Of a stretch of 64,000 bases of DNA, positions 1-64,000 are shown piece after piece. The stretch covers positions 513,377-577,376 of the forward strand of contig JAHJQF010000001.1 in NCBI GenBank assembly GCA_018819405.1. The letters are read 5' to 3'. How positions within the stretch are numbered: position 1 is the first letter of the stretch; each line of letters opens with the position of its first letter. The stretch comes from Patescibacteria group bacterium (GTDB taxonomy: Bacteria > Patescibacteriota > Patescibacteriia > UBA1558 > GWA2-36-10). A program made the translations under genes and the position numbers. A model generated the notes under the pieces. That model was not told the DNA's origin. It saw only the letters and a list, made by a program, of their open reading frames with translations, and ran no database searches.

Positions 1-144
1 TTTTTGGGGTTACTTTTGGTCAGTCATTTTGATAGTCGTAGGATTTAGTCTGATGAATAAAAACCAGAATAAAGATGAGTGCTGGCACTGGTGGTGTTCG
101 TCCAAAAAAAAGGACAAAAAACACAAAATAGTAGACGAGCAATA

Positions 145-549
145 ATGCAAAAAATAATTGGAGAAAAAGAGTCTCAGGTAGAAGCCAAGAAATCTAGATT
201 CTTGGGCTTTTGCTTTTATGTAGAGTCAGTTGATAAAGTAAAAGAAATTCTTGATAGCTTTGAAGGAAAATACAAAGGCTCGGTTCATACTGTCTATGCC
301 TATAGATTAAAAGAAAATGGGGTGCTCCGTGAAAAATTTGACAATGACCGTGAGCCAGTGGGATCGGCCGGACCACCGCTTTTGTCGCTTCTCAAAAATA
401 AAGGTGTAATGAATTGTCTATTAGTAGTAGTTAGATATTTTGGCGGTACTTTATTAGGCACCGGAGGATTAGTCAGAGCTTATACCAGCGCCGGACAGCT
501 TACTTTGGAAGAAAATTTATGTCTATTAGAACAGAACAAAGAAAAATAA
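145..549 (+). CDS. IMPACT/YigZ family protein (UPF0029)
   Basis: ORF 79-549. The motif RYFGGTLLGTGGLVRAYT is typical of the YigZ/IMPACT N-domain. The start was moved to the internal ATG at 145 (MQKIIGEK) by inference. Confidence 0.55.
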   Translation: MQKIIGEKESQVEAKKSRFLGFCFYVESVDKVKEILDSFEGKYKGSVHTVYAYRLKENGVLREKFDNDREPVGSAGPPLLSLLKNKGVMNCLLVVVRYFGGTLLGTGGLVRAYTSAGQLTLEENLCLLEQNKEK

Positions 550-1088
550 ATATAAATGACTGTGAGTATTCATATACACTGCGTCGACGTTGGCGTGTCA
601 GATATGTCAGGTTGTCTATTGAGCATGACGGGTCTTTGGTTTTGACGGCTCCATTATCTTATCCAATTTTTTTGATAAACAGGTTTTTGCACAGTCGTGT
701 TTTATGGATAGATAATGGCTTGGCCAAAGTAAAAAACAGAGCTAGTGTCATGGGTATCAAACACAGTGAGGCCGAGCTAAAAAAATATAAAAAAATTACT
801 CGAGAATTGGTGAAAAGTCGGCTTGATTATTTTAATCAGTTTTATGGTTTTAAGATAAATAGGATTGCAATTAGAAACCAAAAAAGCCGCTGGGGCTCCT
901 GCTCGTCAGATAAAAATCTTAATTTTAATTATCGTTTAACACTTATTCCACCTGATTTGGCAGATTATATAATAGTCCACGAATTGTGCCATTTGTCTCA
1001 GATGAATCATTCCAAGGCTTTTTGGCAATTAGTTGCTCAGACTGTCCCGGATTACAAAAATAAAGAAAAATTACTCAAGAAAATTTAA
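519..1088 (+). CDS. YgjP-like (DUF45) HExxH metal-dependent hydrolase
   Basis: 189 aa with HELCHLSQMNH (HExxH) near the C-terminus as in the YgjP family. Overlaps the upstream ORF by 31 nt. Confidence 0.55.
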   Translation: MSIRTEQRKININDCEYSYTLRRRWRVRYVRLSIEHDGSLVLTAPLSYPIFLINRFLHSRVLWIDNGLAKVKNRASVMGIKHSEAELKKYKKITRELVKSRLDYFNQFYGFKINRIAIRNQKSRWGSCSSDKNLNFNYRLTLIPPDLADYIIVHELCHLSQMNHSKAFWQLVAQTVPDYKNKEKLLKKI

Positions 1089-1121
1089 CCAGCACCTTTT
1101 TATAAAAAGGTGCTGGTTTTA
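1089..1121 (+). terminator. rho-independent terminator
   Basis: ccagcacctttt / aaaaggtgctgg hairpin followed by tttt, directly after the stop of the 519-1088 ORF. Confidence 0.7.
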
Positions 1122-1199
1122 GCTAATATTAGTTAAGAAAGTAACCTCGGAGGTTGATTTGAACAATCTAGCTTATTTTGCTAAAATAAGAAGACAAGT

Positions 1200-1973
1200 A
1201 TGGAAGAAAAATATCAAAAAATAATTGAGGCAGCCCAGGCCGGCGGCCAAGTTTTGAAGCACTATTTTGGGCAAAATTTGGATATTGAACAAAAAACTAT
1301 TCCAGCTGATATCAGAACCAAGGCCGACACAGAATCAGAACAAGTTATTTTAAAAATACTCAAAGAAGATTTTCCAGACTACAATATACACTCTGAAGAA
1401 GATGGTAATACTGACAATGGATCAGAATATACTTTTGTAGTGGATCCACTAGATGCTTCAAACAATTTTGTACTTGGCATTCCCAATTTTTCGGTTATCA
1501 TTGCTTTGCAAAAAAATAATGAAACAATTTTTGGGCTAGTTTATCAGCCTATTTTGGATTTGAGCTATTATGCTATCAAAGGCCAGGGCGCTTTTTTAAA
1601 CGGAAAAAAGATATTGGTCAACGATAAAGAAAATATTCAAGACATATCAATTGGAGTAGTTTGGGGTTATGAGCATGACAAAGATTTGGATGCCGACTGG
1701 ACTCAAAAAATTATCAAATCAGATATTAAACGATTATGTTTTAATTGGTCGGTAGGAATTGATTTTTGTATGTTAGCTTCCGGCAAGATAGAGGCAATAC
1801 TTCACAACAATTTAGATATTCATGATTTTTTGGCGGGCAAATTGATTGCCAAAGAAGCCGGAGCATATATATCAGATTTGGCTGGTAATCCAGATAAGGA
1901 TGATGAAAATAATACTTTTTTGATTACTAACAACAAAATAATTAATAATAAAATTTTAGAAATTTTAAAATAA
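1200..1973 (+). CDS. inositol monophosphatase family protein
   Basis: 257 aa. The VVDPLDASNNF...FSVIIAL motifs are typical of the IMPase/SuhB fold. Confidence 0.7.
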   Translation: MEEKYQKIIEAAQAGGQVLKHYFGQNLDIEQKTIPADIRTKADTESEQVILKILKEDFPDYNIHSEEDGNTDNGSEYTFVVDPLDASNNFVLGIPNFSVIIALQKNNETIFGLVYQPILDLSYYAIKGQGAFLNGKKILVNDKENIQDISIGVVWGYEHDKDLDADWTQKIIKSDIKRLCFNWSVGIDFCMLASGKIEAILHNNLDIHDFLAGKLIAKEAGAYISDLAGNPDKDDENNTFLITNNKIINNKILEILK

Positions 1974-1979
1974 ACCTAT

Positions 1980-2516
1980 ATGGCAGAAGAAAAGAAGGCC
2001 GGAGGCCTAGACAATAACAAGGAAGAAAAATATGTCCGTCCAACTTGGGATGAATATTTTATGGAAATGGCTAGAACTGCTTCCAAGCGTGCGACTTGCA
2101 GTCGCGGTAGAAGTGGTTCAATTGCTGTCAAAGACAACCAAATTTTGGTAACAGGTTACGTCGGCGCACCAAAAGGATTGCCTGATTGTGATGAAGTTGG
2201 TCATTTGATAAAAAAAGTAGACCATGGCGATGGTACAGTCAGTAATCACTGTGTACGCACCATTCATGCTGAGCAAAATCTAATTTGCCAAGCTGCCAAA
2301 AGGGGAGTGTCTATAGAAGGGGCGACTGTTTATTGTCGTATGGTACCTTGTGTTGTCTGCTGTATGCTCCTTGTCAATTGTGGTATCAAGCGAGTAGTAG
2401 CTGAAAGACACTATCATCAGGGTGGACAAGATATTTTGAAGCAAGCAGGTATAGAGTTGGATGTCATATATGATGATGAAATGCAGACTTATGAAGGTAT
2501 GACTGAAAAAAAATAA
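1980..2516 (+). CDS. dCMP deaminase (cytidine/deoxycytidylate deaminase family)
   Basis: HAEQNLICQAA (HxE) and PCVVCCMLLVNCGI (PCxxC) zinc-binding motifs. Sits in a thymidylate-supply gene context. Confidence 0.75.
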   Translation: MAEEKKAGGLDNNKEEKYVRPTWDEYFMEMARTASKRATCSRGRSGSIAVKDNQILVTGYVGAPKGLPDCDEVGHLIKKVDHGDGTVSNHCVRTIHAEQNLICQAAKRGVSIEGATVYCRMVPCVVCCMLLVNCGIKRVVAERHYHQGGQDILKQAGIELDVIYDDEMQTYEGMTEKK

Positions 2517-2523
2517 TAAAACA

Positions 2524-3072
2524 ATGAAACAAGAAAAAATAATTTTAGGATTTACTGGATTAATAGCTTGTGGCAAAGGTACAGCTGCTAAATATTTTGC
2601 AAGCAAATATAATGCTGATACTTTTCGTTTTTCTACTATGCTCAGAGATATATTAGATAGATTATATTTGCCTCAATCTAGGGAGAATTTTCAAATTATA
2701 TCTCCAGTATTAAGAGAGGCCTTTGGTCAAGACTTAATGGCTAAAGTAATATCGGAGGATGTTAAAAATTCTCAGGCTGAGATGATAGTTATAGATGGAA
2801 TGCGTCGTCCAGCTGATATAGAATATCTTAAAAAAATTTCTGGTTTTAAAATGATAGCTATAGAAGTAGATGCTAAGGTGCGTTATGAAAGATTAAGAGC
2901 CAGAGGAGAGAATTCTGATGATAAAGAAAAAACTTGGGAGCAATTTCAAGCAGAGCACAAAGCGGAAACAGAAATTTATATTCCAGATTTAATGAAACAA
3001 GCTGATATTACTATAAATAATAACGGAACTTTGGAAGAGTTATATAAACAACTTGATAAATTAGTTGATTAA
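2524..3072 (+). CDS. P-loop nucleotide kinase (dNMP-kinase / dephospho-CoA-kinase-like)
   Basis: Walker [10 protein letters not shown] at the N-terminus in a protein of about 180 aa. Flanked by dCMP deaminase and thyA. The exact substrate cannot be told from sequence. Confidence 0.4.
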
Positions 3073-3075
3073 TTT

Positions 3076-3149
3076 GTCATTGCGAGCCCGAAGGGCGTGG
3101 CAATCTAAATATTGTAGATTGCTTCGTCGCTAAATATTCTCGCAATGAC
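3076..3149. repeat. REP-like nested palindromic element, copy 1
   Basis: Outer 11-bp inverted repeat GTCATTGCGAG/CTCGCAATGAC encloses an inner GGCAATCTA/TAGATTGC palindrome. The copy at 4063-4136 is nearly identical. Confidence 0.7.
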
Positions 3150-3158
3150 GGTAAGAAA

Positions 3159-4055
3159 ATGAAACAATATTTACAACTACTTCAAAAAATAATGGATGAG
3201 GGCGTAGACAAAAGTGACCGTACTGGTGTAGGTACGCGTAGTGTTTTTGGTGCTCAGGCCAGATTTGATTTGTCCGAAGGCTTTCCATTACTCACTACCA
3301 AAAAAGTATTTTTAAAAGGAATAATTCATGAGCTTATCTGGTTTGTCAGGGGGGATACCAATATCAAATATTTGGTAGACAATGGTGTGCGTATTTGGAA
3401 TGAGTGGCCATACCAAAAATATCTGGAAGCCAATGGATTGGCAGATAAATATCCAAAATATACACCTGAGTGGGAAGAAAAAATGCAAGAGTTTGTAGAT
3501 AATGTAAAAAATGATGACGAGTTTGCCAAAAAGTGGGGTGATCTCGGTCCAGTTTATGGCAAACAGTGGCGTGATTTTGGCGGGGTAGACCAACTCAAGG
3601 ATGTGATTGAAAGATTAAAAACAAACCCCAATGACAGGCGTATGATAGTGTCTGCTTGGAATCCACCAGAAATCCCCAAGATGGCTTTGCCACCTTGTCA
3701 TTTGCTTTACCAATTTTATGTAGCTGACGGTAAATTGTCACTACAAATGTATCAAAGGAGCTGTGACACATTTTTGGGTGTGCCTTTTAATATTGCTTCT
3801 TATTCGTTGCTTTTGATGATGGTAGCTCAAGTAGTTGGTTTGAAACCCGGTGTATTCGTTCATGTCTATGGTGATTTGCATATTTATAGCAATCATTTTG
3901 ACCAGGTTAAAGAACAATTATCACGTGAGCCAAGACAACTTCCGATCATGAAAATAAATTCAGATGTCAAAAATATTGAAGATTTTAAATTTGAAGATTT
4001 TACATTAGAGGGCTATGATCCATATCCTATTATAAAAGCACCAATTGCAGTTTAA
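3159..4055 (+). CDS. thyA: thymidylate synthase
   Basis: The [11 protein letters not shown] motif, [11 protein letters not shown] with the catalytic Cys, and the DLHIY motif are canonical ThyA. Confidence 0.95.
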
Positions 4056-4062
4056 TTAATTG

Positions 4063-4136
4063 TCATCGCGAGCCCAAAGGGCGTGGCGATCTAAAATCTT
4101 TTAGATTGCTTCGTCACTAAGTTCCTCGCAATGACA
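4063..4136. repeat. REP-like nested palindromic element, copy 2
   Basis: GTCATCGCGAG...CTCGCAATGAC with the same inner palindrome as copy 1. The two copies flank thyA. Confidence 0.7.
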
Positions 4137-4147
4137 GATAAAAAATC

Positions 4148-4627
4148 ATGACAATAAGTTTAATAGCAGCCATAGCCCGTGACAGAGGTATTGGTTACAA
4201 AAATAAATTATTGGTGCATTTGCCACCGGATTTGCAGCATTTTAAAAAAATTACTCAGGGGCACATGGTCATCATGGGGCAAACTACTTACCAATCTATG
4301 GGTAAGGCCCTACCCAATAGACAAAATATAGTGCTTACTTTGGACAAAGATTGGAAAGTGGATGATGCAGTGGTGCTACATTCTATAGAAGAGGCCATTG
4401 AATATGCCAAGGCATCAGGCGATGATGAAATTTTTTTTATTGGTGGTGCCTCAATATATAGACAATCTATCAAGTATGCTGACAAGTTGTATTTGACTAT
4501 CATAGACAAGACTTTTGAAGCAGATACTTATTTTCCGGAGTACGATGAATTTAAAAATATTGTTTCAGAATCAGAAACACAAGAATACGAAGGCACAAAG
4601 TTTAAATATTTAGAATTGACCAGATAA
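4148..4627 (+). CDS. folA: dihydrofolate reductase
   Basis: ISLIAAIARDRGIG...LPW-like N-terminus and a 159-aa DHFR fold. Immediately downstream of thyA. Confidence 0.9.
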   Translation: MTISLIAAIARDRGIGYKNKLLVHLPPDLQHFKKITQGHMVIMGQTTYQSMGKALPNRQNIVLTLDKDWKVDDAVVLHSIEEAIEYAKASGDDEIFFIGGASIYRQSIKYADKLYLTIIDKTFEADTYFPEYDEFKNIVSESETQEYEGTKFKYLELTR

Positions 4628-4632
4628 AATAT

Positions 4633-5037
4633 ATGAGAACAGAAATACCTAGTAATGAGTCTTTGCCTGAATCAAAATCGGAGAGTATTGAATATTATAT
4701 AGGTATGTTTACAAAATTGAGGGACGGATATAGTAATGATGTACCTAAAGAAATTATTCATAGCAATTCCATTGATAGCAACTTTAAGATAAGACGAGGC
4801 TGGTTTACAGCTTTGGTTGGCCAGCTGGTCTTATTTAAAGAAGATTATTTGGAGGGCAGTGACAATAATGAGACTCAAACATTGGTGACAGAAATAGATA
4901 CTTTTGTAAATTATTGTACTAGCCCTGATTTCATAGAAAAAGATAGGACAGAGAAAGAAGATGTAGATAGAGGAGATGAAATTTTAAATAAAGTATTAAA
5001 AGTTTTAGAAAATATAGACAGCCATGAACCCCGTTAG
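4633..5037 (+). CDS. hypothetical protein
   Basis: 134-aa acidic ORF. The last two codons plus the stop (CCC CGT TAG) are supplied by the palindromic element at 5029. Confidence 0.35.
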   Translation: MRTEIPSNESLPESKSESIEYYIGMFTKLRDGYSNDVPKEIIHSNSIDSNFKIRRGWFTALVGQLVLFKEDYLEGSDNNETQTLVTEIDTFVNYCTSPDFIEKDRTEKEDVDRGDEILNKVLKVLENIDSHEPR

Positions 5038-5134
5038 AAATTCACCAGATAACGTTATGGTGTTAAAGTATAATAAATCAGTGTTGATTTTACTAACAGG
5101 GAAAAAGTTATTTAATCATTAATTTCTAACGGGG
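5029..5134. repeat. palindromic intergenic element (TIR CCCCGTTAGAAATT / AATTTCTAACGGGG)
   Basis: 14-bp terminal inverted repeats around an AT-rich spacer that contains TATAAT. The left end supplies the stop of the 4633-5037 ORF. The right end abuts the GTG start of dut. Confidence 0.7.
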
Positions 5135-5556
5135 TGAAAATAAAAGCTAAAAAAATATATCCAGATGCCCAGATGCCCCAGACTATGAGGCCAGGCGACG
5201 CAGCGATGGATTTTTATAGTTATCGTGATTATGAAATCAAACCTGGCGAAAGGATAATAGTAGAAACTGGCATTGCTATTGCTATTCCAGACGGCTATTG
5301 GGGCAATGTCAGGGATCGTGGAGGTCTGCCAGCCAAACACGGCATTCACACTATGGGCGGAGTTTTTGATTCCAATTTTCGTGGTGAAGTGCAAATCATT
5401 ATGATTAATCTAGGGCAAGAAACTTACAAAATAGCTAAAGGTCACCGTATTTGTCAGATGATTATAGAGCGTCATGAAACAGTAGAACTAGAAGAAGTAG
5501 ATGAGCTTGATGAAACAAACAGGGGAGATAATATGCTGGCCTCAAGTGGTTATTAA
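5134..5556 (+). CDS. dut: dUTP diphosphatase
   Basis: GGVFDSNFRGEVQIIMINLG is a dUTPase motif. GTG start lies inside AACGGGGTG. Confidence 0.9.
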   Translation: MKIKAKKIYPDAQMPQTMRPGDAAMDFYSYRDYEIKPGERIIVETGIAIAIPDGYWGNVRDRGGLPAKHGIHTMGGVFDSNFRGEVQIIMINLGQETYKIAKGHRICQMIIERHETVELEEVDELDETNRGDNMLASSGY

Positions 5557-5564
5557 ATTAAAAT

Positions 5565-5813
5565 ATGGATAAAAATCTAATTTTAAATAGAGGCGTTCAA
5601 ATTGCCCTGCCATCGCTAACTATAGGAGCTCAGGTGGCAATAGCTTTAAAATTTCCTCAATATGGATTAATAATTAATTTATTAGCCCAACCTTTTTGGC
5701 TGTATTCGTCTTGGAAAGCGTATAAACAAGCTGGTCAAAGCGGAATTTTGATAACTACTATAATAATCACTATTGTTTTGATATCAGGGATTATAAATTA
5801 TTGGTTTTTATAA
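5565..5813 (+). CDS. small membrane protein (hypothetical)
   Basis: 82 aa with two hydrophobic helices. Confidence 0.35.
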   Translation: MDKNLILNRGVQIALPSLTIGAQVAIALKFPQYGLIINLLAQPFWLYSSWKAYKQAGQSGILITTIIITIVLISGIINYWFL

Positions 5814-5816
5814 AAT

Positions 5817-6494
5817 ATGTCAAAAGGAAAATTAATAGTCATAGAAGGCGGTGATGGCAGTGGTAAAACTACTCAATTTAATTTGCTCAAAGAAAAGCTA
5901 ATCAAAGATGGGCAGCTTATAGAAATCGTAGATTTTCCACGTTACGGACAGCCAGCGGCAGTCATGGTAGAAAAATACCTCAATGGTGATTTTGGCGCTG
6001 CCAAAGACGTAGGGGCTTATCGGGCTAGTATTTTTTATGCTATGGACAGATACGATGCTTCTTTTGATATGAAGAGATGGCTGGAAGATGGTAAAATTGT
6101 ACTAGCCAATCGCTATGCTACATCTAATATGGTCCATCAGGCCGGCAAGATCAAAGATCAAAAAGAGCGAGATATATTTTTGGATTGGTTGGATGAGTTG
6201 GAATTTAATATTTTTGCAATTCCTAGACCAGATGTAGTATTTTTTATGAATGTTTCAGCAGAGATTTCTCAAAATTTGGCACTTAGCAAAGATGGTCGTC
6301 ATGACAATCTCAAATCAAAAAATGATATACATGAGAATGATTTAAATCATTTACGTGATGCTCTTGAGGCTGGACAATATGTGGCCAAAAAATATAATTG
6401 GGAAATAATAGACTGTGATGATGGTACTGGACATATGAGAACAATAGATAGCATTCACGATGAAGTTTGTCAGAAGTTAAAAAAATATATATAG
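5817..6494 (+). CDS. tmk: thymidylate kinase
   Basis: LIVIEGGDGSGKTTQ P-loop and DRY motif. Confidence 0.9.
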   Translation: MSKGKLIVIEGGDGSGKTTQFNLLKEKLIKDGQLIEIVDFPRYGQPAAVMVEKYLNGDFGAAKDVGAYRASIFYAMDRYDASFDMKRWLEDGKIVLANRYATSNMVHQAGKIKDQKERDIFLDWLDELEFNIFAIPRPDVVFFMNVSAEISQNLALSKDGRHDNLKSKNDIHENDLNHLRDALEAGQYVAKKYNWEIIDCDDGTGHMRTIDSIHDEVCQKLKKYI

Positions 6495-6505
6495 TTATAG
6501 TACCT

Positions 6506-6541
6506 GCCCCGTAAAAAATTTGTTATAATAATAAACGGGGC
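6506..6541. repeat. GCCCCGT...ACGGGGC palindrome (sister of the CCCGTTA element family)
   Basis: 7-bp inverted repeat GCCCCGT/ACGGGGC around a 22-nt AT spacer containing TATAAT, between tmk and gatB. Confidence 0.5.
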
Positions 6542-6571
6542 AATAAATAATTCTTAAATTTTTATACTGGG

Positions 6572-8083
6572 GTGGCTAAATACCAAACAATTATAGGTTT
6601 AGAGATTCATTTGCAACTCAAGACAAAGAGTAAGATGTTTTGTCATTGTTCCAATGCCAGTGATGGTAAGGAGCCAAATACTTTGGTGTGCCCAATTTGT
6701 TTGGGTCATCCGGGCACACTTCCAACAGTCAATAAAGAGGCAGTCAAGATGGGTTTGATGATGGCTTTGGCTTTGAATTGTAAGATAAATAAAATATCAA
6801 AGTTTGACAGAAAAAATTATTTTTATCCTGATTTGCCAAAAGGCTATCAGATATCTCAGTTTGATGAGCCTTTGGCTCATGATGGGCACTTGGTTATTGA
6901 AATAGATGAGCAAAAATGGAGTATTGGTATAGAGAGACTACATCTAGAGGAGGACGCTGCCAAAAATATACATAGCACAGGTAAGACTTTGGTAGATTTT
7001 AACCGTGGTGGCACACCACTAGCTGAGATTGTCACTCAACCGGACTTTAAGAGCCCTAAGGAAGCCAAAGAATTTTTAATTGAGCTTCGTCTGATTGCCA
7101 GATATTTGGGAGTTTCTGATGCTGATATGGAAAAAGGCCACATGAGATGTGATGCCAATATATCACTAAGGCCAATGGGTGATCATGATTATTATGCCAA
7201 AACAGAAGTTAAAAATCTAAACTCATTTAAAGCTGTAGAAAAAGCTTTGCTGTTTGAAGAAAAACGACAGGCCAAACTATGGGAGGCCAAGACTCCACCA
7301 CAAAAGACAGAAACTCGCGGTTGGGACGAAGACAAAGAAGAAACAATCCTTCAGCGTACCAAAGAGGGCTCGTCTGATTATCGGTATTTTCCGGAGCCAG
7401 ATTTGCCCCTTTTGCATATTAGTGAAAATTTGCTGACTGAAGTGCAAAGTATGATGCCGGAACTACCGCTTCATAGAAAAGACCGCTTTGTTACAGAATA
7501 TCGCCTTAGCTCAAAAGATGCTTGGGAGCTTATCAATCAAAGAATCTGGGCAAATTATTATGAAAATGTAATGTCCGATTTGCGGGCTTGGATGTTTAAG
7601 TCCAAAGGGCTAGGAGAAGATAGTAAAGAGGCTGAAACTCTTTGGCAGGAACATAAAGCTAAATTATCTAAACTAGCTTATAGTTGGATTACTAGTGAGC
7701 TTTTTGGTCTGATAAAAGGCAAATTCAAGATAGAGGATTTGAAAATCAGTGCCGAAAATATGTCTGAGCTTTTGACGCTTATTTATGAAAAGAAAATAAA
7801 CAGCTCTGCTGGACAGATAATTCTAAAAGAAATGTTTAATGGAGCTGATGACGACCCCTCTCACATTGCCGAGCGTCTTGACCTAGCTCAGATTGAGGAT
7901 GATATGACTTTAGATGGTATTGTAATAAAAGTAATAATGAGCAATCCTGAGCAAGTCAAAGAATATCAGGCCGGCAAAGCAGCTGTGCTCAAGTTTTTAC
8001 TTGGTCTGGTTATGAAAGAGAGTAGGGGTAAAGCCAATCCGCAAAAAGCTGAGGAAATGCTCAAAGAAAAATTAAGCTCTTGA
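6572..8083 (+). CDS. gatB: aspartyl/glutamyl-tRNA amidotransferase subunit B
   Basis: IGLEIHLQLKTKSKMFCHCS and the full-length GatB fold. GTG start. Confidence 0.9.
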   Translation: MAKYQTIIGLEIHLQLKTKSKMFCHCSNASDGKEPNTLVCPICLGHPGTLPTVNKEAVKMGLMMALALNCKINKISKFDRKNYFYPDLPKGYQISQFDEPLAHDGHLVIEIDEQKWSIGIERLHLEEDAAKNIHSTGKTLVDFNRGGTPLAEIVTQPDFKSPKEAKEFLIELRLIARYLGVSDADMEKGHMRCDANISLRPMGDHDYYAKTEVKNLNSFKAVEKALLFEEKRQAKLWEAKTPPQKTETRGWDEDKEETILQRTKEGSSDYRYFPEPDLPLLHISENLLTEVQSMMPELPLHRKDRFVTEYRLSSKDAWELINQRIWANYYENVMSDLRAWMFKSKGLGEDSKEAETLWQEHKAKLSKLAYSWITSELFGLIKGKFKIEDLKISAENMSELLTLIYEKKINSSAGQIILKEMFNGADDDPSHIAERLDLAQIEDDMTLDGIVIKVIMSNPEQVKEYQAGKAAVLKFLLGLVMKESRGKANPQKAEEMLKEKLSS

Positions 8084-8084
8084 T

Positions 8085-9626
8085 ATGAGTGGTTTTGTTT
8101 GGAGACGTAATTTTGAAATATACAGGATGCCCGTCATAGTCACTGGGCCACCTGTTTTTTCTGCTATACGTGATCAAAAGAAGCTAATTGGCAGAGATAT
8201 TTTAAAAGATTTTTTATTGATTGGCGAAAATTATGATCTGACTGGCGCTTATATACCGGACAAACAATTACGGAATTTTATAGAAGCTATTTTAGATATT
8301 ATAAAAACCAAGCCTGATTTTGTCTTTAAATTTCAGAGACAAGGGATTGTTGATATCAAAAAATTATTTAATTTTATCAAAGAAAATTTAAATTATGATT
8401 TTGGCAAAATGAGTGATGATCAGCTTGTCAAATTTCACGATAAATTACAAAAAAAATTTTTTGAAGCGGAAGGTAGGCTGACACTTACTACTTGGTTTGT
8501 AGATTCCGACGGAGAAGATTTATCAAAATTTTTGATGAGTATAGTAGAGGACAAGATAAAACAAAATAAAATAGATATAAGTGTAGCAGAAGCTTTTTCT
8601 CTACTTACCACACCAGATAAGATGAGTTTATCTATGCAGGAGGAAATAGAATCTTTAGAGATTTTACAAGCTATAAAAAAAGACCCTAAAGCCAAAAAAA
8701 TATTTACCAATCAAGATATAAAGTATATAGAGGATAATTTATCTGAAATAGATGTTAAACTGAGAAATAAAATATTAAAGCATTACAAAAAATGGCTATG
8801 GATGCCCTATACATATATAGGGCCAGCTTATGAGCTAGATTATTATATTAGTATGTGGTCGGGCTTGCTCAGACAAAGAGTAAAAGCAGAGCAAAATATA
8901 AAAGTCTTAAGAAAACAGACGCTAGATAACAAAAAATCTAGACAAGAGCTTATCAAAAAACTATCTCTAAAAGGTAAGGAAAAAAAATATTTTGATTTAG
9001 CTAAAGATATTATATATATAAAGTCATATCGTAAAGATGCTTGGTTTTATTATTGTTATTTATTGGAATTTGTTCATAAAGAAATGGCTAAGCGTTTGCA
9101 TTTGTCTTTGAAGCAGTTTAGGATGATGACTTTTGATGAAGTTGCCTTGGCTTTAAAAAAGGGCAAATTTGATACTAGGACTCTCAACCAGAGATTTAAA
9201 AAAAGTGTTTATATATTTTCTGGCTTAAAAGCAAAAATTTATGCTAGTGAAAAAGCGGAAAAATTTTTGGCTACGCAAAATCTTGAGCAGGAACAAATCA
9301 AGATAGTAGATGAAATCAGGGGTACTTCGGCTCGTCCCGGTAAAATCAACGGACAGGTAAAGATAGTAAATTTACCAGAGGAAATGCATAAGATGAATAA
9401 AGGAGATGTCATGGTAGCGCGCACTACTTTTCCATCTCTAGTTCCGGCTATGAAAAAAGCGGCAGCTATAGTGACTAATGATGGAGGTATTACTTGTCAC
9501 GCCGCCATAGTAGCTAGGGAACTTAAAATTCCTTGTGTAGTGGGTACCAAAATAGCCACCAAAGTCTTCAAAGACGGAGATAGGGTCAGTGTAGATGCTA
9601 TAAATGGTATTATAAAAAAGTTGTAA
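8085..9626 (+). CDS. PEP-utilizing enzyme mobile-domain protein
   Basis: C-terminal GGITCHAAIVARELKIPCVVG is the phospho-histidine swivel domain. The 400-aa N-terminal region is unrecognized. ATG overlaps the gatB stop (TGATATG). Confidence 0.6.
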   Translation: MSGFVWRRNFEIYRMPVIVTGPPVFSAIRDQKKLIGRDILKDFLLIGENYDLTGAYIPDKQLRNFIEAILDIIKTKPDFVFKFQRQGIVDIKKLFNFIKENLNYDFGKMSDDQLVKFHDKLQKKFFEAEGRLTLTTWFVDSDGEDLSKFLMSIVEDKIKQNKIDISVAEAFSLLTTPDKMSLSMQEEIESLEILQAIKKDPKAKKIFTNQDIKYIEDNLSEIDVKLRNKILKHYKKWLWMPYTYIGPAYELDYYISMWSGLLRQRVKAEQNIKVLRKQTLDNKKSRQELIKKLSLKGKEKKYFDLAKDIIYIKSYRKDAWFYYCYLLEFVHKEMAKRLHLSLKQFRMMTFDEVALALKKGKFDTRTLNQRFKKSVYIFSGLKAKIYASEKAEKFLATQNLEQEQIKIVDEIRGTSARPGKINGQVKIVNLPEEMHKMNKGDVMVARTTFPSLVPAMKKAAAIVTNDGGITCHAAIVARELKIPCVVGTKIATKVFKDGDRVSVDAINGIIKKL

Positions 9627-9743
9627 AATATATACTGGCCGTAGTCTTCGCTTTGGACGGTTTTATAGTTGACAGGAGAGTATTTTTATGGTTATTTTAT
9701 CAGGTTCGCTGTTATTTTACTCTAGCCTAGGAAGGGGTTCAAG

Positions 9744-10208
9744 ATGGCCGTAATTATCAATTATCCGGTAGTAGAAAAGCCGGCACCTCACTTTGAGGGC
9801 AATGCTGTAGGTAATGCCCTTTGGAATCTGCTACAACTGGAGCAGGAAGGACACATATTGCCGGAGCTGCAGTTCCATCTGCAAGGAGGGAGGGTTTTGA
9901 CCCGCATGAAATTGGTGTCCAGCCAGTGTAAGGTGGATGAATGTACTGGTCATGTCACGGTTGTGGCTCGGGCGGCTACTTCCTGTCACTGCCCCTGCAG
10001 TCTGCAGAGGCTTCACTTCGTCCCGGACAACGGGGTGGCTATCGAACACGATGGTTTGATTGTGGCGATGACAGTGGGCTACCCCAGCTGGGAAGCCTGG
10101 ACAGTCATTGAGAATACTCACCTCAAGATCAGGAAGACATTCAAGCCGGATGGCAGCGTCGAGACCGAGGACCTCAATTCCAAACAGCCCAAGGATAAGG
10201 TAGGCTAG
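9744..10208 (+). CDS. hypothetical protein in a GC-rich island
   Basis: 154-aa ORF of about 55% GC in a genome of about 35% GC. Strong GGAAGGGG ribosome-binding site 7 nt upstream. No recognizable family. A 96-aa antisense ORF at 9831-10121 is probably an artefact of the high GC. Confidence 0.45.
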   Translation: MAVIINYPVVEKPAPHFEGNAVGNALWNLLQLEQEGHILPELQFHLQGGRVLTRMKLVSSQCKVDECTGHVTVVARAATSCHCPCSLQRLHFVPDNGVAIEHDGLIVAMTVGYPSWEAWTVIENTHLKIRKTFKPDGSVETEDLNSKQPKDKVG

Positions 10209-10224
10209 CCTTCAATACTGAGGG

Positions 10225-10280
10225 TAAAACTAAAGACCCGCATCATGATTGCGTCAAGCGCTTTCTAGCGGGTCTTTAAA
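10225..10280 (-). terminator. terminator downstream of miaB-miaA
   Basis: aaagacccgc...gcgggtcttt hairpin adjacent to the 10282 stop, with TAGTTTTA following on the minus strand. Confidence 0.5.
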
Positions 10281-10281
10281 A

Positions 10282-12312
10282 TTATTTCAAAAATTCTTTT
10301 ATTGATTTTTTTGTCTGAGTAATATTTTTGTTCCAGTGTATTTTTATACCTTGTTTTTCCATGCGGCGAAACCAAGTCATTTGCCTTTTGGCGTAGTGGC
10401 GGGTATTTTTTTTGATTTTATCAATGGCAGTTTCTAAGCTTATCTTGCCATCCAAATATTCTATGATTTCTCGGTAGCCAATACCAGTCAATGAGCTTAG
10501 TTTTTTGTGCGGGTATTTTTTGTAGAGTTTTTTGACTTCTTGTATTGATCCGTCACCGAACATTCTATCAACTCTTTTGTTTATTTTTTGGTATAGCTTG
10601 TCTCTGTCAGGGGAGAGTCCGAAGACAACAAAGTCATAAGGGCATTTTCTCAGCTGTGGATTTTTTGGATTTAAATCATAATTTTGTAAAATTGAAGATA
10701 TATAAAGTCCGGTGCCACCGGCAATAATCGGCAGTTTGTTTTTGGCCAAGATTTTTTTAATAGTTTTAAAAGCGTCCTGTTGCCAGTTATAAAGATTGTA
10801 TTCTTTATCAGGAGTGGTGATATCCAGCATATGATGGACAATACCTTTCATTTCCTCTTTGGTGATTTTATTGCTGGCAATATTCATACCTTTATAAATT
10901 TGTCTGGAATCAGCCGATATTATTTCGCCATTAAATTGTTTGGCAATTTTTACAGCTAAGTCAGATTTGCCGGCAGCAGTGGGCCCAAGGATAACAGCTA
11001 TTTTATCTTTCAATTTTGCTTTGACACCCCAGTGTTTGGCTTCTATTATATTGGCATTGTAAAATTTTCCGACATTAAGTGGTTTTTTGCTTTCAATGTG
11101 TACGGCCACATAGTTTGATAATTTGCCTATATTCAGATAATTGTCTCCGGTTTTGTTGACGGCATCTATCAAAACTTCTCGCTTTTGACCAATTAAGTTT
11201 TTATTAAATTCCAAAGATTGCTGTTCAATTATTGTGTTCAGTTTTTGCCAGCGGGATTTTTTGGTATTTTTTGGCACATCATCTTTGTATAGGCGCCAGG
11301 CTACAGTGCCAGCTCGGCTAGAATATTGGCCCAGGTAGGTCATATTATATTTCATCTCTTTGGCCAATTTGAGTGTGGCTTGAAAATCTTTATTTGTTTC
11401 CGAGCAAAAGCCTACTATAATATCTGTTGAAATTGCTATATTTGGTATTTTTTTTCTAATTTTTTTTATTAATTTTTTGTAGTCAGCTATTTTGTAATGG
11501 CGGTTCATTTTTTTAAGAATTTTGTTTGAGCCTGATTGTACAGGTAGATGCAGATAATCATTGAGATTTTTGCATTCAGCCATGATGTTTATGAGTTTGT
11601 CACTCATATCATAAGGATGGCTGGTTAAAAATTTTAACCAAAAATGATCTGATAAACTATCAATTTTTTTTAGTAATTCTGGGAAATCCAATTCTTTCTT
11701 ATTTTGTTTTATCAAATCTTTCCCATAGCTATTTACATTTTGTCCAAGGAGTATTATTTCTGTATAGCCTTTTGCTAGTAGTTCCTGGATTTCTTCTATT
11801 ACAGCTTTTGATGGTCTAGATACTTCTCGTCCACGGGTATAGGGGACAGCACAGTACGAACAAAATTTATTACAGCCTGTCATGATAGGTACATAGGCAC
11901 GATGTTTTGATTTGTAGCTAGGGCTGATATCAAAAAAATCTGGCAAAGCTAATTTTTCTTCGGGGGCAATATTTTTTAGTTGATCGGCCAAATTGTGAAG
12001 GTTTTTTATATCAATAAAAAGATCAAATTTATCAGCCAATTTTTTTTGGTCACGCTCTAAAATGCAGCCTGATAGCAGAGTTATTAGGGGTCTTTTTTCT
12101 TTGATAATTTGCCAATCTCTTAGTTTGCTATATAGTCTATCTACAGCCGCTTGTCTGACAGAGCAGGCTACAATACCAATAAGATCAGCATCTTTTTCCT
12201 GATTGGTCTCTTGGTAACCGAGCTTTTTCAAAACTGTCGCCAGACGTTCGGCATCAGAATAATTCATCTGACAGCCAAATATAATAAGATGAAATTTCTT
12301 TTTTCTTTGCAT
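10282..12312 (-). CDS. miaBA: fused tRNA-i6A37 methylthiotransferase MiaB / tRNA dimethylallyltransferase MiaA
   Basis: N-terminal half is MiaB radical SAM (CSYCAVPYTRG, TRAM end). C-terminal half starts IAVILGPTAAGKSDLAV (MiaA P-loop) and continues with the DSRQIYKGMNI MiaA motifs in one 676-688-aa frame. The ATG at 12312 is the likely start; the track start is TTG. Confidence 0.8.
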   Translation of the reverse strand: MQRKKKFHLIIFGCQMNYSDAERLATVLKKLGYQETNQEKDADLIGIVACSVRQAAVDRLYSKLRDWQIIKEKRPLITLLSGCILERDQKKLADKFDLFIDIKNLHNLADQLKNIAPEEKLALPDFFDISPSYKSKHRAYVPIMTGCNKFCSYCAVPYTRGREVSRPSKAVIEEIQELLAKGYTEIILLGQNVNSYGKDLIKQNKKELDFPELLKKIDSLSDHFWLKFLTSHPYDMSDKLINIMAECKNLNDYLHLPVQSGSNKILKKMNRHYKIADYKKLIKKIRKKIPNIAISTDIIVGFCSETNKDFQATLKLAKEMKYNMTYLGQYSSRAGTVAWRLYKDDVPKNTKKSRWQKLNTIIEQQSLEFNKNLIGQKREVLIDAVNKTGDNYLNIGKLSNYVAVHIESKKPLNVGKFYNANIIEAKHWGVKAKLKDKIAVILGPTAAGKSDLAVKIAKQFNGEIISADSRQIYKGMNIASNKITKEEMKGIVHHMLDITTPDKEYNLYNWQQDAFKTIKKILAKNKLPIIAGGTGLYISSILQNYDLNPKNPQLRKCPYDFVVFGLSPDRDKLYQKINKRVDRMFGDGSIQEVKKLYKKYPHKKLSSLTGIGYREIIEYLDGKISLETAIDKIKKNTRHYAKRQMTWFRRMEKQGIKIHWNKNITQTKKSIKEFLK

Positions 12313-12346
12313 AGAAGAAATTGTATATTTTTCCTTATAAAAAATC

Positions 12347-12380
12347 AACCCTTTGACTACGCTCAGGGTTGATTATTTTT
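12347..12380 (-). terminator. bidirectional hairpin terminator
   Basis: caaccct...agggttg stem with T-runs on both strands, between the 12381 stop and the miaBA start. Confidence 0.5.
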
Positions 12381-13646
12381 TTATTGGTTACTATCAGTTG
12401 GTTGAGCCTGATAAGAGCGGATGTTGAGATTGGGTTTGGTAGGCATCATTTTTTGTCTTTCCTGTATTTCTTTTCTTAGTACAGGATATTCTCGTAGGTT
12501 TTGTTCTAGTGTTCTTAATTTGACAGGATCAGTAGTGCTTTGGATTTTTTCCTTCAGGCCTTCTTGCTGTATTTCAATTAAGTTTTGTATTCTCTCTTTA
12601 AATTGTGGCATATCAAGACCTTGCAAAAATTCTAGATTGGCTGGGTGACTACGTAATTTGTTTTCAAATTGGTCCAAAAACTTTTCTTTTTCTTCATCAC
12701 TTAGGCTTTCAAAGCGTGTTCTTAATTGGCTATTGTATCTTTCAAAAGAATTAGCGATGGTTTGCCTAGTTTGAGCAGACAAATTTGGACTATCTTTCAG
12801 GTTACTTATAAATTTTTGTTTGACTACCTCGGTCGTTTTTATGTTATTGATATATTTTTCTATTTTTTCTTGATCTTGTCTGTCCAAATTTTCTAACTTT
12901 TGATTGAGTCTTTCTTCAGCTATTTCTTTGGCGGCTGTTATTTTGTCACCGGCTTCTTCTGGTAACACATTTTTTAATTCTTCTAAGGTAGCAATGTTTC
13001 TTAATTGTTTAAATTTGCTGCCCAGGTCATTATTTTGGATGGAATTTTCCAGTCTTTGTTGGATTTGATCCGGGTTTGTATTGTACCAGTTTAGGGCGTT
13101 TTCATCTTTTATTTTTTGGATTTCGTCAATAGTTTTATTTGGTGCTTTATTTCTCAATTTTTCGGCGACGTCACTTAGTATTTGTTGATGTCTCAATTGA
13201 TTGGTATCAAATTTGGTCAGAATGTCTTCAGAGATATTAGGATTGTCTTTAAGCTTTTGACTCAACTCTTCCATTCGGATCTGGTATTTAGCCAAAGCAT
13301 CTTCTATTCTTGTAGCAGCGTTATCAGTGCCTATTTCAGCTAGTTTTTTAGCTTCCAAAAGACGACGACTGGCTATTTCTTGTAATTTTTCAGCTTTTTT
13401 TTCTTGGTTGAAAGTAAAAAATAGACCGACATTTTCTTTGAGATTTTGCCACCAATAGCCGCCATCACCTGGTAAGACCAAAGGATCAGAAGTGCCCAAG
13501 GCGGGAGCGTCTATTTCATCAGCTTCATATTCAGCTAGAGCGTTGGCTAAATTATCGTTTGTTTGGGCTAAGGCACTATTTGAAAAAAATAACCCAGCAA
13601 ATAATCCGCTTATTAGAAATAAACTAAATAATTTAAAAATTTTCAT
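12381..13646 (-). CDS. secreted coiled-coil protein (hypothetical)
   Basis: N-terminal signal peptide MKIFKLFSLFLISGLFAGLFFSNSALAQ. The remainder is Q/E/K-rich and predicted coiled coil. Confidence 0.45.
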   Translation of the reverse strand: MKIFKLFSLFLISGLFAGLFFSNSALAQTNDNLANALAEYEADEIDAPALGTSDPLVLPGDGGYWWQNLKENVGLFFTFNQEKKAEKLQEIASRRLLEAKKLAEIGTDNAATRIEDALAKYQIRMEELSQKLKDNPNISEDILTKFDTNQLRHQQILSDVAEKLRNKAPNKTIDEIQKIKDENALNWYNTNPDQIQQRLENSIQNNDLGSKFKQLRNIATLEELKNVLPEEAGDKITAAKEIAEERLNQKLENLDRQDQEKIEKYINNIKTTEVVKQKFISNLKDSPNLSAQTRQTIANSFERYNSQLRTRFESLSDEEKEKFLDQFENKLRSHPANLEFLQGLDMPQFKERIQNLIEIQQEGLKEKIQSTTDPVKLRTLEQNLREYPVLRKEIQERQKMMPTKPNLNIRSYQAQPTDSNQ

Positions 13647-13679
13647 GATTTTTTAATTTTAATATTTAGTCGTTTTTTA

Positions 13680-13771
13680 CCCAGTTAGAAATTATAGAAA
13701 AATATTTTTACAAATAATAATATTTTATTCTGGTTTATAATTGTGAATTTCTAACTGGGTTTATTATAGCA
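13680..13771. repeat. palindromic intergenic element, variant TIR CCCAGTTAGAAATT / AATTTCTAACTGGG
   Basis: Inverted repeats at 13680-13693 and 13746-13759. The tail tctaactgggtttattatagca recurs as a 22-mer at 19427-19448. Confidence 0.65.
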
Positions 13772-13783
13772 TTTTAAGACAAG

Positions 13784-15202
13784 TTACAAAAGTTCATTGT
13801 CATGAGATTTTGATTCTCGCATTCCGGAATCGGTTATTCTGATAAACTGAGCGTTCTTTTTTAGTTCCTCTAAATTTCTGGCATTAGCGTAGCTCATACC
13901 TGACCGTAAGCCACCTACATACTGATTTAAAATATTTTTCACAGGGCCGCGGTAGGGGACACGAGCTTCTACTCCTTCTGGAGTAATTTTGTCCATACTT
14001 TCTTTGGAGTCAGGACGTGATAATGCGGCAGTGAGTGAAGCCATGCCGCGCGAAACTTTGTACTGTCTGCCATGATAATTGATAGTTGGACCTGGTGATT
14101 CGGTGGTGCCTGATAGCTGGCCACCCATCATAACAGTATCAGCTCCGGCAGCTAGTGCTTTGACCAGATCACCGGATTGTTTGATGCCACCATCTGCAAT
14201 CATAGGAATATCGTATTTTTTACACACCTGGTAAGCATTCATTATCGCTGTCAGCTGGGGTACGCCAAAACCAGTAGTAATCCTTGTGGTGCAAATTGAG
14301 CCTGGACCGACACCAATTTTGACAGCGTCTACACCGGCTTTTATAAGATCTTTGGCACCTTGGCCGGTAGCAATATTGCCACCAATTATTTCTACATTAG
14401 GATATTTTTCTTTGATTTTTCCTATAGTGTTGAGAGCGTTGTCAGAATGTCCATGGGCAATATCAAGTATCAGTACATCAACATCAGCTTGCACCAAGGC
14501 ATCAACTCTGTCCATAAAATCTGAACGCACTCCCACGGCAGCCCCAACCAAGAGTCGGCCGCGACTGTCTTTGCTGGCATTTTTTTCATTGTAATTTTTG
14601 GCGATGTCTGTGGCAGTAATCAGGCCTTTTATTTTAAAATCACTATCAATCAGAGGTAATTTTTCTATCTTATTTTCATTCATTATACGTTTGGCTTCAT
14701 CTATACTAATACCAAAGTGAGCAGTAATTAGCTTTTCTTTTGGCGTCATGAGCTTTTCTACCAATACATCGGCATCCTCAATAAATGAAATGTCTCGGTT
14801 GGTTAGTATGCCTAGTAGTTTTTGGTCATTGTCAGTTACCAAAAAACTTTTGCAGTTGAATTCCAGGATTTTTTCTTTGACTTCTTTGAGAGTATTTTTT
14901 GGTGAGACAAAAAATGGATTATCTATGATGATATTTTGTTTTCTTTTTACTTGAGATATTTTTTTGGCCTGAGTGGTGATATCACAAAAGCGGTGAATAA
15001 TGCCAATGCCGCCATAAATAGCCATGGCAATAGCCATACGACTTTCAGTGACAGTGTCCATATTGGCGGAGACTATAGGAATTTTTAGACTGATATTACG
15101 ACTGAGTCTGCTTGATACATCGACATCTTGTCGGGATTTTATGTCAGATTTTTGAGGCACCAATAAAACATCATCGTAAGTAAGCGCTGTCTTGATTTCC
15201 AT
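13784..15202 (-). CDS. guaB: IMP dehydrogenase
   Basis: [11 protein letters not shown] catalytic loop and a CBS-pair insert. Confidence 0.9.
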
Positions 15203-15292
15203 AAGCTTAGTATTAATTGGTTAAAACTAAATATGAGAATACAAATTTATAATCTTTTAGATCCCCATTCGGGGACTCCGCCTTTGGCGGGA

Positions 15293-17047
15293 TTATAAAA
15301 GAGTCAGGCTACGATTTTTGATGTCGGTTTTTATTTTTGAGATAAATTCTTTTTTGTCTATTTCCAAAAGATCTTGTTTGCCGCGTACTCTGACAAATAG
15401 TTTGTCAGAATTCATTTCTTTGTCACCAATGACTAGAGTATAAGGAGATTTTTCTTTGGCCGATTTGCGTATCTTGTTGCCGACGGTTTCATCAGACATA
15501 TCAATTTCAGTTATTATATTTTCTTCAGCAAATTCATCGGCAATTTTTTTAGCAAACTCAATATGATTTTGATTGACAGTTAGTATTTTGATATGGACAG
15601 GGGAGAGCCATAAAGGAAAGGCACCACCATAATGCTCAATCAAAATCCCTAAAAATCTTTCGGGAGAGCCAATAATGGCTCGGTGAATCATAACGGGAGT
15701 TTTTTCTGTACCGTCTTGGTCGGTATAACTGAGCTCAAATCTTTTTGGCATATTAAAGTCCAATTGAATGGTGGATATCTGCCACTGACGTGACAAAGCA
15801 TCTTTGGCAATTATATCCATTTTTGGCCCATAAAAAGCCGCTTCACCTGTAGCTGACTCGTATTCTATTTTATTTTCTTTGAGTAGTTTTTCTAAGAGTG
15901 TCTGAGATTTTTCCCAAACTTTTTCATCGCCGAGGTATTTTTCTTTTTGTTCGGGATCCCATAGTGACAACCTGACATAATAATTTAGACCATAAGTTTT
16001 TAGAGCTTCATTTATAATGCTCAAGACATTTTTGAATTCTGACTCTATTTGATCTTCACGGCAGAAACTGTGTCCATCGTCTTGAGAAAAACACCTTAGT
16101 CTGGTCAGGCCAGACAATTCTCCTGGCTTTTCGTCTCTAAAAAGATTCGCAAAATCAGAGTATCTGATAGGCAAATCACGATAACTTCTTTTTTTGCTAG
16201 CAAATATCTGAGTATGCTGAGGGCAATTCATTGGTTTTAGAAAGAATTCGTCTTTACTATAGTGAGAGCTAGCTGAAATCATATCATCTTTGAATTTTTC
16301 CCAGTGTCCGGAAACATGAAAAAGTTCAGCTCTGTTCATCTGTGGTGTGTGGACTTCTTGAAAGCCTATTTTATTTTGTAATTCATTAGAAAAATTTATA
16401 ATTTGGCGTCTGACATGAGCGCCTTTGGGAGTATAAAGAGGCATACCAGCACCGACTAGCTCTGAAAAAGTAAATAGATCCATTTCTTTACCAAGCTTGC
16501 GATGGTCTCTTTCTTTGGCTTGTTTTAGCTTTTCCAAATAATCATCCAGCTCTTCTTTTGTTTCAAAAGCTACGCCATAGATACGAGTGAGCATTTGGTT
16601 TTTTTCATCACCACGCCAATAAGCGCCGGCAGTAGTAGTGAGCTTAAAGGCGTCAATATTTATCTCTGAGCTTTTTTCCACGTGTGGTCCAGCGCACAAA
16701 TCAGTAAATTCACCGGAACTGTAAAAACTAATTTCTTCGTCTTCTGGCAAGTCATTGATTAGTTCAATCTTAAATATTTGATCGCTAGCCATTTTTAGGG
16801 CAGAGTCTCTAGCCGCTACTTGTTTGGAAAAATTAATGTTTTGTTTTATGATTCTTTTCATTTCTTTTTCCAGTTTTGGCAAATCATTGTCTGATAGTTT
16901 ATCAGGCAATAGAAAATCATAATAAAAACCATTTTCTATAGTTGGCCCAATTGCTAGTTTGGCATCAGGAAACTTTTTGAGTATTGCCATAGCCATGATG
17001 TGAGACAGAGAGTGTCTTACGCGGTGCATTTTTTCTTGTTTGTCCAT
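15293..17047 (-). CDS. thrS: threonine--tRNA ligase
   Basis: 584-aa class II aaRS with the HxxxH...CxxH editing/second-site motif and class II cores. Confidence 0.9.
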   Translation of the reverse strand: MDKQEKMHRVRHSLSHIMAMAILKKFPDAKLAIGPTIENGFYYDFLLPDKLSDNDLPKLEKEMKRIIKQNINFSKQVAARDSALKMASDQIFKIELINDLPEDEEISFYSSGEFTDLCAGPHVEKSSEINIDAFKLTTTAGAYWRGDEKNQMLTRIYGVAFETKEELDDYLEKLKQAKERDHRKLGKEMDLFTFSELVGAGMPLYTPKGAHVRRQIINFSNELQNKIGFQEVHTPQMNRAELFHVSGHWEKFKDDMISASSHYSKDEFFLKPMNCPQHTQIFASKKRSYRDLPIRYSDFANLFRDEKPGELSGLTRLRCFSQDDGHSFCREDQIESEFKNVLSIINEALKTYGLNYYVRLSLWDPEQKEKYLGDEKVWEKSQTLLEKLLKENKIEYESATGEAAFYGPKMDIIAKDALSRQWQISTIQLDFNMPKRFELSYTDQDGTEKTPVMIHRAIIGSPERFLGILIEHYGGAFPLWLSPVHIKILTVNQNHIEFAKKIADEFAEENIITEIDMSDETVGNKIRKSAKEKSPYTLVIGDKEMNSDKLFVRVRGKQDLLEIDKKEFISKIKTDIKNRSLTLL

Positions 17048-17054
17048 ATTTTTA

Positions 17055-17104
17055 CCCCGTTAAATGTTCGCCCCGCGAACACTGCAAAGCAGTATTTAAC
17101 GGGG
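17055..17104. repeat. CCCCGTTAAAT / ATTTAACGGGG palindrome with an inner GTTCGC/GCGAAC hairpin
   Basis: Lies between the thrS start and the leader terminator. Same TIR type as the elements at 22921, 35871 and 46736/47005. Confidence 0.6.
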
Positions 17105-17398
17105 TGAAAATTAAAATAACCCAAGACTAGTTAAGTCTTGGGACCCTGAGTGACTCCTAAGGAGTCAAACGGGCGGTTCCACCCAAGTTCCTCCTATAAA
17201 AGGAGGCAACTCATTTATTTTATTGAGATTTAGTCCCTGTTTTGAGGGATTCCATATGCTGGAAGAATAGTTGGTTGCTATTCCAATCATCTAAGGCGTT
17301 TATAATTATAGCTCATTTTAATATTTGTTGTAAACTATTGACAAAATAGTAAATACATGATATACTTAGATATTATTTTGAACTTTAAATTAGGTCAA
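17105..17398 (-). promoter_or_regulatory. putative T-box riboswitch leader of thrS (promoter, stem I, T-box, terminator)
   Basis: The minus strand reads GGAGGAACTTGGGTGGAACCGCCCG, matching the T-box core GGGUGGNACCGC. It is followed by the terminator CCCAAGACTTAACTAGTCTTGGG and a T-run. AACTTGGG of the T-box can pair with the 5' arm of the terminator as an antiterminator. A TTGACC-17-TAATAT promoter lies at 17370-17398 on the minus strand. A candidate ACC specifier sits in the loop CAACCAA. Confidence 0.5.
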
Positions 17399-17502
17399 AA
17401 AATATGGCCTTAGCAGTTAGTTTGGATATAAATCATCTGGTCTGACTGCTACGGCTATAATGTAACACGGACGTAGTAAAACTCTAGAATTGGAGGAAAA
17501 TC

Positions 17503-18003
17503 ATGAAGAAGCTCACCATCCTGTTCGCTTTGGTGTTGACTCTGCTTGCTTTGACCACGATCTTGGTCAACAGGCATGAGGGTGGTGTCTACCGACTGGA
17601 AGTTTCCGGGGACAGCATCAGTGATATGGTTCGTCGAGGCAATTATGATTGGACCAACTCCAACATCAATGATGACTACTTCACTGCTGATGCTCCGCAC
17701 GAAGCGAACATCATTATTTTCAAGCACTTCGGCGAGGACATGAGCACGAAGGCCGTGCTCAAAGCTCTGGATGACGACGGCTTACGTCCGGCAACTATGT
17801 CCGAGCTACTCGAGCTTGGCATTTGCTATCCCGAATTGCAGAAGCAGTTTCCTATCGTCGCCCTCGGTTCTATCTCTCAGGATCCGTATGGCGACCGCTC
17901 TGTCGGTTTCCTCTACTCCGTTGATGGTCAGCGCGAGCTCGGCCTGGACTGGATCGACGATGACTGGTACGACCACTTTCGTTTCGCCGCTGTCCGCAAG
18001 TAA
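17503..18003 (+). CDS. secreted hypothetical protein in a GC-rich island
   Basis: About 55% GC. Strong GGAGG ribosome-binding site 8 nt upstream. N-terminal signal peptide MKKLTILFALVLTLLALTT. No recognizable domain. Confidence 0.5.
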   Translation: MKKLTILFALVLTLLALTTILVNRHEGGVYRLEVSGDSISDMVRRGNYDWTNSNINDDYFTADAPHEANIIIFKHFGEDMSTKAVLKALDDDGLRPATMSELLELGICYPELQKQFPIVALGSISQDPYGDRSVGFLYSVDGQRELGLDWIDDDWYDHFRFAAVRK

Positions 18004-18106
18004 CTGGTTCTTGGCTACTTGTGTCCTCGGGACTTGATTGTCTCTTGCTTGTCCGCCGGAGCTCGCAAGAGCGTAGGCGGAAACACTTGGCCTCGGTCAG
18101 ATCGCA

Positions 18107-18153
18107 AAACTCCGTCTCAATATTCCCATCAGGGTGCGAGACGGAGTTTTTTA
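18107..18153 (+). terminator. rho-independent terminator
   Basis: aaaactccgtctc...gagacggagtttttt. Confidence 0.8.
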
Positions 18154-18171
18154 TTATCTAAAAATCCTCAA

Positions 18172-18206
18172 AACCCCCTCCTATTCGGCAGGGGGGGGGC
18201 TTTTGG
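18172..18206 (+). terminator. rho-independent terminator (second)
   Basis: ccccctcc tattcggca ggggggggg cttttgg. Confidence 0.6.
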
Positions 18207-18208
18207 TG

Positions 18209-18247
18209 AAAACCAACCTTCGAGGTTAACCTCGAAGGTTGGTTTTT
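18209..18247. terminator. bidirectional terminator
   Basis: Perfect palindrome aaaaccaaccttcgaggttaacctcgaaggttggttttt that overlaps the stop of the minus-strand gene at 18246. Confidence 0.8.
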
Positions 18248-19370
18248 ATTCGATTATTATATGATCTTTAAATCGGGGAGCAGATTTTACCCAAAATGGA
18301 GAAAAGTCTATATCAATTCTCTGTGCTTTAAAATCTTGGAAATATTGACGTAAGCCGTTTTCATCTAGACCAACCAAATCTTCTTTATTTATATTTAGAG
18401 CGTTTTGGCCATTATTTATTTCCGCTTCCAAACTTACTTCTATGACAGCTTCTTCTTTTTCAAAATTAATATCCAATATTTTATAATCAAATTTGTCAGG
18501 GTTGAATTTGATTAGTGTCTGACTACTAGCCAGTTCTTTTTGGAATTTTTCTTGGGCAAGCTCAAATAGTTTTTGTTGGTCAAAAATTAGGGCATGAGCC
18601 GTCACATTTTCAGTCACAGATGTTTCTTCGGATACATCTCCCAGCTCGCTGGACTCCACGACTTCAAATTCAAATATTATTTGTTTGGCGGATATTGATA
18701 GGTTTTCCGGTAAAATATTATTTATATTTTCTACAGCTTTTTTTTCGGCGCTAGTTTTTAATTCAGCTATTACTTTGTCAAGATTTTCTTGGCTGACACT
18801 ATAATGAGGAATTGAAGTTTGTTTCATTCCTTCTGTAGTCTCAGCATATATTTTGTCCTGTAAGCCCTCCCATAGTCCTGGTATGATAAAGGTAGTAGCC
18901 TCGGTTACGTATTCTGCACCTGTTTGATCGGCTTCGGCCCATACCTCTACTTGTCCGCCAGCTGGCACAGTCACACCTTCACTGATACGAAATAATTTAC
19001 CATCAGGTGTCAGTAGGCGAGTGGTTTTAATCAATGGTTGACTTTTAGAATAATTGTTGTAGATAGTGACATAGCCACCGGCTTTTTCACTGCTGCTCAT
19101 TTCTTGACTGCTTTTTATGTTGGCTGATATTTCAAATTCAGTGTTTATGATTTTACCCAATATAGCATCTGGTGATATTTCAGTAGTATCTTCAGATTGC
19201 ATTTCCACCAAAACAGAGCCAGTTTTGTTTTCCAGATTGTTATATATTTTTATTTTTACTTTAGCCAGAGCAAAGTGGACAATCATTAAAATAGCTACAA
19301 GAGTCAGAAAAAAGAAAAAAATAACTACTTTGGAATATATATTGCCTTTGGCTCTGGATGGATTTGTCAT
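18246..19370 (-). CDS. membrane-anchored hypothetical protein
   Basis: N-terminal TM helix followed by an acidic extracytoplasmic domain. Confidence 0.45.
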   Translation of the reverse strand: MTNPSRAKGNIYSKVVIFFFFLTLVAILMIVHFALAKVKIKIYNNLENKTGSVLVEMQSEDTTEISPDAILGKIINTEFEISANIKSSQEMSSSEKAGGYVTIYNNYSKSQPLIKTTRLLTPDGKLFRISEGVTVPAGGQVEVWAEADQTGAEYVTEATTFIIPGLWEGLQDKIYAETTEGMKQTSIPHYSVSQENLDKVIAELKTSAEKKAVENINNILPENLSISAKQIIFEFEVVESSELGDVSEETSVTENVTAHALIFDQQKLFELAQEKFQKELASSQTLIKFNPDKFDYKILDINFEKEEAVIEVSLEAEINNGQNALNINKEDLVGLDENGLRQYFQDFKAQRIDIDFSPFWVKSAPRFKDHIIIE

Positions 19371-19470
19371 ATTTTTTCAATTTAATTACTTTTAGCTAGT
19401 TAAACCGTTAGAAGCCTAGCTCCTTAGCAGGTCTAACTGGGTTTATTATAGCAGAGATATCAAATTAATA

Positions 19471-22400
19471 TCAATTAGTTTTTAATTTCCAGCTATTTGG
19501 CCCTAAAAATTTATTTATTTTTTCTTTTAGTTTTTCATCCGGTAGCACTTTAAGGTCGGTTTTTAACTTGCGTATATGGCCATTATGTATTTCCAGATAA
19601 ACTGGGCTAAGTCCGGGATGTTGGTCCAATATTTTTTTGAGCTCAGCCATTTTATCTTTATCAAAACCTTCGGGTAAAACTAGCCAAAGCTTTTTTTCAG
19701 ACAATCCTTTGGCTTTAAAATCTTTGATTGTTTCTGGGTTTATAATTTCTGCTCTTTCGGCAATCACCTTGGGGTGGCCGTCTTTTTCAGAGACCTTGCC
19801 TTCTACCAAAACTCTATTTTCGTCTTTCCATAGATTGAAAGTAGTTTCCAACATGGAAGGGAAGACAATCACTTCAATACTAGAGCTGGAATCTTCTATA
19901 GTGACAAAGAGCATAGCCTGACCTTTGTGAGTGACTATTTTGTGAACAAAAGTAATAATACCAGCTACTCGGACATTGTTTCCGTCTTTGTTTTTTAATT
20001 TATCCAACGGGATAATATATTTTTTGAGTATTTCCAGATCGTTTTTGAAAGGGTGGTCGGATATATAAAGACCCATTAGCTCTTTTTCCCAAGAAAGTTT
20101 AGTATTTTGGTCTATATCATCAAAGTGTTCTAGTTTGAGGGAAAAAGTGGTATTAGCTAGTGGTAAATCGGCAAACAAATTATTTTGTCCGCTTTTATGT
20201 TCATTTTGTATTTTTTTGTTAAATTCCAAAATAGTAATCAAATTTCCCAAAGCTTGTCCGCGATTAGATAATGAATCTAAGGCGCCGGCTTTTATTAGGC
20301 TTTCGAGTGATTTTTTGTTTAGATCCTTATCTTTTATCCTAGAGAGAAAATCCTCCAGAGATTTGTACTGACCGTTCTTTTTTCTTTCAGAGATTATGAC
20401 TTTGGCAATATTGTGTCCAACATTTTTAATAGCATTTAGCCCAAAACGAATTTTTCCTTTTTTGTTTGGATCAGTACTTTCTACCACTGAAAAATTAGAA
20501 AAACTTTCATTGACATCAGGCGGTAAGACATCTATATCCATTTTGCGACATTCTTTTATTTCAATAGTGACCCTGTCAATATTGTCTTGGTCGGCTGTCA
20601 AAAGGGCGGCCATAAAAGCCTCTGGATAGTTAGCTTTTAAATAGGCAGTTTGATAGGCAATCATGGCGTAGCAGGCAGCGTGTGATCTGTTAAAACCATA
20701 TCTGGCAAAAGGCACAATAAATTCCCATATTTTGTTGGCAGTTTTTTTGTCTACGCCGTTATCTATCAAGCCTGATACTACTTTTTCCTCCTGCTCATCG
20801 AGCAGTTCTTTTATTTTTTTACCTACCGCTTTTCTTAATACATCAGCCTGACCGTAGCTAAAACCAGCTAGGTCTCTGACAATTCTCATCAATTGTTCCT
20901 GATATACCGCAATACCATAGGTATTTTTTAGGATCGGTTCCAACTTGGGATGCAAGTAGTTTACTTTTTTTAATCCATGTTTGGCGGCAATAAAATCTGG
21001 GATAAACTCCATCGGTCCTGGGCGGTATAGGGCGACCATAGCAATGATATCTTCTAGCTCAGTTGGTTTGAGCTGTTTGAGGTATCTTTTCATGCCACCG
21101 GATTCTAGTTGGAATACGCCGGTGGTTTCACCTTTTTGGAAAAGATCAAAGGTTTTTTGGTCATCAAGTGGCAAATGATCTATATTAATTTTGGTATTTT
21201 TGGTAGCTTCTACTATCTCGATAGTTTGTTCTAAGATGGTCAGATTTTTGAGGCCCAAAAAATCCATTTTGAGTAAGCCCAGGTCTTCAACTGGGTGCAT
21301 AGAGTATTGGGATATAATAGTTTTATCGTCACCGGAGGCATATTGCAAAGGGGTGTAGTTTGTCAGTGGCTCTTTGGTGATTAGTACGGCACAGGCGTGG
21401 GTAGAGGAGTGGCGAGCTAGACCTTCTAGTTTTTTGGCCATGTCCAATAGTCTTTGTGCTTCAGGATCTTCTTCATATATTCTTTTTAGATCATCGACAT
21501 TGGCCAAAGCTTCCTCCAGAGAAGTAAACATTGGAATCATTTTGGCCAGTTGGTCGCAGTAGCCATAACTATAACCCATCACACGTCCTACGTCTCTGAC
21601 AGCTGCTCGAGCAGCCATAGTACCAAAAGTTATGATTTGGGCTACGTGATCTTTGCCATACTTTTCTTCAACATAGCGGATTACTTCTTCACGTCTGATA
21701 TCGGCAAAATCAAGATCAATATCAGGCATGGATATACGTTCTGGGTTGAGGAATCTTTCAAAAATAAGCTCATACTTGATGGGGTCGATATTGGTGATAT
21801 TTATCAGGTAAGATACCAGCGATCCAGCAGCTGATCCACGACCTGGGCCGACTACTATCTTTTGTTCTTTGGCCCAATTGACAAAATCTTGCACTATCAA
21901 AAAGTAGGCCGCAAAACCAGTCTTAGTTATGATAGAGAGCTCATAATCCAATCTTTCTTTGATATTGGTCGGGATTTGGTCTATCTCGTATCCGTAGCGT
22001 TTTTTTACGCCCAAGAGGCATAATTGTTTTAGCTCTTCCTCGGCACTGTTAGCATTTTGTAACTGGTATTCAGGCAATTGAATAGTGCCCAACTCTATTT
22101 CTATATTGCAACGGTCAGCTAATTTTTGAGTGTTATCAATTGCGGTTTGTATTTCGTCGCCAAATAATTCTTTGACTTTATTTTCAGAAATCATAGAGAA
22201 ATCGTCTCCTAGGTATGACATCCTATCTTCATCCGACTGCTTATGCTTTGTTTGTATACAGAGTAATATATCTTGGGCTTCATTATCATCAGAATTTATG
22301 TAGTGGACATCATTGGTGATAATAAGGGGTATATTATGTTGCTTGGAAATTTTTTTGTATTCTTCATTGACTATTTCTTGTTCACTATCATTTCGGTGTT

Positions 22401-22914
22401 GTAATTCCAAATATAAATGATCATTTCCAAAAATATCTAAGAGTGTCTTGAGATTTTCTTGGACAGTCTGGTGTTGTCCGGCTTTGATGTGGCGAGCCAA
22501 TGGTCCACCTAGACAGGCTGTGGCGGCTATTAATCCTTCTTTGTGTTTTTTTAATATTTCCCAATCTATTCTTGGTTTATAATAAAAACCTTCCAGATGA
22601 GCAATGGTAGTCAATTTGAGAAGGTTTTTGTATCCTTGGTTGTTTTCTGCCAAGAGAATAAGATGATATGGTTTTTCTTTGTGGTTTCTGTCGGATATTG
22701 AACCAGGGGCAACATAACATTCAACACCGATGATCGGTTTTATGCCACTAGCCAGACATTTTTGATAAAATTCTATAGCTCCATACATAACACCATGATC
22801 AGTCAGAGCCAAAGCATTGACTGCCTGCTCTTTAGCCTTTTTTACTAGTTGGTCTATAGTACTCAAGCCATCAAGTAGGCTGTAATGAGAGTGATTATGG
22901 AGGTGAATAAGCAT
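19471..22914 (-). CDS. dnaE: DNA polymerase III alpha subunit
   Basis: N-terminal PHP domain HLHNHSHYSLLDG, polymerase core and OB fold. 1147 aa. Confidence 0.95.
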   Translation of the reverse strand: MLIHLHNHSHYSLLDGLSTIDQLVKKAKEQAVNALALTDHGVMYGAIEFYQKCLASGIKPIIGVECYVAPGSISDRNHKEKPYHLILLAENNQGYKNLLKLTTIAHLEGFYYKPRIDWEILKKHKEGLIAATACLGGPLARHIKAGQHQTVQENLKTLLDIFGNDHLYLELQHRNDSEQEIVNEEYKKISKQHNIPLIITNDVHYINSDDNEAQDILLCIQTKHKQSDEDRMSYLGDDFSMISENKVKELFGDEIQTAIDNTQKLADRCNIEIELGTIQLPEYQLQNANSAEEELKQLCLLGVKKRYGYEIDQIPTNIKERLDYELSIITKTGFAAYFLIVQDFVNWAKEQKIVVGPGRGSAAGSLVSYLINITNIDPIKYELIFERFLNPERISMPDIDLDFADIRREEVIRYVEEKYGKDHVAQIITFGTMAARAAVRDVGRVMGYSYGYCDQLAKMIPMFTSLEEALANVDDLKRIYEEDPEAQRLLDMAKKLEGLARHSSTHACAVLITKEPLTNYTPLQYASGDDKTIISQYSMHPVEDLGLLKMDFLGLKNLTILEQTIEIVEATKNTKINIDHLPLDDQKTFDLFQKGETTGVFQLESGGMKRYLKQLKPTELEDIIAMVALYRPGPMEFIPDFIAAKHGLKKVNYLHPKLEPILKNTYGIAVYQEQLMRIVRDLAGFSYGQADVLRKAVGKKIKELLDEQEEKVVSGLIDNGVDKKTANKIWEFIVPFARYGFNRSHAACYAMIAYQTAYLKANYPEAFMAALLTADQDNIDRVTIEIKECRKMDIDVLPPDVNESFSNFSVVESTDPNKKGKIRFGLNAIKNVGHNIAKVIISERKKNGQYKSLEDFLSRIKDKDLNKKSLESLIKAGALDSLSNRGQALGNLITILEFNKKIQNEHKSGQNNLFADLPLANTTFSLKLEHFDDIDQNTKLSWEKELMGLYISDHPFKNDLEILKKYIIPLDKLKNKDGNNVRVAGIITFVHKIVTHKGQAMLFVTIEDSSSSIEVIVFPSMLETTFNLWKDENRVLVEGKVSEKDGHPKVIAERAEIINPETIKDFKAKGLSEKKLWLVLPEGFDKDKMAELKKILDQHPGLSPVYLEIHNGHIRKLKTDLKVLPDEKLKEKINKFLGPNSWKLKTN

Positions 22915-22920
22915 AATTTG

Positions 22921-22956
22921 TTTTTACCCCGTTAAGTCCCGCTTTTCGGGATTTAA
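22921..22956. repeat. CCCGTTAA...TTAACGGG palindrome upstream of dnaE
   Basis: ccccgttaagtcccgcttttcgggatttaacggg is a nested hairpin. The minus strand reads TAACGGGGTAAAAACAAATTATG into dnaE. Confidence 0.6.
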
Positions 22957-23127
22957 CGGGAGTAAATATTTAATGGGATGAATAATAAAACCCGATAACA
23001 CTCGTTAGGGAGATTAAAATTTATCGGGATGTTGATTTATAAAAAATAAATCAAATAATTTGTTTTTGTTTTTGTTTGCCCGAGCGATTTGTGGTGAGCG
23101 TAATTGAATTAAATCGAGGGGTTTTTA

Positions 23128-23424
23128 TTATTTTTTGTTTTTGGAATTTTTTCTGGCGCCTTTTTTTTCGCTGATAGTTTTTATGATTGATTGGGCGCTT
23201 TTGACGAATACAGTCAAAAAAGCGGAAGCATTACCAGCTTTACTTTTGAAATTTTGAACTCCTTCATCAATGCCATTGGCAATATTTTCTATTACTTTTA
23301 GGGTATTATTGAGGCCTTTAATTGTTTTGGCTATTTCATACAGTACCCAAGAGAATAGTATGGCCACTAGAGTTACCGAAAATCCCAGGAGCAAATTTAA
23401 TAAATCTTTTGAATTTTCTAACAT
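23128..23424 (-). CDS. small membrane protein (hypothetical)
   Basis: 98 aa with one TM helix and a K-rich tail. Confidence 0.4.
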   Translation of the reverse strand: MLENSKDLLNLLLGFSVTLVAILFSWVLYEIAKTIKGLNNTLKVIENIANGIDEGVQNFKSKAGNASAFLTVFVKSAQSIIKTISEKKGARKNSKNKK

Positions 23425-23525
23425 TTTATTTTTTTTATTTTTTTATTTCGTCTTTATTATAACATAGTAGTTCATATAATGCCAAATCTGGCTTTTGAGA
23501 GTAAAATATTGTATAATATTAAAGT

Positions 23526-24404
23526 ATGGACGAATACAAACCAATTAGTCAAAAAGAATTAGAACGAGGTTATTTTTTCGTTACGCATAGACCTCAAATT
23601 ATAAAAGTATTTTATGGTTTATCCATATTAGTTTTAGCTATTTTATATATTTTTTTGGCTTGGCGTGTTATTACTTACCTACAGGGTGGTAATTTTGAAA
23701 AAGCAGCAGCCAATTTGGAGAACGCGTCTTTTGATTGGGAGACTTATCATATAAAGCGCGCGCCTATAAATCTGGCAATAGGTAAACCTCAATTTATTTC
23801 GTTGGGAGAAAGAAAATATAATTTGGTGGTGCCAATTGTAAACCATAACACAGACTGGGCTTTGCGTGAGTTAAAATATAGTTTTGTGGTCAATGGTGAG
23901 ACTTTACCCGAAGAAAGCACTTTTCTAAATCCGGATGAAACACAATTATTAATTTTATTTTCTCATGAATCAAGTAAGGGTGTAGTTGATTTGGATGTGG
24001 AATTGGGCGAGCAAGACTGGCAGAGGGTTGGACCAAATTTTTATGATATAAATTTTTCTGTATCCAATGTAAAATTTCAGGCTGCTACTAGGCTGGAAGT
24101 TGGCAAAGAGGTGATAGATGTTCCTGCCCGAGTAATTTGGCAAGCCCAAAATATGACCTTAAATAATTTTTGGGATGTGGGCTGGCAGGTAGTTTTGTAT
24201 AATGGTGATAAAATAATTGGTGTTAATTATCTTTTGACTCATGATTTTTTAGCTTTGGAAAAGAGAGAGCTGGAGGTGGTCTGGCTTGACAAATTGCCCC
24301 GAGTGACTAAAGTAGAAGTGTTGCCGGTCATAAATAAAATGGACAAAGGCAATATTAAAGATATTTATGTGGACAACCCGAGCGGCGATTTGATAAATTT
24401 ATGA
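23526..24404 (+). CDS. membrane-anchored hypothetical protein
   Basis: 292 aa with an N-terminal TM helix. Overlaps the next gene as ATGA. Confidence 0.45.
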   Translation: MDEYKPISQKELERGYFFVTHRPQIIKVFYGLSILVLAILYIFLAWRVITYLQGGNFEKAAANLENASFDWETYHIKRAPINLAIGKPQFISLGERKYNLVVPIVNHNTDWALRELKYSFVVNGETLPEESTFLNPDETQLLILFSHESSKGVVDLDVELGEQDWQRVGPNFYDINFSVSNVKFQAATRLEVGKEVIDVPARVIWQAQNMTLNNFWDVGWQVVLYNGDKIIGVNYLLTHDFLALEKRELEVVWLDKLPRVTKVEVLPVINKMDKGNIKDIYVDNPSGDLINL

Positions 24405-25495
24405 GGATTTTTTTAGCCAAATGGCAAAAGATAGACTGGTTGTTATTTTTTGCTGTTCTAATTTTGCTAGTTTTAGGAATTAGCATTTTATATAGTCTTA
24501 GTTTGAATACTGATACGGCAAATTTCGCTGTTTTTAAAAAACAAATACTTTTTGCCTTATCAGGTTTTGTTTTATTTTTTTTCTTAGCCAGTATAAATTA
24601 TAATGTTTGGTTGACTTATGCCAAATTGATTTTTATATTATTTGTATTGGTTCTTTTGTTTGTTTTATTTTTTGGTGTAGAGATAAAAGGTACGACTGGT
24701 TGGTTGTCCGTCGGTCCTTTTGTTTTGCAGCCGGTAGAGTTTGCTAAAATTGCTTTGGTTATAGCTCTGGCCAGATATTTTGCTCATTACGCTAATGAGT
24801 TTTTTATGTTTAAACATATTTTTATTTCTGGTTTACTTACGCTTGCTTTTGTCGGACTAGTTACTCTGCAGCCTGATCTTGGTTCAGCCTTGGTGCTTTT
24901 GGGTACCTGGATAATAATGCTTTTATTTACCGGTATTAAACGTCAGCATTTTTGGTGGCTCTTGGCAGTATTTTTGGTAGTGGTAGTAATAAGCTGGTTT
25001 TTCCTTTTACAATCTTATCAACAGTCTAGAATATTAACTTTCTTCAACCCAGGTCTTGATCCTCAAGGTGAGGGCTACAATGTCATACAGTCAATAATTG
25101 CTGTTGGTTCTGGACAAACTTTTGGCAGAGGTCTAGCTCTAGGCTCACAAAGTAGCTTGAGATTTTTGCCTGAGCCGGGCACAGATTTTATATTTGCCGT
25201 AATTGCTGAGGATTTAGGTTTGGTGGGAACAGGTTTGTTGTTAGCCTTATTTGCTTTTATATTTTATAGATTATTTTTGATAATGAGGAAAAGTCAGGAT
25301 GATTTTGGAGCTTATCTGATATTGGGTATTGCAGCTATGCTTTTGGTACAGACTTTTATAAATATTGGTATGAATATGGGAATATCACCGGTTACAGGTA
25401 TTCCTTTACCCTTAGTTTCAGCTGGCGGTAGTTCAGTCTGGGCTGTAATGATCGCTTTGGGTATAGCACAAAGTGTGCATTTGAGGAATGGATAA
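24401..25495 (+). CDS. FtsW/RodA/SpoVE family peptidoglycan glycosyltransferase
   Basis: 364 aa with about 10 TM helices and an FtsW/RodA-like motif arrangement (LQPVEFAKIALVIALA). Confidence 0.8.
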   Translation: MRIFLAKWQKIDWLLFFAVLILLVLGISILYSLSLNTDTANFAVFKKQILFALSGFVLFFFLASINYNVWLTYAKLIFILFVLVLLFVLFFGVEIKGTTGWLSVGPFVLQPVEFAKIALVIALARYFAHYANEFFMFKHIFISGLLTLAFVGLVTLQPDLGSALVLLGTWIIMLLFTGIKRQHFWWLLAVFLVVVVISWFFLLQSYQQSRILTFFNPGLDPQGEGYNVIQSIIAVGSGQTFGRGLALGSQSSLRFLPEPGTDFIFAVIAEDLGLVGTGLLLALFAFIFYRLFLIMRKSQDDFGAYLILGIAAMLLVQTFINIGMNMGISPVTGIPLPLVSAGGSSVWAVMIALGIAQSVHLRNG

Positions 25496-25502
25496 TAAGT
25501 TC

Positions 25503-25531
25503 TTGACAGTGGACCCTTTTTATGATTAAAT
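25503..25531 (+). promoter_or_regulatory. sigma70-like promoter upstream of rplY
   Basis: TTGACA, a 17-bp spacer, then TTAAAT. Confidence 0.4.
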
Positions 25532-25565
25532 AGAGCCACTGTGTTTTTAATTTATAAGAAAAAAT

Positions 25566-26246
25566 ATGGCAGAATTTGTACTAGAAGCAAAAGAACGTAA
25601 GACTGGCACTCAAGGTCAGTTGACAGAAATCCGTGATTCAAAAAGAGTCCCAGGAGTTATTTATGGCTTTTCTCAGGAGCCAATATCTATTGATTTGGCT
25701 TATTTGGAGCTACTAAAAGTGCTCAAAGAAGCTGGAACTAGCAATATTATTTCTATAAAAGTTGGAGATAAAACCATCAAAGTTATTGTCCGTGAATACC
25801 AACAGGATCCTGTCAAAGACACTTTGTCACATGTTGATTTTATGGCTATTGATGAGAAAAAAGAGCTTACTACCAAAGTGCCATTGGCCTTTGTAGGAAT
25901 CTCGACTGCTGTGCGTGAGCAAGGTGGTCAGGTAAATACCAAAAATATTTCAGTTAATGTGCGATGTTTGCCAGCTGATTTACCAGCTAAGATAGATGTG
26001 GATGTCAGTTTATTGAAAGAGCTTGGTCAGAAATTGATTATTTCAGATCTACAAGTAGATGATAAAGTAAATATTTTGAATAACCCAAATGATCCAGTAG
26101 TTGATGTTACTTTGCCGAAGAAAATTAAAATTGAAGAAGTGGCTACTCCTGTTGCTGGTGCTGAAGGCGAAACTAAAGAAGGTGAAGAAGGCGAAACTAA
26201 AGAAGGTGAAGAAGGCGAAACTAAAGAAGGTGAAGATAAAAAATAG
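25566..26246 (+). CDS. rplY: 50S ribosomal protein L25 / general stress protein Ctc
   Basis: N-terminal VLEAKERKTGTQGQLTEIRDSKRVPGVIYG. The C-terminal tail is encoded by a 3 x 24-bp tandem repeat (EGETKEGE x3). Confidence 0.8.
   Translation: MAEFVLEAKERKTGTQGQLTEIRDSKRVPGVIYGFSQEPISIDLAYLELLKVLKEAGTSNIISIKVGDKTIKVIVREYQQDPVKDTLSHVDFMAIDEKKELTTKVPLAFVGISTAVREQGGQVNTKNISVNVRCLPADLPAKIDVDVSLLKELGQKLIISDLQVDDKVNILNNPNDPVVDVTLPKKIKIEEVATPVAGAEGETKEGEEGETKEGEEGETKEGEDKK
26160..26237 (+). repeat. 24-bp tandem repeat x3 inside the rplY 3' end
   Basis: Three copies of gaaggcgaaactaaagaaggtgaa. Confidence 0.85.
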
Positions 26247-26299
26247 CCTCGTTGAATACCATTTTGTGGTATTTGCAGGGCAAATATTTGACGGGTTAA

Positions 26300-27340
26300 A
26301 TGTTAAATCATCAAATAAAAATATATTTATTAATAACTGTCATTTTTATGGCAGTTATTTTGTTATATTTGGGCTTGAGAGACTTATTTAAAGACCAACA
26401 AGCTGTCTCTATGCCAACAGAGCAAAAACAGGAAGAAAATAGGTCTGATTTTAAGAGAAATCCTTTGACTGGATTGGAGCAGAAAGCTGATTTTTTTCCT
26501 ATTTCTATCATGTTTGACAATTCATATAATGTCCGACCTCAGCAGGGTTTGTCTGGAGCAGATATCGTCTATGAGGCATTAGCTGAAGGCAACATCACCA
26601 GAATAATGGGAGTTTTTGATAGCACTAAGTCGCTTGAAAAGATTGGACCAGTTAGGTCGGCTAGACCATATTTTATGGACTGGGCCGGGGAGTATGGTGG
26701 AGTTTATATGCATGTTGGTGGCAGTCCAGAGGCACTGACTAATATTTCCAAATATGATTTTATAAATATTGATCAGATTGGGGCTAGTGAAATTTATTTT
26801 TGGCGCGACAATAATCTTGACGCACCTCATAATGTGTTTACCTCATCTTCAAATTGGTTGAGAATAGGGGAGATAAAAGATGTGGCCAATATAGACAGAG
26901 AAACATTTTTTACTTATGTAGATTTTCCGGACCAGTATCCCAAAGAAAGATCATATATGCCACCACTGTCATTTATAGTAGATTTTTCATCCAATGATTA
27001 CAAAGTAGAATGGAAATTCAATGAAGCACTCAATGTGTATCAGAGATGGCAGGGTGATGAAAAACATCTTTATGAAAATGGTCAGCAGATAGCTGTCAAA
27101 AATGTGCTTGTTCAAGTGGCCAAATCTAGGATTATAGATGACAAAGAAAGACGCAGTATGGATAATAAAACTAGCGGAATAGCCTATCTAGTCAATCCGT
27201 ACGGATACCAGACTGGCACTTGGCAGTACAAAGATGGTTATACTTATTTTTATAAGGATGATGGAAATCCTATGGAATTTGTACCAGGTAAAACCTGGAT
27301 AGAGGTAGTGCCTAGTACAGAATCCTTTATTATAGAATAA
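26300..27340 (+). CDS. DUF3048 (YerB-like) domain protein
   Basis: N-terminal TM/signal. RPQQGLSGADIVYEALAEGNITR...RSARPYF resembles the DUF3048 N-domain. The alternative start at 26348 is possible. Confidence 0.45.
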   Translation: MLNHQIKIYLLITVIFMAVILLYLGLRDLFKDQQAVSMPTEQKQEENRSDFKRNPLTGLEQKADFFPISIMFDNSYNVRPQQGLSGADIVYEALAEGNITRIMGVFDSTKSLEKIGPVRSARPYFMDWAGEYGGVYMHVGGSPEALTNISKYDFINIDQIGASEIYFWRDNNLDAPHNVFTSSSNWLRIGEIKDVANIDRETFFTYVDFPDQYPKERSYMPPLSFIVDFSSNDYKVEWKFNEALNVYQRWQGDEKHLYENGQQIAVKNVLVQVAKSRIIDDKERRSMDNKTSGIAYLVNPYGYQTGTWQYKDGYTYFYKDDGNPMEFVPGKTWIEVVPSTESFIIE

Positions 27341-27354
27341 TTTATCCCCTAAAC

Positions 27355-27386
27355 ATCAATGTTTAGGGGTTTTTTGAAATAAATTT
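27355..27386 (+). terminator. rho-independent terminator
   Basis: cccctaaacatcaatgtttagggg followed by tttttt. Confidence 0.8.
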
Positions 27387-27487
27387 ATAATTTTAGCGTA
27401 GTATAGTATATAAGAGGAGAGGTTGAGTAAAATTAAAAGGGTCAGAATGAGAAACTCAACCGCCTCCTTTGGCCCTTTTAATTTTAT

Positions 27488-29368
27488 TTGCTAATCAAAA
27501 TTATGAAATTTAAAAATCCATTTATCCTTATTTGGAAACACAAGATTATTTCTTTACTTGTTTTGGTCGTTTTATCAGGCAGCGGTTATTTTTTTTATGG
27601 TCGTTTACACAAGACCGAAGCAAGTATAAATTATGTGACCCAAACTGCTTCAAAAGGCATGTTAGTTTCTAGTGTCAGTGGCAGTGGTCAAGTATCTTCA
27701 TCTAACCAGGTAGATATTAAGCCAAAAGTATCGGGAGATGTGATAGCTGTCAGCATGACAGTTGGTCAGGAAGTAAAAAAAGACGATGTTTTGGCCAAAA
27801 TAGATAGCGGCGATGCTTATAGACAGTATAATGATGCTAGAATCACCTACGAAAATGCTAAGTTGGAATTGGATGAGCTTTTGGCACCGCCTGATGATTC
27901 TGATTTACTCTCAGCCAAAAATTCTTTGGCTGATGCCCAGGATAGTCTGATCAAATTAGAGTTTAATCAAACACAGGATTATAATCAGGCGCAAAAAGAT
28001 ATTACAGACGCTGAAAAAGATCTTGAGGATTCATATGATGATATATACAATGACATATCTGATGCTTTTTTGGATTTTCCAGATATTTTGACGGAATTAA
28101 ATACGGTACTTTTTAGTGATGAAATTGCTGACAGTGAAGTGACTATAAATAATATTTCCAATAATTATGCCTTAGAAAATGCTTTCAACAACAATCATTA
28201 TGATGAAAGATCGCGTTTTGAAAGCTACATAGATGTAGCTGAAAACAATTATCAATCAGCCAAAGATAGTTATGATGTTAGCTTTGATAACTATAGAGAT
28301 ATTAGCCGTTATTCTAATAAGGATACTATAGAAAATCTATTAAGTGAGAGCATAGATACAGCTAAGAAAATTTCTGATGCTTTGAAAAGTCAAATAAATA
28401 TGCTTGATTTTTGGGTAGAGTATCGTATTGATAAAAACTTGTCCGTTTATAGTCAAGTTACTCAATATCAATCTGCGCTAGCTAGCTATACTTCTCAAGC
28501 TAATAGCCATTTAAGCGGTTTATTATCTGTAGAGCGTAGTTTAGACAATGCTAAACAAAGTATTGATGATGCCAAGGAAAATTTTGAGGAATTGAAACAA
28601 AACCAACCTCTTGATTTAGCATCTGCTGAGAGAAATTTAGTCGCCAAGCAACAAAATTTAGATGATCTTTTGGCTGGAGCTACAACTCTAGAAATAAAAA
28701 ATAAACAATTAAGCGTTCAACAAAAATATAATTCTTTTTTGGAGGCTAGTTCGGATTTAGCTGATCATTCTATCAAAGCGCCTTTTGATGGTGTGATTGC
28801 CTCAGTTGATGTGGTAGTTGGTGATACCGTTGGTTCTTCAGCTATAGCTTCTTTGATAACCAAACAAAATATTGCGGAAATTACTTTGAATGAAATTGAT
28901 GCCGCTCAGGTCAAGGTCGGTCAAAAAGTCACACTCACTTTTGATGCGGTGGAGGATTTGTCAGTAACAGGTGAAGTAGCTGAAGTAGATGCTATTGGTG
29001 AAGTGAATCAGGGAGTAGTGAGCTATGGTGTAAAAATTGTTTTTGATATTCAGGATGATAGAATAAAATCAGGTATGAGTACTAGTGTAAATATAATTAT
29101 AGAATCTAAAACAGATATTTTGTTAATACCTATTGGGGCGGTAAAAACGCAAGGATCTAGTAGTTATGTGGAGATAATGGATAATGGTCAGATAAAGCGT
29201 CAGACAGTAACCACTGGTCTAAGTAATGACACGATGATAGAAATTATTGATGGTTTGGAAGAAACTCAGGAAGTAGTGACCCAGACAATCAGTTCAGGTG
29301 GTTCATCTAGCAATACCAGTGGTAGTCAATCCGGACCAGATGAGAGGATGATGCTTAGGGCATTTTAA
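27488..29368 (+). CDS. HlyD-family periplasmic adaptor (MacA-like) with long coiled coil
   Basis: N-terminal TM helix, a biotinyl/lipoyl-like hairpin and a long coiled-coil region, as in membrane-fusion proteins. Confidence 0.7.
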   Translation: MLIKIMKFKNPFILIWKHKIISLLVLVVLSGSGYFFYGRLHKTEASINYVTQTASKGMLVSSVSGSGQVSSSNQVDIKPKVSGDVIAVSMTVGQEVKKDDVLAKIDSGDAYRQYNDARITYENAKLELDELLAPPDDSDLLSAKNSLADAQDSLIKLEFNQTQDYNQAQKDITDAEKDLEDSYDDIYNDISDAFLDFPDILTELNTVLFSDEIADSEVTINNISNNYALENAFNNNHYDERSRFESYIDVAENNYQSAKDSYDVSFDNYRDISRYSNKDTIENLLSESIDTAKKISDALKSQINMLDFWVEYRIDKNLSVYSQVTQYQSALASYTSQANSHLSGLLSVERSLDNAKQSIDDAKENFEELKQNQPLDLASAERNLVAKQQNLDDLLAGATTLEIKNKQLSVQQKYNSFLEASSDLADHSIKAPFDGVIASVDVVVGDTVGSSAIASLITKQNIAEITLNEIDAAQVKVGQKVTLTFDAVEDLSVTGEVAEVDAIGEVNQGVVSYGVKIVFDIQDDRIKSGMSTSVNIIIESKTDILLIPIGAVKTQGSSSYVEIMDNGQIKRQTVTTGLSNDTMIEIIDGLEETQEVVTQTISSGGSSSNTSGSQSGPDERMMLRAF

Positions 29369-29373
29369 AATAT

Positions 29374-30081
29374 ATGATTGAATGTAAAGATATAGTAAAA
29401 ATATACAAAACTGGAGATAGTGAGCTAAAAGTTTTGAAAGGCGTATCTTTTAAAATAGAAAAAGGTGAATTTGTAGCTATTATTGGTCCATCAGGTTCTG
29501 GTAAATCTACTTTGATGCATATTTTGGGAGCTTTAGATAGACCAAGTAGCGGTAGCTATATTTTGAACGGAAAAAATATTTTGGAATTTAGTGATGATGA
29601 TTTGGCTGATATTAGGTCACAACAAATTGGTTTTGTATTTCAGAGTTTTAATTTGCTATCTCGGGCAAGTGTGCTCAGAAATGTTCTATTACCTTTGATA
29701 TATAATACTAAAATCCTTAAGAGTAAAAGGATAAAAATGGCCGAAGAAGCTTTGATGGCATCTGGTCTTGATAAAGATCGTTGGCACCATTTATCAAATC
29801 AGCTGTCAGGTGGACAAATGCAGAGAGTAGCTATTGCCAGGGCGCTAGTCAATGAGCCGGACATTATTTTGGCTGATGAGCCGACTGGTAATTTGGATAC
29901 TAAAACTGGAGATATTGTGCTTTCAACTTTCAAAAAATTAAATAAAGAAAAAGGCCACACTATTGTATTGATTACTCATGAACGTTATGTAGCGGAACAT
30001 GCTGATAGGATTATAGAAATAAGAGATGGGGAGCTCATATCTGATAAAAGTACTAATAATGAATTATTAAAAGATAAATAA
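29374..30081 (+). CDS. ABC transporter ATP-binding protein (MacB/LolD-type)
   Basis: Walker A GPSGSGKST, signature LSGGQMQRVAIARAL and Walker B ILADEPTGNLD. Confidence 0.9.
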   Translation: MIECKDIVKIYKTGDSELKVLKGVSFKIEKGEFVAIIGPSGSGKSTLMHILGALDRPSSGSYILNGKNILEFSDDDLADIRSQQIGFVFQSFNLLSRASVLRNVLLPLIYNTKILKSKRIKMAEEALMASGLDKDRWHHLSNQLSGGQMQRVAIARALVNEPDIILADEPTGNLDTKTGDIVLSTFKKLNKEKGHTIVLITHERYVAEHADRIIEIRDGELISDKSTNNELLKDK

Positions 30082-30085
30082 TTTT

Positions 30086-31312
30086 ATGTTATTTTCTGAT
30101 TTAAGCCAAGAAACATATTTTTCCCTTTCGTCAAACAAATCAAGATCAATTTTGACTATCTTAGGTATTGTTATAGGCATTGGTTCTGTTATTACTATGA
30201 TTTCTATCGGTCAGGGTGCGGCAAAAAATATTGAAGCCAATATTCAGTCGCTAGGCTCAAATCTTTTAATTGTCATGCCCGGATCGCAGCGTTCAGTTGG
30301 TCAAGTCGCCAGAGGTGGATCTGGTTCAGCTACTACTTTGGTTTTGGATGATTCTACAGCAATTGCTGAAGCTATCAGTTCGGCTGATGCTATCGCTCCG
30401 ACAGTTACTTCAAGAAAACAGATCAAGACCACGACTGGTACAAATACCAATACTAGTATTTATGGGGTGACAGAAAGTTATGGCACTATAAAGAGTATTA
30501 GCATGGAGTCTGGTAATTTTATCAATGATAATTATGATAAAAAATTATCAAAGGTAGCTGTTTTGGGTCCGACTACTAGAGATGATTTATTTGGTGAGAA
30601 TGTAGACCCAACAGGACAAAAAATCAGAATTGATAATACAGAATTTACTATTATTGGTGTGACTGAATCAAAAGGAGGTAGTGGTTTTACCAATGCGGAC
30701 GATATTATTTATGTGCCACTCTCCACTGCTATGAAATATATCACTGGTAGCGAATCACTAAGTAATATAAATATTCAGATAACGGAGAGTGATTTAATGA
30801 CCTCAGCCCAAGAACAAGTTAATAGTTTATTACTTGCTAGACACAATATTGTTGATCCAACAGCGGCTGATTTTAGTATAGTTAATCAGGCGGATATTAT
30901 AGATACTGCTACTTCGGTGACAGATACTATGACTTTGCTTTTGGGGGCTATAGCTGGTATTTCTCTTTTAGTGGGTGGTATTGGTATTATGAATATGATG
31001 CTTACTACTGTCACGGAAAGAACCAGAGAAATAGGGCTTAGGAAATCTTTGGGTGCGAAAAATAATGATGTTAGTATTCAATTTTTAGCTGAATCCGTTG
31101 CTCTTACTTTTATTGGGGGTGTTATAGGAATTTTTATAGGTTGGCTGGCTTCAATTATAGTTACCAAGTTGAGCGGTACTACTACAGCAGTTACTTTATT
31201 CTCAGTACTTTTGGCTTTTGGTGTGTCAGCTTTTATTGGCATTGTTTTTGGCTATTATCCGGCTAGACGAGCTGCTAAATTAAATCCTATAGAAGCTTTG
31301 CGTTATGAATAA
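30086..31312 (+). CDS. ABC transporter permease, FtsX/MacB family
   Basis: 408 aa. An N-terminal TM helix, a large periplasmic domain and three C-terminal TM helices give the FtsX-like topology. Confidence 0.8.
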   Translation: MLFSDLSQETYFSLSSNKSRSILTILGIVIGIGSVITMISIGQGAAKNIEANIQSLGSNLLIVMPGSQRSVGQVARGGSGSATTLVLDDSTAIAEAISSADAIAPTVTSRKQIKTTTGTNTNTSIYGVTESYGTIKSISMESGNFINDNYDKKLSKVAVLGPTTRDDLFGENVDPTGQKIRIDNTEFTIIGVTESKGGSGFTNADDIIYVPLSTAMKYITGSESLSNINIQITESDLMTSAQEQVNSLLLARHNIVDPTAADFSIVNQADIIDTATSVTDTMTLLLGAIAGISLLVGGIGIMNMMLTTVTERTREIGLRKSLGAKNNDVSIQFLAESVALTFIGGVIGIFIGWLASIIVTKLSGTTTAVTLFSVLLAFGVSAFIGIVFGYYPARRAAKLNPIEALRYE

Positions 31313-31327
31313 TTTATTTTAAAAAAT

Positions 31328-31963
31328 ATGAAGAAAAATCATTTTATTTACATTTTTATTTTATTAGGTTTATTTTTTCTTTCTGGTTGTTCAAAAAATA
31401 AAATAAATAATTCTGAGACAAATACCAACATTCAACCAGATAATAGCTGGCAGGAAAATTTTGATGAGGTATCAGTTGGCGAATTTGTTTTGGGTGAGCG
31501 AGTAAGTGTTATGGGGGAGGAAAATTCAGAGGGAAGTATTGTAGCAACTAGTATTATTTTAATACCCAATGGACAGGAATTTCAAAATTTTGACCCGCCT
31601 GATATGGTAAACAATGTGCCTGATCAAAATAAAGAAAACTTTCCTACTAACAACATTAATAATACTGACCAGCCAAATTTTGATAGGGCAAGTCGTCCAG
31701 ATTTTCAAAATATGAGCGAAGAGGAGAGGCAAGCTAGGAGAGAACAGCTTATGGATAGTGGTGCTACTGCTGGCAATGTTAATCGAGCAGGACTTGGTGG
31801 CAACGCTCGTATCAATGGTGAGATATTGTCAATTAATGATAGCGGATTGACTATCAAATTAGCTGATGGTGGATCAAAATTGGTATTTTTTTCTAGTGAT
31901 ACTAAATTTCTAGCACCAAAAGCAATAAGTGATATAGAATCTCAAGAAGTGACAGAAGAATAA
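31328..31963 (+). CDS. lipoprotein (hypothetical), N-rich
   Basis: Lipobox FFLSGC after a signal peptide. Low-complexity N/Q-rich linker. Confidence 0.5.
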   Translation: MKKNHFIYIFILLGLFFLSGCSKNKINNSETNTNIQPDNSWQENFDEVSVGEFVLGERVSVMGEENSEGSIVATSIILIPNGQEFQNFDPPDMVNNVPDQNKENFPTNNINNTDQPNFDRASRPDFQNMSEEERQARREQLMDSGATAGNVNRAGLGGNARINGEILSINDSGLTIKLADGGSKLVFFSSDTKFLAPKAISDIESQEVTEE

Positions 31964-31965
31964 AA

Positions 31966-32012
31966 AAAATTAGACCCCGCACAGTTTGCCTATGCGGGGT
32001 CGATCTTTTTGG
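31966..32012. terminator. bidirectional terminator
   Basis: gaccccgca...tgcggggtc followed by gatcttttt. Confidence 0.75.
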
Positions 32013-32175
32013 CGGCAGCCGAATGTACATGGCTGCCTTCGTTTTTATGGACCTTGGTGATACGGAATTTTCCAAGCCTTTCTACTTTGATTTCCTGGCC
32101 GACTGACAGGTCAGTTTCAGAATCGTATCTGAAAGTAGACACTGGCGAGCCGTAGAAGATTACCCAAATATGCAT
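31990..32175 (-). CDS. small hypothetical protein (61 aa), GC-rich with a strong ribosome-binding site
   Basis: The internal ATG at 32175 is preceded by CAAGGAGG. About 47% GC. A hairpin with a T-run (aacacta...tagtgtt) lies just upstream. The track ORF starts at 32211, but the ribosome-binding site supports 32175. Confidence 0.4.
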   Translation of the reverse strand: MHIWVIFYGSPVSTFRYDSETDLSVGQEIKVERLGKFRITKVHKNEGSHVHSAAAKKIDPA

Positions 32176-32251
32176 GGAGAGCCTCCTTGCTCGAGGAAAA
32201 GAAAAAAACACTAGAACGAAAGAGTATAGTGTTTTTATTGTTTTTTGTCAA

Positions 32252-33088
32252 CTAGTTGGTGATTTTGGCTACTCGGAAGTGGCCAGCCAGATCTTTGATA
32301 AATTTGATTTTTACAAGAGGCATGTTTTCACTTATGATTTCTTCTATAGCCTTTTTTTGTTGGGGATCTATTTCTATAAGCACTAGATATTTTTTGGCTA
32401 AGTAGGTATTTATTTGGCCAAACATTTTTCGGTAATGATCTAATCCATCTTTGCCTGACAAGAGAGCTATTTTTGGTTCTTTTTTTATAGATTTTTCTTT
32501 GAGTTGTTCTGGTGTCAGATAAGGGAGATTGGCTATTATAATATCAAATTTTTGAGCTTTTATATTTTTGAGTAAATTGGATTTTAGGAATTTGATTTTT
32601 TTACTTAAACCAAGTTTGCGCGCATTGGTTCTGGCAGTTTTAAGAGCTTTATCAGATATATCAACAGCTGTATAAGAGGAGGTTTTTGGATTATTTTTGG
32701 CTATGGACAAAATCAGACAGCCACTACCTGTGCCAATATCTAGTATACTATTTTCTTTTTTTATATTTTTTAGCGCTTCTTCAACTATCAATTCACTTTC
32801 AGGGCGGGGGACAAGAGTATTTTTGGAGACCAAAAATTTGAGCCCATAAAATTCTCTGTAGCCTTTTAGATAAGCTAGTGACCAATTATCTTGTCTTTTT
32901 TTGATTAATTTATAAAAAGCTCTGACAGCCGCGGGGCCTATTTTTTTATCAGGATTTTTGTAGATATATTCTTTGGATTTTTTTAGAGACAAAGCTAAAA
33001 GATCATCAAGTTCAGCTGGCTCAAGTTGGCCAGCTGATTTTTGCAGTATTTCTTTTATTGTTTTTTTTGATCTTTGGCTGCTTGCCAT
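32252..33088 (-). CDS. prmC: release factor glutamine methyltransferase
   Basis: SAM motif DIGTGSGCL and the NLPY substrate motif. Downstream of prfA. Confidence 0.8.
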
Positions 33089-34113
33089 AGTGGTTGTATA
33101 ATTTGCATTAAGTCACCATTTAAGATGCTATCCATATTATGCAGTGTCAGTTTGATGCGGTGGTCAGTCACTCTGTCTTGAGGATAATTGTAAGTACGAA
33201 TTTTTTCACTGCGGTCTCCTGTGCCAATCTGACTTTTTCTTTGGGCGGCATCTTTGGCCAGTTTTTCTTCTTCTAGTTTGGCTAGAATACGTGAGCGGAG
33301 GATTGACATGGCTTTTTCTTTGTTTTGTCCTTGAGATTTTTCGTCTTGGCAGGATACTACAGTATTGGTTGGTAGGTGAGTGATACGTACAGCTGAGTAG
33401 GTAGTATTGACCGATTGTCCACCAGCCCCAGATGAACAGAAAGTATCAATCCTGATATCTTTAGCTTCAATTTTTAAATCAATTTCTTCAGCCTCCGGCA
33501 TGACCGCTACGGTAGCGGCGCTGGTGTGGACACGTCCGGCTTTTTCTGTTTCTGGTACACGTTGCACGCGGTGGACACCACTTTCGTATTTGAAATGTTT
33601 GTAGACATTAGTACCGCTTACTTCAGCAATTATTTCTTTGAAGCCCCCAATCTCAGTACGATTTGATGACAAAGTTTTTATTTTAAAATCCATATTTTCA
33701 CAAAAGCGTGAGTACATGCGAAATAAATTGGCGGCAAAAAGGGCTGATTCATCACCACCGGTGCCAGCTCTGATTTCCAAGATTATATTTTTTTTGTCAT
33801 TTGGATCATCTGGATTTATTATTTCGTCCAATTTTTCTTCGTCATCTTGTATTTTTTTCTCCAAGGCATTTATTTCTTCTTGAGTCAGAGCAATCATTTC
33901 TTCGTCGCTTTCTGATTGTAGAGACAAGTGTAGACTCTCCAAATCATGTCTAGTTTTTTCTAGACTTTGAGCAAGAGACAGAGTTTCTTTGGCTTCGTAA
34001 TATTTTTTGCCAAGTTGTGACATTTTTTGGTTATCAGAAACAATCTCAGGTTTTTGCATTTGAGATTCTAGTTCGCTTATTTTTTCCTCAATTTGTTTTA
34101 TATCTATGGTCAT
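33055..34113 (-). CDS. prfA: peptide chain release factor 1
   Basis: GGQ motif ([10 protein letters not shown]) and the P-E-T tripeptide at the PxT position (RF1-type). Confidence 0.9.
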
Positions 34114-34210
34114 ATATTTTTGTTCCTGATTCAGGATGTTTTTGTCGCTTTTATTATAACAAAAAAGCCCCTATAAATCTAAGAGAGCTTTTTTGTAAAA
34201 GTTTGTGTAG

Positions 34211-34570
34211 TTATTTGTTGACTTTTTTGGCAGCTGGTTTCTTTTTGCTGGAAGCTTCAGTATTGGCTTTGATTTCAGCTTTTACTTTTTCTTTTTCTTT
34301 TTCCAATTTTCTTTCAGCTGCTTTGGCTTTTTTGATAGCCTTGCCTTTTCTAGTTTTAGCTGCTTTGACTTGCTGTTCTTTGATTTTTTTGAATCTATCA
34401 ACACGTCCGGCAGTATCTACCAGTTTTTCTTTTCCAGTATAAAAAGGATGACAGTGAGAGCAGATTTCTACGTGTATTTCTTTGACAGTAGAGCCAATAG
34501 TAAATACATGTCCGCAAGCACAGCTGACTTTTGCATCTGGATAATAAGTTGGGTGAATATCTTTTTTCAT
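34211..34570 (-). CDS. rpmE: 50S ribosomal protein L31 with a Lys/Ala-rich C-terminal extension
   Basis: [10 protein letters not shown]...CACGH...[10 protein letters not shown] is canonical bL31. About 55 extra K/A-rich residues at the C-terminus. Confidence 0.8.
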
Positions 34571-34649
34571 AGTATTTTTAAAATTTGATACTACAACACA
34601 ATAGCAGAAAGTCCATAAAAAGTCAACCTGTCTGCTGGTAAGCTGGGGG

Positions 34650-34693
34650 TATGAAAAAAAAGAGCCCCCGCCGCGCTTGGCGCGGCGGGGGCT
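34650..34693 (-). terminator. GC-rich rho-independent terminator of the GC-rich operon
   Basis: gcccccgccgcg cttgg cgcggcgggggc. The minus strand continues tcttttttttc. Confidence 0.75.
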
Positions 34694-34708
34694 GGTAAGG
34701 TATGGTCA

Positions 34709-34981
34709 TCAAATCCTCTTGAGAACGAGGTTTTTGATGTCCACCTCAAAGGGGCGGGGGACCAGGGGAACGGCCACCCGCACCATCAGGTCAAAGCCGA
34801 CTACGCAGTTGCTATTCGCTTCGTCGATGATGATGTGCGTGACGGTGGGTACGCTGAGCATGGTGCCTTGGGTACCGACCGGGATCTTGATGTCACCATC
34901 GTTGCCGGGGACAGTATAGTCCTCGACAAAAGTGATCTTCTGTCGCCAGAAGCTGCCGTCAACGGGGATTCTTTTTTCCAA
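34709..34981 (-). CDS. hypothetical 90-aa protein (GC-rich operon, gene 3)
   Basis: TTG start with AAGGAGG 7 nt upstream. About 55% GC. No recognized family. Confidence 0.45.
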   Translation of the reverse strand: MEKRIPVDGSFWRQKITFVEDYTVPGNDGDIKIPVGTQGTMLSVPTVTHIIIDEANSNCVVGFDLMVRVAVPLVPRPFEVDIKNLVLKRI

Positions 34982-34996
34982 GTCTTTCCTCCTTGA

Positions 34997-35182
34997 TTAG
35001 TTGTTCTGGACGCGGATCTTGGTGGCGGGGTTTTGGTCGGCCTTCGAGGTCTGGAGTTGGATATGACGGCACTTGGTGTCGCCGTCTTCGGCGTGGGACT
35101 GGTGCACTTTGCACCACTGTCCTTGAATCAGGCAGGGTTTGGCTTTCAGTGAAGGACTAAAAGCCTGGCAGCTTTGGCACAT
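34997..35182 (-). CDS. Cys-rich 61-aa protein (GC-rich operon, gene 2)
   Basis: MCQSCQAF...C...C...C carries five Cys residues (CxxC plus three more). Abuts gene 1. Confidence 0.4.
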   Translation of the reverse strand: MCQSCQAFSPSLKAKPCLIQGQWCKVHQSHAEDGDTKCRHIQLQTSKADQNPATKIRVQNN

Positions 35183-35183
35183 C

Positions 35184-35645
35184 TCAATCTCCTTGTTCGG
35201 TGTAGTAGTGTTCGGTCGGGTAGTCTGGTAGGGATAACCCTAAAAACATGACTAAACTCATCAGCCCCATGAGAAAAGCGGATAGTACACAGACCCGAGG
35301 CACGGCCAACGAAGATGAATTGACAAAAAGCCAACTGACCCAAGTGACCCCGATGGATACTTTTAGCAGTACAAAGCCATCATTTTGCTGGCCAATAGTG
35401 GCTACGATCAACATTATGCCGGCCAGACTGGGCAGAATAGACAACCAATTGTAGTCTAGGAGCATCAGCGGACCACTGATGCCCAAAAGCACCATGGCCA
35501 GTACTTCGCGCCAGTTGGTCAGCGGACGGGCAAAGGTTAGCCCGACGATGGTCAGGCCCAAGCCGACCACGACAGGCTGGCTGTTGAATAAGGCTATAGC
35601 CAGCATGGTAAAAGCCGACAGGATGGTCAGTAGAACGGATTTCAT
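35184..35645 (-). CDS. integral membrane protein, 4-5 TM (GC-rich operon, gene 1)
   Basis: 153 aa, highly hydrophobic, GC-rich. GGAG-like ribosome-binding site upstream of the ATG at 35645. Confidence 0.5.
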   Translation of the reverse strand: MKSVLLTILSAFTMLAIALFNSQPVVVGLGLTIVGLTFARPLTNWREVLAMVLLGISGPLMLLDYNWLSILPSLAGIMLIVATIGQQNDGFVLLKVSIGVTWVSWLFVNSSSLAVPRVCVLSAFLMGLMSLVMFLGLSLPDYPTEHYYTEQGD

Positions 35646-35870
35646 GGTTTGTCTCCTTGAGTCAGGGTTTTAGCAGATGCGGAGGGTACAGAAGGTGTTG
35701 ATGTCTTCCGGAAAAGTAACCTATGTTTTTACCCCTTATCTTATGCGGATGTAAAATAACTTTAACTAGTATATATAAACTAATTTTGTCTTTTTTGTCA
35801 ATGATGTATTTAGGCCTTGCTTTTTTTGAATTTTTATGTTAAATTAATGTCTGTTTAATTTTAATTCACC

Positions 35871-35930
35871 CCGTTAAATCCCCAACGGGCTAATCCGCTA
35901 GGCGGATTATTTAACGGGGTCAACAAGTAT
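35871..35930. repeat. CCCCGTTAAAT / ATTTAACGGGG palindrome with an inner TAATCCGC/GCGGATTA hairpin
   Basis: Upstream of rpsB. Same TIR type as 17055 and 46736. Confidence 0.6.
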
Positions 35931-36028
35931 TTTGCCTGTGATTTTGGCATCCTTCCCCATTTTGGGGCGCTAAAATCAGTAAAATACGGGTAAAGCCCGC
36001 TTTTGGCGAGGCTAGAAAGGAAAGAAAT

Positions 36029-36709
36029 ATGAGTTTACCAACACTAGAAGAACTTTTGAAGAGTGGTGTCCATTTTGGTCATCAGACTTCCAAAAGATAT
36101 CCAAAAGCGGCTTCTTATATCCACAGCCAGCGTGGCGGAGTACATATCATTGATTTGCAAAAAACCGTAGAAGGTCTGCAAAAAGCTATTGATTTTGTGA
36201 CCAAGCTGACCAAAGGAGGAGGCCTTATTTTATTTGTCGGCTCCAAAAAACAAGCCAAGGCAATTGTAAAAGAACAGGCCATTGGTTGTGGTATGCCATA
36301 CATTATTGGTCGCTGGTTGGGTGGGACTTTTACCAATTTTGAAAATATCGTCAAACTTACCAAAAAATTGGAAAAAATGGAGCGCGAAGAAGAAGATGGT
36401 ACTTGGGATCTTTATACTAAAAAAGAACAAGTAGTTTTCAAAAAAGAAATGGAAAAGCTTCAGGAGAATGTCGGTGGTATCAAACAAATGAAAAATTTGC
36501 CAAAAGCAATCTTTGTAGTTGATATCAAAAAAGAAAAAACCGCTATTGCCGAAGCCAATAAGATGAAAATTCCGGTCATTGCTATGGTTGATACTAATGT
36601 CAATCCAGAACTGGTTGATTATCCAATACCGGCCAATGACGACGCACTCAAATCAATTGAAATTATTACTAGCCTCTTGGCTGATGCTGTCAAAAAAGCT
36701 AGAGTTTAA
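36029..36709 (+). CDS. rpsB: 30S ribosomal protein S2
   Basis: LLKSGVHFGHQT...IHIIDL is canonical uS2. Confidence 0.95.
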   Translation: MSLPTLEELLKSGVHFGHQTSKRYPKAASYIHSQRGGVHIIDLQKTVEGLQKAIDFVTKLTKGGGLILFVGSKKQAKAIVKEQAIGCGMPYIIGRWLGGTFTNFENIVKLTKKLEKMEREEEDGTWDLYTKKEQVVFKKEMEKLQENVGGIKQMKNLPKAIFVVDIKKEKTAIAEANKMKIPVIAMVDTNVNPELVDYPIPANDDALKSIEIITSLLADAVKKARV

Positions 36710-36782
36710 TGAGATTTTGTAAAATGCTATCAAGTGTAGTAAAAGATTTTACACTTTTTAACTTTTAATTTGAAACAAAACT

Positions 36783-37556
36783 ATGTCACTTGAACTTATC
36801 AAAGAAGTAAGACAAATCACTGGCGCTGGCATGAGCGACGTCAAAGTTGCTTTGGACGAAGCAGGCGGTGATAGAGAAAAGGCTATTGAAATCCTTAGAA
36901 AAAAAGGACAGAAGATTGCTGCCAAAAAATCTGATAGAGAAATCAAAGAAGGTGTAATTGCTATTTCTTCTGGTGACAAAAAAGTGGCTTTGGTAGGACT
37001 AGGTTGTGAAACAGATTTTGTAGCCAAAAATGAAGATTTTCAAAACGCTGTATCTGAATTGTCAGCCAAGCTATTAGAAATGGGAAAAGATAATTTTTCA
37101 GATTGGGCTACCAAATATATTCAAGATGAATTGATTGTAAAAATTGGTGAGAATCTGCAATTGGTATTTTCAGAAATTTTTGAAGGCAATACCATTGGTA
37201 CCTATCTTCATTCCAATAAAAAAGTAGCTTCGGTTGTAGTCTTGTCCAGTGGCCAAGAAGAAATTGCCAAAGAAATTGCTATGCATACTGCCGCCCTTGC
37301 TCCAAAATATCTAAAGCCGGAAGAAGTCCCATCTGATGTCTTGGACAAAGAAAAAGAAGTTTATGCTGAGCAGCTCAAAAATGAAGGCAAGCCGGCTGAT
37401 ATGATAGCCAAAATTAGTCTTGGAAAAGTAAACAAGTTTTATAGTGAGGTATGTTTGCTCAAACAGCCTTATGTAAAAGATGATAAAAAATCTATAGAGC
37501 AGTTTGCTCAAGACAATAATGCAGTGATAGAAAAGTTTGGGTATTTTTCATTATAA
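36783..37556 (+). CDS. tsf: elongation factor Ts
   Basis: LIKEVRQITGAGMSDVKVALDEAGGDREKAIEILRKKG is the UBA-like N-domain of EF-Ts. Confidence 0.9.
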   Translation: MSLELIKEVRQITGAGMSDVKVALDEAGGDREKAIEILRKKGQKIAAKKSDREIKEGVIAISSGDKKVALVGLGCETDFVAKNEDFQNAVSELSAKLLEMGKDNFSDWATKYIQDELIVKIGENLQLVFSEIFEGNTIGTYLHSNKKVASVVVLSSGQEEIAKEIAMHTAALAPKYLKPEEVPSDVLDKEKEVYAEQLKNEGKPADMIAKISLGKVNKFYSEVCLLKQPYVKDDKKSIEQFAQDNNAVIEKFGYFSL

Positions 37557-37564
37557 TAAACCAT

Positions 37565-37593
37565 AAAGCCCCGCAATAAAGCGGGGTTTTTTG
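37565..37593 (+). terminator. rho-independent terminator
   Basis: gccccgc aataaa gcgggg followed by tttttt. Confidence 0.8.
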
Positions 37594-37657
37594 ATACTTG
37601 CTATTATCCAATCAATTTGCCATAATAATATTAAATAAAAATATAAGTATTATTTGT

Positions 37658-38362
37658 ATGAAAAAAAGAATAGTTATCAAAACATCAGGCGAGACTATGG
37701 GCAATGCCCGTTCTGAATCAAATTTGGATTTTAAAGAAATAAAAAGTCTAGCCCAATCTCTGAAAAAACTAGTCAATCTTGGCTATCAAGTGTCTGTCGT
37801 AGCTGGCGGTGGCAATATTTTTCGTGGCCGGATGATCAAAGGAGCGGAAATTGACAAAACTACAGCTGATCATATGGGCATGATGGCCACTCATATCAAT
37901 GCTTTGGCGCTGGAATCAATGCTTAATAGTATTGGTCAAAAATCAGTAGTGATGTCTCCTTTTTATGTGCCAAAAATTGTCAGGCCTATAAATTACCAAA
38001 AAGCGATTGAACATTTAGAAAAAAAGACAGTGGTTATTTTTGCGGGCGGTACTGGTAATCCTTATTTTACTACGGATACCAATATGATACTGCGTGCTTT
38101 GGAAATACAAGCGGAAGTTGTGTATAAGGCCACCAATGTCTTGGGAGTTTATGACAAAAACCCTCTTAAGTACAAAAATGCAAAATTGTACAGAACCTTG
38201 ACTTATGATGAAGCTCTCAAAAAAAGTTTAGAGGTGATGGATCAGACTGCTTTTGCTTTGGCTCGTGACAACCAGGTCAAAATTACGGTATTCAAATACA
38301 GTCCACAAAATTTGATCAAGGCAGTCACTAAAAATAATATTGGTACAAAAATTAGTAATTAA
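37658..38362 (+). CDS. pyrH: UMP kinase
   Basis: KRIVIKTSGE...VAGGGNIFRG. Start at the internal ATG 37658. Confidence 0.9.
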   Translation: MKKRIVIKTSGETMGNARSESNLDFKEIKSLAQSLKKLVNLGYQVSVVAGGGNIFRGRMIKGAEIDKTTADHMGMMATHINALALESMLNSIGQKSVVMSPFYVPKIVRPINYQKAIEHLEKKTVVIFAGGTGNPYFTTDTNMILRALEIQAEVVYKATNVLGVYDKNPLKYKNAKLYRTLTYDEALKKSLEVMDQTAFALARDNQVKITVFKYSPQNLIKAVTKNNIGTKISN

Positions 38363-38369
38363 AAACGGG

Positions 38370-39254
38370 GTGAAAGTAGTCAAAATACAATTTCATAGAT
38401 TAGACAAAGAATATTTTTTTCTGCCTGAATTTAGCGATGACAGTTCCGATATACAGGTAGGGGATTTTGTAGTAGTAGATACTAGTCTTGGTCAAGATAT
38501 AGGTCAGATTACCGGTTGGGATGAATTTGAATCAAGAGCCAAGGATAATAGTGAAGATAATTCCAAAAATACTCCTCAGCTTGTCCAAAATAGCATATCA
38601 GATGTCAAACAAATGACCAGAAAAGCTACGGAAAAAGATCTGCAAGATTGGGAAAATATAAAAGATTTATATCATAAATATTTGACAGAGTGCCGTGAAC
38701 TTTGTCGCAAGCTTGGACTCAAAGAAATGAAGCTCATAGATGCAGCCGAGTCTTTTGATAGAAAAAGATTGACTTTTTATTTTGTGTCTGATTCCAGAGT
38801 TGATTTTCGTGATTTGGTCAAAGAGCTGGTTAGGATTTATCATAAAAAGATTAGGTTACAGCAAGTTGGAGTGCGTGATGCCACCAAAATCTGTGGAGGT
38901 TTTGGGCCTTGTGGTCTGCCTTTGTGTTGCAGCTTGTGGCTAGAAGATGTCGGCAATGTATCTCCGGATTTTATAAAAGATCAGGAGCTTAGTCATCGTG
39001 GGGCTGACCGTCTGACTGGTCCTTGTGGCCGACTCAAATGTTGCTTGCGTTTTGAAGAAGAGGCTTATAAATACAATTTGGAAAAAATGCCAAAGGAAGG
39101 GGACATTATTAAAACTGGTGCTGGGAGAGGCAGAGTAGTATCTGTCCATCCTATGAAGCATACCGTGGAGTTGGAGATTGATGGGGCTCGTGTGGAGTAT
39201 CCTTACCTAGAAGGTAAGTTATGTGAAAAGAGTTGTTCTGAATCAGAAAGGTAA
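38370..39254 (+). CDS. PSP1 C-terminal domain protein (RicT/YaaT-like)
   Basis: The Cys-rich GGFGPCGLPLCCSLW...GPCGRLKCCLRFE is typical of the PSP1 domain. GTG start inside AACGGGGTG, 8 nt after the pyrH stop. It occupies the slot where frr usually sits. Confidence 0.65.
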   Translation: MKVVKIQFHRLDKEYFFLPEFSDDSSDIQVGDFVVVDTSLGQDIGQITGWDEFESRAKDNSEDNSKNTPQLVQNSISDVKQMTRKATEKDLQDWENIKDLYHKYLTECRELCRKLGLKEMKLIDAAESFDRKRLTFYFVSDSRVDFRDLVKELVRIYHKKIRLQQVGVRDATKICGGFGPCGLPLCCSLWLEDVGNVSPDFIKDQELSHRGADRLTGPCGRLKCCLRFEEEAYKYNLEKMPKEGDIIKTGAGRGRVVSVHPMKHTVELEIDGARVEYPYLEGKLCEKSCSESER

Positions 39255-39277
39255 TTTTTATTTTTAGATATAAAAGG

Positions 39278-39304
39278 TCGTTAGTCAAATAATGACTTTT
39301 TTGT
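39278..39304 (+). terminator. weak hairpin terminator
   Basis: agtca aataa tgact followed by tttttt. Confidence 0.4.
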
Positions 39305-39445
39305 TATAATATAAGCAAGTTGAAAGTTTCAAGCTGAAAGTTATAAAGTAGTTTAGTTAATTAGTTTTCCTATTAATATTTAATTATTCTAAAAACTTTT
39401 TATTAATTTGAACTTTTGATTTTTTAACTTTTTAAACTAATTTAT

Positions 39446-40453
39446 ATGGTAAAAAAGAAAATTCGTGTCGCTATCAATGGTTTTGGCCGTATTGGTCGGG
39501 CGGCTTTTAAGATTATATTATCTAGCAACAAATATGAAGTAGTAGCTATAAATGATTTGGCCTCAGCCGAGAGTTTGGCCTACCTTCTCAAATACGATAC
39601 AGTCTATGGGCGATATGATAAAAAAGTTTTAGCCAAGGGTAATGATATTTATGTAAATGGTAAAAAATATCAGATTACAGCCGAACCTGAACCAAAAAAA
39701 TTACCATGGAAAAAGATGAGAATTGATGTAGTATTGGAATGCACCGGGCGTTTTGTCAAAGATGGATTAGCAGCTGATCATATCAAAGCGGGTGCCAAAA
39801 AAGTGATTATCTCAGCACCGGCCAAAGGTGGAGGAGTGGATACATTCCTTTTGGGCGTCAATGAAAATAATTACAAAAATCAAAAAGTCATTTCCAATGC
39901 CTCTTGTACGACCAATTGTATTGCCCCAGTCGCTCAGATTATGGTCAGCAAATTTGGTGTGGAAAAAGCCATGATGACTACAATTCATTCATATACTGCC
40001 GATCAGAGCTTGGTTGATTCTCCACACAAAAAAGATGTGCGCCGAGGCAGAAGTGCTGCCCAAAATATTGTCCCGACTTCCACTGGTGCGGCAATTGCCA
40101 CTGGTCTAGTTGTGCCAGAACTAGCGGGTCTTTTTGATGGTCTGTCACTGCGTGTGCCAACACCTGTTGTTTCACTTTCAGATTTTACTTTTGTGCTCAA
40201 AAAAAATGTCACTGTCAAGCAGGTCAATGATGCTTTGACCAAGGCTAGTCAGTCCAAGCAGTACAAAGGCATACTGGGCGTGACTGATGAGCCAGTTGTT
40301 TCTTCTGATTTTATAGGGGACAAGCGTTCATCTATAGTGGATCTCAATCTTACTCAGGTAGTAGGTGGCAATATGGTCAAAGTAATTGCCTGGTATGACA
40401 ACGAATGGGGATACTCCAATCGTTTGGTAGAAATGATAGGTCAAATGAAATAA
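39446..40453 (+). CDS. gap: glyceraldehyde-3-phosphate dehydrogenase
   Basis: INGFGRIGR NAD motif and the catalytic SCTTNC. Confidence 0.9.
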   Translation: MVKKKIRVAINGFGRIGRAAFKIILSSNKYEVVAINDLASAESLAYLLKYDTVYGRYDKKVLAKGNDIYVNGKKYQITAEPEPKKLPWKKMRIDVVLECTGRFVKDGLAADHIKAGAKKVIISAPAKGGGVDTFLLGVNENNYKNQKVISNASCTTNCIAPVAQIMVSKFGVEKAMMTTIHSYTADQSLVDSPHKKDVRRGRSAAQNIVPTSTGAAIATGLVVPELAGLFDGLSLRVPTPVVSLSDFTFVLKKNVTVKQVNDALTKASQSKQYKGILGVTDEPVVSSDFIGDKRSSIVDLNLTQVVGGNMVKVIAWYDNEWGYSNRLVEMIGQMK

Positions 40454-40545
40454 TCAAAAAAACCGGTCCAAAGATGGGCTGGTTTTTAGTATATAGACAA
40501 AAGTATATTTTCTAGATACAATAAAATGACCGAAATATAAGAAAT

Positions 40546-41928
40546 ATGGATATTTATTTATACAACAGTTTACACAAAAAAAAGGAAAAATTTGAGCCAA
40601 TCGCCAAGAAAAAGCTCGGTCTTTATACTTGCGGTCCGACTGTTTATGATTATCCACATATTGGCAACTTGGCAGCCTATGTTATCTGGGACATTTGGAA
40701 GCGCTTATTTATTTCTCAAGGTTACAAGGTAAAACATATTATGAATGTCACTGATGTTGGACATTTGACATCAGATGCCGATGATGGTGAAGACAAGATG
40801 GAAAAAGCTAAGCGTCAGTCAGGCAAATCAGCCTGGCAAATTGCTGATTTTTTCTTCAAGGTTTTTCGCAACAATCTCCACAACCTAAACATCTTTGAGC
40901 CGGACAAATTTTTGCGAGCAACTGAGACTATCAAAGAACAGATTGCCTTTGCCAAAATTTTGGATGAAAAGGGATATTTGTATAAGATTTCAGATGGTAT
41001 GTATTTTGATACTTCCAAGATTAGTGACTACGGAGTATTGGCTAATTTGCAAGACGTAGATTTGCAAGAAGGGGCTAGAGTAGAAAAAAATAATGAAAAG
41101 AAAAATCCGACTGATTTTGCGGTCTGGAAGTTTTCTCCAGAGGATAAAACTCGTGATATGGAATGGGAGTCTCCTTGGGGACTAGGATTTCCAGGTTGGC
41201 ATTTGGAATGTTCGGTCATGAGTCAGATAGAACTAGGAGATACTTTTGATATACACACTGGTGGTATGGATCATCTTACTGTCCATCATCCCAATGAAAT
41301 GGCACAATCGGAAGCAGTGACTGGTAAGTTGCAAGCTAATTATTGGCTACACAATGCTTTTGTAAAATATGAAGGCGGCAAAATTTCCAAATCCAAAGGC
41401 AGCTTTTTTACTCTTGAAGATTTGAAAGCCAAGGGATTCTCGCCAATGTATTTTCGTTATCTTATTTTGCAAAACAATTATCGTACTCCACTCAATTTTT
41501 CTTGGGAATCTTTGCTAGCCGCCAAAAATGGATTATTAAATATTATAAAAGAAATAGCTTATTATCCAAAACCAAAAAAAGCTGACAAGCAGATATTGGA
41601 GGATTTTTATCATTCTTTGTCTGATGATCTCAATACTGCCAAAGGATTGGCTATATTACAAAGTGTGATTGACTCAGATATGGATGATGGCCAGAAGCTG
41701 GCTACTATTTATAAGATGGACGAAGTTTTGGGCTTGTCTTTGGAAAACTTGTCAGCCAAAGCGCTAGATATTCCCGATGACGCTTTGATTATTTTGTCCG
41801 AGCGTCAAAAAGCACGGGAGGAAAAAAATTGGGAGTTATCTGACAAATTGAGAGATAAGTTGTTATTATTGGGTATAGAAGTCAAAGATAGTCCAGAGGG
41901 TCAAAAACCATTATATTTGAATTTATAA
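40546..41928 (+). CDS. cysS: cysteine--tRNA ligase
   Basis: HIGN (HIGH-type) and KISKSKG (KMSKS) motifs. 460 aa. Confidence 0.9.
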   Translation: MDIYLYNSLHKKKEKFEPIAKKKLGLYTCGPTVYDYPHIGNLAAYVIWDIWKRLFISQGYKVKHIMNVTDVGHLTSDADDGEDKMEKAKRQSGKSAWQIADFFFKVFRNNLHNLNIFEPDKFLRATETIKEQIAFAKILDEKGYLYKISDGMYFDTSKISDYGVLANLQDVDLQEGARVEKNNEKKNPTDFAVWKFSPEDKTRDMEWESPWGLGFPGWHLECSVMSQIELGDTFDIHTGGMDHLTVHHPNEMAQSEAVTGKLQANYWLHNAFVKYEGGKISKSKGSFFTLEDLKAKGFSPMYFRYLILQNNYRTPLNFSWESLLAAKNGLLNIIKEIAYYPKPKKADKQILEDFYHSLSDDLNTAKGLAILQSVIDSDMDDGQKLATIYKMDEVLGLSLENLSAKALDIPDDALIILSERQKAREEKNWELSDKLRDKLLLLGIEVKDSPEGQKPLYLNL

Positions 41929-41940
41929 GTATTTTTGTTG

Positions 41941-41968
41941 AGGCAGCCTTTTTAGGCTGTTTTTTTGT
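41941..41968 (+). terminator. rho-independent terminator
   Basis: cagcc ttttt aggctg followed by ttttttt. Confidence 0.7.
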
Positions 41969-41974
41969 TGGGTC

Positions 41975-42004
41975 TTGACAACAGCCAAATATGTGCTATG
42001 ATAA
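41975..42004 (+). promoter_or_regulatory. sigma70-like promoter of the tRNA cluster
   Basis: TTGACA, an 18-bp spacer, then GATAAT (TATGATAAT). Confidence 0.5.
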
Positions 42005-42055
42005 TTTTTACGCTTAATAAAAGGGTATGTTTTTTTGAGAAGTCACCGTATAGGT

Positions 42056-42130
42056 GGGCTGGTAGCTCAGTGTTAGAGCGCCTGTCTGGCAGACAGGAGG
42101 ACAGGGGTTCAAGTCCCCTCCAGTCCACCA
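42056..42130 (+). tRNA. tRNA-Ala (anticodon GGC)
   Basis: Clover-leaf with a G3:U70 pair, anticodon loop CUGGCAG, T-loop GGTTCAAGTCC and an encoded CCA. Confidence 0.85.
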
Positions 42131-42380
42131 CTGTTTCGGGTACCGTGCTCTTTTGGGAGCGAGTCGGCAAGGCTAACTGGCGAGAAGGTCTTGCGCAAAA
42201 AGACTGGGAAAAAGTGGATTCCCCGGTACCCGATGATTTTTCTTGCCTCACAACGAGGTGTCGCTCCTTTGGGAGGATTTTTAGCCGGGGTTTACGAGTC
42301 CCTAGGCTGACAATCGAGGCATTGGGCGCCTCCGACACCTTGTTGAAGCTTTGTACTTTTTTACATAATGCACTTTTGTG
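42131..42380 (+). ncRNA. structured RNA candidate between tRNAs (unknown class)
   Basis: About 50% GC. Long-range helices CGGGTACCG/CGGTACCCG and AGGTGTCG/CGACACCT enclose multiple local hairpins. Co-transcribed with the tRNAs between the promoter at 41975 and the terminator at 42692. No match to tmRNA, SRP or RNase P motifs that I can verify by eye. Confidence 0.3.
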
Positions 42381-42381
42381 C

Positions 42382-42453
42382 CCCCCGTTGGTCCAATTGG
42401 ACAGGACACCTGCCAGTCAGGTAATATAGGTTCAAATCCTATACGGGGTACCA
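42382..42453 (+). tRNA. degenerate tRNA-like element (T-arm + acceptor + CCA, abnormal D/anticodon arms)
   Basis: Good T-arm ATAGG-TTCAAAT-CCTAT and a 3' acceptor ACGGGGT-A-CCA. The D region is the perfect palindrome GTCCAATTGGAC and the anticodon arm folds with a 5-nt loop. Either a tRNA pseudogene or an unusual tRNA. Confidence 0.3.
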
Positions 42454-42464
42454 CAATTTCGGTC

Positions 42465-42540
42465 GCGGGTTTAGCTCAGTTGGCTAGAGCACTTCACTTG
42501 AAATGGAGTCGCACAGGTTCGAATCCTGTAGCCCGCGCCA
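42465..42540 (+). tRNA. tRNA, 76 nt, anticodon loop CUUGAAA (anticodon UGA; isotype uncertain)
   Basis: Perfect clover-leaf (7/4/5/5-bp stems, D-loop AGTTGGCTA, T-loop TTCGAAT, CCA encoded). The anticodon reads UGA (Ser codon UCA) but the variable arm is only 4 nt, so it is not a canonical tRNA-Ser. Confidence 0.6.
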
Positions 42541-42633
42541 CACTATCGTCTGGGGAGACATCAATCGGACAGAGCGCTCCGTTCGTTCGGAAAGCGTTGT
42601 CGGTTCGAGTCTGACAGTGTCCTTCTCAGCGAT

Positions 42634-42692
42634 GGGGAGGGGGTTGAGTCTTGCGCTTGTGGCAAGACAATTCCCCCTCCTTTTTCTTTTTG
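42634..42692 (+). terminator. rho-independent terminator of the tRNA cluster
   Basis: ggggaggggg...ccccctcc with a nested gtcttgc/gcaagac hairpin, followed by tttttctttttg. Confidence 0.7.
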
Positions 42693-42789
42693 TTTAAAAA
42701 ATAAAATCATTGACAAAAACCCTTAAAATTACTATATTAAATTATACGACGGCGCATATTTGCTGACGGCTAAAATTTTTTTTATAAAT

Positions 42790-42861
42790 CCCGTTAGAAA
42801 TTCACGAGATTTTATCGGGAGATAGTAAATAAAAAATAATTTAACTATAATTTCTAACGGG
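42790..42861. repeat. palindromic element (TIR CCCGTTAGAAATT / AATTTCTAACGGG)
   Basis: Near-identical to the copy at 58361-58439, including the shared 31-mer taatttaactataatttctaacgggatgaat. The right end supplies the ATG of the gene at 42862. Confidence 0.75.
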
Positions 42862-44259
42862 ATGAATTTATCAACATTATTATTACTTTTGGTATATATA
42901 GTAAACGTAGGTCTTTTAGTATATGTTTTGTTTTCCAAAAATAAAAAAAAAGGCTGGCCGTTTTTTTGGATGTTGCTTTTGTTGATTTTATGGCAGAGTA
43001 CAGAATTATTTAGTATTATATATTTTGTTGACAAAGGAGAAACCCTTCTTCTTTTTGCTGTCAGAGCCGGGCTTTTGCCGACTCTTTATCTAGCGCCAGC
43101 TTTTTTGTGGCTGGTTTTTTCTTTGTTTGATAAATGGCAGACTTTCAAACCATGGCGCAAATTTTTGTATTTTCTACCGGCTATTATTATGTCGCCTTTT
43201 GCGTTTACAGATTTTAATACCAGTCAGGTAGTATTTGAGGATGAGAGGATATATTATGTTGGCGGGCCGATTTATTGGTTTTTTGCTGCCTACTTTATCA
43301 TATTGATGAGTTATGGCATGTATTTTTTGATCAAAAACAGAAAACAAGCCAAGGCTATAGTCAGGCGGCAAATAGATTATATTTTTATAGGGACTTTTTT
43401 GACAGCTGCTTGCGGATTGATATTTAACATATTATTGCCAATATTTGGTCTGAACAACTTATATTATCTGGGTGTAAATAGCACTATATTTTTTACAGCT
43501 ATTCTTACTTATGCACTTTTTAGGTATAGATTCTTTGATTTGTATATTTCTTTTTATCGTTTACTGATTGATTTTGTGCGTTTATTTTTTACAGGTTTGA
43601 TCTTTTATATTCTTTATATTTTGCTTTTTGATGTAGCAGATTTGGATTTTTCAGTGACTAGCAATGTCTTGTTGTTTTTGGTTATGATTGCTCTAGTTGG
43701 GCCATTTTTGTTTCGCTTGATAAATAAATTTTTTGTAGCTTATCTGGTCTATCCGGAAAATGACATCAAAAATTCAGAAAACAAAATTGCCGATATTTTG
43801 CGCTCCAGTCGTGATCTGGATGTTTTATTTTCACGTTTGGCTAGAGAGATAAGTAAAATAGTGGACTATCAGGACATTTATTTTTTTCTTTCCAAAAGAA
43901 AAAATGTCGATATGTTTTATCAGGTATTTCCGGTAGGCGAGAGACTGATGAGCAAGACAAATAGTGAGATGCTTTCTTATCTTGCTCGCAAACGAGAAGT
44001 TATAAATAAGGCAGAATTAGAATATATAGGCGCTGAGAAAAGCCTGCTGTCAGAATTGTCCGAAAAGCAAGTAGATCTGGTGTTGCCCATTTTTTATAAT
44101 CGTCAGCTTTTGGGAGCAATACTTATAAATAACAACAATGGTCTGGTATCTATCCAAAAAATACATTTTCTAAAACAGCTAAATAAATATCTAGACATTG
44201 CTATTGGTAGTCTGCTCTTGCATCAACAGGATATGGCGGAAAACAGTCCAAAAGTTTAA
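42862..44259 (+). CDS. 7TM membrane sensor protein (His-kinase-type 7TM N-domain + cytoplasmic domain)
   Basis: 465 aa. The N-terminal multi-TM region is similar to those of 44353, 45048 and the kinase at 51398. The C-terminal soluble domain may be GAF-like. Confidence 0.5.
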   Translation: MNLSTLLLLLVYIVNVGLLVYVLFSKNKKKGWPFFWMLLLLILWQSTELFSIIYFVDKGETLLLFAVRAGLLPTLYLAPAFLWLVFSLFDKWQTFKPWRKFLYFLPAIIMSPFAFTDFNTSQVVFEDERIYYVGGPIYWFFAAYFIILMSYGMYFLIKNRKQAKAIVRRQIDYIFIGTFLTAACGLIFNILLPIFGLNNLYYLGVNSTIFFTAILTYALFRYRFFDLYISFYRLLIDFVRLFFTGLIFYILYILLFDVADLDFSVTSNVLLFLVMIALVGPFLFRLINKFFVAYLVYPENDIKNSENKIADILRSSRDLDVLFSRLAREISKIVDYQDIYFFLSKRKNVDMFYQVFPVGERLMSKTNSEMLSYLARKREVINKAELEYIGAEKSLLSELSEKQVDLVLPIFYNRQLLGAILINNNNGLVSIQKIHFLKQLNKYLDIAIGSLLLHQQDMAENSPKV

Positions 44260-44352
44260 AGTTGAAAAGTATTAACATATAAAATTTGCGTAATTTTTAA
44301 TAATATGGTTATATAATTTGTTCAACTTTTAATTTTTTAACTTACTAACGGG

Positions 44353-45042
44353 ATGAGTATTCAAAACATTTTTCTCTTGATAGCCGCTATAGTCAATTTG
44401 CTTATGAGTATTGTTGTTTTTTCTCGCGGTATAAAAAACAAGGTAAACTTATATTTTGGCTTGCTGACTTTTTTTAATTTTTTATGGGCGCTTGGGCTGA
44501 TATTGGTGAATTTGGCTATTAGCTATGAGTTTACTAGATTTTTTGCCAGTTTTGTTTATCCGGTGGCCTTGATGGTAGTAGTTAGTCTTTATTATTTTAT
44601 TGTTTATTTCCCTTATAAAACTTTTGAATTGCCCAAGCTTTATAAAAATTTAATTACTTTTTTTGTGGGTCTAGTCACTTTATTTTGTATAGGAGCCTAT
44701 AAGATTTTTGTCCAAGATGTTTCTTTTAATCAAGGTGTTACGATTTTTTATGAAATGTGGAGCTATACATCTTATAGTATTTTGTTGGTTATATTAATGA
44801 TTCTTGGTATAGCTGTTTTATTTTCAAAGATTAAAAAAGCCGAGGGTATTTTTAAAGTGCAATTAAAATTAATTTTAATCGCGGTTATTATTGGTACAGC
44901 AGTTGGGAGTTATTCCAATTTATTTATGATGTATTTTTATAATTGTCAGTATAATCACCTAGGTCCTTTATTTACTTTATTTATCAACTTTGTAGTTTTT
45001 TATTTTATATTTTTTAGTCAAAAATCTAAACAGCTATCATAA
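44353..45042 (+). CDS. 7TM membrane protein, paralog A
   Basis: The N-terminus IAAIVNLLMSIVVFSRGIKNKVNLYFGLLTFFNFLWALGL is about 80% identical to the next gene over 50 aa. Confidence 0.5.
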   Translation: MSIQNIFLLIAAIVNLLMSIVVFSRGIKNKVNLYFGLLTFFNFLWALGLILVNLAISYEFTRFFASFVYPVALMVVVSLYYFIVYFPYKTFELPKLYKNLITFFVGLVTLFCIGAYKIFVQDVSFNQGVTIFYEMWSYTSYSILLVILMILGIAVLFSKIKKAEGIFKVQLKLILIAVIIGTAVGSYSNLFMMYFYNCQYNHLGPLFTLFINFVVFYFIFFSQKSKQLS

Positions 45043-45047
45043 ATACT

Positions 45048-45743
45048 ATGGTGATCACAACTTTACAATTACAAAATTTAACTTTGTTAATTGCGGCTAT
45101 CATAAATATAGTCATGAGTATATTTGTGTTGTCGCGCGGGCTTAAAAACAAAGTAAATTTATATTTTGGTCTGCTGACTTTTTTTAATTTTTTGTGGGCT
45201 TTGGGATTATTTTTGTCTAGGATTTTAGTGGATGATTTTACCGCTCAATTGCTTTATAGAACAGCGTATTTTGCCGCTATTTGGATAGCCGTATTTTTAT
45301 TTTATTTTACTCTAAATTTTCCTTATAAAATTAAGGATTTAAATAAGTATTATAGGTACTTTATTTGGTTTTTTTCGATATTAATATCTATACTAATTTA
45401 TACTAAATTTCATATAATTAGTTTTGAAAGAAGTGCAAACTTGGCAAATTGGTTTATGAATTATTATAAGCCATTTTACATAATTTATAGTATCTTCTTC
45501 TTTGTTTTAGTTTTGTTTGCAATTTATTTTTTAGTAGACAAGCTAGATAAAATAGAGGGATTTTTAAAGGATAAGATTAAGATATTATTATTTACCATAA
45601 TAATGGGCTTGATATTTGGCTCTTATTTCAATTTAATATTATGTTATTTCCAAAATTGGGATTATATATGGTTTGGGCCAATATTTACGGCTTTTATGAA
45701 TATTTATGTTTTTAGATTAATCAGCCTTTCCAAAGAAAGATAA
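45048..45743 (+). CDS. 7TM membrane protein, paralog B
   Basis: Tandem paralog of 44353. IAAIINIVMSIFVLSRGLKNKVNLYFGLLTFFNFLWALGL. Confidence 0.5.
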   Translation: MVITTLQLQNLTLLIAAIINIVMSIFVLSRGLKNKVNLYFGLLTFFNFLWALGLFLSRILVDDFTAQLLYRTAYFAAIWIAVFLFYFTLNFPYKIKDLNKYYRYFIWFFSILISILIYTKFHIISFERSANLANWFMNYYKPFYIIYSIFFFVLVLFAIYFLVDKLDKIEGFLKDKIKILLFTIIMGLIFGSYFNLILCYFQNWDYIWFGPIFTAFMNIYVFRLISLSKER

Positions 45744-45749
45744 TTTTTT

Positions 45750-46742
45750 ATGGCCAAAGCAAATAAAAAAATATATTTACTCTTAGCTGGCGGTACTTGT
45801 ATTTTGGATAAAGATAGCCGTATTTTTGCAATTAATGAAAAAAAAGACATTGATTATTGGTTTGATTTAATGCCAGAGCTGCGTATTTTGGCTGACATAG
45901 AAACAGTTTTGATTTCTAGCGAAGACCAAGTAGTAGACACTAGTGTCTGGCAGAAAATTGCCAAGAGTATTGTAGACAGAGAAAAATCAGCCGATGGTTT
46001 TGTAGTAGTGACAAAAATAGACCAACTTGTCAACACCTCTTTAGCAATTAATTTTTTGTTGCAGAATTTTAAAAAGTCTATTATTTTTACCAGTTCCCAA
46101 GTCAGCGGCAGTAGTTTTGTAGACAAAAAAGAAGTAATAAATAAACTAAAATCAAAACACGGTGGGTTAGGCCTAAGGACCAATTTGATAAACGCTATTC
46201 AAATTGCTTGTGAGCCTCTTCCACAGACAGCTGTTTTGTTTGGTACTAGGTTAATCGCTTCTACCAAAGCAATAGTAGATCTTCAGGATAGTATAAACAA
46301 TTTTATCAGTGTGGAAGGTAATTATTTAGCCAAAATTGATTTTGGTATAAATTTGAAATCGGGACTCAAATATTCCACCAAAAAAACAGAGATTTATCCC
46401 AGTATGTCAGCCAAAGTTTTGGCAATCTATGATATCCCAGGTATTGATTGGCAGTTTGAGCAAACTGATATGGCTAAATACGACGGGCTATTTATCAAAA
46501 TATCTCCCTTTCAAAACCTTGAAAATGTCAAAATAAAAAAAATAAATAATTGGAAAATACCGACAGTAATTTTTAATTCACGATATGTACCAGTTGTAAA
46601 AGGAGCGGTATCTGTATCAGGTTGTACTTTTAACTCAGCTCTTATCAAAACTATTTGGGCCTTGTCAAACAAAAAGAAACTACCAGATTTTGAAAATGTG
46701 ATGAAGCAAAATATAATTGGTGAGTTTAATTCACCCCGTTAA
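45750..46742 (+). CDS. asparaginase/glutaminase-family protein (putative)
   Basis: N-terminal IYLLLAGGTCIL resembles the TGGTIAG threonine motif of L-asparaginases. About 330 aa. The C-terminal SPR* is encoded by the palindromic element. Confidence 0.4.
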   Translation: MAKANKKIYLLLAGGTCILDKDSRIFAINEKKDIDYWFDLMPELRILADIETVLISSEDQVVDTSVWQKIAKSIVDREKSADGFVVVTKIDQLVNTSLAINFLLQNFKKSIIFTSSQVSGSSFVDKKEVINKLKSKHGGLGLRTNLINAIQIACEPLPQTAVLFGTRLIASTKAIVDLQDSINNFISVEGNYLAKIDFGINLKSGLKYSTKKTEIYPSMSAKVLAIYDIPGIDWQFEQTDMAKYDGLFIKISPFQNLENVKIKKINNWKIPTVIFNSRYVPVVKGAVSVSGCTFNSALIKTIWALSNKKKLPDFENVMKQNIIGEFNSPR

Positions 46743-46760
46743 ATAAATTTAAATCATAAT

Positions 46761-47018
46761 ATGAATCATTATGTATATATATTAAAAAGTAAGAAAGATA
46801 ATAACTTCTATGTAGGTTATACTAAAGATTTAAATTTAAGATTTAAGCAACACCAAGAAGCTAAAGTAGAATCAACTAAAAACAGAAGACCATTAAATTT
46901 GATATATTATGAATGTTGTTTAAATCAACAAGATGCTACTAAGAGAGAAAAATATTTAAAAACATATCTTGGTAGATATTATATCAAGAAAAGGCTTAAA
47001 TCTTATTTAACGGGGTAA
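46761..47018 (+). CDS. GIY-YIG nuclease family protein (85 aa)
   Basis: YVYILKS...NFYVGYTKDLNLRFKQH is a GIY-YIG motif. The gene is flanked by CCCCGTTAAAT (46736-46746) and ATTTAACGGGG (47005-47015), and its stop lies in the right repeat. Confidence 0.7.
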   Translation: MNHYVYILKSKKDNNFYVGYTKDLNLRFKQHQEAKVESTKNRRPLNLIYYECCLNQQDATKREKYLKTYLGRYYIKKRLKSYLTG

Positions 47019-47020
47019 AT

Positions 47021-47581
47021 ATGAAAATTTATTTTTATACCAATCAGGAGCTAAATAACACTGACGCCAAAGAAATTATCAATCACTTGAGGCGGGCAGA
47101 TATTGAGGTCATTAGTAGCTTGAGTAGCTCTTCAGATACGCAACTTGAAAGAGTGGATGCTTTTGTTTTTCAGGGACAAAAATTTGATACTAAGGCTGGA
47201 TATTTGACAGCTCTAGCTTTGGCGCAGAGCAAAGAGGTGCTTTGTCTTTTGCCTAGTGGTAGCAAAATTGATAGCTCGTTGGCCAGCCTGAGAGATAATA
47301 GGAATTTGGCCAAGCATTTATTGGTAGAATTTTATACTGATAGTGACTTGTCAGATAAACTGGAAAAATTTTTGACCAAATTGGACAAAAAAACTATCCG
47401 GGATTTGTTTAATATCAAATATACTTTGAGAGTATCGGGCAAGATAAATGATTATCTCAATTGGAAAGCCAGAGAAAAATCTGTCAAAAAAGCCGACTGG
47501 ATAAGGGACAACATACAGGATTTGATGAAAAATGATGAGAAATATCAGGATTTTTTAAAAAATAAATTTAAGGCTGGCTAA
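47021..47581 (+). CDS. hypothetical protein (possible nucleoside 2-deoxyribosyltransferase-like N-domain)
   Basis: ADIEVIS...DAFVFQGQKFDTKAGYLTALALAQSKEVLCLLP loosely resembles the NDT/Rcl fold. Low confidence. Confidence 0.3.
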   Translation: MKIYFYTNQELNNTDAKEIINHLRRADIEVISSLSSSSDTQLERVDAFVFQGQKFDTKAGYLTALALAQSKEVLCLLPSGSKIDSSLASLRDNRNLAKHLLVEFYTDSDLSDKLEKFLTKLDKKTIRDLFNIKYTLRVSGKINDYLNWKAREKSVKKADWIRDNIQDLMKNDEKYQDFLKNKFKAG

Positions 47582-47586
47582 AAAAG

Positions 47587-48387
47587 ATGACTAAAAATGA
47601 AGTCAAAAAAACTTTTTTTGAAGTACCGGAAGTGGTCAAAGATGCCTTGCCCTTTCGTATTGAATCCGGCAATGAGACTTTGGCCATAATTACTCACGGC
47701 TTTACCAGCTCGCCATATCATTTGCGTCATTTGGCTGAGTATTTGGCCGAGCGCGGTATAGACGTGGAGACTATTCTTTTGGCCGGCCATGGATCTTCCG
47801 AGCAGGCTTTGGAAAAAACCAGTCATCATGATTGGCTTGATTCGGTAGAAAGTGTCTTATTGAAAAATCTGGATAAATACAAAAAAATCTATATGATAGG
47901 TCATTCTTTGGGAGCCAATATTTCAATTTGTTTGTCGGTCAAATATCCTCAGATAAAAGGCATTGTATCTTTGGGAGCATCTATATATTTGCGCGGTGAA
48001 TTTTGGCAAAGATTTTTTTTGCCCTGGTACAAGTTTTTTGGTATAAAAAAATTGAAAAAAATGTGGCTCAAGCCAGAAGAAGCTGAGCTCATAATAAAAA
48101 GGGGAGGGAGAACCAATATCCCTATAAAATCAGTTGATCAGCTTTATAAGTTTATTGATACCCATACAAAAAAAGAAATAGCGCAGGCTACAGCGCCGAT
48201 ACTCATCGTTCATTCTCGGTACGACAAGGTGTCTCACCCTTATAGCTCTCAGTTTTTGTTTGAAAATATTGCCAGTCAGGACAAGGAGTTGTTTATTTTG
48301 GACAAAAGCGACCATGGTCTTCTCCAGAGTACTAGACGAGATTTTTTGTTCAAAAAAATAGTAAATTTTATAGGTAATCATAATTAA
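47587..48387 (+). CDS. alpha/beta hydrolase (esterase/lipase)
   Basis: GHSLGA nucleophile elbow. The HG..S..L fold runs over 266 aa. Confidence 0.7.
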   Translation: MTKNEVKKTFFEVPEVVKDALPFRIESGNETLAIITHGFTSSPYHLRHLAEYLAERGIDVETILLAGHGSSEQALEKTSHHDWLDSVESVLLKNLDKYKKIYMIGHSLGANISICLSVKYPQIKGIVSLGASIYLRGEFWQRFFLPWYKFFGIKKLKKMWLKPEEAELIIKRGGRTNIPIKSVDQLYKFIDTHTKKEIAQATAPILIVHSRYDKVSHPYSSQFLFENIASQDKELFILDKSDHGLLQSTRRDFLFKKIVNFIGNHN

Positions 48388-48435
48388 TATTTATTTTTAA
48401 AAAAGCGTTTTTTGTGGTAAAATATAATAACAAAT

Positions 48436-50133
48436 ATGACTTTAGCTGTTAGATTCAAGCAGATAGTGGATAAATTTGGCAGGCATACAGCCTTGGCCTA
48501 TTTAGTTGATGAACAATACAAAAAAATAAGCTATCGGGAGCTAGATAGACGTCGTTTATATCAGGCAAATAATTGGAAAAGTTTTGGCTGGCAAAAAGGT
48601 GAAAAGGTAGCTCTGATGCTGGATAATTCTCCAGAATGGGTAATCAGTGATTTAGCGGCAGCGACTTTGGGTCTTATAGTTGTGCCAATTCATACTACCT
48701 TTAATGGTGAATATATTAAAAGGGTCATGGAGCACTCGGGCGCCAAGTATTTAATTATAAATCGTGAGTATTTTGATAAACACAAAAATACAATATTATC
48801 TTTTGACTTAAAAAAAATAATTATAGTAGGTGGTAGTCTAGATTTAAAGGATGAAAAAATTATTGGCTGGCCAAGACTGGATTTACAGAAAAAATTGGAG
48901 GATATCTTGATAAATGTGGACGAGGATGATGTGCACACTATAATATATACATCTGGTACTACGGGTGATCCAAAAGGCGTAATGTTGACTCATAAAAATT
49001 TGATAGTAAATGCAGAGTCAGCCAAAAGGAGTGTCAATATTACCTATAAAGATCGATTTTTTTCTTTTTTACCCCTTTCTCACGCTTTTGAGCGCACAGC
49101 TGGTTATTATTGTCCAATTTTTACTGGATCAAGCATTTATTTTGCCAGAAGCAGTAAAAGCATAGTAGATGATATCAAAAAAGCTAGGCCGACTATGATC
49201 AACAGTGTGCCCCGTATTTTTGAAAGGATTTATGGCAAGGTTTTTGACAATGTAGAATCAGGTAGTAATTTCAAAAAAAAGTTGTTTTTCAAATCTCTCA
49301 AGCTATCGGTTTTGAAAAGAAAAAATGAACTGGATTTTTTAAGCAAATTATCTTTATTTATTTTAGATTTATTGGTATTAAAAAAAGTCAGGGCGATATT
49401 GGGGGGTAGACTTAGATTGGCAATATCAGGCGGCGCTTCTTTAGATATAAAAATTTTGAGATTTTTTGAAAATTTGGGCATTGATATTATAGAAGGATAT
49501 GGTATGACCGAGACTTCACCTGTGATTGCTGTAAATAAAGTAAATAATAGCCGACCTGGTACTGTAGGCCAAGCTTTAGATTGTAATGAGATAGTCGTGG
49601 CTCAAAATAAGGAAATTTTGATAAAAGGTGAAAATGTAATGTTGGGATATTATGCTAATGATGGAGCAACTAGTGAAATTATAGACAAAGACAAGTGGCT
49701 GCATACAGGAGATTTTGGTTTCTTAGATAAAGAAGGTTTTTTGACCATAATAGGTAGAGCCAAGGATGTTATAGTGCTTTCTACCGGTAAAAATATTTTT
49801 CCAGAGACTATAGAAAATACATTAAATGAAAGTAGATTTATTGTTCAAAGTATGGTTTACGGAGACAATCAAAAACATATATCTGCTTTGATAGTCCCAA
49901 ATTTTGAACAATTAAAAAAATGGTGTGAAGAAAATAAAATAGAATTTGATTTAAACGATCAAAAAGTACAAGGCTTTTATAGAGATAAGATAACTAGTCG
50001 ATTGGCTCATTTTGCCCAAGTAGAACAAATAGGTGATTTTAAATTATTGGAAGAGGAATTTAGCCAAGAAAATGGAATGTTGACTCCTACTTTGAAATTA
50101 AAGAGGTATAAGATTAAAAAAATATATTTATAA
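48436..50133 (+). CDS. long-chain fatty acid--CoA ligase (AMP-binding)
   Basis: IIYTSGTTGDPKGV AMP-binding motif I and the GYGMTE motif. Confidence 0.85.
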   Translation: MTLAVRFKQIVDKFGRHTALAYLVDEQYKKISYRELDRRRLYQANNWKSFGWQKGEKVALMLDNSPEWVISDLAAATLGLIVVPIHTTFNGEYIKRVMEHSGAKYLIINREYFDKHKNTILSFDLKKIIIVGGSLDLKDEKIIGWPRLDLQKKLEDILINVDEDDVHTIIYTSGTTGDPKGVMLTHKNLIVNAESAKRSVNITYKDRFFSFLPLSHAFERTAGYYCPIFTGSSIYFARSSKSIVDDIKKARPTMINSVPRIFERIYGKVFDNVESGSNFKKKLFFKSLKLSVLKRKNELDFLSKLSLFILDLLVLKKVRAILGGRLRLAISGGASLDIKILRFFENLGIDIIEGYGMTETSPVIAVNKVNNSRPGTVGQALDCNEIVVAQNKEILIKGENVMLGYYANDGATSEIIDKDKWLHTGDFGFLDKEGFLTIIGRAKDVIVLSTGKNIFPETIENTLNESRFIVQSMVYGDNQKHISALIVPNFEQLKKWCEENKIEFDLNDQKVQGFYRDKITSRLAHFAQVEQIGDFKLLEEEFSQENGMLTPTLKLKRYKIKKIYL

Positions 50134-50134
50134 G

Positions 50135-50734
50135 ATGGGATATTATATTTTGAAATATTTATTCTATCCATTTATCAAACTGTTCTGGTTAGATAAAATT
50201 AGTGGTCTTAATAATATACCTAAAAAAGGCTCTTTTATAATAGTAGCTAACCATAAAAGTTATTTGGATTTTATATTACTTTTTACTTTTATACCAAGAA
50301 GAATATCTTTTTTAGCAGCTGAAGTTTTTTTTAAAAGTAAACTATGGCACCCAATAATGAAAATCACGGGGCAAATAAAAGTTGATAGGGAATCCCCTAA
50401 TAAAGGGGAAGTGTATAAAAATGTTGATAGGTTATTTAAAAAAGGAGGGGTTTTAGGTATATTCCCAGAAGGAACTAGGTCTAGAGACGGCAAATTACAC
50501 AAGGGTTATAATGGAGCTGTTAAATTTTCTTTTAAGTATCAAGTGCCTATCATTCCTATTGGTCTAATAAATACCTTTGATGCTTTTCCTCCGCATAGCA
50601 AAAAGCCGAGGTTGGTTAGATGTATAATTAATATAGGTGAGTCGTTTTATTTAGATAGTACAGATTATGATATAGAAACTAGCAGATTAATGAACAAAAT
50701 AGCAAAACTTTCAGGTGAGGTATATGAAGATTGA
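50135..50734 (+). CDS. plsC: 1-acyl-sn-glycerol-3-phosphate acyltransferase
   Basis: NHKSYLD (HX4D) and the FPEGTRS motif. Confidence 0.75.
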   Translation: MGYYILKYLFYPFIKLFWLDKISGLNNIPKKGSFIIVANHKSYLDFILLFTFIPRRISFLAAEVFFKSKLWHPIMKITGQIKVDRESPNKGEVYKNVDRLFKKGGVLGIFPEGTRSRDGKLHKGYNGAVKFSFKYQVPIIPIGLINTFDAFPPHSKKPRLVRCIINIGESFYLDSTDYDIETSRLMNKIAKLSGEVYED

Positions 50735-51398
50735 TAATAAGGACATTTTAGTATTTTTTGATATAGATAATACAATAGTGGATGGTTATACACAGAAATA
50801 TTTTATTCAATTTTTGATGAATAAAGGTAAGATAAGTAAAAAATATTTATTATTTTTAGCAATTTGGTTTATATTATATAAATTAAAAGTTATAAAAAAT
50901 ACAAACAGAGCTATAAAATTTTATGTAGGTTTATTGAATGGTCTAAGCGAACAAGAACTACGGAACATTGTTGATGATTTTTTCCAAAGTAAAATAAAAA
51001 ATCATATTTTTTTAGGGGCATTAAGAGATGTTAAATATCATTTGAAGAATGGACACAATGTTGTATTTGTTTCTATGAGTTTAAAACCAATAGTAGAAAA
51101 AATAGCGGAGTATTTAAAAGTTAATTATGTTGTAGCCACTAATCTAGAGATATTAAATGGGGTTTATACTGGAAAAATTTTAGGGTATATAATAGAAGGA
51201 GATTTTCGTCTAAATGCCATAAAAGAATACATAAAAATGTTCGACAGTGATAAATTAATAACACATTTTTATACAGATCATTATTCAGATATACCAATTT
51301 TGAGATTAATTGATAGTCCGCATGTTGTTAATCCAGATAATATTTTATATAGAGAGGCAATAAAAAATAACTGGGAAATATTAAAATATAAGAAATAA
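50715..51398 (+). CDS. HAD-superfamily hydrolase (subfamily IB-like)
   Basis: FFDIDNTIVDG gives the DxDxT motif I. Confidence 0.6.
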   Translation: MRYMKIDNKDILVFFDIDNTIVDGYTQKYFIQFLMNKGKISKKYLLFLAIWFILYKLKVIKNTNRAIKFYVGLLNGLSEQELRNIVDDFFQSKIKNHIFLGALRDVKYHLKNGHNVVFVSMSLKPIVEKIAEYLKVNYVVATNLEILNGVYTGKILGYIIEGDFRLNAIKEYIKMFDSDKLITHFYTDHYSDIPILRLIDSPHVVNPDNILYREAIKNNWEILKYKK

Positions 51399-54205
51399 TG
51401 AATGCTTTTGCTTTTTCAAGTTTAGTTACTAGTATTTGGAGCTTTGTATTAGCTAGTTTTGTTTTTATCAAGAATAAGAATAGATCAAGTATCTTATGGG
51501 CTAGAACCAGTGTGTCTATCGGATTTTGGAGCATGGGTTTGTTTGGTGTAACATTTTTTAAAAATTATCAATATGCCTATTTGTCACAAATAATTCTAGA
51601 TATAGGTGCTATATTTTTGCCAGTGTTTTTTGTAGATTTTGTAGCAAATTTAACAGAGGAGGGGAATAAATACAAGAAATTCATTAGATTTAATTATATA
51701 TTTGCAATATTTTTATCATTATTTAGCTTGACCCCATATTTTAAGACAGGTTTAAAGTCAGTATTTAATTTTGAGTATTGGATAAATCCAGGACCATTAT
51801 ATTTTGTATTTCCAGTATTTTTTATGGTATTAGCAATATTTTCTGTATTTTTGTTAATTAGCAATCGGAAAATGTCTTTAGGTCTTAAAAGGCAACAAAT
51901 AAAGTATGTCTTATACTCGGCTTTTATTGGTTTTGGTGGTGGAGCCTTCAACTTCCTGCCACAATTTTCACATATATATCCCATAGGTAATTATTTAGTA
52001 GGATTTTATGCTTTAGCGATTACTTATGCAATAATTAAGTATCGTTTAATGAATATCCGTCTAATCCTTACCCGTAGTATATTGTACGGTGTCTTAGTAG
52101 CTGCTGTAGCTGCTTTTTTTGCCCTATCGGTATTGGTAGTAGGTGAGGCTGTTGGGGGCAATACCAAAACTAGCAAAATAATTACCTATATTATTACTTC
52201 ATTTATAGTGGTTGTATTTTTGGATCCAGTTAAGCGCACTTGGGCCAAAGTGACAGATAAAATATTTTATAAAGACAAAATAGATTATCAGGATGCTTTG
52301 CAGCAGGCTAGTACTATATTGGCTAGAGAAATTGACTTGCAAAAATTATTGCAAAAATTATCTAAACTCTTGACCATTAGGCTCAAAATAAAAAATATAG
52401 CTGTATTAATTCCAGAAAATGGCATTTTTTATTCAGTAAAGCCTGTGTTGTCTGAAAAAAATAATCCAGGAATTAGTGTTTCGCAGAATTTTGTTGCTTA
52501 TCTTAATAATAATAAAGAGTTGTGTATAATAGAGGAAATTATCCGCGGTAGTAAGGAAGGAGAAATCAGCCAACAAACTCAAGATTTTATAAAAGAAGCA
52601 GAAAACTTAAAAATAGAAGTAGTGGTCCCTATAGTAGAGTCAGAAAATATTACTGCTATATTTCTTATCAGCGCCAAGCAATCGGGTGACCTTTACAATG
52701 ATGATGATGTCAATTTTTTCAAAGTACTCACTCCTCAGGTGGCCAATGCCATAGAAAAGTCCAAGCTTTATGAGGAAGTGGAGCAGTTCAATAGAGAATT
52801 GCAGCAAAAAGTAGAGGATAGGACCAAAGATCTCAAGCAGGTCAATCTGGCGTTGGAGGATAGAAACAAATTTTTGACTACCATGCAAGTAGTTATTAAT
52901 ATGGTTAGTCGCACTCTAGATCTTAAAAAAGTCAATCAAATGATCGCCGATTCTATTGCCAAAGAGCTTGGTTATGTTGGCGGTATTTTGAGTTTTGTAG
53001 ACAGCGAAAAAAAAGTTTTGCGTGTAGGGGCTATTACGTCCAATGAAAATGCTCAAAAAGCTTTTCGGATGCTTGCTCAAGAGCCACGTGAATATGAAAC
53101 AAACCTAGAAAATAATTATAATTTGTCAGCCCAAACATTTCTCAATGGAAAGATAAATTTTTCCGATAAGATGTCAGACTTTTTGTCCCCGCCGGTAGAA
53201 AAAGAGGCAATAGACAAAATTCAAGAAATTTTGGGTATCAAGACAGTGGTTGGTGTGCCTATATTTTCTGAAGCCAAGATAATCGGTGTGATTCAATTTT
53301 ATCTGCCAGTCAAACAGGATAAAATATCAGCTCTTGATATAGAAATTATGACAGCACTTACCAACCAAGTAGGTATAGTATCTCGCAACTTGAAATTGTA
53401 CAAAAATCTTCAAAAAGCCAATATGGATTTGCAGGATGCTAATATCCGTTTGCGCGAGCTGGACAAAGCCAAAAGTGAATTTTTGTCCATTGCTTCTCAT
53501 CAGCTACGCACTCCTATATCAGCTATCAAAGGGTATTTGTCTATGATGATAGACGGTGATTTTGGTAAAATACCACCAAGCATCTCTGCTGTGATAGCCA
53601 ATCTTTTTGAGAGTTCCGCCAGGCTGGCCAGGCTGATAAATATATTTTTGAACGTATCACGCATTGAATCAGGACGTCTCAAGCTGGAGAAAAAACCCAT
53701 CCAGATAAATGATATGATAGAAAGTGTGATGATGGAACTTGTCAATCAGGCCAATCAAAAAGGCGTAAAACTCAAATACAAAAAAGCCAAAAAAGCTCCG
53801 CCACTTATATTGGCTGATGCCGACAAGCTGCGCGAAGTAGTACTCAACTTGGTAGACAATGCTATCAAATATACTCCAGAGGGCAAGATTGATGTGATGG
53901 TAGAATATGACAAGGCCAATCTAAAGTTTTTGGTCAAAGACACTGGTATTGGTATAGATCCAATGGAGGCCAAGACTTTGTTTAGAAAGTTTGTCCGAGG
54001 TAGTGGTGTAGCCCAGATTCACACCGGCGGATCCGGTTTAGGATTATTTATTGCTCAAAAGATTATCAAAGAACACGGCGGTAATATCTGGGTAGAGAGT
54101 GAAGGCAAGGGTAAAGGCTCAGTATTTCAATTTGAAATACCAATATATGACGGACATGAAGTACCGGAGTATAAAAAAGAGGCAGAGGATAGTAAGAGTA
54201 AATAA
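51398..54205 (+). CDS. sensor histidine kinase with 7TM N-domain, GAF domains, HisKA and HATPase_c
   Basis: H-box LSIASHQLRTPISAIKGY. N, G1 (DTGIGI) and G2 (GGSGLGL) boxes. N-terminal 7TM like the paralogs at 42862-45743. Confidence 0.8.
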   Translation: MNAFAFSSLVTSIWSFVLASFVFIKNKNRSSILWARTSVSIGFWSMGLFGVTFFKNYQYAYLSQIILDIGAIFLPVFFVDFVANLTEEGNKYKKFIRFNYIFAIFLSLFSLTPYFKTGLKSVFNFEYWINPGPLYFVFPVFFMVLAIFSVFLLISNRKMSLGLKRQQIKYVLYSAFIGFGGGAFNFLPQFSHIYPIGNYLVGFYALAITYAIIKYRLMNIRLILTRSILYGVLVAAVAAFFALSVLVVGEAVGGNTKTSKIITYIITSFIVVVFLDPVKRTWAKVTDKIFYKDKIDYQDALQQASTILAREIDLQKLLQKLSKLLTIRLKIKNIAVLIPENGIFYSVKPVLSEKNNPGISVSQNFVAYLNNNKELCIIEEIIRGSKEGEISQQTQDFIKEAENLKIEVVVPIVESENITAIFLISAKQSGDLYNDDDVNFFKVLTPQVANAIEKSKLYEEVEQFNRELQQKVEDRTKDLKQVNLALEDRNKFLTTMQVVINMVSRTLDLKKVNQMIADSIAKELGYVGGILSFVDSEKKVLRVGAITSNENAQKAFRMLAQEPREYETNLENNYNLSAQTFLNGKINFSDKMSDFLSPPVEKEAIDKIQEILGIKTVVGVPIFSEAKIIGVIQFYLPVKQDKISALDIEIMTALTNQVGIVSRNLKLYKNLQKANMDLQDANIRLRELDKAKSEFLSIASHQLRTPISAIKGYLSMMIDGDFGKIPPSISAVIANLFESSARLARLINIFLNVSRIESGRLKLEKKPIQINDMIESVMMELVNQANQKGVKLKYKKAKKAPPLILADADKLREVVLNLVDNAIKYTPEGKIDVMVEYDKANLKFLVKDTGIGIDPMEAKTLFRKFVRGSGVAQIHTGGSGLGLFIAQKIIKEHGGNIWVESEGKGKGSVFQFEIPIYDGHEVPEYKKEAEDSKSK

Positions 54206-54217
54206 TATTAGTTTTAT

Positions 54218-54251
54218 TACCGCCGCGGCAAAGCCGCGGCGGTTTTTTTAT
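54218..54251 (+). terminator. rho-independent terminator
   Basis: accgccgcgg caaa gccgcggcggt followed by ttttttt. Confidence 0.85.
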
Positions 54252-54259
54252 TATTTCTA

Positions 54260-54306
54260 TTGACAAGTTATTTCTATTGCTATAAACATAGCGACGGCTC
54301 TAGAAA
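54260..54306 (+). promoter_or_regulatory. promoter plus palindromic operator-like motif upstream of the radical-SAM gene
   Basis: TTGACA, a 15-bp spacer, TATAAA. GCTATAAACATAGC-GACGGCTCTAGAAA shares a 20-plus-nt core with 60948-60975. Confidence 0.5.
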
Positions 54307-54368
54307 ATGTCCTCTCACAATTTTGTCTTTTTGGTCTAGAAACCTTGGTGCTTAGAAAGGAGCATATT

Positions 54369-55388
54369 ATGTTTTGCTGGCTTACCGTTAACAGATCTTG
54401 TAACATGCGTTGCCATTGGTGCTACGCTAAAGAAAAGATTGATAGTTCTTCTAGTATGACTCTAGATGTTCTGGAGTCAATATTGAGTGTGGTGGCTAAT
54501 AAACCAATAAACGTTTTTACACTTATTGGTGGAGAGCCAACCATACACAAAGATCTATCGTCTTTCATCAAGCGCCTCAAGCCATCACGAGTAATGATGG
54601 TAAGTAATGGTTTGAGATTGGCAAATATGTCATATTTGTTCAATCTCAAGGAGAGTGGTTTGGATGTAGTAGCTCTTTCTTTGAAAGGGGCAAATCAAGC
54701 GGAGTACCTAAAAAACACTGGTGTGCCAGGATTGGATAAGGTAGAACGGGCGGTAGCTAATATGAATGCTTTGGGCATGCAGTACAATATTTCGGTTACG
54801 TTTTCAGATAGTGTCATGGATTCGTTGCCGATGATATTGGATTGGATGCAATCATCCAATGCTCAAAGTATGTCTATAAACTATTGCCGACCTTATGTAG
54901 TCGACGGTAGAATCAGTGCACAGGGGGTTCCTAGCCCCGTAGAGATGGCAGAAAGGACAGTGCAGAGTTACGAGCTGATCAGGAAAAGCGGAGTACGCTG
55001 TACCTTTTCTTTCTTGTTGCCGCTGTGTTTGTTGCCGCGGGAGTTTATTGACTTGCTAGTCTCAAGGAATGAACTCTCAACAATCTGTCAACTTCAGAAG
55101 CATACAGGTATCATTTTTGAACCAGATGGTAGTCTAATCCCTTGTCATCATTTGTTTGACTACAAGCTCGGGAAGCTTGGAGAGGATTTTACTACCGCTG
55201 CGGAATTTGATACCTTTATGGAAGGAGGTAAAATATCAAGGTTTTATCGTAAGACAGGCGGTTTTCCACACGAAAAATGTTTGTCTTGCGATTTGCGAAC
55301 AAGGTGTGGTGGAGGCTGCTTGGTACAACACCTGCAGTATTCTCCTAGTGAATTAATACCCCAAGCTTTTGAAAGGATGGAGAAATGA
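54369..55388 (+). CDS. radical SAM / SPASM-domain peptide-modifying enzyme
   Basis: CNMRCHWC (CxxxCxxC) at the N-terminus. C-terminal SPASM CLSCDLRTRCGGGC. Start at ATG 54369, preceded by AAAGGAG. Confidence 0.8.
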   Translation: MFCWLTVNRSCNMRCHWCYAKEKIDSSSSMTLDVLESILSVVANKPINVFTLIGGEPTIHKDLSSFIKRLKPSRVMMVSNGLRLANMSYLFNLKESGLDVVALSLKGANQAEYLKNTGVPGLDKVERAVANMNALGMQYNISVTFSDSVMDSLPMILDWMQSSNAQSMSINYCRPYVVDGRISAQGVPSPVEMAERTVQSYELIRKSGVRCTFSFLLPLCLLPREFIDLLVSRNELSTICQLQKHTGIIFEPDGSLIPCHHLFDYKLGKLGEDFTTAAEFDTFMEGGKISRFYRKTGGFPHEKCLSCDLRTRCGGGCLVQHLQYSPSELIPQAFERMEK

Positions 55389-55546
55389 ACAACAACCAGT
55401 CTGATCTTCGGCAGATCGTCGATGATATGCTGGACAAGCGTATCGAGACGGGAGAAGATCTCAGTGGCTTCAGCATCCGTGGTGCTGTGGCAGGAGAGAT
55501 GATCTGTGGCGACTGCGGAGATGGCGATTGCGAATGTAGCTCGTAG
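55385..55546 (+). CDS. 53-aa Cys-rich peptide, putative RiPP precursor (not in the ORF track)
   Basis: ATGA overlap with the radical-SAM stop. Translation MNNNQSDLRQIVDDMLDKRIETGEDLSGFSIRGAVAGEMICGDCGDGDCECSS. About 52% GC. Hairpin after the stop. Confidence 0.5.
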   Translation: MNNNQSDLRQIVDDMLDKRIETGEDLSGFSIRGAVAGEMICGDCGDGDCECSS

Positions 55547-55601
55547 AGCTCTTCGTGATTTTACGGGGGTATGTCTGTAGCATGCCCCCACAATAAAGTT
55601 T

Positions 55602-56120
55602 ATGAAATTTATATATAACAAAGAAATTGACCAGCAGTGTCATGATAGATTGTCAGCTCATGATAGTATTTTTGGTGAAGTCAAAAAAACTGGCAGCTAC
55701 CCAGTGACCGAAGAGATTGTCAAACAGTTTAATGATAAATGGACAGAAGAAATTGATAAATATTTTGTAGCTGGTATATATAAAATATTTAAAAAATCAA
55801 TTCCAGAAAATTTTACAGTATATATAAATTCCACGCCTTATTCTATGGATATAGAGGACGGAATATCTATTTCAGCCTCATCTATCAATGTAATGATAAT
55901 GCTTGTTTGCCACGAGGCCAATCACTATATGTTTAGAAAGAGTGATTATAAAAATAAATATTTTCCAAATAAAGATATAGAAGAGGCTAAAGAGATTTTT
56001 ACAGTAGTAAATAATATTTATTTCAAAGATATTATGGAAAAAGAGGACAAGGCTTGGAGTAAATTTTTTGAAGAAAGAGAACAATTTTTACAACGATGGA
56101 AAGATCGCTTTGCCGGGTAA
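55602..56120 (+). CDS. HExxH-motif protein (putative zinc metallopeptidase)
   Basis: 172 aa containing VCHEANHYMF. Sits downstream of the peptide. Confidence 0.45.
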   Translation: MKFIYNKEIDQQCHDRLSAHDSIFGEVKKTGSYPVTEEIVKQFNDKWTEEIDKYFVAGIYKIFKKSIPENFTVYINSTPYSMDIEDGISISASSINVMIMLVCHEANHYMFRKSDYKNKYFPNKDIEEAKEIFTVVNNIYFKDIMEKEDKAWSKFFEEREQFLQRWKDRFAG

Positions 56121-56291
56121 ATTCCAGCCCTCGGCAACTCTGTCCCACGCATCTTTCGCTGCCAATCGTGATTTTTACGCCAGAAAGGAGGCTCAGTACA
56201 TCTGATTTTCCTAGGGGGCAGACGTATTTTGCATCTTGCTGATATGTCTGCCTCCACACTTTATATATAATATAGTTTTATATATTGTAGT

Positions 56292-56320
56292 TTGACAACA
56301 ATTTGAGGATGCCTTATAAT
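56292..56320 (+). promoter_or_regulatory. consensus sigma70 promoter of the proBCA leader
   Basis: TTGACA, exactly 17 bp, then TATAAT. Confidence 0.65.
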
Positions 56321-56331
56321 TTTTGATAGTT

Positions 56332-56473
56332 ATGAAAAAATTATTCAGCAACAACCAAGCCCCGCATCCTCGCGAAATAGATTTTAGCGCCCGCTAAGGG
56401 ATGTTGTTGTTTTGAATATATTAAGTATAAATTTTATTAAGTAATAACTCTTGGCAGCGGCTAAGAGTTTTTT
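56332..56473 (+). promoter_or_regulatory. proB leader: 21-codon uORF plus an intrinsic terminator 6 nt before the proB ATG (attenuator-like)
   Basis: uORF MKKLFSNNQAPHPREIDFSAR at 56332-56397. Hairpin ctcttggcagcggctaagag plus tttttt at 56448-56473. Confidence 0.4.
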
Positions 56474-56479
56474 GTGAAT

Positions 56480-57550
56480 ATGAAAGAAATAATAGTAGTA
56501 AAAGTTGGTACAAATACCCTGACCGCCAATGGCTCAAATCTAAATAATGATTTGATAGCTAATTTGGTAAAACAACTGGCAAAACTCCATGAACAGGGTT
56601 ACCAGGTTGTTTTGGTAACTTCAGGGGCAGTAGCGGCTGGCAAGGAGGCACTGTATTTATCAAATGGTGATAATACGATTGTAAAGAGGCAGGTTTATGC
56701 TTCGGTTGGTCAGGCTCGGTTGATGCACAAGTATGAGAATTTTTTTGCCGAGCACGGGCTCAATATCGGCCAGGCACTACTGACTCATGATGATTTTTGT
56801 CATAGAGCCCGATATGATAATGCCTTACAAACTCTTCATGGATTATTAGACAGTGGAATCATCCCTGTTATTAATGAAAATGATGTAGTAACTATTAATG
56901 AATTATCATTTGGGGACAACGATGTCTTGGCCGCTACCACAGCAATAGCCATAGGGGCTAGCAAACTAATTTTTTTGACAAATCAAGAAGGTGTGATGAC
57001 AGATAATCCAAATAAAAATTCAGACGCCAGATTGATAGACAAGGTAGAGGATGCTAAAGAAATTTTTTCTGTAATATCGGATGGTCTGCCTTCTTCTGGC
57101 GGTATAGGAGGCATGTTTTCCAAAGTCAATGCTGCCAGGATTGCAACCAGTGCGGGAGTAGCCACCTGGGTTGCCAGTGGTCTGAGACCGGCCAATATAA
57201 GTGATATTGTACAGGGTAAAAAAATAGGTACATATTTTGTACCAAAAAAAACTACTTTGACAGCTAAGTCTAGATGGATTCTTTGTGCCAAGAATGCTTC
57301 CACAGGTGTTTATGTAGATGCCGGAGCAGTCAAAGCTTTGACTGACAGAAAAAGTCTTTTGATGGTAGGTATTCATAAAATTAAAGGATTTTTTGAAGCC
57401 AAGCAGATAATAGAAGTAATAGATGATACTGATCGTATAGTGGGATATGGGGTAGTAAATTATGACTCAGAAAGCTTAAAAGCAGCCTTGGACAACCCCA
57501 GATCTTTGGATAAAGAAATAATACATGCAGATAATTTTAGACTAATATGA
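56480..57550 (+). CDS. proB: glutamate 5-kinase
   Basis: VVKVGTN...LVTSGAVAAG amino-acid-kinase fold plus a C-terminal PUA domain. Confidence 0.9.
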   Translation: MKEIIVVKVGTNTLTANGSNLNNDLIANLVKQLAKLHEQGYQVVLVTSGAVAAGKEALYLSNGDNTIVKRQVYASVGQARLMHKYENFFAEHGLNIGQALLTHDDFCHRARYDNALQTLHGLLDSGIIPVINENDVVTINELSFGDNDVLAATTAIAIGASKLIFLTNQEGVMTDNPNKNSDARLIDKVEDAKEIFSVISDGLPSSGGIGGMFSKVNAARIATSAGVATWVASGLRPANISDIVQGKKIGTYFVPKKTTLTAKSRWILCAKNASTGVYVDAGAVKALTDRKSLLMVGIHKIKGFFEAKQIIEVIDDTDRIVGYGVVNYDSESLKAALDNPRSLDKEIIHADNFRLI

Positions 57551-58368
57551 AAAAAAATAAAAAAATTTTAGTAGTCGGCTGCGGCAATATGGGACAAGCG
57601 ATAATCAGTCAGCTTTTGGATTGCAGATTTAGCTCCCGAAAATATTTAGCTGGTTTTGATAAAGCAAAAAATAGAGCAAAAGTAAGGGGGCTGTATGATA
57701 TAGATATGGTCGGTGATCTTAATAAAGCTATAGACAATGCTGACATTATTATTTTTTCTATAAAGCCACAACAGTTTAATGATATAGCAAAACAAATAAA
57801 AGGACGATTAAAACCAAATCAATTAGTAGTTTCTATTATGGCCGGTATTTCCTATAAACATATTAGTCAAAGTATAAAGCATAAAAAAGTAGTGCGAGCC
57901 ATGCCCAATTTGGCATTACAGGTCGGGCATAGTGTCACGGCTTGGTATACTCCTAGGGCATTTGTTAAAAGTGTCAAAAGTACTACCAATAGTCTATTGT
58001 CTGTTTTCGGGGCAGTTCTAGAAGTAAAAAAAGAAGATATGATAGACAAGGTGACAGCCATTAGTGGTTCCGGGCCAGCTTATTTCTTTTTTACAGCCGA
58101 GGCCTTAGAAAGTGTTGCTTTAGATTTTGGTTTCAACAAAAGACAGGCAGCTATGTTAGCCAAAGATACTTTCATTGGGGCAGCCAAGCTAGCACAGGTA
58201 GATAAGAGAGATAATAAAAAGTTGCGTCAAGCAGTCACTTCCAAAGGCGGCACTACCGAAGCAGCTATTAGAGAAATAAGTACAGATTTTTTATCTATGT
58301 GGCGTCGAGCTCTAAAAGCAGCTCATCAAAGGGCAAAAGTAATTTCCAAGAAATATGAATCCCGTTAG
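57547..58368 (+). CDS. proC: pyrroline-5-carboxylate reductase
   Basis: ILVVGCGNMGQAI Rossmann motif. P5CR length. The stop is supplied by the palindromic element. Confidence 0.8.
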   Translation: MKKNKKILVVGCGNMGQAIISQLLDCRFSSRKYLAGFDKAKNRAKVRGLYDIDMVGDLNKAIDNADIIIFSIKPQQFNDIAKQIKGRLKPNQLVVSIMAGISYKHISQSIKHKKVVRAMPNLALQVGHSVTAWYTPRAFVKSVKSTTNSLLSVFGAVLEVKKEDMIDKVTAISGSGPAYFFFTAEALESVALDFGFNKRQAAMLAKDTFIGAAKLAQVDKRDNKKLRQAVTSKGGTTEAAIREISTDFLSMWRRALKAAHQRAKVISKKYESR

Positions 58369-58439
58369 AAATTCACAAAATTCTGACAGGATATAATAGT
58401 AAATAATTAATATATAATTTAACTATAATTTCTAACGGG
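58361..58439. repeat. palindromic element (TIR CCCGTTAGAAATT / AATTTCTAACGGG)
   Basis: The left end gives the proC stop and the right end gives the proA ATG. Near-identical to 42790-42861. Confidence 0.75.
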
Positions 58440-59699
58440 ATGAATAAAGATATTATCATTATTGGAAAGAGAGCTAAGGATGCTTCTCGGGAATTTGCTA
58501 CTGCAAGTAGTCAGCAAAAAAATGCGTTGCTGACTACTCTGGCATCTATGATAGCCTTTTATAAAAAGCAAATTCTTGATGCCAACAAAAAAGATCTATC
58601 AAATTATGTTAAAGATCATCCATTTTTTGATCGTCTAATGCTCAATGATTAGCGTCTGGATGAAATTAGACGTAGTTTGTTGGCTGTAGCCAAATTGCCT
58701 GATCCAATAGGAGAAATATCAGATGAAAAACGTCGTCCTAGCGGTATAGTAGTGTCCCGTATGAGAGTGCCTTTGGGTGTATTGGGAGTTATTTATGAAG
58801 CTAGACCAAATGTGACTATAGAGATTTCTAGTTTGGGGCTCAAATCGGGTAATGCTATTGTACTCAAGGGTGGTAAAGAAGCTATAAATAGTAATCAGAT
58901 TTTGGTAAAGATTATCCAAAAAGCCTTGGTCAAAAATGGATTTTCTAAATATACTGTTCAGCTTATCGGCACAAATCAGCGTAGTTTGGTGGCTGATATG
59001 ATAAGGATGAATAAATATATAGATGTTATAGTCCCTCGTGGAGGCAGGAGACTGATTGATTTTGTCAGAGACAATGCCTCGGTGCCTGTGATTGAGACCG
59101 GAGCAGGAGTTTGCCATACTTATGTAGAAAAAAGTGCTGATTTGAAAAAAGCCGTAAGGATTGTGGTGAATGCCAAGACCCAGCGGCCAAGTGTCTGTAA
59201 TGCTTTGGATACTTTGGTACTAGACAGTCAGATTGCCAAAAAGTTTTTGGCGTTATTGTCAGAGGAGCTGTCAAAGCACAGTGTGTTACTGCGCGCCGAT
59301 TCGGTCAGCTATTATATATTAAAAAAATATTATCCCAACAGTTTATTAAAAAAAGCTAAATTGTCAGATTTTAGCAAAGAATTTTTGGGTTTGGAGATGT
59401 CTATCAAAACAGTCAATAATGCTAAACAAGCTATGGATTTTATACAAGAGTATAGTTCGGGACATTCAGAAGCAATTTTGACCAAAAATGCCAAACTGGG
59501 ACAAATTTTTTTGAGGACAATTGATGCCGCAGCAGTCTATGTTAATACTTCCACTCGTTTTACAGATGGTTTTGAATTTGGTCTGGGTGCTGAAGTAGGT
59601 ATTTCTACTCAAAAATTGCACGCCAGAGGTCCTATGGGTCTCAAGGCGCTTACTAGTATGAAGTGGATTGTAAATAGTGATTGGAAGGGCAGGAAATAA
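58440..59699 (+). pseudogene. proA: gamma-glutamyl phosphate reductase interrupted by one in-frame TAG (codon 71)
   Basis: ORFs 58440-58652 and 58677-59699 are in the same frame and together span full-length ProA. They are separated only by TAG at 58650-58652. There are no other lesions. Confidence 0.5.
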
Positions 59700-59727
59700 A
59701 AATATATTTAAAAGAAATATAATTAAA

Positions 59728-60822
59728 ATGAATAATAATATTATTGGTTTAATTTTTGGAGGTCAATCAGCAGAACATGATATATCAATCATGTCGGCTG
59801 GTTTTGTAAGAAAAGCTTTATTACAAAATAATTTTGAAATTATTTTGATAGTTATTGATAAAGAAGGATATTGGAGATTAGTAGATAATGAAAGTTTTGA
59901 TGGTATTTCAAATGGCCATATCAAATTAAGCGACATGAGAAAAATTATACCTATACCTCAGGGCAAGGGAGAATTTCTAGTTTTTGAAGGGGCAAATTCT
60001 AATAAATTATTTAAAATTAAAATAGATATTGCTTTCCCAGTTTTGCATGGCCCTATGGGAGAGGACGGTGTAGTCCAAGGTTTGTTAAAGATATTGGGTA
60101 TACCTTTTGTTGGAGCGGATGTTTTAGGTTCATCTATAGGCATGGATAAGGTAATTATGAAGAAGGTATTAAGAGATTCTAATATTCCGGTAGGCAATTT
60201 TTTATATTTTAATAAACCCCAAAAATCAGATATTAATTATAATGAAATTAATGATGTTTTAAAAACTCCATTCTTTGTAAAACCTGCTAACATGGGATCA
60301 TCTGTGGGCATAAGTATGGTCGATAACGAATCTCAACTTAGTAGTGCTCTTGATGCAGCATTTAACTATGATAATAAAATAATAATAGAAGAGTTTATAA
60401 ATGGTCGTGAATTAGAGTGCTCCGTTTTGGGGGATGACATTATAGCTGAAGCATCTTTACCAGGAGAAATTAAGTTAGTTAATAATAAATTTTATTCTTA
60501 TGATGAGAAATATAATGATAGTAGCACCACGATCATTGAAATTCCCGCTAAATTAAATAAAGATTTATCAGAAGAAATTCAGAATTTAGCAATTAAGACT
60601 TTTAAAGTTTTGAATTGTTATGGAATGGGAAGGGTAGATTTTTTTCTCACAAAAGAAAACAAGTTAATTGTAAATGAGATAAATACTATTCCTGGGTTTA
60701 CAAAAATTAGTATGTATCCAAAGTTATGGGAAGCAAGCGGAATAGGATCAGCAGAGCTTATTCGTCGTTTAGTAGATTTAGCTATTATCAGGTTTGATAA
60801 AGAAAAATTATTAAATATATAA
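59728..60822 (+). CDS. ddl: D-alanine--D-alanine ligase
   Basis: IGLIFGGQSAEHDISIMSA N-terminus and an ATP-grasp C-terminal half. Confidence 0.85.
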   Translation: MNNNIIGLIFGGQSAEHDISIMSAGFVRKALLQNNFEIILIVIDKEGYWRLVDNESFDGISNGHIKLSDMRKIIPIPQGKGEFLVFEGANSNKLFKIKIDIAFPVLHGPMGEDGVVQGLLKILGIPFVGADVLGSSIGMDKVIMKKVLRDSNIPVGNFLYFNKPQKSDINYNEINDVLKTPFFVKPANMGSSVGISMVDNESQLSSALDAAFNYDNKIIIEEFINGRELECSVLGDDIIAEASLPGEIKLVNNKFYSYDEKYNDSSTTIIEIPAKLNKDLSEEIQNLAIKTFKVLNCYGMGRVDFFLTKENKLIVNEINTIPGFTKISMYPKLWEASGIGSAELIRRLVDLAIIRFDKEKLLNI

Positions 60823-60856
60823 AAAAGCAGGTTTCAAAGAAACTGGCAAAATAAAT

Positions 60857-60898
60857 ACAACCTCCGAGGTTAATCAACCTCCGAGGTTGTTTTTTTAC
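60857..60898 (+). terminator. rho-independent terminator
   Basis: caacctccgagg...cctccgaggttg followed by ttttttt. Confidence 0.7.
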
Positions 60899-60928
60899 TT
60901 GACAGTCTTTTTTTGTTGTTATATATTT

Positions 60929-60975
60929 AGAGTAGAAGCTAGAGACGGCTATAAATATAGCGACGGCTCTAAACA
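60929..60975 (+). promoter_or_regulatory. palindromic operator-like motif, copy 2 (upstream of the NTase-GNAT operon)
   Basis: GCTATAAATATAGC-GACGGCTCTAAACA preceded by the half-site AGAGACGGCT. Same core as 54279-54306. Confidence 0.5.
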
Positions 60976-61033
60976 TAGCTCTTTAAAATAAAGAGAGAAA
61001 GGTAATTGACTTCCTAAGAGAAAGGAGGAAATC

Positions 61034-61987
61034 ATGACTCAGCAAACTTTGTGTTGCTACGATTTGATTATGGTCAGGTCGGGCGAAATACTCACAATAA
61101 ATGGTAACTTTGATGGAGAATATTGCCGTGCTACTTTGAGCTTGTTTCCCTCTTCTATGGGGAATAGGCTTATAGACGGCCGTGTATATAAGAAAGCAAC
61201 TTATGAGTTGGGATATAAGATTCCCTACGTCAGGAAGATATTAGATTTACCTGGTCAGCAGCAGTTTTTGGTAGACAGGAACAGCATCGTCAGAGTGTAT
61301 TCTGCAAGGAGAGCTTTTGACTCTTTGTCCTTTCAGGATAAAATTAGGACGCGTTTGTTCATGGACTATCTGGGTCTAGATTACAATTTTCACGGTTTGA
61401 CTGGTAGTAGTGCATCGGGCTGTCGGCTCTCTGACTCTGACTTTGATTGGGTTTTGTATACCAATCAATTATGGTCAGTTAAACAGAGGGTAGTTGATGT
61501 CCCTAGGATGTTGACTTTCGATATGCAACACGCTTATCGAAAGTATCATGTCTTTGAGGTGCTGTCTAAGCAGGACATAGATTTGATTTTTGGCAATAAG
61601 TGGAAGTATCTATGGTTTTGCGGTCTGCACATATCAGTTAATTTTGTTGATATGGCTGTACGCGCTGACCACCTTTGCGATACTGACAATTGCCGAGATC
61701 GTCTTGTTTTGCGAGGTAGGGTAATAGATGGGAAAGGCTCCTATTACTCTCCTTATGTCATTCCATTCGAAAGCGATGGGCAGACGTACCAGATACTCAC
61801 TTGGCTTTATTTGTATAATGGAGCCTTTGCATCTGGTGACCTAATAGAGCTATCAGCTCGGAGAGGATCTTTTGGAGGGCAGGAGTATTTGGTAGTCGAA
61901 AGACCACCAGATTACATTCGTAAGTTGGTCTGCAAGGATGGAGGAGGCTATGTCTCTGATAGACTATATTCAGCTAGTAGTAGCTGA
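61034..61987 (+). CDS. Pol-beta-superfamily nucleotidyltransferase (cGAS/DncV-like arrangement)
   Basis: GLTGSSASGCRLSDSDFDW gives GS-x9-SDSD at residues about 115-133, with the acidic DIDLIF about 60 aa later. Ribosome-binding site GAAAGGAGG. About 42-45% GC. Confidence 0.5.
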   Translation: MTQQTLCCYDLIMVRSGEILTINGNFDGEYCRATLSLFPSSMGNRLIDGRVYKKATYELGYKIPYVRKILDLPGQQQFLVDRNSIVRVYSARRAFDSLSFQDKIRTRLFMDYLGLDYNFHGLTGSSASGCRLSDSDFDWVLYTNQLWSVKQRVVDVPRMLTFDMQHAYRKYHVFEVLSKQDIDLIFGNKWKYLWFCGLHISVNFVDMAVRADHLCDTDNCRDRLVLRGRVIDGKGSYYSPYVIPFESDGQTYQILTWLYLYNGAFASGDLIELSARRGSFGGQEYLVVERPPDYIRKLVCKDGGGYVSDRLYSASSS

Positions 61988-62447
61988 AGACAGTAGAATC
62001 GTCGAGTTGTGTGAGTTTTTGAGTCGGGAGGACATAGACCGTTCTTTTGTCCTACCATTGTCTAGTAGGGACATTAGCATTAGAGAAAGGGTGGTAAAAA
62101 TACAAAAGCAAGGTTTTTGGTTGCTGGCTATACATGGAAACAAAATAGTTGGCTGCCGTGGCTGCAAAGGAATTGTTGACGAAAAGGAGGATATTTTGGA
62201 GTTTTCCACCACAGTTGTTGACCCTAGTTATCGGGGGATTGGTTTGGGGATGCTTATCTTCCGACAAGGGGTCAAGTTAGCTCGTGATCGGTATAAGCCC
62301 AAAGTCGTGAGGATGGACAGTACGCCTGATAATGAAGCCATCAAGAGGATGGCTGCCGATTCAGGTTTTGTTGTAAGTCGTATCTACGACGATCCTGTAA
62401 AAAGAGGCTCTGGAGGAAAGTCAATCGAATATATTCTCTGTTTATAG
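61950..62447 (+). CDS. GNAT family N-acetyltransferase
   Basis: Motif A VVDPSYRGIGLGMLIFRQGVKLA. Ribosome-binding site GGAGGAGG. Overlaps the NTase by 38 nt. Confidence 0.65.
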   Translation: MSLIDYIQLVVAEDSRIVELCEFLSREDIDRSFVLPLSSRDISIRERVVKIQKQGFWLLAIHGNKIVGCRGCKGIVDEKEDILEFSTTVVDPSYRGIGLGMLIFRQGVKLARDRYKPKVVRMDSTPDNEAIKRMAADSGFVVSRIYDDPVKRGSGGKSIEYILCL

Positions 62448-62515
62448 CCCCTGTGCCACAAGGTGCAGGGGCATCCAATATTGTTAGTTGTTTGATAAAT
62501 TATTATAATAAATGT

Positions 62516-63328
62516 ATGAAAATAAAGATATTAGGATCAGGAGCTTGGCAAGGTATTCCAGCATCGTTTTGTAACTGCGATATTTGTCAGAAGGCATCCA
62601 AAAATTTATATACTAAAGACGCTCGTACTCGTCCACAATTTATGGTTGAGACCAAACAGGGGACTTTCTTGATGGAAATAAGCCCTGATATAAGGCTGCA
62701 ATCCACCAGGTTTTCTTTACCAAACGTTAATAATTTTTTAGTAAGTCATTGGCATTTTGATCACATGTATGGTTTGCATGAACTTTTGACTTGGTCAAAG
62801 GGATTGGAGACTAGGCCATTGTTATACGGATCTGTTGCCACAAAAGATAAAATAGATAAAGAATTTAGTTATTTGCCATTTGATTTTCAGTTGTTAGAGC
62901 CCTATAAAAAATTTAATATTTTCGGGGTAGATATAACACCATTGCCTTTATATCATGCATTTACAATAGATGAAGAATTTTCAGAAAATGATATTAATAA
63001 CACTTTTGGATATATGCTGGGGCATGAAGGAAAAAAAGTAGTTTATTTATCAGATTATTATAAAGTACCGCAGAAAGTTTTGGATAAAATCAAAGGAGCT
63101 GATGTGTTGATTGCAGACGGCACTTATCTTTTTACTGATAAGTTCAGAGGAATAAAACTAAATCATTTGCATAATGTAGATATATTGCAGTTAGTTGATA
63201 AAATTCAGGCAAAACAAGTTTATTTTCATAGTATTTCCCATTTGACCAGTTTGAACCATCAGGAAATGCAAGAAAAATTGTCAGAAAACCATTTTATTTC
63301 ATACGACGGTTTAGAAATTGATCTTTAA
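62516..63328 (+). CDS. PhnP-like MBL-fold phosphodiesterase
   Basis: CNCDIC (CxCxxC) near the N-terminus plus SHWHFDHMYG (HxHxDH). Start at the internal ATG (MKIKILGSGA). Confidence 0.55.
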   Translation: MKIKILGSGAWQGIPASFCNCDICQKASKNLYTKDARTRPQFMVETKQGTFLMEISPDIRLQSTRFSLPNVNNFLVSHWHFDHMYGLHELLTWSKGLETRPLLYGSVATKDKIDKEFSYLPFDFQLLEPYKKFNIFGVDITPLPLYHAFTIDEEFSENDINNTFGYMLGHEGKKVVYLSDYYKVPQKVLDKIKGADVLIADGTYLFTDKFRGIKLNHLHNVDILQLVDKIQAKQVYFHSISHLTSLNHQEMQEKLSENHFISYDGLEIDL

Positions 63329-63357
63329 TAAATAGTATAAAAACCACCGAGGAGAAA

Positions 63358-63786
63358 TTATTTTTTAAAAGCCTTATTTACTTGTTCTTTACTAAGATAT
63401 AGATATGAGAGTTTTGGGTCACAGTAGTGTCTACCAGTTTTTATCTTACCATCTTTAAACTCTAGTACTATTACTAAAGGAGTGCGAAATTTTTTCTTGG
63501 TTTTTGGATCAGTATAGCTTTCTATCATCTCTACTATTACTAGATTTTTTCCTTCCGCGATGTTTTTTATATCATAATGTCGATCTTTTATCACATATAC
63601 TTCTGATAGGTCTTTGGGGGATATTTTCTCCGATCTGGGAAACAACACACCTTTTCTATTTTGGTAGACCCAGGTCATAGTATAGTCGCGATGCATTTTT
63701 TTCAAAGAAGATTTTACATCACCTTTTACTTCATCTGACAGTATATCCAAAACTAATTTAATATTTTTACTTAGTTTCTTATTCAT
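63358..63786 (-). CDS. hypothetical protein
   Basis: 142-aa ORF with no recognized motif. Confidence 0.35.
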   Translation of the reverse strand: MNKKLSKNIKLVLDILSDEVKGDVKSSLKKMHRDYTMTWVYQNRKGVLFPRSEKISPKDLSEVYVIKDRHYDIKNIAEGKNLVIVEMIESYTDPKTKKKFRTPLVIVLEFKDGKIKTGRHYCDPKLSYLYLSKEQVNKAFKK

Positions 63787-64000
63787 AATATTGAGTTAAT
63801 TTATATATAAATAATATCATATAATATGAATTACTATCAAGCAAAAACAGAAGGTGATTTCAAATTTATAGCTTCACTTTTTAGTCCAGACCATACGGAA
63901 TATATGTTGACCAAAAAGGTAGACTATAAACATTTGATGAAGTCAGGTCAGTCAGAATATAGACATAATTTTATTGCTACTGTAGATGGTAAAAAAATTG

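Follow-up and report, generated by a model that had tools for sequence, protein, structure and literature searches.

In a tiny-genome host of the Patescibacteria/CPR, a conserved cassette of three genes and about 1.9 kb encodes a radical-SAM (rSAM) enzyme, a peptide of 53 residues rich in Cys, Asp and Gly, and a small protein resembling zinc proteases. The locus raises the question of whether the enzyme modifies the peptide, as proposed in an earlier note that called the locus RiPP-like, and what part the third protein plays. Comparative genomics backs the RiPP-like reading: the short ORF and its cysteines are conserved, the rSAM protein is not an anaerobic sulfatase maturase (anSME) and aligns with CteB and SuiB, and Cys-rich peptides also accompany distant relatives. 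The proposed assignment to the SCIFF, ranthipeptide or sactipeptide classes found no support, as all family models score far below cutoff and an RRE is missing. We give a probability of roughly 70% to a minimal RiPP cassette of an uncharacterised family, in which the rSAM enzyme modifies the 53-residue precursor and the HExxH protein acts on the same peptide.

Organization of the cassette

Positions are counted on the window, i.e., the whole stretch of 64,000 nt that was analysed. The features are:

54219..54243, + strand: intrinsic terminator belonging to the histidine-kinase gene upstream (11-bp stem with 10 GC pairs, then a T-run)
54260..54286, + strand: promoter-like TTGACA-15 nt-TATAAA, read from the sequence, about 83 nt 5' of the rSAM start codon
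54357..54362, + strand: Shine-Dalgarno sequence AAGGAG, read from the sequence, 6 nt 5' of the rSAM ATG
54369..55388, + strand: gene for a putative radical-SAM/SPASM peptide maturase of 339 aa (Pfam and NCBIfam domains, invariant Cys)
55385..55546, + strand: gene for the predicted precursor peptide of 53 aa (ATG within the rSAM stop, ATGA; conserved in 12 loci)
55502..55543, + strand: predicted core region ICGDCGDGDCECSS, residues 40-53 (peptide alignment)
55565..55589, + strand: GC-rich hairpin in the peptide-HExxH intergenic gap (MFE -18.9 kcal/mol, z -2.98)
55602..56120, + strand: gene for a zincin-like HExxH protein of 172 aa (conserved zincin-type residues, AT-rich)

On its 5' side the cassette is bounded by the histidine-kinase terminator. 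The suggestion that the locus has its own promoter gains from the related loci, most of which carry a TTGACA/-10 pair at the same distance (85-117 nt 5' of the rSAM start), but a consensus promoter scan did not call the element in the window because of its 15-nt spacer. Canonical ribosome-binding sites had been claimed for the locus as a whole; Shine-Dalgarno sequences precede the rSAM gene, where AGAAAGGAG is kept at this position in homologous loci, and the peptide gene, but not the HExxH gene. Likewise, a GC content above that of the flanks is true of the rSAM gene (GC 0.42, GC3 0.42) and the peptide gene (GC 0.53, GC3 0.61) but not of the HExxH gene (GC 0.30, GC3 0.25), which lies below the window mean of 0.36. 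No transporter gene is present in the cassette, and an Rfam search over 53500-57000 returned no structured RNA above noise. An antisense ORF of 125 aa at 55244-55621 was rejected as a gene, being a by-product of composition whose frame is unconserved in relatives.

The radical-SAM protein is a SPASM enzyme outside the modelled maturase families

Both motifs first described for the 339-aa product of 54369-55388, CxxxCxxC and a C-terminal CGGGC, are in place. The cluster motif reads C11-x3-C15-x2-C18 and is kept in 19 homologues, with C11 missing solely in one N-terminally truncated protein (P0019); GenBank places the start 12 codons too far in (327 aa), which cuts off C11. Pfam Radical_SAM PF04055 places the protein in the superfamily with 69.6 bits against a gathering threshold of 29.5 (E 4.8e-19). 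We called a SPASM domain on TIGR04085 above cutoff together with the motif CX9-15GX4C, gap, CX2CX5CX3C, gap, C. TIGR04085 matches residues 240-324 with 40.2 bits (cutoff 27), as the earlier note had anticipated, and the SPASM cysteines C220, C240, C259, C304, C307, C313 and C317, spaced as C240-x13-G254-x4-C259 and C304-x2-C307-x5-C313-GGG-C317, are all invariant across 19 homologues. The last Cys of the canonical motif is absent, with no Cys after C317, and one auxiliary cluster may therefore have an open or non-Cys ligand.

The rSAM profile aligns over its full length with two SPASM enzymes that modify peptides, CteB (residues 5-327 against 101-425) and SuiB, and with anSME. Its cluster motif begins at residue 11, the alignments begin at CteB residue 101 and SuiB residue 136, and the protein contains no RRE; PqqD/PF05402 has no match at E <= 1 in any of the three cassette proteins. 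Family models were not reached. PapB NF047865 gives 49.2 bits against a cutoff of 340; among the sactipeptide maturase models (StsB NF045574, SkfB TIGR04403), whose cutoffs also lie out of reach, StsB gives 51.3 bits against 625 and covers the N-terminal half only. The SCIFF maturase TIGR03974 is not among the best 25 matches listed for the window protein, and ranthipeptide maturase models stay below cutoff for the distant rSAM relatives as well.

Alternatively, the protein might resemble anSME and mature a different protein, with the small ORF incidental or unexpressed. In a Foldseek search with the predicted AF2 model, the best match and closest solved structure is anSMEcpe (E 3.9e-12, TM 0.64), a SPASM enzyme of comparable length that also lacks an RRE and acts on Cys/Ser in a peptide segment; the scores of SuiB, BlsE and SkfB, however, are nearly equal. 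The anaerobic sulfatase maturase model TIGR03942 reaches only 54.3 bits against a cutoff of 349.45, no sulfatase, PqqD or MftB gene lies in the flanks, and the cassette peptide is devoid of a C/S-x-P-x-R motif. Furthermore, the cassette offers the enzyme a dedicated, co-translated peptide as its predicted substrate, and in all close loci but one this small ORF is conserved and coupled and evolves under purifying selection. The anSME-like reading is thus already disfavoured, and we regard it as highly improbable. PqqE TIGR02109 aligns over the full length with only 42.5 bits (cutoff 381), and MftC TIGR03962 is far below cutoff, so the earlier expectation that the enzyme is neither an anaerobic sulfatase maturase nor a cofactor maturase was borne out.

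The 53-codon ORF is a conserved gene with a Cys-rich C-terminus

The TGA stop of the rSAM gene overlaps the ATG of the ORF at 55385-55546, and its translation is exactly as previously quoted. The ORF had been described as unannotated; GenBank in fact carries it as the hypothetical protein KKH39_02935 / MBU1202969.1. We compared it across a close set of 13 distinct loci, whose rSAM proteins are 52-75% identical and whose flanks are unrelated. The peptide gene is coupled or adjacent to the rSAM gene in 12 of the 13 and evolves with a dN/dS of 0.10-0.59, i.e., under purifying selection. Because it is kept in 12 related loci at such ratios, the ORF is more than chance and, judged from sequence, a real gene. 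The peptide gene is single-copy, and the window contains no other ORF of its type.

The peptide alignment suggests a leader of about residues 1-39 with a conserved LVDxxLxKR...LxGF/Y, followed by a core with a conserved [IV]C(x)[DE]C, an acidic/Gly linker and a C-x-x end; the window peptide ends in CECSS. Conservation of the Cys positions, which the earlier note had predicted, applies to three of the four C-terminal cysteines that it counted. The double-Gly-like AG junction it considered is unconserved in the homologues, and we found no recognisable leader-cleavage motif and no signal in the peptide. CX3D-type Cys-acid spacing, as in PapA, is not conserved in the alignment, and the pattern of cross-links is therefore not predictable. 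Curated NCBIfam precursor models (SCIFF and other Cys-rich types) match neither the window peptide at E <= 1 nor 10 related and distant peptides at E <= 10.

Distant rSAM relatives with 25-33% identity (in Saccharibacteria, Pumilibacter, Ruminococcaceae, Firmicutes and others) are also followed by peptides that are Cys-rich at the C-terminus, such as ...YCGSQGNCQRC, ...CDCACVCECDCDC... and ...HCDCDCTAAGNCNCSRCDW. An HMM built from the 12 close peptides detected these no better than shuffled controls, and close and distant peptides therefore share architecture only. A common N-terminal 'xxLLxxLKK' leader motif, spotted by eye, was dropped as the HMM gave it no statistical support. The rSAM relatives of about 25% identity in Streptomyces, Gemmataceae and Acidobacteria have no adjoining Cys peptide and were regarded as outside the system.

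The HExxH protein belongs to a zincin-like superfamily

The HEANH motif reported for the 172-aa ORF at 55602-56120 was confirmed as C103-H-E-A-N-H108. Residues H104, E105, H108, E127, K130, E131, D149 and R159 are conserved; across 49 superfamily members the HExxH motif, the downstream Glu E131, K130 and R159 are invariant, and the close family fits HExxH-x18-E. The predicted fold is zincin/gluzincin-like and closer to the M1/thermolysin fold, and the protein combines HExxH with a downstream Glu ligand on this fold, as in gluzincins (clan MA). It has no signal peptide. Searching its profile against PDB sequences returned spurious MCM3 matches only. The YydH/LiaK metalloprotease model NF058609 does not match the window protein and matches 2 of the 49 superfamily members weakly (E 0.0012). 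Clustered at 50% identity, the superfamily amounts to about 70 clusters in a set of 1.84 billion proteins.

A metallopeptidase is the function we favour for this protein. A zincin-like fold is also shared by aKG-HExxH enzymes; initially taken for metallopeptidases in annotation, these hydroxylate RiPPs at Asp, His, Phe, Gln and Pro (PMC12636437, PMC13060819). In the same RiPP system, the HExxH protein could accordingly be an Fe(II)/alpha-ketoglutarate-dependent oxygenase of the aKG-HExxH type that hydroxylates core residues, for example to beta-hydroxy-Asp, as do ChlH, BpmH, PflC and PesO, enzymes that occur as partners or fusions of rSAM proteins. The core is Asp-rich, the invariant K130 and R159 could bind the keto-acid carboxylate, and 1 of the 49 superfamily members matches TIGR04267 weakly (E 0.0039). 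However, the window protein has no match to TIGR04267/IPR026337 even at E <= 1 and, with 172 aa, is half as long as the solved aKG-HExxH domain of 342 aa, which sets it apart from the HExxH partners of the known rSAM systems (ChlBH triceptides, biphenomycin BpmH/BipH, PflC/PosC, PesO), as does its greater nearness to the M1/thermolysin fold. Moreover, ChlB makes cyclophanes on aromatic residues, whereas the cassette core has no aromatics. Copies of the HExxH gene without a peptide would be hard to explain for a tailoring enzyme, and the need for O2 would presumably fit poorly with CPR bacteria, which are mostly anaerobic fermenters. We consider an oxygenase quite unlikely.

The HExxH gene is linked to the system and behaves as an independent unit

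Of 12 close loci, 11 have the HExxH gene 3' of the peptide gene, and the remaining one (L117) carries a different member of the same superfamily in its place, a type that also serves the Saccharibacteria-type loci. Most distant loci encode an HExxH protein alongside, and several of these are of the same superfamily: hhalign links the close family to the Saccharibacteria type with a probability of 99.8% (E 4.9e-29) after profile broadening, compared with a weak E of 0.008 before, and recovers the partner in L064 with a probability of 91%. In L021 and L020 the similarity to the superfamily is at the motif level only, and L022 is ambiguous. L020 belongs to Pumilibacter muris CLA-AA-M08, so that the wider family has a member in an organism available in culture.

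It is conceivable that the system consists of rSAM and peptide only; the HExxH gene would then serve some general function of the cell, independently of the bicistron that tends to settle next to it. A strong hairpin occupies the junction between peptide and HExxH genes in 12 of 12 loci (in the window its outer stem extends to the HExxH start codon); a T-run follows it in at least 7 relatives, which gives an intrinsic terminator before the HExxH gene in at least 7 of 11 related loci, and about 6 of these have a TATAAT-like -10 box directly 5' of the HExxH ATG. Base composition also separates the genes within a locus, with a GC3 of 0.15-0.39 for HExxH and up to 0.67 for rSAM and 0.76 for the peptide. 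Orphan HExxH copies without rSAM and peptide, at least 4 and probably 8, occur in Komeilibacteria, Nomurabacteria and others among unrelated neighbours and are interspersed with linked copies in the tree; the small ORFs adjoining them encode hydrophobic membrane peptides, not Cys/Asp peptides. Finally, locus L047 has lost its peptide gene by deletion and kept the HExxH reading frame intact. The HExxH gene is therefore a separate transcription unit in most relatives, often stands alone and behaves as an independent unit. On the other hand, its linkage to the bicistron holds across rSAM proteins that are only about 26% identical and survives the swap in L117, whereas the other flanking genes differ in every locus. 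The HExxH protein is clearly linked to the rSAM/peptide system, and an independent neighbour with a general role is distinctly unlikely.

Distribution and the fate of the predicted product

The close family is found in 3 of 185,579 GTDB species representatives. This patchy, accessory distribution agrees better with a natural-product cassette than with a housekeeping role. Nevertheless, the modified peptide might stay in the cell, either as a cofactor of the PQQ or mycofactocin kind or as a metallothionein-like Cys/Asp metal chelator. The absence of an exporter, a signal or a double-Gly motif agrees with this, as does a core rich in C-x-C and Asp/Gly, typical metal ligands; some distant homologues are metallothionein-like, e.g., CDCACVCECDCDCHC. 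PqqE, which aligns over the full length, and MftC are SPASM enzymes too, and the PQQ and mycofactocin pathways also include a peptidase partner. The very sporadic occurrence argues against an intracellular role, however, and so do the lack of a co-conserved dependent enzyme in flanks that differ everywhere, PqqE and MftC scores far below cutoff and the missing PqqD/MftB partner. With its CECSS end, the window peptide is also not of the Glu...Tyr or C-terminal Val-Tyr type looked for with PqqE or MftC. We judge such a cofactor or chelator improbable.

A proposed mechanism and its closest known counterparts

In the minimal RiPP cassette that we favour, the promoter 3' of the histidine-kinase terminator would drive a bicistronic rSAM-peptide mRNA, and the ATGA overlap would couple translation of the precursor to that of the enzyme. 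The latter would carry one radical-SAM [4Fe-4S] cluster and, in its SPASM domain, auxiliary clusters. As it has no RRE, we propose that it binds the conserved leader directly, with an amphipathic LVDxxLxKR helix and LxGF/Y as the putative contacts. 5'-deoxyadenosyl radical chemistry would then act on the C-terminal 14-residue Cys/Asp/Gly-rich core, the likeliest reaction being one that ties the conserved cysteines, through 2-4 intramolecular thioether bridges, to carbons of nearby residues (Asp/Glu or others) in the manner of ranthipeptides or sactipeptides. The cytoplasmic HExxH protein, likeliest a metallopeptidase, would act on the same peptide and either remove the leader or destroy the peptide for self-protection. 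Taken from sequence, the cassette probably represents an undescribed rSAM-dependent family in which Cys thioethers are formed. What the analysis shows directly is the gene structure, the domains, their conservation and the co-occurrence of the genes; the substrate relationship, the thioether chemistry, the part played by the HExxH protein, export and any biological activity of the product are what we infer. It looks like an uncharacterised RiPP family, yet not like a new kind of system.

The ranthipeptide systems PapB/PapA (freyrasin) and CteB/CteA (SCIFF, thermocellin) likewise place an rSAM/SPASM enzyme beside a short precursor whose Cys-rich core is C-terminal. PapB links the Cys sulfur to beta/gamma carbons of Asp/Glu (PMC9413430), and these are the dominant residues of the cassette peptide core. 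CteB, a SCIFF maturase that forms thioethers, matches the cassette profile end to end, except that its N-terminal RRE is absent here. The cassette differs from ranthipeptide systems in the unreached PapB and unmatched SCIFF models, a peptide that has none of the CX3D repeats of PapA, the missing final SPASM Cys, the lack of an exporter and the small HExxH partner.

The epipeptide system YydFGHIJ comprises the rSAM epimerase YydG, the peptide YydF, the HExxH metalloprotease YydH/LiaK and an ABC exporter. It shares with the cassette the gene logic of an rSAM enzyme, a peptide of about 50 aa and an HExxH metalloprotease, and the weak NF058609 matches noted above add to the likeness. However, YydG matches the cassette profile over the rSAM core only (E about 1e-5), the cassette HExxH protein is soluble and has 172 aa, and an ABC transporter is lacking. 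The peptide is Cys/Asp-rich and therefore points to cross-linking, not to YydG-like epimerisation.

A more far-reaching reading is speculative, and we hold it to be unlikely: a previously unrecognised, mostly CPR-borne RiPP class whose RRE-less, exporter-less SPASM enzyme would install a new cross-link or other radical modification in the Asp/Gly/Cys core. Its obligatory, separately transcribed and separately mobile partner from the zincin-like HExxH superfamily would be an immunity protease that non-producers keep as orphan copies, or else a new enzyme for oxidative tailoring, and the product of the cassette would mediate the interaction of ultra-small episymbionts, including Saccharibacteria, with hosts or competitors.

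Large catalogues of RiPP-modifying rSAM enzymes required a nearby RRE or ABC transporter (PMC10288494), and a cassette with neither therefore falls into their blind spot. With three genes in such a short stretch, it lends itself to an easy heterologous test. Should the modification prove true, reduced-genome episymbionts would offer a first natural product amenable to experiment, the enzyme would be an example of RRE-free leader recognition, and the new zincin-like protein family would gain a function; the gain would be incremental if the product is merely another thioether peptide.

Genomic context in other hosts

An anti-phage defence system was considered and rejected: PADLOC yielded just a generic, viperin-like N-terminal similarity of rSAM residues 7-112 to pVip and left the peptide and the HExxH protein without a match. 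A phage origin was rejected as well, since IMG/VR holds partial rSAM cores only and no real homologues of the rSAM or HExxH protein. In keeping with its accessory character, the cassette has a transposase, a gene of the AbiEii family (type IV toxin-antitoxin) and direct repeats as neighbours in some genomes. Flanking direct repeats, absent from the window, are present in the Nomurabacteria locus only.

Layout of the cassette

The three cassette ORFs lie on the same strand, downstream of a histidine-kinase terminator and upstream of proB, proC and proA. No transporter or further biosynthetic gene was found near the cassette when the flanking genes were inspected.

Features of the cassette in the window
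54219-54243: strong intrinsic terminator of a 935-aa 7TM-GAF histidine kinase, 5' of the cassette
54260-54286: sigma-70-like, promoter-like TTGACA-15-TATAAA
54369-55388, + strand: ORF 1, the radical-SAM/SPASM enzyme (rSAM), 339 aa, with AAGGAG 6 nt upstream
55385-55546, + strand: peptide ORF, 53 codons; its ATG overlaps the rSAM TGA (ATGA)
55565-55589: hairpin in the 55-nt peptide/HExxH spacer (MFE -18.9 kcal/mol, z -2.98)
55602-56120, + strand: HExxH protein, 172 aa, carrying CHEANH

The ATGA overlap and the peptide translation agree with the earlier note. The peptide is not unannotated, as that note had it, since GenBank, which holds the three proteins as MBU1202968-70, lists it as a hypothetical protein. 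The rSAM entry MBU1202968.1 has 327 aa, starting 12 codons too late and losing C11 of CxxxCxxC; homologue alignment and the Shine-Dalgarno sequence support ATG 54369 as the start. The promoter claimed for the locus finds a counterpart in most relatives, where a TTGACA/-10 pair comparable to that of the window lies 85-117 nt upstream of the rSAM start, although a consensus promoter scan did not call the window's TTGACA-15-TATAAA.

The short ORF is conserved together with the rSAM gene

Close relatives of the rSAM number only about 21 among 5.8 billion protein clusters (52-75% identity); those with names are Patescibacteria, Paceibacterota or Nomurabacteria, and the remainder are metagenomic. 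We recovered 13 distinct close loci, each with different flanking genes. Twelve of the 13 carry a 45-61-codon ORF overlapping or directly 3' of the rSAM gene, and pairwise dN/dS is 0.10-0.59 for pairs with unsaturated dS. The thirteenth locus (L047, 1310-2860) is degenerate: a deletion has removed the rSAM 3' end and the entire peptide gene, fusing the rSAM in frame to the downstream HExxH protein in a 516-aa ORF (protein P0005).

The aligned peptides share the N-terminal leader motifs (L)V(D)xxLxx[KR]R and LxG[FY] and a C-terminal core of [IV]-C-(G/N)-[DE]-C, 5-8 Asp/Glu/Gly and, two to three residues short of the C-terminus, a Cys. The earlier RiPP-like reading had hung on conservation of the ORF and its Cys in homologous loci, which was found; two details of it, a double-Gly-like AG junction and a fourth core Cys, are not conserved. 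The comparison shows the short ORF to be a conserved, protein-coding gene that goes with the rSAM. An antisense open frame over the window peptide was rejected as a gene, as several relatives do not keep it.

The rSAM is a SPASM enzyme outside the curated families

Domain searches bear out the enzyme type first proposed, CxxxCxxC plus SPASM. The cluster motif is C11-x3-C15-x2-C18, Pfam Radical_SAM scores 69.6 bits (threshold 29.5), and the NCBIfam SPASM domain TIGR04085 scores 40.2 bits (threshold 27) over residues 240-324. None of the equivalog-level NCBIfam models came near its cutoff: archaeal MoaA reached 77 bits (cutoff 325), anSME 54 (349), StsB 51 (625), PapB 49 (340) and PqqE 42 (381). 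Membership in the sulfatase or cofactor maturases, the alternative named at the outset, was thus not found.

The rSAM family profile aligns at full length with CteB (5-327 against 101-425), SuiB and anSME, all peptide-modifying SPASM enzymes. Because these alignments begin past the N-terminal RRE of CteB and SuiB, and a Pfam search found no PqqD-like domain in any of the three cassette proteins, the rSAM has no detectable RRE. Seven Cys of the SPASM region are invariant among homologues (C220, C240, C259, C304, C307, C313, C317). The final Cys of the canonical motif is absent, which may leave one auxiliary cluster with an open site or a non-Cys ligand. The best structural match of the AF2 model (pLDDT 76) is anSMEcpe (E 3.9e-12, TM 0.64), with BlsE, SuiB and SkfB close behind; we take the anSMEcpe match to reflect a common RRE-less SPASM architecture, not sulfatase-maturase membership.

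A wider clade has the same gene order

In genome and metagenome scans, Saccharibacteria, Pumilibacter muris, Ruminococcaceae and unclassified bacteria proved to carry full-length rSAM relatives of 25-33% identity. A small ORF with a C-terminal Cys-rich segment stands directly 3' of the rSAM gene in ten distinct loci of this clade, with tails such as ...YCGSQGNCQRC, ...CDCACVCECDCDCHCVCECDDCDCYC..., ...HCDCDCTAAGNCNCSRCDW and ...DCSGHCNCGGTTHCRC. The distant rSAMs reach no curated family cutoff and their peptides match no curated precursor family. Since similarity between close and distant peptides is not detectable above shuffled controls, only the architecture is common to both.

A member of the wider family is present in the cultured Firmicute Pumilibacter muris CLA-AA-M08 (L020, 3016-5240), where a HELAH protein precedes the rSAM and an 82-aa peptide has a metallothionein-like tail (CDCACVCECDCDCHCVCECDDCDCYC); this strain is a possible experimental model. 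One locus (L119, 3001-4759) differs from the remainder of the clade: 3' of its 30%-identical rSAM (P0022) stands another radical-SAM gene in place of a peptide. Still more distant rSAMs of Streptomyces, Gemmataceae and Acidobacteria lack such peptides and were placed outside the system.

The HExxH protein belongs to a superfamily linked to the rSAM and peptide

The HExxH protein has no Pfam or NCBIfam assignment, and its AF2 model has very high confidence (pLDDT 95.9). An exhaustive profile search of 1.84 billion proteins yielded only 70 clusters at 50% identity. C103-H104-E105-x-x-H108, E127 and E131 are invariant in 26 close relatives; in the alignment of 49 full-length members H104, K130 and E131 never vary, and E105, H108, T134, D149 and R159 hardly do. 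Scans of the family gave scattered weak matches, mostly to peptidase families (SprT-like, WLM, DUF5700, YydH/LiaK), and one to the aKG-HExxH model. The protein may be a leader peptidase, an immunity peptidase or an oxidative tailoring enzyme.

The HExxH gene lies 3' of the peptide gene in 11/12 close loci. At L117 its slot is taken by a 236-aa HEILH protein, homologous to 254-282-aa HELMH proteins found 3' of the peptide in Saccharibacteria-type loci. With a broadened profile, hhalign joins the close family and the Saccharibacteria type in one superfamily (probability 99.8%, E 4.9e-29, 199 columns); the partner at L064 also matches it (probability 91%), and HExxH proteins of other loci are similar at motif level only. 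Recurrence of the triad at only ~26% rSAM identity argues for a functional link among the three proteins.

The HExxH gene also behaves as a separate unit. The peptide/HExxH spacer holds a strong GC hairpin in 11/11 related loci, followed by a T-run in at least 7/11, about six of which have a TATAAT-like box just 5' of the HExxH ATG. In relatives this looks like a terminator plus a promoter of the HExxH gene's own, possibly giving a leaderless mRNA. The window spacer has the hairpin without T-run, -10 box or Shine-Dalgarno, so the canonical ribosome-binding sites once ascribed to the locus hold for the rSAM (AAGGAG) but not for the HExxH gene. The high GC noted for the locus likewise holds for rSAM (GC3 0.42) and peptide (0.61), whereas the HExxH gene is AT-rich (0.25); at L116, a locus of 51.5% GC, the values are 0.67, 0.76 and 0.39. 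Across the loci compared (window, L001, L003, L004, L006, L018, L019, L051, L116), the HExxH gene nearly always lies below its neighbours, often far, whatever the host GC, with a small or partly reversed gap in L001, L018 and L051. Separate mobility or expression-linked codon usage may account for this.

Four HExxH orthologues on long contigs (Komeilibacteria, Nomurabacteria, others) are confirmed orphans without rSAM or peptide, and four more, on contigs without a listed rSAM, are likely; a neighbour-joining tree intersperses orphan and linked copies. This pattern would be expected of a self-protection (immunity) gene outliving its producer genes, and fits equally well a second, general role of the HExxH protein.

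Placement and proposed mechanism

The cassette works in the same mode as ranthipeptide and sactipeptide cassettes and has the logic of YydFGH in common (rSAM, peptide, HExxH protease). All family-membership tests run on it (HMM cutoffs, RRE, precursor models) failed, so of the sactipeptide/ranthipeptide/SCIFF-type assignment the likeness of logic stands and the membership is not supported. The description that suits the cassette best is an uncharacterised family of a known kind, the rSAM/SPASM-modified RiPPs. Unusual are the lack of RRE and exporter, the Asp/Gly/Cys core, the new zincin-like partner superfamily and a close family almost confined to CPR bacteria. Such a cassette would escape the main rSAM-RiPP catalogues, which were compiled by association with an RRE or an ABC transporter (PMC10288494); surveys of CPR genomes report few or no BGCs (PMC11613949, PMC12153355). 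To specialists one more rSAM-peptide pair would come as no great surprise; the cassette is small and lends itself to direct testing.

In the proposed scheme, transcription from the sigma-70-like promoter would give a bicistronic rSAM-peptide mRNA, and the ATGA overlap would couple peptide to enzyme translation. The rSAM would bind the conserved leader directly and use radical chemistry to modify the acidic Cys-rich core, and the HExxH protein would afterwards process or neutralise the peptide. That the products are specifically Cys thioether cross-links is a tentative proposal, to which we give somewhat less than even odds. It is favoured because strict conservation in the core is limited to Cys and flanking acids, because CteB, among the nearest characterised full-length homologues acting on dedicated Cys-rich peptides, forms thioethers, and because PapB, an rSAM/SPASM enzyme, joins Cys to Asp/Glu carbons (PMC9413430).

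Neighbouring elements

Upstream, at 42862-54205, three tandem paralogous 7TM (HisKA_7TM) membrane proteins of 229-465 aa lie a few genes before the 7TM-GAF-HisKA-HATPase kinase, whose end abuts the cassette; no response regulator occurs among the ten proteins scanned there. Downstream, 56292-56480 holds a perfect sigma-70 promoter (TTGACA-17-TATAAT, 12/12) and then a ~150-nt structured RNA (MFE -38.2, z -2.8) with a 21-codon ORF (MKKLFSNNQAPHPREIDFSAR) and an intrinsic terminator (56446-56469) ending 4 nt before the proB start. The RNA has no Rfam match and is a candidate attenuator or leader of proB-proC-proA.

In Candidatus Nomurabacteria GW2011_GWA1_36_15 (L049), direct repeats of ~121 nt (2769-2889, 4962-5082, 6071-6191) bracket the cassette and one downstream ORF, and the 2.2-kb metagenome contig L050 consists of precisely this stretch, circularly permuted. 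Such a pattern could arise by tandem duplication, from an excised circle or as an assembly artefact of the repeats. At L001 (7870-9450) and L018 (6447-7091) the cassette adjoins an IS200-type Y1 transposase and/or a DUF6922 + AbiEii pair (AbiEii being annotated as the toxin of a type IV toxin-antitoxin system), which suggests that these cassettes lie in a variable genomic island.

Follow-up and report, generated by a model that had tools for sequence, protein, structure and literature searches.

A palindromic motif shared by two operons of a Patescibacteria genome is the core of a promoter-hairpin module found ahead of different gene cassettes in related genomes

Our results support the view that the palindromic sequence shared by two operons of the 64-kb stretch of DNA analysed here (the window) is a conserved promoter-associated cis-element, and neither a chance similarity nor a dispersed repeat. 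It forms part of a module of about 100 nt, composed of a strong promoter of the sigma-70 type (TTGACA-N17-TATATT), a spacer of 11-12 nt, a 32-nt imperfect hairpin and usually the box RAAAATGTCCTCTACAAT, and this module was also present in seven further contexts from related Patescibacteria, where it heads differing cassettes. The module and its conservation, the geometry of its promoter, the covariation of its stem and the exchange of cassettes with the corresponding breakpoints were all observed in the aligned sequences. The function that we tentatively propose, at somewhat less than an even chance, is that of a portable promoter-leader module in Komeilibacteria-like Patescibacteria (CPR), in which the motif would be the conserved core and its hairpin would be transcribed as a 5' leader to which a putative factor binds.

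The 23-nt core GCTATAAAYATAGCGACGGCTCT had exactly two matches in the window with up to three mismatches allowed, at 54279-54301 (site 1) and 60948-60970 (site 2), both on the + strand, and its chance expectation was 0, as no match occurred in any of 100 dinucleotide-preserving shuffles. The two sites are identical at 23 of 24 positions once the base after the core (A) is counted, and when the two intergenic regions were aligned this 24-nt identity stood as an island amid otherwise unalignable DNA. The sequence-only reading had described a shared core of more than 20 nt, found at these places and nowhere else in the window, and had placed it 50-70 bp upstream of genes; both of its quoted strings were recovered there, and the measured distances to the start codons are 62 nt (ATG 54369) and 58 nt (ATG 61034). 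The inverted repeat that it had pointed out is present at both sites, as GCTAT-N4-ATAGC at site 1 and as GCTATA-AA-TATAGC at site 2. The ribosome-binding sites of the two operons are GAAAGGAG and AAAGGAGGAA, and at each site an intrinsic terminator and then a TTGACA hexamer precede the core. Pfam placed proB, proC, proA and ddl between the two sites, in agreement with the earlier description of loci that flank proBCA-ddl; the proA reading frame is broken by an in-frame TAG. A covariance model built from nine instances of the module gave no third copy in the window, and a weak third site at 17295-17312, with ACGGCTATAAT at 17452, was discarded since the model did not support it.

Side-by-side alignment of the nine instances defined the module. 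TTGACA-N17-TATATT is found in six modules (site 2 and five relatives), and in these the hairpin base lies 11-12 nt past the -10, a fixed geometry from which a transcription start about 5-6 nt before the stem is predicted. The box RAAAATGTCCTCTACAAT was present in 7/9 instances; its ATG lies 4 nt past the hairpin and opens an upstream ORF of 10-18 codons in most modules, and in the L014 context it is the start codon of the headed gene itself. GACGGC is repeated at 18-bp spacing in 8/9 instances, the T-rich promoter spacer is alike between modules, and every instance is located at or just past a promoter. The conserved block is about 60 nt long and is asymmetric outside its central 14 nt. The hairpin is predicted to lie inside the transcript for the six modules with the complete TTGACA/TATATT promoter, marginally so for L014, which fits poorly (just 2 nt separate its -10 from the hairpin base, and its outer stem is imperfect), and not for site 1; the L078 sequence ends upstream of its -10-like hexamer. 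The loop region holds -10-like hexamers (TATAAA/T), so that a second, internal promoter is possible, and in several modules TTGAAA or TTTAAA, which resemble a -35, lie 17-18 nt upstream of the loop -10.

Site 2 carries the complete module, followed by a three-gene cassette (61034..63328), as follows.
60875-60889: terminator of ddl, directly before promoter P1
60899..60927, + strand: promoter P1, TTGACA-N17-TATATT (-10 at 60922-60927), matching 11/12 consensus positions and the same in five relatives
60940..60971, + strand: complete 32-nt imperfect hairpin, outer stem TAGAG/CTCTA, loop AAAT (RNAalifold, pair counts and folds)
60944..60979, + strand: two tandem 18-nt units, GACGGCTATAAATATAGC and GACGGCTCTAAACATAGC, each with 0 mismatches to the unit consensus; same arrangement in L012
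60980..61033, + strand: NTase-specific part of the predicted 5' UTR, with hairpin CUCUUUA...UAAAGAG (minimum-free-energy fold of 60934-61045, z = -1.9)
61034-61987, + strand: OB-fold/NTase-like protein, first gene of the cassette
61938-62447, + strand: GNAT acetyltransferase, second gene
62453-63328, + strand: MBL-fold hydrolase, third gene
63330..63343, + strand: candidate box remnant AAATAGTATAAAAA, just past the MBL stop (by eye, against L012 9661-9683 and L082 2465-2490)

The site-2 hairpin starts 12 nt past the -10, at about +6 of the predicted transcript, and the near-consensus promoter thus places the motif in a predicted 5' UTR. The extra half-site that had been noticed in this copy is real, but a direct repeat of 18 nt in tandem describes it better; its second unit belongs to the NTase-type leader. 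Further downstream, a predicted hairpin pairs CUUCCU (61010-61015) with AGGAGG (61023-61028) and would sequester the ribosome-binding site. The NTase-GNAT-MBL trio also occurs in L012 and L077 and partly in L076. The candidate box remnant would put the NTase cassette between the hairpin and the box, a placement in which we have low confidence. Defence-system and NCBIfam scans were uninformative for the NTase-like protein and for the 172-aa and 142-aa proteins.

Site 1 carries a derivative module with the radical-SAM cassette (54369..56120), and its features are given below.
54219..54250, + strand: intrinsic terminator (11-bp GC-rich stem, then a T run) of the upstream 7TM-GAF histidine-kinase gene (51398-54205)
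54261..54266, + strand: -35 hexamer TTGACA, 12 nt before the motif and 15 nt before an internal TATAAA
54279..54302, + strand: core GCTATAAACATAGC GACGGCTCTA, inner palindrome and right hairpin strand, 55.3 bits by the covariance model
54303..54321, + strand: box GAAAATGTCCTCTCACAAT, with ATG 54307-54309 opening a 10-codon upstream ORF (54307-54339)
54369-55388, + strand: radical-SAM/SPASM enzyme, first gene of the cassette
55385-55546, + strand: 53-aa Cys-rich precursor peptide ending in ...ICGDCGDGDCECSS, overlapping the radical-SAM gene
55602-56120, + strand: 172-aa protein, third gene, assigned to no family by the scans

The kinase terminator forms the left edge of the site-1 intergenic region. 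Site 1 keeps the module from GCTAT to ACAAT, an identity island of 43 nt when compared with the other modules and 93% identical to L081 2193-2234, and it lacks the TATATT -10, the first 18-nt unit, the left outer arm and the left GACG. Its TTGACA with the following 13-nt T-rich spacer resembles the -35 region of the module, so this hexamer is probably the module's own -35, drawn near by an internal deletion of about 32 nt; such a deletion would yield exactly the spacing of site 1, with TTGACA 15 nt before the internal TATAAA. The upstream units missing at site 1 are present in L078 ahead of the orthologous radical-SAM cassette. Since TTGACA lies only 12 nt upstream, the motif overlaps the -10 region here, and since the hexamer precedes the place of the hairpin base by 4 nt, no transcript started from this promoter can include the left arm. 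A substitute outer stem, TTTCTA/TAGAAA, was not significant and could be due to chance (P about 0.04-0.09). The element had been called operator-like at both loci, and it does head both operons; the geometry, however, differs between them, a predicted 5' UTR at site 2 and an overlap with the -10 at site 1. The radical-SAM protein of the window is identical to MBU1202968.1 (Patescibacteria group bacterium), and the trio of radical-SAM enzyme, peptide and 172-aa protein recurs in other CPR loci.

The contexts found in relatives, with what follows the module in each, were the following.
L012 (Logan SRR28219341): NTase-GNAT-MBL
L016 (JGI metagenome): 30-aa peptide and radical-SAM enzyme
L014 (JGI metagenome): asparaginase-like gene
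L078 (ENA assembly): radical-SAM orthologue, 75% amino-acid identity
L081 (Logan): M15 peptidase-Ddl-SHMT-methyltransferase-ATP-grasp
L082 (Logan): empty site, no cassette
L084 (Ca. Komeilibacteria GCA_001818445.1): M15 peptidase-Ddl

The L078 context was met again in L079 and L080, and the L084 context in L083 and L085-L087. The conserved promoter therefore leads into five different cassette types, and at L082 into none. The covariance model, which was built from these same nine instances, scored all nine at 55-78 bits (relatives 56-78) and had no other match in the 205 kb made up of the window and the CPR loci, each relative locus carrying one module. Distant orthologues did not have the motif upstream, neither those of the radical-SAM enzyme at 56-68% identity (L009, L011) nor those of the NTase at 45-56% (L076, L077). 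An exact-pattern scan of GTDB representative genomes, with a pattern requiring GGCTCT, which is absent from the Komeilibacteria copy, gave six matches in unrelated phyla, about the chance level, with no relatives and no source genome. Viral contigs gave 57 chance matches without shared context and none under a stricter pattern; the metagenome pattern scan gave five matches, two of them real (L014 and L016) and three by chance in coding DNA. A search of the literature on CPR promoters, regulons and radical-SAM peptides returned nothing relevant.

These contexts change the interpretation of the two window copies. The sequence-only reading had suggested that the radical-SAM and NTase loci may form one regulon, which was not supported: in relatives the same module heads other genes or none, and L012, in the stretch read, has the NTase cassette with no radical-SAM cluster nearby. 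The module heads whichever cassette fills the locus, which makes it a shared expression signal and not a private link between two operons. What had been proposed as a regulon of two loci is better described as a single cassette locus with two heads, which share a lineage-wide expression module. The possibility of a common repeat unrelated to promoters was also checked: there are two copies in 64 kb, one in each relative locus and no other in 205 kb, and all are at operon heads. REP- or MITE-like dispersed palindromes were rejected on the same grounds, namely the low copy number within these 205 kb and the constant position.

The hairpin is composed, from the base inwards, of a 5-bp outer stem, an A.G mismatch, CG/CG pairs, a GA bulge, the inner stem GCUAU/AUAGC and a variable 4-nt loop, and RNAalifold returned the same 12-bp consensus helix as the structure drawn by hand. 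Of the alignment cells, 91.7% were paired, compared with 12-50% when the partners were slid, and the covariation score was reached by 0/500 shuffles, with three pairs changing on both sides in 8 cells; this covariation comes from three stem variants only, which could have spread through whole-module transfer. The variants are TAGAG/CTCTA (site 2 and L016), TATAG/CTATA (L012 and L081) and ATAAG/CTTAT (L082, L078 and L084), and in each of them the two arms are fully complementary. Although the flanking DNA of L081 and L082 is 84% identical, the two carry different variants, which speaks against co-evolution with a DNA-binding protein. Between the window and L012, the near-identical NTase leaders differ at column 36 (C and A, respectively), and each base fits the left arm of its own genome. 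The inner palindrome GCTAT/ATAGC is unchanged in 8/9 instances; in L078 it is GCGAT...ATAGC, with one pair broken and the rest kept. The unpaired A, GA and G are invariant and the 4-nt loop varies. An invariant inner stem and invariant unpaired bases beside a variable loop are the usual pattern of a hairpin recognised by a protein; the near-invariant inner 5+5 is compatible with a sequence-specific factor. The compensatory substitutions of the outer stem point to a nucleic-acid structure and not to half-site contacts. The inner stem never covaries, so its sequence and not its pairing may matter, which would equally suit a double-stranded DNA operator. Single-sequence folds were of modest energy (-6 to -12.6 kcal/mol, z -0.2 to -3.3), and a competing fold is the minimum-free-energy structure in L012, L081 and L014.

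Three points are inferred here: transcription of the hairpin, an action of it at the level of RNA and the existence of a trans-acting factor. In the mechanism that we favour, the hairpin would be transcribed as the extreme 5' end of the mRNA and would act in cis on this RNA, as a protective 5' stem-loop and/or as the site of a sequence-specific factor encoded elsewhere, and this putative factor would set the output of every cassette behind the module. The module may in addition serve as a homology anchor for cassette exchange between genomes, because it is the only sequence common to otherwise unrelated cassettes.

On balance unlikely, and nevertheless to be taken seriously, is an operator in double-stranded DNA, in which a putative factor, dimeric or binding in tandem, would recognise GCTAT-N4-ATAGC and/or the GACGGCT repeats spaced by 18 bp. 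One example would be a response regulator paired with the orphan 7TM-GAF histidine kinase encoded alongside. Repression would be exerted by occlusion of the -10 at site 1 and by a block to elongation at about +14 to +45 in complete modules. The inner palindrome, invariant except for one base of L078 while the 4-nt spacer varies, the regular 18-bp spacing of GACGGC in all instances but one and the constant position at a promoter all fit such a site; the overlap with the -10 position at site 1 is a classic location for a repressor, and a palindrome kept at site 1 without the full hairpin is easier to understand if the target is double-stranded DNA. In the window, L012 and L084 the module region is moreover closely preceded by a histidine-kinase gene, and in L081 and L082 a kinase-homologous 3' end lies upstream. 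Against this, Pfam found no HTH, winged-helix or response-regulator domain in the window (ORFs of at least 110 aa, and of at least 60 aa for 46-64 kb, apart from spurious overlapping ones), nor was any DNA-binding regulator called in the relatives' loci. The compensatory changes of the outer arms, seen even in close relatives, are unlike half-site recognition, the block of about 60 nt is too large for a typical operator and asymmetric beyond the central 14 nt, and the palindrome is broken in L078 with the remainder kept. The single dimeric regulator of the sequence-only reading is supported as far as a conserved palindrome at promoters goes, and is not supported in that Pfam showed no transcription factor encoded in the 64-kb window and in that the element is far larger than an operator.

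It is very improbable, in our judgement, that the shared 24 nt have no dedicated function and merely reflect recent common descent, the promoter region having been duplicated in the course of cassette shuffling and the core overlapping an internal -10 (TATAAA) and the initial transcribed sequence. The likeness of the T-rich promoter spacer between modules does speak for shared ancestry, and the loop region would make a good -10, preceded at 17-18 nt by TTGAAA/TTTAAA in several modules and at 15 nt by TTGACA at site 1. A neutral relic is nevertheless hard to reconcile with a hairpin core at least 90% identical between genomes whose flanking genes are only about 69% identical (DNA) and whose immediately surrounding sequence diverges, with an outer-stem pairing kept by compensatory changes, or with an identity confined to a 24-nt island (43 nt against other modules) in DNA that cannot be aligned.

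The run of acyltransferase, HAD and 7TM/GAF histidine-kinase genes is syntenic with Candidatus Komeilibacteria GCA_001818445.1, the kinases being 68% identical in amino acids, and in most relatives read a hypervariable locus lies between the 7TM-GAF histidine-kinase gene and an RHS/YD-toxin operon. The order in L012 and L081 is (kinase)-hydrolase-88aa-[module]-[cassette]-62aa membrane protein-YD/CHAP-~235aa-RHS toxin, with which L082 agrees over its short contig. L081 and L012 are about 89% identical up to GACGGCTATA inside the module; beyond it come unrelated cassettes (5.1 and 2.35 kb, respectively), and the alignment resumes immediately ahead of the 62-aa gene. Compared with L012, the window shows 69% identity in the flanks and 93% in the NTase cassette, whose leader and NTase gene reach 99-100%; the identity jumps at GACGGC, inside the hairpin, and this indicates a recent transfer between species. 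The NTase cassette is inserted after GACGGCT and the other cassettes after ACAAT, and at the left end of the M15 cassette the beginning of the 62-aa gene is partly duplicated. Three independent assemblies end at the core, L013 between GACGGCT and ATAAAC and L079 and L080 six nt before AGCGACGGCT, as expected if several contexts in those populations share the core. L012 lacks what separates the two window copies (radical-SAM cluster, proBCA, ddl), and the window has two module-headed cassettes in tandem within the same variable locus. This locus runs past the end of the window, into a 53-aa membrane-protein gene (also called as 41 aa) and CHAP and RHS genes in L001.

These swaps could also be produced by a recombination site or hotspot, in which a hairpin of single-stranded or cruciform DNA, served by a recombinase or HUH nuclease encoded elsewhere, would capture cassettes behind a resident promoter, the two window copies being a duplicated site around a 6.7-kb insertion; we consider this improbable. 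It would account for unrelated cassettes directly downstream of the module in collinear genomes, for the empty site, for the breaks inside the hairpin (window against L012) and at the exact start of L013, for the segment between the copies that L012 lacks, and for the conserved unpaired bases, and a good fold of the + strand is also obtained with DNA parameters (z -2.4 to -4.2). The loci themselves do not favour it: no recombinase, integrase, transposase or HUH gene was found in the window or in the kinase-to-RHS loci of L012, L081, L082 and L084. The right-hand cassette junctions of L012 and L081 have no hairpin and no shared repeat and differ from each other, and a search for a repeat of the module at cassette 3' ends gave only the degenerate box remnant after the NTase cassette. 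There are at least two left insertion points, a role in expression gives a better account of the fixed spacing to a strong promoter, and the partial duplicate at the M15 left end looks like untidy homologous or illegitimate recombination. That the module is the landing pad of an integron-like gene capture in CPR, with the recombinase or HUH nuclease elsewhere in genomes of about 1 Mb, is in our estimate quite improbable, and the same low estimate applies jointly to the wider picture of peptide natural-product, cell-wall-remodelling and nucleic-acid-modifying NTase cassettes being swapped between species beside an RHS toxin operon. The promoter-leader hairpin is kept here as the preferred, tentative reading.

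CPR/Patescibacteria have tiny genomes with few recognisable regulators, and their gene control is almost wholly obscure. The module is a compact cis-element from which the missing regulator can be sought, and it marks the head of a hypervariable accessory locus; its covariance model provides a sequence handle for finding accessory and host-interaction cassettes in metagenomes. The exchange described here also documents the transfer of a near-identical cassette between CPR species whose neighbouring genes are only about 69% identical. As an RNA element, the hairpin would be a portable expression signal for organisms that are still uncultured; as a recombination site, it would represent a new gene-capture platform.

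As compared with known systems, the module shares features with several and coincides with none of them. The guanidine-II riboswitch (mini-ykkC, RF01068) was considered because of the ACGG/GACG motifs, and both are short tandem hairpin-forming units with these motifs, but the genes downstream of the module have nothing to do with guanidine handling, ACGG is part of an internal loop and not of a tetraloop, and no Rfam match was obtained at E<=10, so this candidate was rejected. Rfam 15, run on the whole window at the gathering threshold and on three module regions at E<=10, returned only tRNAs and noise. Dimeric repressors such as LexA, NrdR and Fur bind shared palindromic operator boxes across a regulon. 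The 14-bp dyad of the module, with invariant 5+5 and a free spacer, sometimes in tandem and placed at several operon promoters, is similar to these, whereas the block of about 60 nt, its asymmetry and the outer arms that covary as a helix are not. To our knowledge, its sequence fits none of the familiar operator boxes. With regard to a palindromic-operator regulon, a dyad at promoters was found here, and a cognate regulator and co-regulation of the same genes were not.

Bacterial stem-loops that stabilise the 5' end or bind a regulator include the ompA 5' UTR hairpin, the ermC and aprE leaders, lambda nut boxB and the LoaP-dependent leader hairpin. The module is like them in having a portable hairpin a few nt from the start (here predicted) of long operons, with a conserved stem, conserved unpaired bases and a variable loop; it differs in showing no relationship to them in sequence or in Rfam and in that site 1 cannot form the hairpin in RNA from its own promoter. 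For a structured leader RNA, the alignment provides compensatory changes, from three stem variants only, and Rfam provides no family match. The integron, with its Pc promoter, attI site and cassettes, is the third comparison: both systems place a resident promoter and a short structured site before unrelated, apparently promoterless cassettes, and both show an empty site. The module loci (window, L012, L081, L082 and L084) differ in having neither intI nor any other recombinase nearby, the cassettes have no attC-like 3' hairpin, there is no GTT crossover core, the insertion points are not unique, and the window holds two modules and not one. Thus, of the marks of an integron, a promoter leading into variable cassettes and an empty site were found, and intI and attC were not. 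By analogy with these systems, the module would appear to work most like a promoter-proximal leader hairpin or an operator, while its behaviour in genomes resembles that of an integron Pc-attI platform.

Position 1 of three contigs from independent assemblies (L013, and the radical-SAM orthologue loci L079 and L080) falls exactly at the core of the promoter-hairpin module shared by the two window sites, the end point being GACGGCT|ATAAAC in L013 and 6 nt ahead of AGCGACGGCT in L079 and L080. Because three independently assembled contigs end exactly there, the module core is suggested to be a branch point common to several genomic contexts in those communities. The NTase-GNAT-MBL cassette headed by the second site (window 60899-63343) was 93% identical to that of the relative's locus L012 (7233-9673), and its leader and NTase gene reached 99-100%, whereas the neighbouring genes were only 69% identical. 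This difference indicates that the cassette was recently exchanged horizontally between CPR species. In the NTase 5' UTR (window 61010-61028), CUUCCU can pair with AGGAGG and sequester the gene's own ribosome-binding site; the same pairing was found in L012, and it may be a layer of translational control particular to this cassette.

Short ORFs were also found in the M15 peptidase-Ddl cassettes of two relatives and elsewhere in the window and L012:
L081 2245-2271, 8-codon upstream ORF (MKKSIFES)
L084 4434-4460, 8-codon upstream ORF (MKKNNFGI)
window 46729-47022, GIY-YIG nuclease ORF of 85 aa
L012 11846-12140, its counterpart
The 8-codon ORFs are similar to the opening codons of the 62-aa membrane-protein gene, the usual follower of the module, and look like a partial duplication left behind by cassette insertion. 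The GIY-YIG ORFs are about 90% identical, but their location differs between the genomes, following an asparaginase-like gene in the window and lying between a ~235-aa gene and an RHS toxin gene in L012; this is probably a mobile homing-type gene.

The pro genes between the two sites showed the following features:
window 56292-56473 region, promoter ahead of proB with perfect consensus TTGACA-N17-TATAAT
window 56332-56397, 21-codon upstream ORF MKKLFSNNQAPHPREIDFSAR between this promoter and proB
window 56446-56469, terminator-like hairpin, its 3' end 4 nt short of the proB start
window 58440-59699, proA (gamma-glutamyl-phosphate reductase) with an in-frame TAG at 58650-58652
The proA frame resumes immediately past the TAG (...LMLND*RLDEIRRSLLAVAKLP...), and gene calls on a Logan contig from another sample (L001), whose ddl-NTase intergenic region is identical to the window's, also give a two-part proA. 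The split may reflect a pseudogene, readthrough at this site or recoding of the stop codon.

Elsewhere in the window, three consecutive ORFs of 465, 229 and 231 aa (42862-45743) match histidine kinases solely in the N-terminal 7TM part (PF16927) and lack kinase domains; the full-length 7TM-GAF kinase (51398-54205) lies a few kb downstream of them. In one 688-aa ORF (10282-12348, minus strand), a MiaB-like radical-SAM methylthiotransferase (UPF0004 and Radical_SAM) is fused with a MiaA isopentenyl-transferase domain (IPPT), combining two successive steps of tRNA-A37 modification in a single polypeptide.

The proB promoter, upstream ORF and hairpin may together form an attenuator-type leader; the region 56292-56473 had no Rfam match. 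The radical-SAM cassette holds a further small ORF:
window 55385-55546, unannotated 53-aa ORF overlapping the radical-SAM stop codon (ATGA), with C-terminal end ICGDCGDGDCECSS
In L008-L011 and L078, counterparts of 49-61 aa come after the orthologues of the enzyme. The 53-aa ORF probably encodes a precursor peptide, whose product would be of the thioether type (ranthipeptide/SCIFF-like).

Follow-up and report, generated by a model that had tools for sequence, protein, structure and literature searches.

A laterally mobile patescibacterial gene pair encoding a divergent Pol-beta nucleotidyltransferase and its dedicated GNAT acetyltransferase: a candidate bifunctional modifying enzyme

Two overlapping genes in the genome of a Patescibacteria group bacterium encode a nucleotidyltransferase (NTase) and an acetyltransferase of the GNAT superfamily, and are followed by a gene for an MBL-fold phosphodiesterase. 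What do these enzymes do together? The genes lie in the window, i.e., the whole stretch of 64,000 nucleotides of DNA that was analysed. The original prediction labelled the NTase cGAS/DncV-like and named three candidate functions for the pair: synthesis of a nucleotide signal, modification of antibiotics, or a toxin/antitoxin-like module. A literature search found no description of this pair.

The two genes form an operon of foreign character, as had been proposed, with its own promoter-like site, Shine-Dalgarno sites and closing hairpin (Table 1). The GC contents of the NTase and GNAT genes are 0.426 and 0.434, respectively, compared with 0.30–0.35 in the flanks. A GGAGG or AGGAG sequence precedes only four of the 56 long open reading frames in the window, namely those two genes and two further GC-rich frames, which bears out the statement that such ribosome-binding sites are unlike those of the native genes. 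The tandem 18-nt repeat upstream of the NTase gene is retained in L001, a related genome that also carries the module, and a third copy occurs at 54289–54306, within a shared element of about 28 nt upstream of a GC-rich radical-SAM gene. (That gene was considered as a viperin and rejected, its PDB matches being the SPASM/twitch-type enzymes PqqE, anSME, SuiB, CteB and YydG.) The 5′ untranslated region of the NTase gene has no ATG or GTG, so no precursor peptide was found there. The hairpin lies where it had been predicted; two of its G-U wobbles become Watson–Crick pairs in L001, and strong hairpins occupy the corresponding position in 9 of 12 loci, two of them with a canonical T-run. The MBL gene has a host-like GC content (0.325) and no Shine-Dalgarno site, and its transcript may be leaderless, because the −10 box of the promoter-like sequence before it ends 6 nt from its ATG.

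Table 1. Features of the locus, in positions of the window or residues of the NTase
Feature	Position	Strand	Remarks
ddl terminator	60853..60896	+	upstream boundary; two 14-nt copies of CAACCTCCGAGGTT, then T-run; −20.6 kcal/mol, z = −6.5
Promoter-like TTGACA-17-TATATT	60899..60927	+	11/12 consensus matches only; begins at first base of block shared with L001
Tandem 18-nt direct repeat	60940..60975	+	TAGAGACGGCTATAAATA / TAGCGACGGCTCTAAACA; candidate operator
Shine-Dalgarno of NTase gene	61022..61028	+	AAGGAGG
NTase gene	61034..61987	+	open reading frame call, 317 aa; three-domain Pol-beta-superfamily nucleotidyltransferase
NTase basic, beta-rich domain	residues 1-90
NTase minimal core	residues 90-215
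NTase OB-like barrel	residues about 220-300
NTase tail	residues 302-317		disordered
NTase catalytic motif G124-S125-x10-D136-F-D138-W139	61403..61450	+	invariant in 26 sequences
NTase V205-D206...D212	61646..61669	+	candidates for third catalytic carboxylate
Shine-Dalgarno of GNAT gene	61940..61947	+	GGAGGAGG; inside 3′ end of NTase gene
GNAT gene	61950..62447	+	165 aa; overlaps NTase gene by 38 nt; alternative start 61938
GNAT motif A YRGIGLG	62229..62249	+	sequence motif
GC-rich hairpin closing the NTase-GNAT unit	62447..62472	+	11-bp stem, −24.8 kcal/mol, z = −4.3, no T-run after
Promoter-like TTGTTA-17-TATAAT	62481..62509	+	consensus match only
MBL-fold PhnP-family phosphodiesterase/diphosphatase	62516..63328	+	270 aa; PF12706 at 69 bits
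MBL CNCDIC	62570..62587	+	motif
MBL HWHFDH	62747..62764	+	motif

The second gene product is a GNAT, as recognised earlier from its RGIGLG sequence: it matches PF00583 with 33.6 bits (cut-off 20.7) and carries motif A (R/Q-x-x-G-x-G/A), whose G-x-G is kept in 90% or more of the GNAT partners. The start codon that agrees with the homologues is the ATG at 61950, which reproduces the predicted gene overlap. The protein consists of the catalytic domain alone and lacks a signal-sensing domain. Comparison of gene neighbourhoods, which the original prediction had called for, placed the GNAT gene directly downstream of the NTase gene at 19 distinct loci, the spacing ranging from −44 to +24 nt, and the pairing persists in NTase relatives found by profile at E = 1e-49 to 1e-57. 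These GNATs form a small, specific clade that is always paired with an NTase in the loci examined; the pairwise identities of NTases and GNATs correlate with r = 0.96; and one locus (L025) encodes a complete in-frame NTase-GNAT fusion of 475 aa, with partial fused proteins also present (P0034 and P0053). Judging by gene order and co-variation, the GNAT exists solely as the partner of this NTase, and the pair is translationally coupled, co-varying and, in some genomes, fused.

The NTase conforms to the Pol-beta pattern hG[GS]-x9-13-[DE]h[DE]h with a third carboxylate. The signature that had been read as ending in "SDSD" is present in its GS...DxD...D form, but the catalytic pair is DFD, one step in the 3′ direction, because D136 and D138 are invariant in the alignment of 26 family members. 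The third acidic patch stands and the triad is intact: D206 is kept in 25 and D212 in all 26 of these sequences, 68–74 aa downstream of the motif, and D206 follows strand 198–205 of the AlphaFold model. In this model (pLDDT 90.5), a beta-rich N-terminal domain precedes a putative minimal Pol-beta core, and an OB-like barrel follows it; both domains flanking the core are all-beta. A suspicion that the N- and C-terminal barrels are internal duplicates was unsupported (hhalign probability 0.2). With the core as query, the top Foldseek matches are all Pol-beta NTases but weak (E at least 0.19, TM at most 0.43), the nearest being the RNA 3′-end transferases Cid1, TUT7, PAP and CCA-adding enzyme; the OB-like domain best matches the nucleic-acid-binding OB folds of RPA, the LysRS anticodon domain, SSB and ExoVII. 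PDB sequence searches with profiles of the whole family, the N-domain and the C-domain gave no meaningful match, and the family has neither a Pfam or NCBIfam model nor a solved relative. The NTase is most probably a highly divergent Pol-beta nucleotidyltransferase of novel architecture, predicted from its conserved residues to be catalytically competent.

The close NTase family is rare and patchily distributed, with 26 clusters among 5.8 billion proteins, whereas its profile finds about 275 distant cluster representatives of the same length. Four of these (P0063, P0108, P0059 and P0164; E = 1e-6 to 1e-18) exceed the gathering threshold of PF01909, with 23–28.5 bits against 21; the link of the window NTase to PF01909 is transitive, because only distant relatives pass the threshold. 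Matches to PF22600 are below threshold both in the window NTase (12.3 bits, cut-off 27) and in distant relatives. Among distant relatives, the partners include ATP-grasp, PCMT-like and PaaK-like enzymes and methyltransferases, and some of these relatives are fused to a polyprenyl synthase. In Acidobacteria-type loci, a conserved protein (about 300 aa) precedes the NTase; the idea that it stands in for the GNAT as an arylamine-N-acetyltransferase-like enzyme was abandoned, because neither Pfam nor PDB backs the assignment.

The third gene is linked to the pair, as had been suggested: a PhnP-family MBL occupies the third position at 12 of the 14 close loci that are informative, in which the other flanks vary. 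The Cys cluster and HxHxDH motif foreseen in the original prediction were found, and the best matches are to the PhnP family, with PDB matches to 6b9v (E = 7e-20) and PhnP itself (3g1p, E = 4e-16), and with a relationship to RNase Z (E = 1e-13). The closest solved structure is a PhnP-family diphosphatase, described as cleaving ADP-linked FAD photoproducts (PMC7599082, its ref. 15). Both structures share with the window protein the MBL fold, HxHxDH and an N-terminal Cys cluster. Unlike PhnP, the window protein scores below the equivalog cut-off of TIGR03307 (92.9 bits against 272.25), and no phn genes were found in the window or the neighbourhood examined. The MBL metal motifs, like the GS/DxD/D of the NTase and motif A of the GNAT, are conserved across the family. 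This MBL family is also common in Patescibacteria and DPANN archaea that lack the NTase-GNAT pair. The phosphodiesterase gene is almost always the next gene after the pair and, from its own promoter-like sequence, is predicted to be transcribed separately.

How did the module come to be there? The DNA of the window and of L001 is 97–100% identical in the NTase gene, 93–99% in the GNAT gene and 81–91% in the MBL gene, whereas the two loci share only one other alignable block, at about 69% identity. The similarity begins just after the ddl terminator, the module occupies a different site in L001, and L035, a closer relative of L001, has different genes in the same slot. From the contrast in identity, the different site and the foreign Shine-Dalgarno sites and GC content, the locus is read as an intact, laterally mobile enzyme module, recently transferred into this Patescibacteria genome. 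Its neighbourhoods consist mostly of housekeeping genes. Among 81 flanking proteins scanned in 15 loci, no defence gene recurs, and the sole recurring neighbour is a NUDIX gene, no more than 3.5 kb away in 5 of the 15. Genes for NDP-sugar-type SDRs lie directly downstream in L009, L031 and L032 (in L032 in the operon order NTase-GNAT-methyltransferase-SDR), and in both the window and L007 the gene immediately upstream is ddl.

Taken together, there is about an even chance that these undescribed three-domain Pol-beta NTases, acting only with or fused to a dedicated GNAT, constitute a new bifunctional "nucleotidylate-and-acetylate" enzyme with a PhnP-type phosphodiesterase as eraser, in a cassette that moves among Patescibacteria and a few other phyla, and with a substrate (metabolite, peptide or RNA) and a role that match no characterised system. 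A more specific proposal, favoured only tentatively and at less than even chance, is that the NTase and GNAT are one bifunctional modifier of a single anionic substrate and that the phosphodiesterase serves as the hydrolase. The NTase would put NMP onto a hydroxyl or phosphate group of a low-molecular-weight anionic substrate, and the GNAT would add an acetyl group to an amine of the same substrate, providing either a nucleotide-linked building block or a means of neutralising a toxic analogue. The resulting NMP or NDP-X linkage would be cleaved, for turnover or reversal, by the PhnP-type enzyme and by the NUDIX hydrolases that frequently lie close by. An anionic substrate is suggested because the NTase (median pI 8.1), its N-domain (8.8) and the GNAT partners (mostly 8.3–10) are basic, and a metabolite context because of the associations with SDR, ddl, ATP-grasp, PCMT-like, PaaK-like and polyprenyl synthase genes. 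The SDR neighbours, which fall into three different subfamilies, could be coincidental, and a kinase, mutase or aminotransferase is not a consistent feature of the loci. Nucleotidyltransferase and acetyltransferase activities that act on one substrate, coupled or fused, are familiar from GlmU and from ANT(3″)-Ii/AAC(6′)-IId; the proposed chemistry would follow GlmU-like logic, although the folds of GlmU are unrelated to those of NTase and GNAT. Against this proposal, no Pol-beta NTase is known to make NDP-sugars or similar NDP-X compounds, the precedent in the family being attack by a hydroxyl group; the best matches of the OB-like domain bind nucleic acid, and the core has RNA 3′-end transferases as its nearest, though weak, neighbours.

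Those same folds are what an RNA-directed function would explain. The NTase would extend an RNA 3′ end, the GNAT would acetylate the same RNA or its aminoacyl group, and the MBL, akin to PhnP and RNase Z, would open 2′,3′-cyclic phosphates or trim the additions, in modification or repair of RNA or tRNA ends. Cid1, TUT7, PAP, MTPAP and CCA-adding enzymes are the nearest, if weak, structural and profile neighbours of the core, with PF22600 below threshold; NTase and GNAT are both basic, and some distant relatives have methyltransferase partners. On the other hand, the window NTase has OB-like barrels in place of the PAP-associated helical domain, every structural match of the core is weak, and roughly half of the family has an OB-like domain that is neutral or acidic (median pI 6.4). 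The ATP-grasp, PaaK-like ligase, polyprenyl synthase and SDR partners are atypical of RNA systems, and an RNA-acting NTase-GNAT fusion has no known precedent. An RNA substrate is a realistic but unlikely reading. Toxin-antitoxin or abortive-infection activity, with the GNAT as toxin and the NTase as type VII-like antitoxin, or with both as toxins whose mark the MBL erases as antidote, is quite unlikely. It would fit an overlapping two-gene unit that is compact, has a promoter-like site and repeat element of its own, is rare and patchily distributed and was recently transferred, and some neighbours suit it: a TIR protein and phage genes at L033, an N6-methylase and PIF1 helicase at L009, and RHS toxins at L001 and L006. 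MntA of the HepT/MntA type VII system likewise stands first in a compact, mobile gene pair, and shares with other minimal NTases of PF01909 (the family whose threshold the distant relatives pass) a Pol-beta core, GS-x10-DxD. The window NTase, at 317 aa with two extra beta-barrel domains, is unlike such small NTases (about 100–150 aa); it is paired with a GNAT instead of a HEPN protein, and no HEPN gene occurs at any locus examined. The MntA model NF047752 does not match the window NTase; it matches distant relatives alone, where its highest score is 18.9 bits of the 60 required. Toxins that acetylate tRNA are typically of the size of this GNAT, and TacT, AtaT and ItaT are also GNATs of about 165 aa, mostly basic and second in an overlapping pair; no toxin of this type is among the PDB matches of the GNAT at E ≤ 1, and here the upstream gene encodes an NTase, sometimes fused, with no RHH or other DNA-binding antitoxin at the locus. 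PADLOC, searched at E ≤ 1, gave no match, and neighbourhoods are mostly housekeeping. The original toxin/antitoxin idea is weakened by the in-frame fusions and because no copies were found in collections of phage genomes, plasmids and viral contigs.

The other two functions first proposed fare worse. A resistance pair, in which an ANT-like O-nucleotidyltransferase and an AAC-like N-acetyltransferase modify an aminoglycoside-type antibiotic, is very unlikely. The combination of a Pol-beta NTase and a GNAT, in places as a fusion, does resemble the known bifunctional aminoglycoside-modifying enzymes, the module is mobile, L032 has an APH-family kinase and P0063 has below-threshold ANT(3″)(9)/AadA matches. 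However, no ANT or AAC model reaches 5% of its cut-off (17.6 bits against 560 for P0063), and the window NTase matches no ANT model in NCBIfam. There is no detectable homology to ANT(3″)-Ii/AAC(6′)-IId, the beta-barrel domains are unlike the helical domains of ANTs, and the conserved phosphodiesterase is left without a role. Aminoglycoside modifiers are typically acidic; it is because both enzymes here are basic that the aminoglycoside version of the antibiotic-modification idea is weakened. The cGAS/DncV-like label, under which the GNAT would be the effector and the MBL a phosphodiesterase that degrades the signal, is the least likely of the three functions and highly improbable. CD-NTases (cGAS, DncV and CdnA-H) of CBASS also combine a Pol-beta acidic triad of similar spacing with a laterally spreading accessory operon, and the MBL homologues carry faint or weak Apyc1-family matches in precomputed annotation. 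The DncV-like spacing of GS...DxD...D, offered as a mark of CD-NTases, is non-discriminating, because TUTases and PAPs share it. No SMODS, Mab-21 or CBASS-cyclase HMM matched the 26 aligned members (with SMODS and Mab-21 searched in Pfam at E ≤ 10). The helical C-terminal lobe is missing from the model, and CD-NTases are absent from the top 50 Foldseek matches of both the whole protein and the core. The GNAT, having no sensor, is not a cyclic-nucleotide-sensing effector, and fusion of synthase and "effector" is at odds with a diffusible signal. By HMM and predicted fold, then, the pair does not seem to make a cyclic signal of the cGAS/DncV type.

This result corrects a tempting misannotation of the NTase as a CBASS-like cyclase. 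That the NTase is obligately paired with a GNAT, and now and then fused to it, predicts a two-mark chemistry so far undescribed for Pol-beta enzymes. Knowledge of the substrate would provide an annotation for about 275 protein clusters, and would add either a GlmU-like activity built from unrelated folds or a new system of RNA or peptide nucleotidylation and acetylation. Because Patescibacteria, with their tiny genomes, depend on hosts, a module that is exchanged laterally and kept intact among them is likely to matter for their lifestyle.

The NTase and GNAT genes stand together as the two-gene operon of the original prediction, with both open reading frames (ORFs) where it had placed them and with the 38-nt overlap it gave, as homologues align from ATG 61950. 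A GGAGG-type Shine–Dalgarno (SD) site lies upstream of each gene. Among the window's 56 long ORFs, only four carry one (the remaining two being likewise GC-rich), so the description of these sites as unlike those of native genes was correct, as was that of the raised GC content (0.43 in both genes vs 0.30–0.35 in the flanks). The trailing hairpin is present and strong (−24.8 kcal/mol, z = −4.3), without a T-run. Upstream of the NTase, the order is the terminator of ddl, then a sigma-70-like site, then a tandem repeat. A strong hairpin lies between GNAT and the PhnP-family metallo-β-lactamase-fold gene (MBL) in nine of 12 loci, and the window also has a promoter-like site, the end of which is 6 nt 5′ of the MBL ATG; thus, the arrangement appears to be an NTase–GNAT operon plus a linked hydrolase gene with its own transcription.

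Features of the NTase–GNAT–MBL region (window coordinates)
Feature	Position	Strand	Remarks
Predicted sigma-70-like promoter site	60899–60927		Upstream of NTase; 11/12 consensus matches
Tandem 18-nt repeat	60940–60975		Upstream of NTase
NTase-like ORF	61034–61987	+	317 aa
GNAT ORF	61938 or 61950 to 62447	+	Homologues align from ATG 61950
Hairpin	62447–62472		Follows GNAT
MBL-fold enzyme	62516–63328	+	Next gene after GNAT; CNCDIC and HWHFDH motifs

The Pol-beta motif of the NTase is G124-S125-x10-D136-F-D138-W139. Across 26 aligned sequences, D136 and D138 never vary and, 68–74 residues past this motif, D206 is kept in 25 and D212 in all 26. Searches of Pfam, NCBIfam, PADLOC and PHROGs gave no match beyond the sole database trace, a sub-threshold PF22600 match across the GS/DxD segment. 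Only 26 close clusters were found among 5.8 billion proteins, each of 300–330 aa and with no Pfam domain. The family profile retrieved 275 of 1.84 billion representatives at E ≤ 1e-3 (approximately 300–350 aa), and several of these distant relatives reach the gathering score of PF01909 (NTP_transf_2); thus, membership of the Pol-beta superfamily is supported transitively. The AlphaFold model (pLDDT 90.5, pTM 0.88) predicts an all-beta N-domain (1–90), an alpha/beta core (90–215) and a C-terminal beta-barrel (approximately 220–300). With the whole model, Foldseek returned OB folds only (RPA32/14, LysRS anticodon domain, SSB, ExoVII); the query region is not given in the output, and the matches are provisionally assigned to the C-terminal barrel because of the sequence pattern GxVxD...GDxVEVSG...EYILVE. 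For the core modelled alone (pLDDT 88), the top matches were almost all Pol-beta-fold NTases, all weak (E ≥ 0.19), including Cid1, PAP, TUT7, HEPN-MNT, AadA and the CCA-adding enzyme; no cGAS, DncV or Cdn was among the top 50.

The partner passes PF00583 and has the motif A YRGIGLG, confirming it as a GNAT. A homologous GNAT lies directly 3′ of the NTase in 19 distinct loci (gaps of −44 to +24 nt), which include all relatives at 36% identity or more, and a downstream GNAT is also present in two far more distant relatives, L032 and L033. In one locus (L025) the two frames are fused into a single 475-aa ORF, and in two partial proteins (cluster representatives P0034 and P0053) the C-terminal part of the NTase continues directly into a GNAT domain. 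The pairwise identities of NTase and GNAT are correlated (r = 0.96). The coupling of the two is obligate, fusion included. The GNAT clade is small, and its nearest solved relatives are generic GNATs (3t9y, PA4794) rather than tRNA-acetylating toxins.

Acidobacteria-type relatives (32–35% identity; loci L010 4187–6933, L011 4106–6916, L028 356–3300) have no GNAT after the NTase, which is frameshifted in L011. A conserved protein of approximately 300 aa is encoded 5′ of the NTase and overlaps it; its invariant motifs are GGxCADK, YHTA and SGGRVGCF, it matches nothing in Pfam or PDB, and a Methyltransf_11 enzyme also accompanies it. In the locus of a distant relative (L012 3806–8628), two overlapping paralogous NTases come after an ATP-grasp gene, and a NikR-like gene and then another, third NTase come after them. 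Locus L026 (4776–5468) is an example of module decay: its NTase is cut off at approximately residue 212, with GNAT and MBL intact.

The best matches of the window MBL are of the PhnP family, and its best solved relative is 6b9v, listed as a PhnP-family FAD-photoproduct diphosphatase (PMC7599082). In 12 of the 14 informative close loci an MBL of this family comes third, the outer flanks varying between loci, so the proposed link between the pair and the adjacent PhnP-like gene stands, and linkage to a PhnP-type hydrolase is frequent. The MBL family far outnumbers the pair, with at least 152 proteins at E ≤ 1e-20, in Patescibacteria and DPANN archaea, and its closest copies outside the module, in L034 and L035 (79–81% identity), occur without NTase–GNAT.

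Comparison with two related genomes, L001 and L035, together with the foreign SD sites and foreign GC content, shows recent lateral exchange of the cassette. The DNA of L001 is approximately 69% identical to the window in the one other alignable block (AMP-ligase to histidine kinase) but far more similar from promoter to MBL gene end (60899–63343; NTase 97–100%, GNAT 93–99%, MBL 81–91%), a block which in L001 lies at another chromosomal site than in the window. L035, which is closer still to L001 (its histidine kinase is 94% identical), has the same flanks as L001. Its slot 5′ of MBL (2115–6985) holds an M15 peptidase, Ddl, SHMT, a methyltransferase and a Ddl-like ATP-grasp enzyme, whereas that slot, variable among close relatives, holds NTase–GNAT in L001 (7233–8780) and the window. 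The L001 MBL matches the window copy at 88% vs 80% for the L035 copy. Searches of phage, plasmid and viral-contig collections yielded no copy of the cassette.

A 295-bp segment (window 46729–47022; L001 11846–12140) is 90% identical against the background of approximately 69%; its L001 copy spans a small GIY-YIG gene, possibly a mobile homing-endonuclease-like element. Three unrelated small ORFs of 153–166 aa (9744–10208, +; 17503–18003, +; 35184–35645, −), with a GC content of 51–53% vs approximately 35% for the genome, and two of them with strong SD sites, are probably further foreign acquisitions.

The 18-nt repeat is kept in L001. A third copy (54289–54306) sits within an element of approximately 28 nt, 25/28 identical by our own count, between a terminator/TTGACA site and a radical-SAM gene (54345–55388; GC 0.42), the sole other sizeable GC-rich gene nearby, whose closest solved relatives are SPASM/twitch peptide-modifying enzymes. 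This element, GCTATAAAYATAGCGACGGCTCTARAMA, thus stands upstream of both the NTase and the radical-SAM gene; in front of the latter (54206–54350), a 10-codon mini-ORF (ATG 54307) separates it from the gene. As both foreign-looking loci have the repeat element, they may share a regulator. SD sites are absent from native genes of the window (49 of 56 ORFs are without any). The motif TAACGGG(G) occurs at nine window sites (e.g. 5127, 17097, 35912, 42855, 44346, 47008, 58433), several abutting a start codon, and could serve the lineage as an alternative signal for the start of translation or transcription. A proA-like gene (gamma-glutamyl phosphate reductase; 58440–59699) is split by an in-frame stop into 58440–58652 and 58677–59699; either the gene is a pseudogene or the stop is a sequencing error. 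Rfam gives a third tRNA at 42382–42450 (45.6 bits), not reported by ARAGORN.

The catalytic motifs of NTase, GNAT and MBL are all intact. Possibly, the NTase–GNAT pair works as a bifunctional enzyme whose two activities have one substrate in common, which would supply the nucleophile for NMP transfer and the amine for acetylation, and the MBL hydrolase would cleave the nucleotidyl linkage so formed. Both enzymes are basic, which favours an anionic substrate. The substrate tentatively favoured is a metabolite-type one of low molecular weight, in a scheme with GlmU-like logic, because of the neighbours (NDP-sugar-type SDR genes just 3′ of the pair in three loci, with an NTase-GNAT-methyltransferase-SDR operon in L032; ddl just 5′ in two; NUDIX genes nearby in five of 15) and because distant NTase relatives have ATP-grasp, PCMT-like or PaaK-like enzymes as partners or are fusions with a polyprenyl synthase. 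An RNA or tRNA 3′-end is a serious rival, if a rather doubtful one: the OB-fold matches speak for it, as does the resemblance of the core to TUTases and PAPs, but the C-domain of the NTase is neutral to acidic.

That the cassette is a toxin–antitoxin or defence module is unlikely; this would agree with its mobility and with a few neighbourhoods, but the NTase–GNAT fusions, the lack of PADLOC matches and the absence from mobile-element collections argue against it. The least supported readings are antibiotic modification, which is improbable, the basic character of both enzymes disfavouring aminoglycosides, and CD-NTase-like signalling, which is very improbable. The original prediction had led with a cGAS/DncV-like label from motif spacing; this spacing is also found in TUTases and PAPs, and the CD-NTase assignment fails because the tests by HMM match, fold and partner were all negative. 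Rather, the NTase belongs to an undescribed family whose architecture is new and whose GNAT partner is obligate; this family is a new variant within known enzyme superfamilies.
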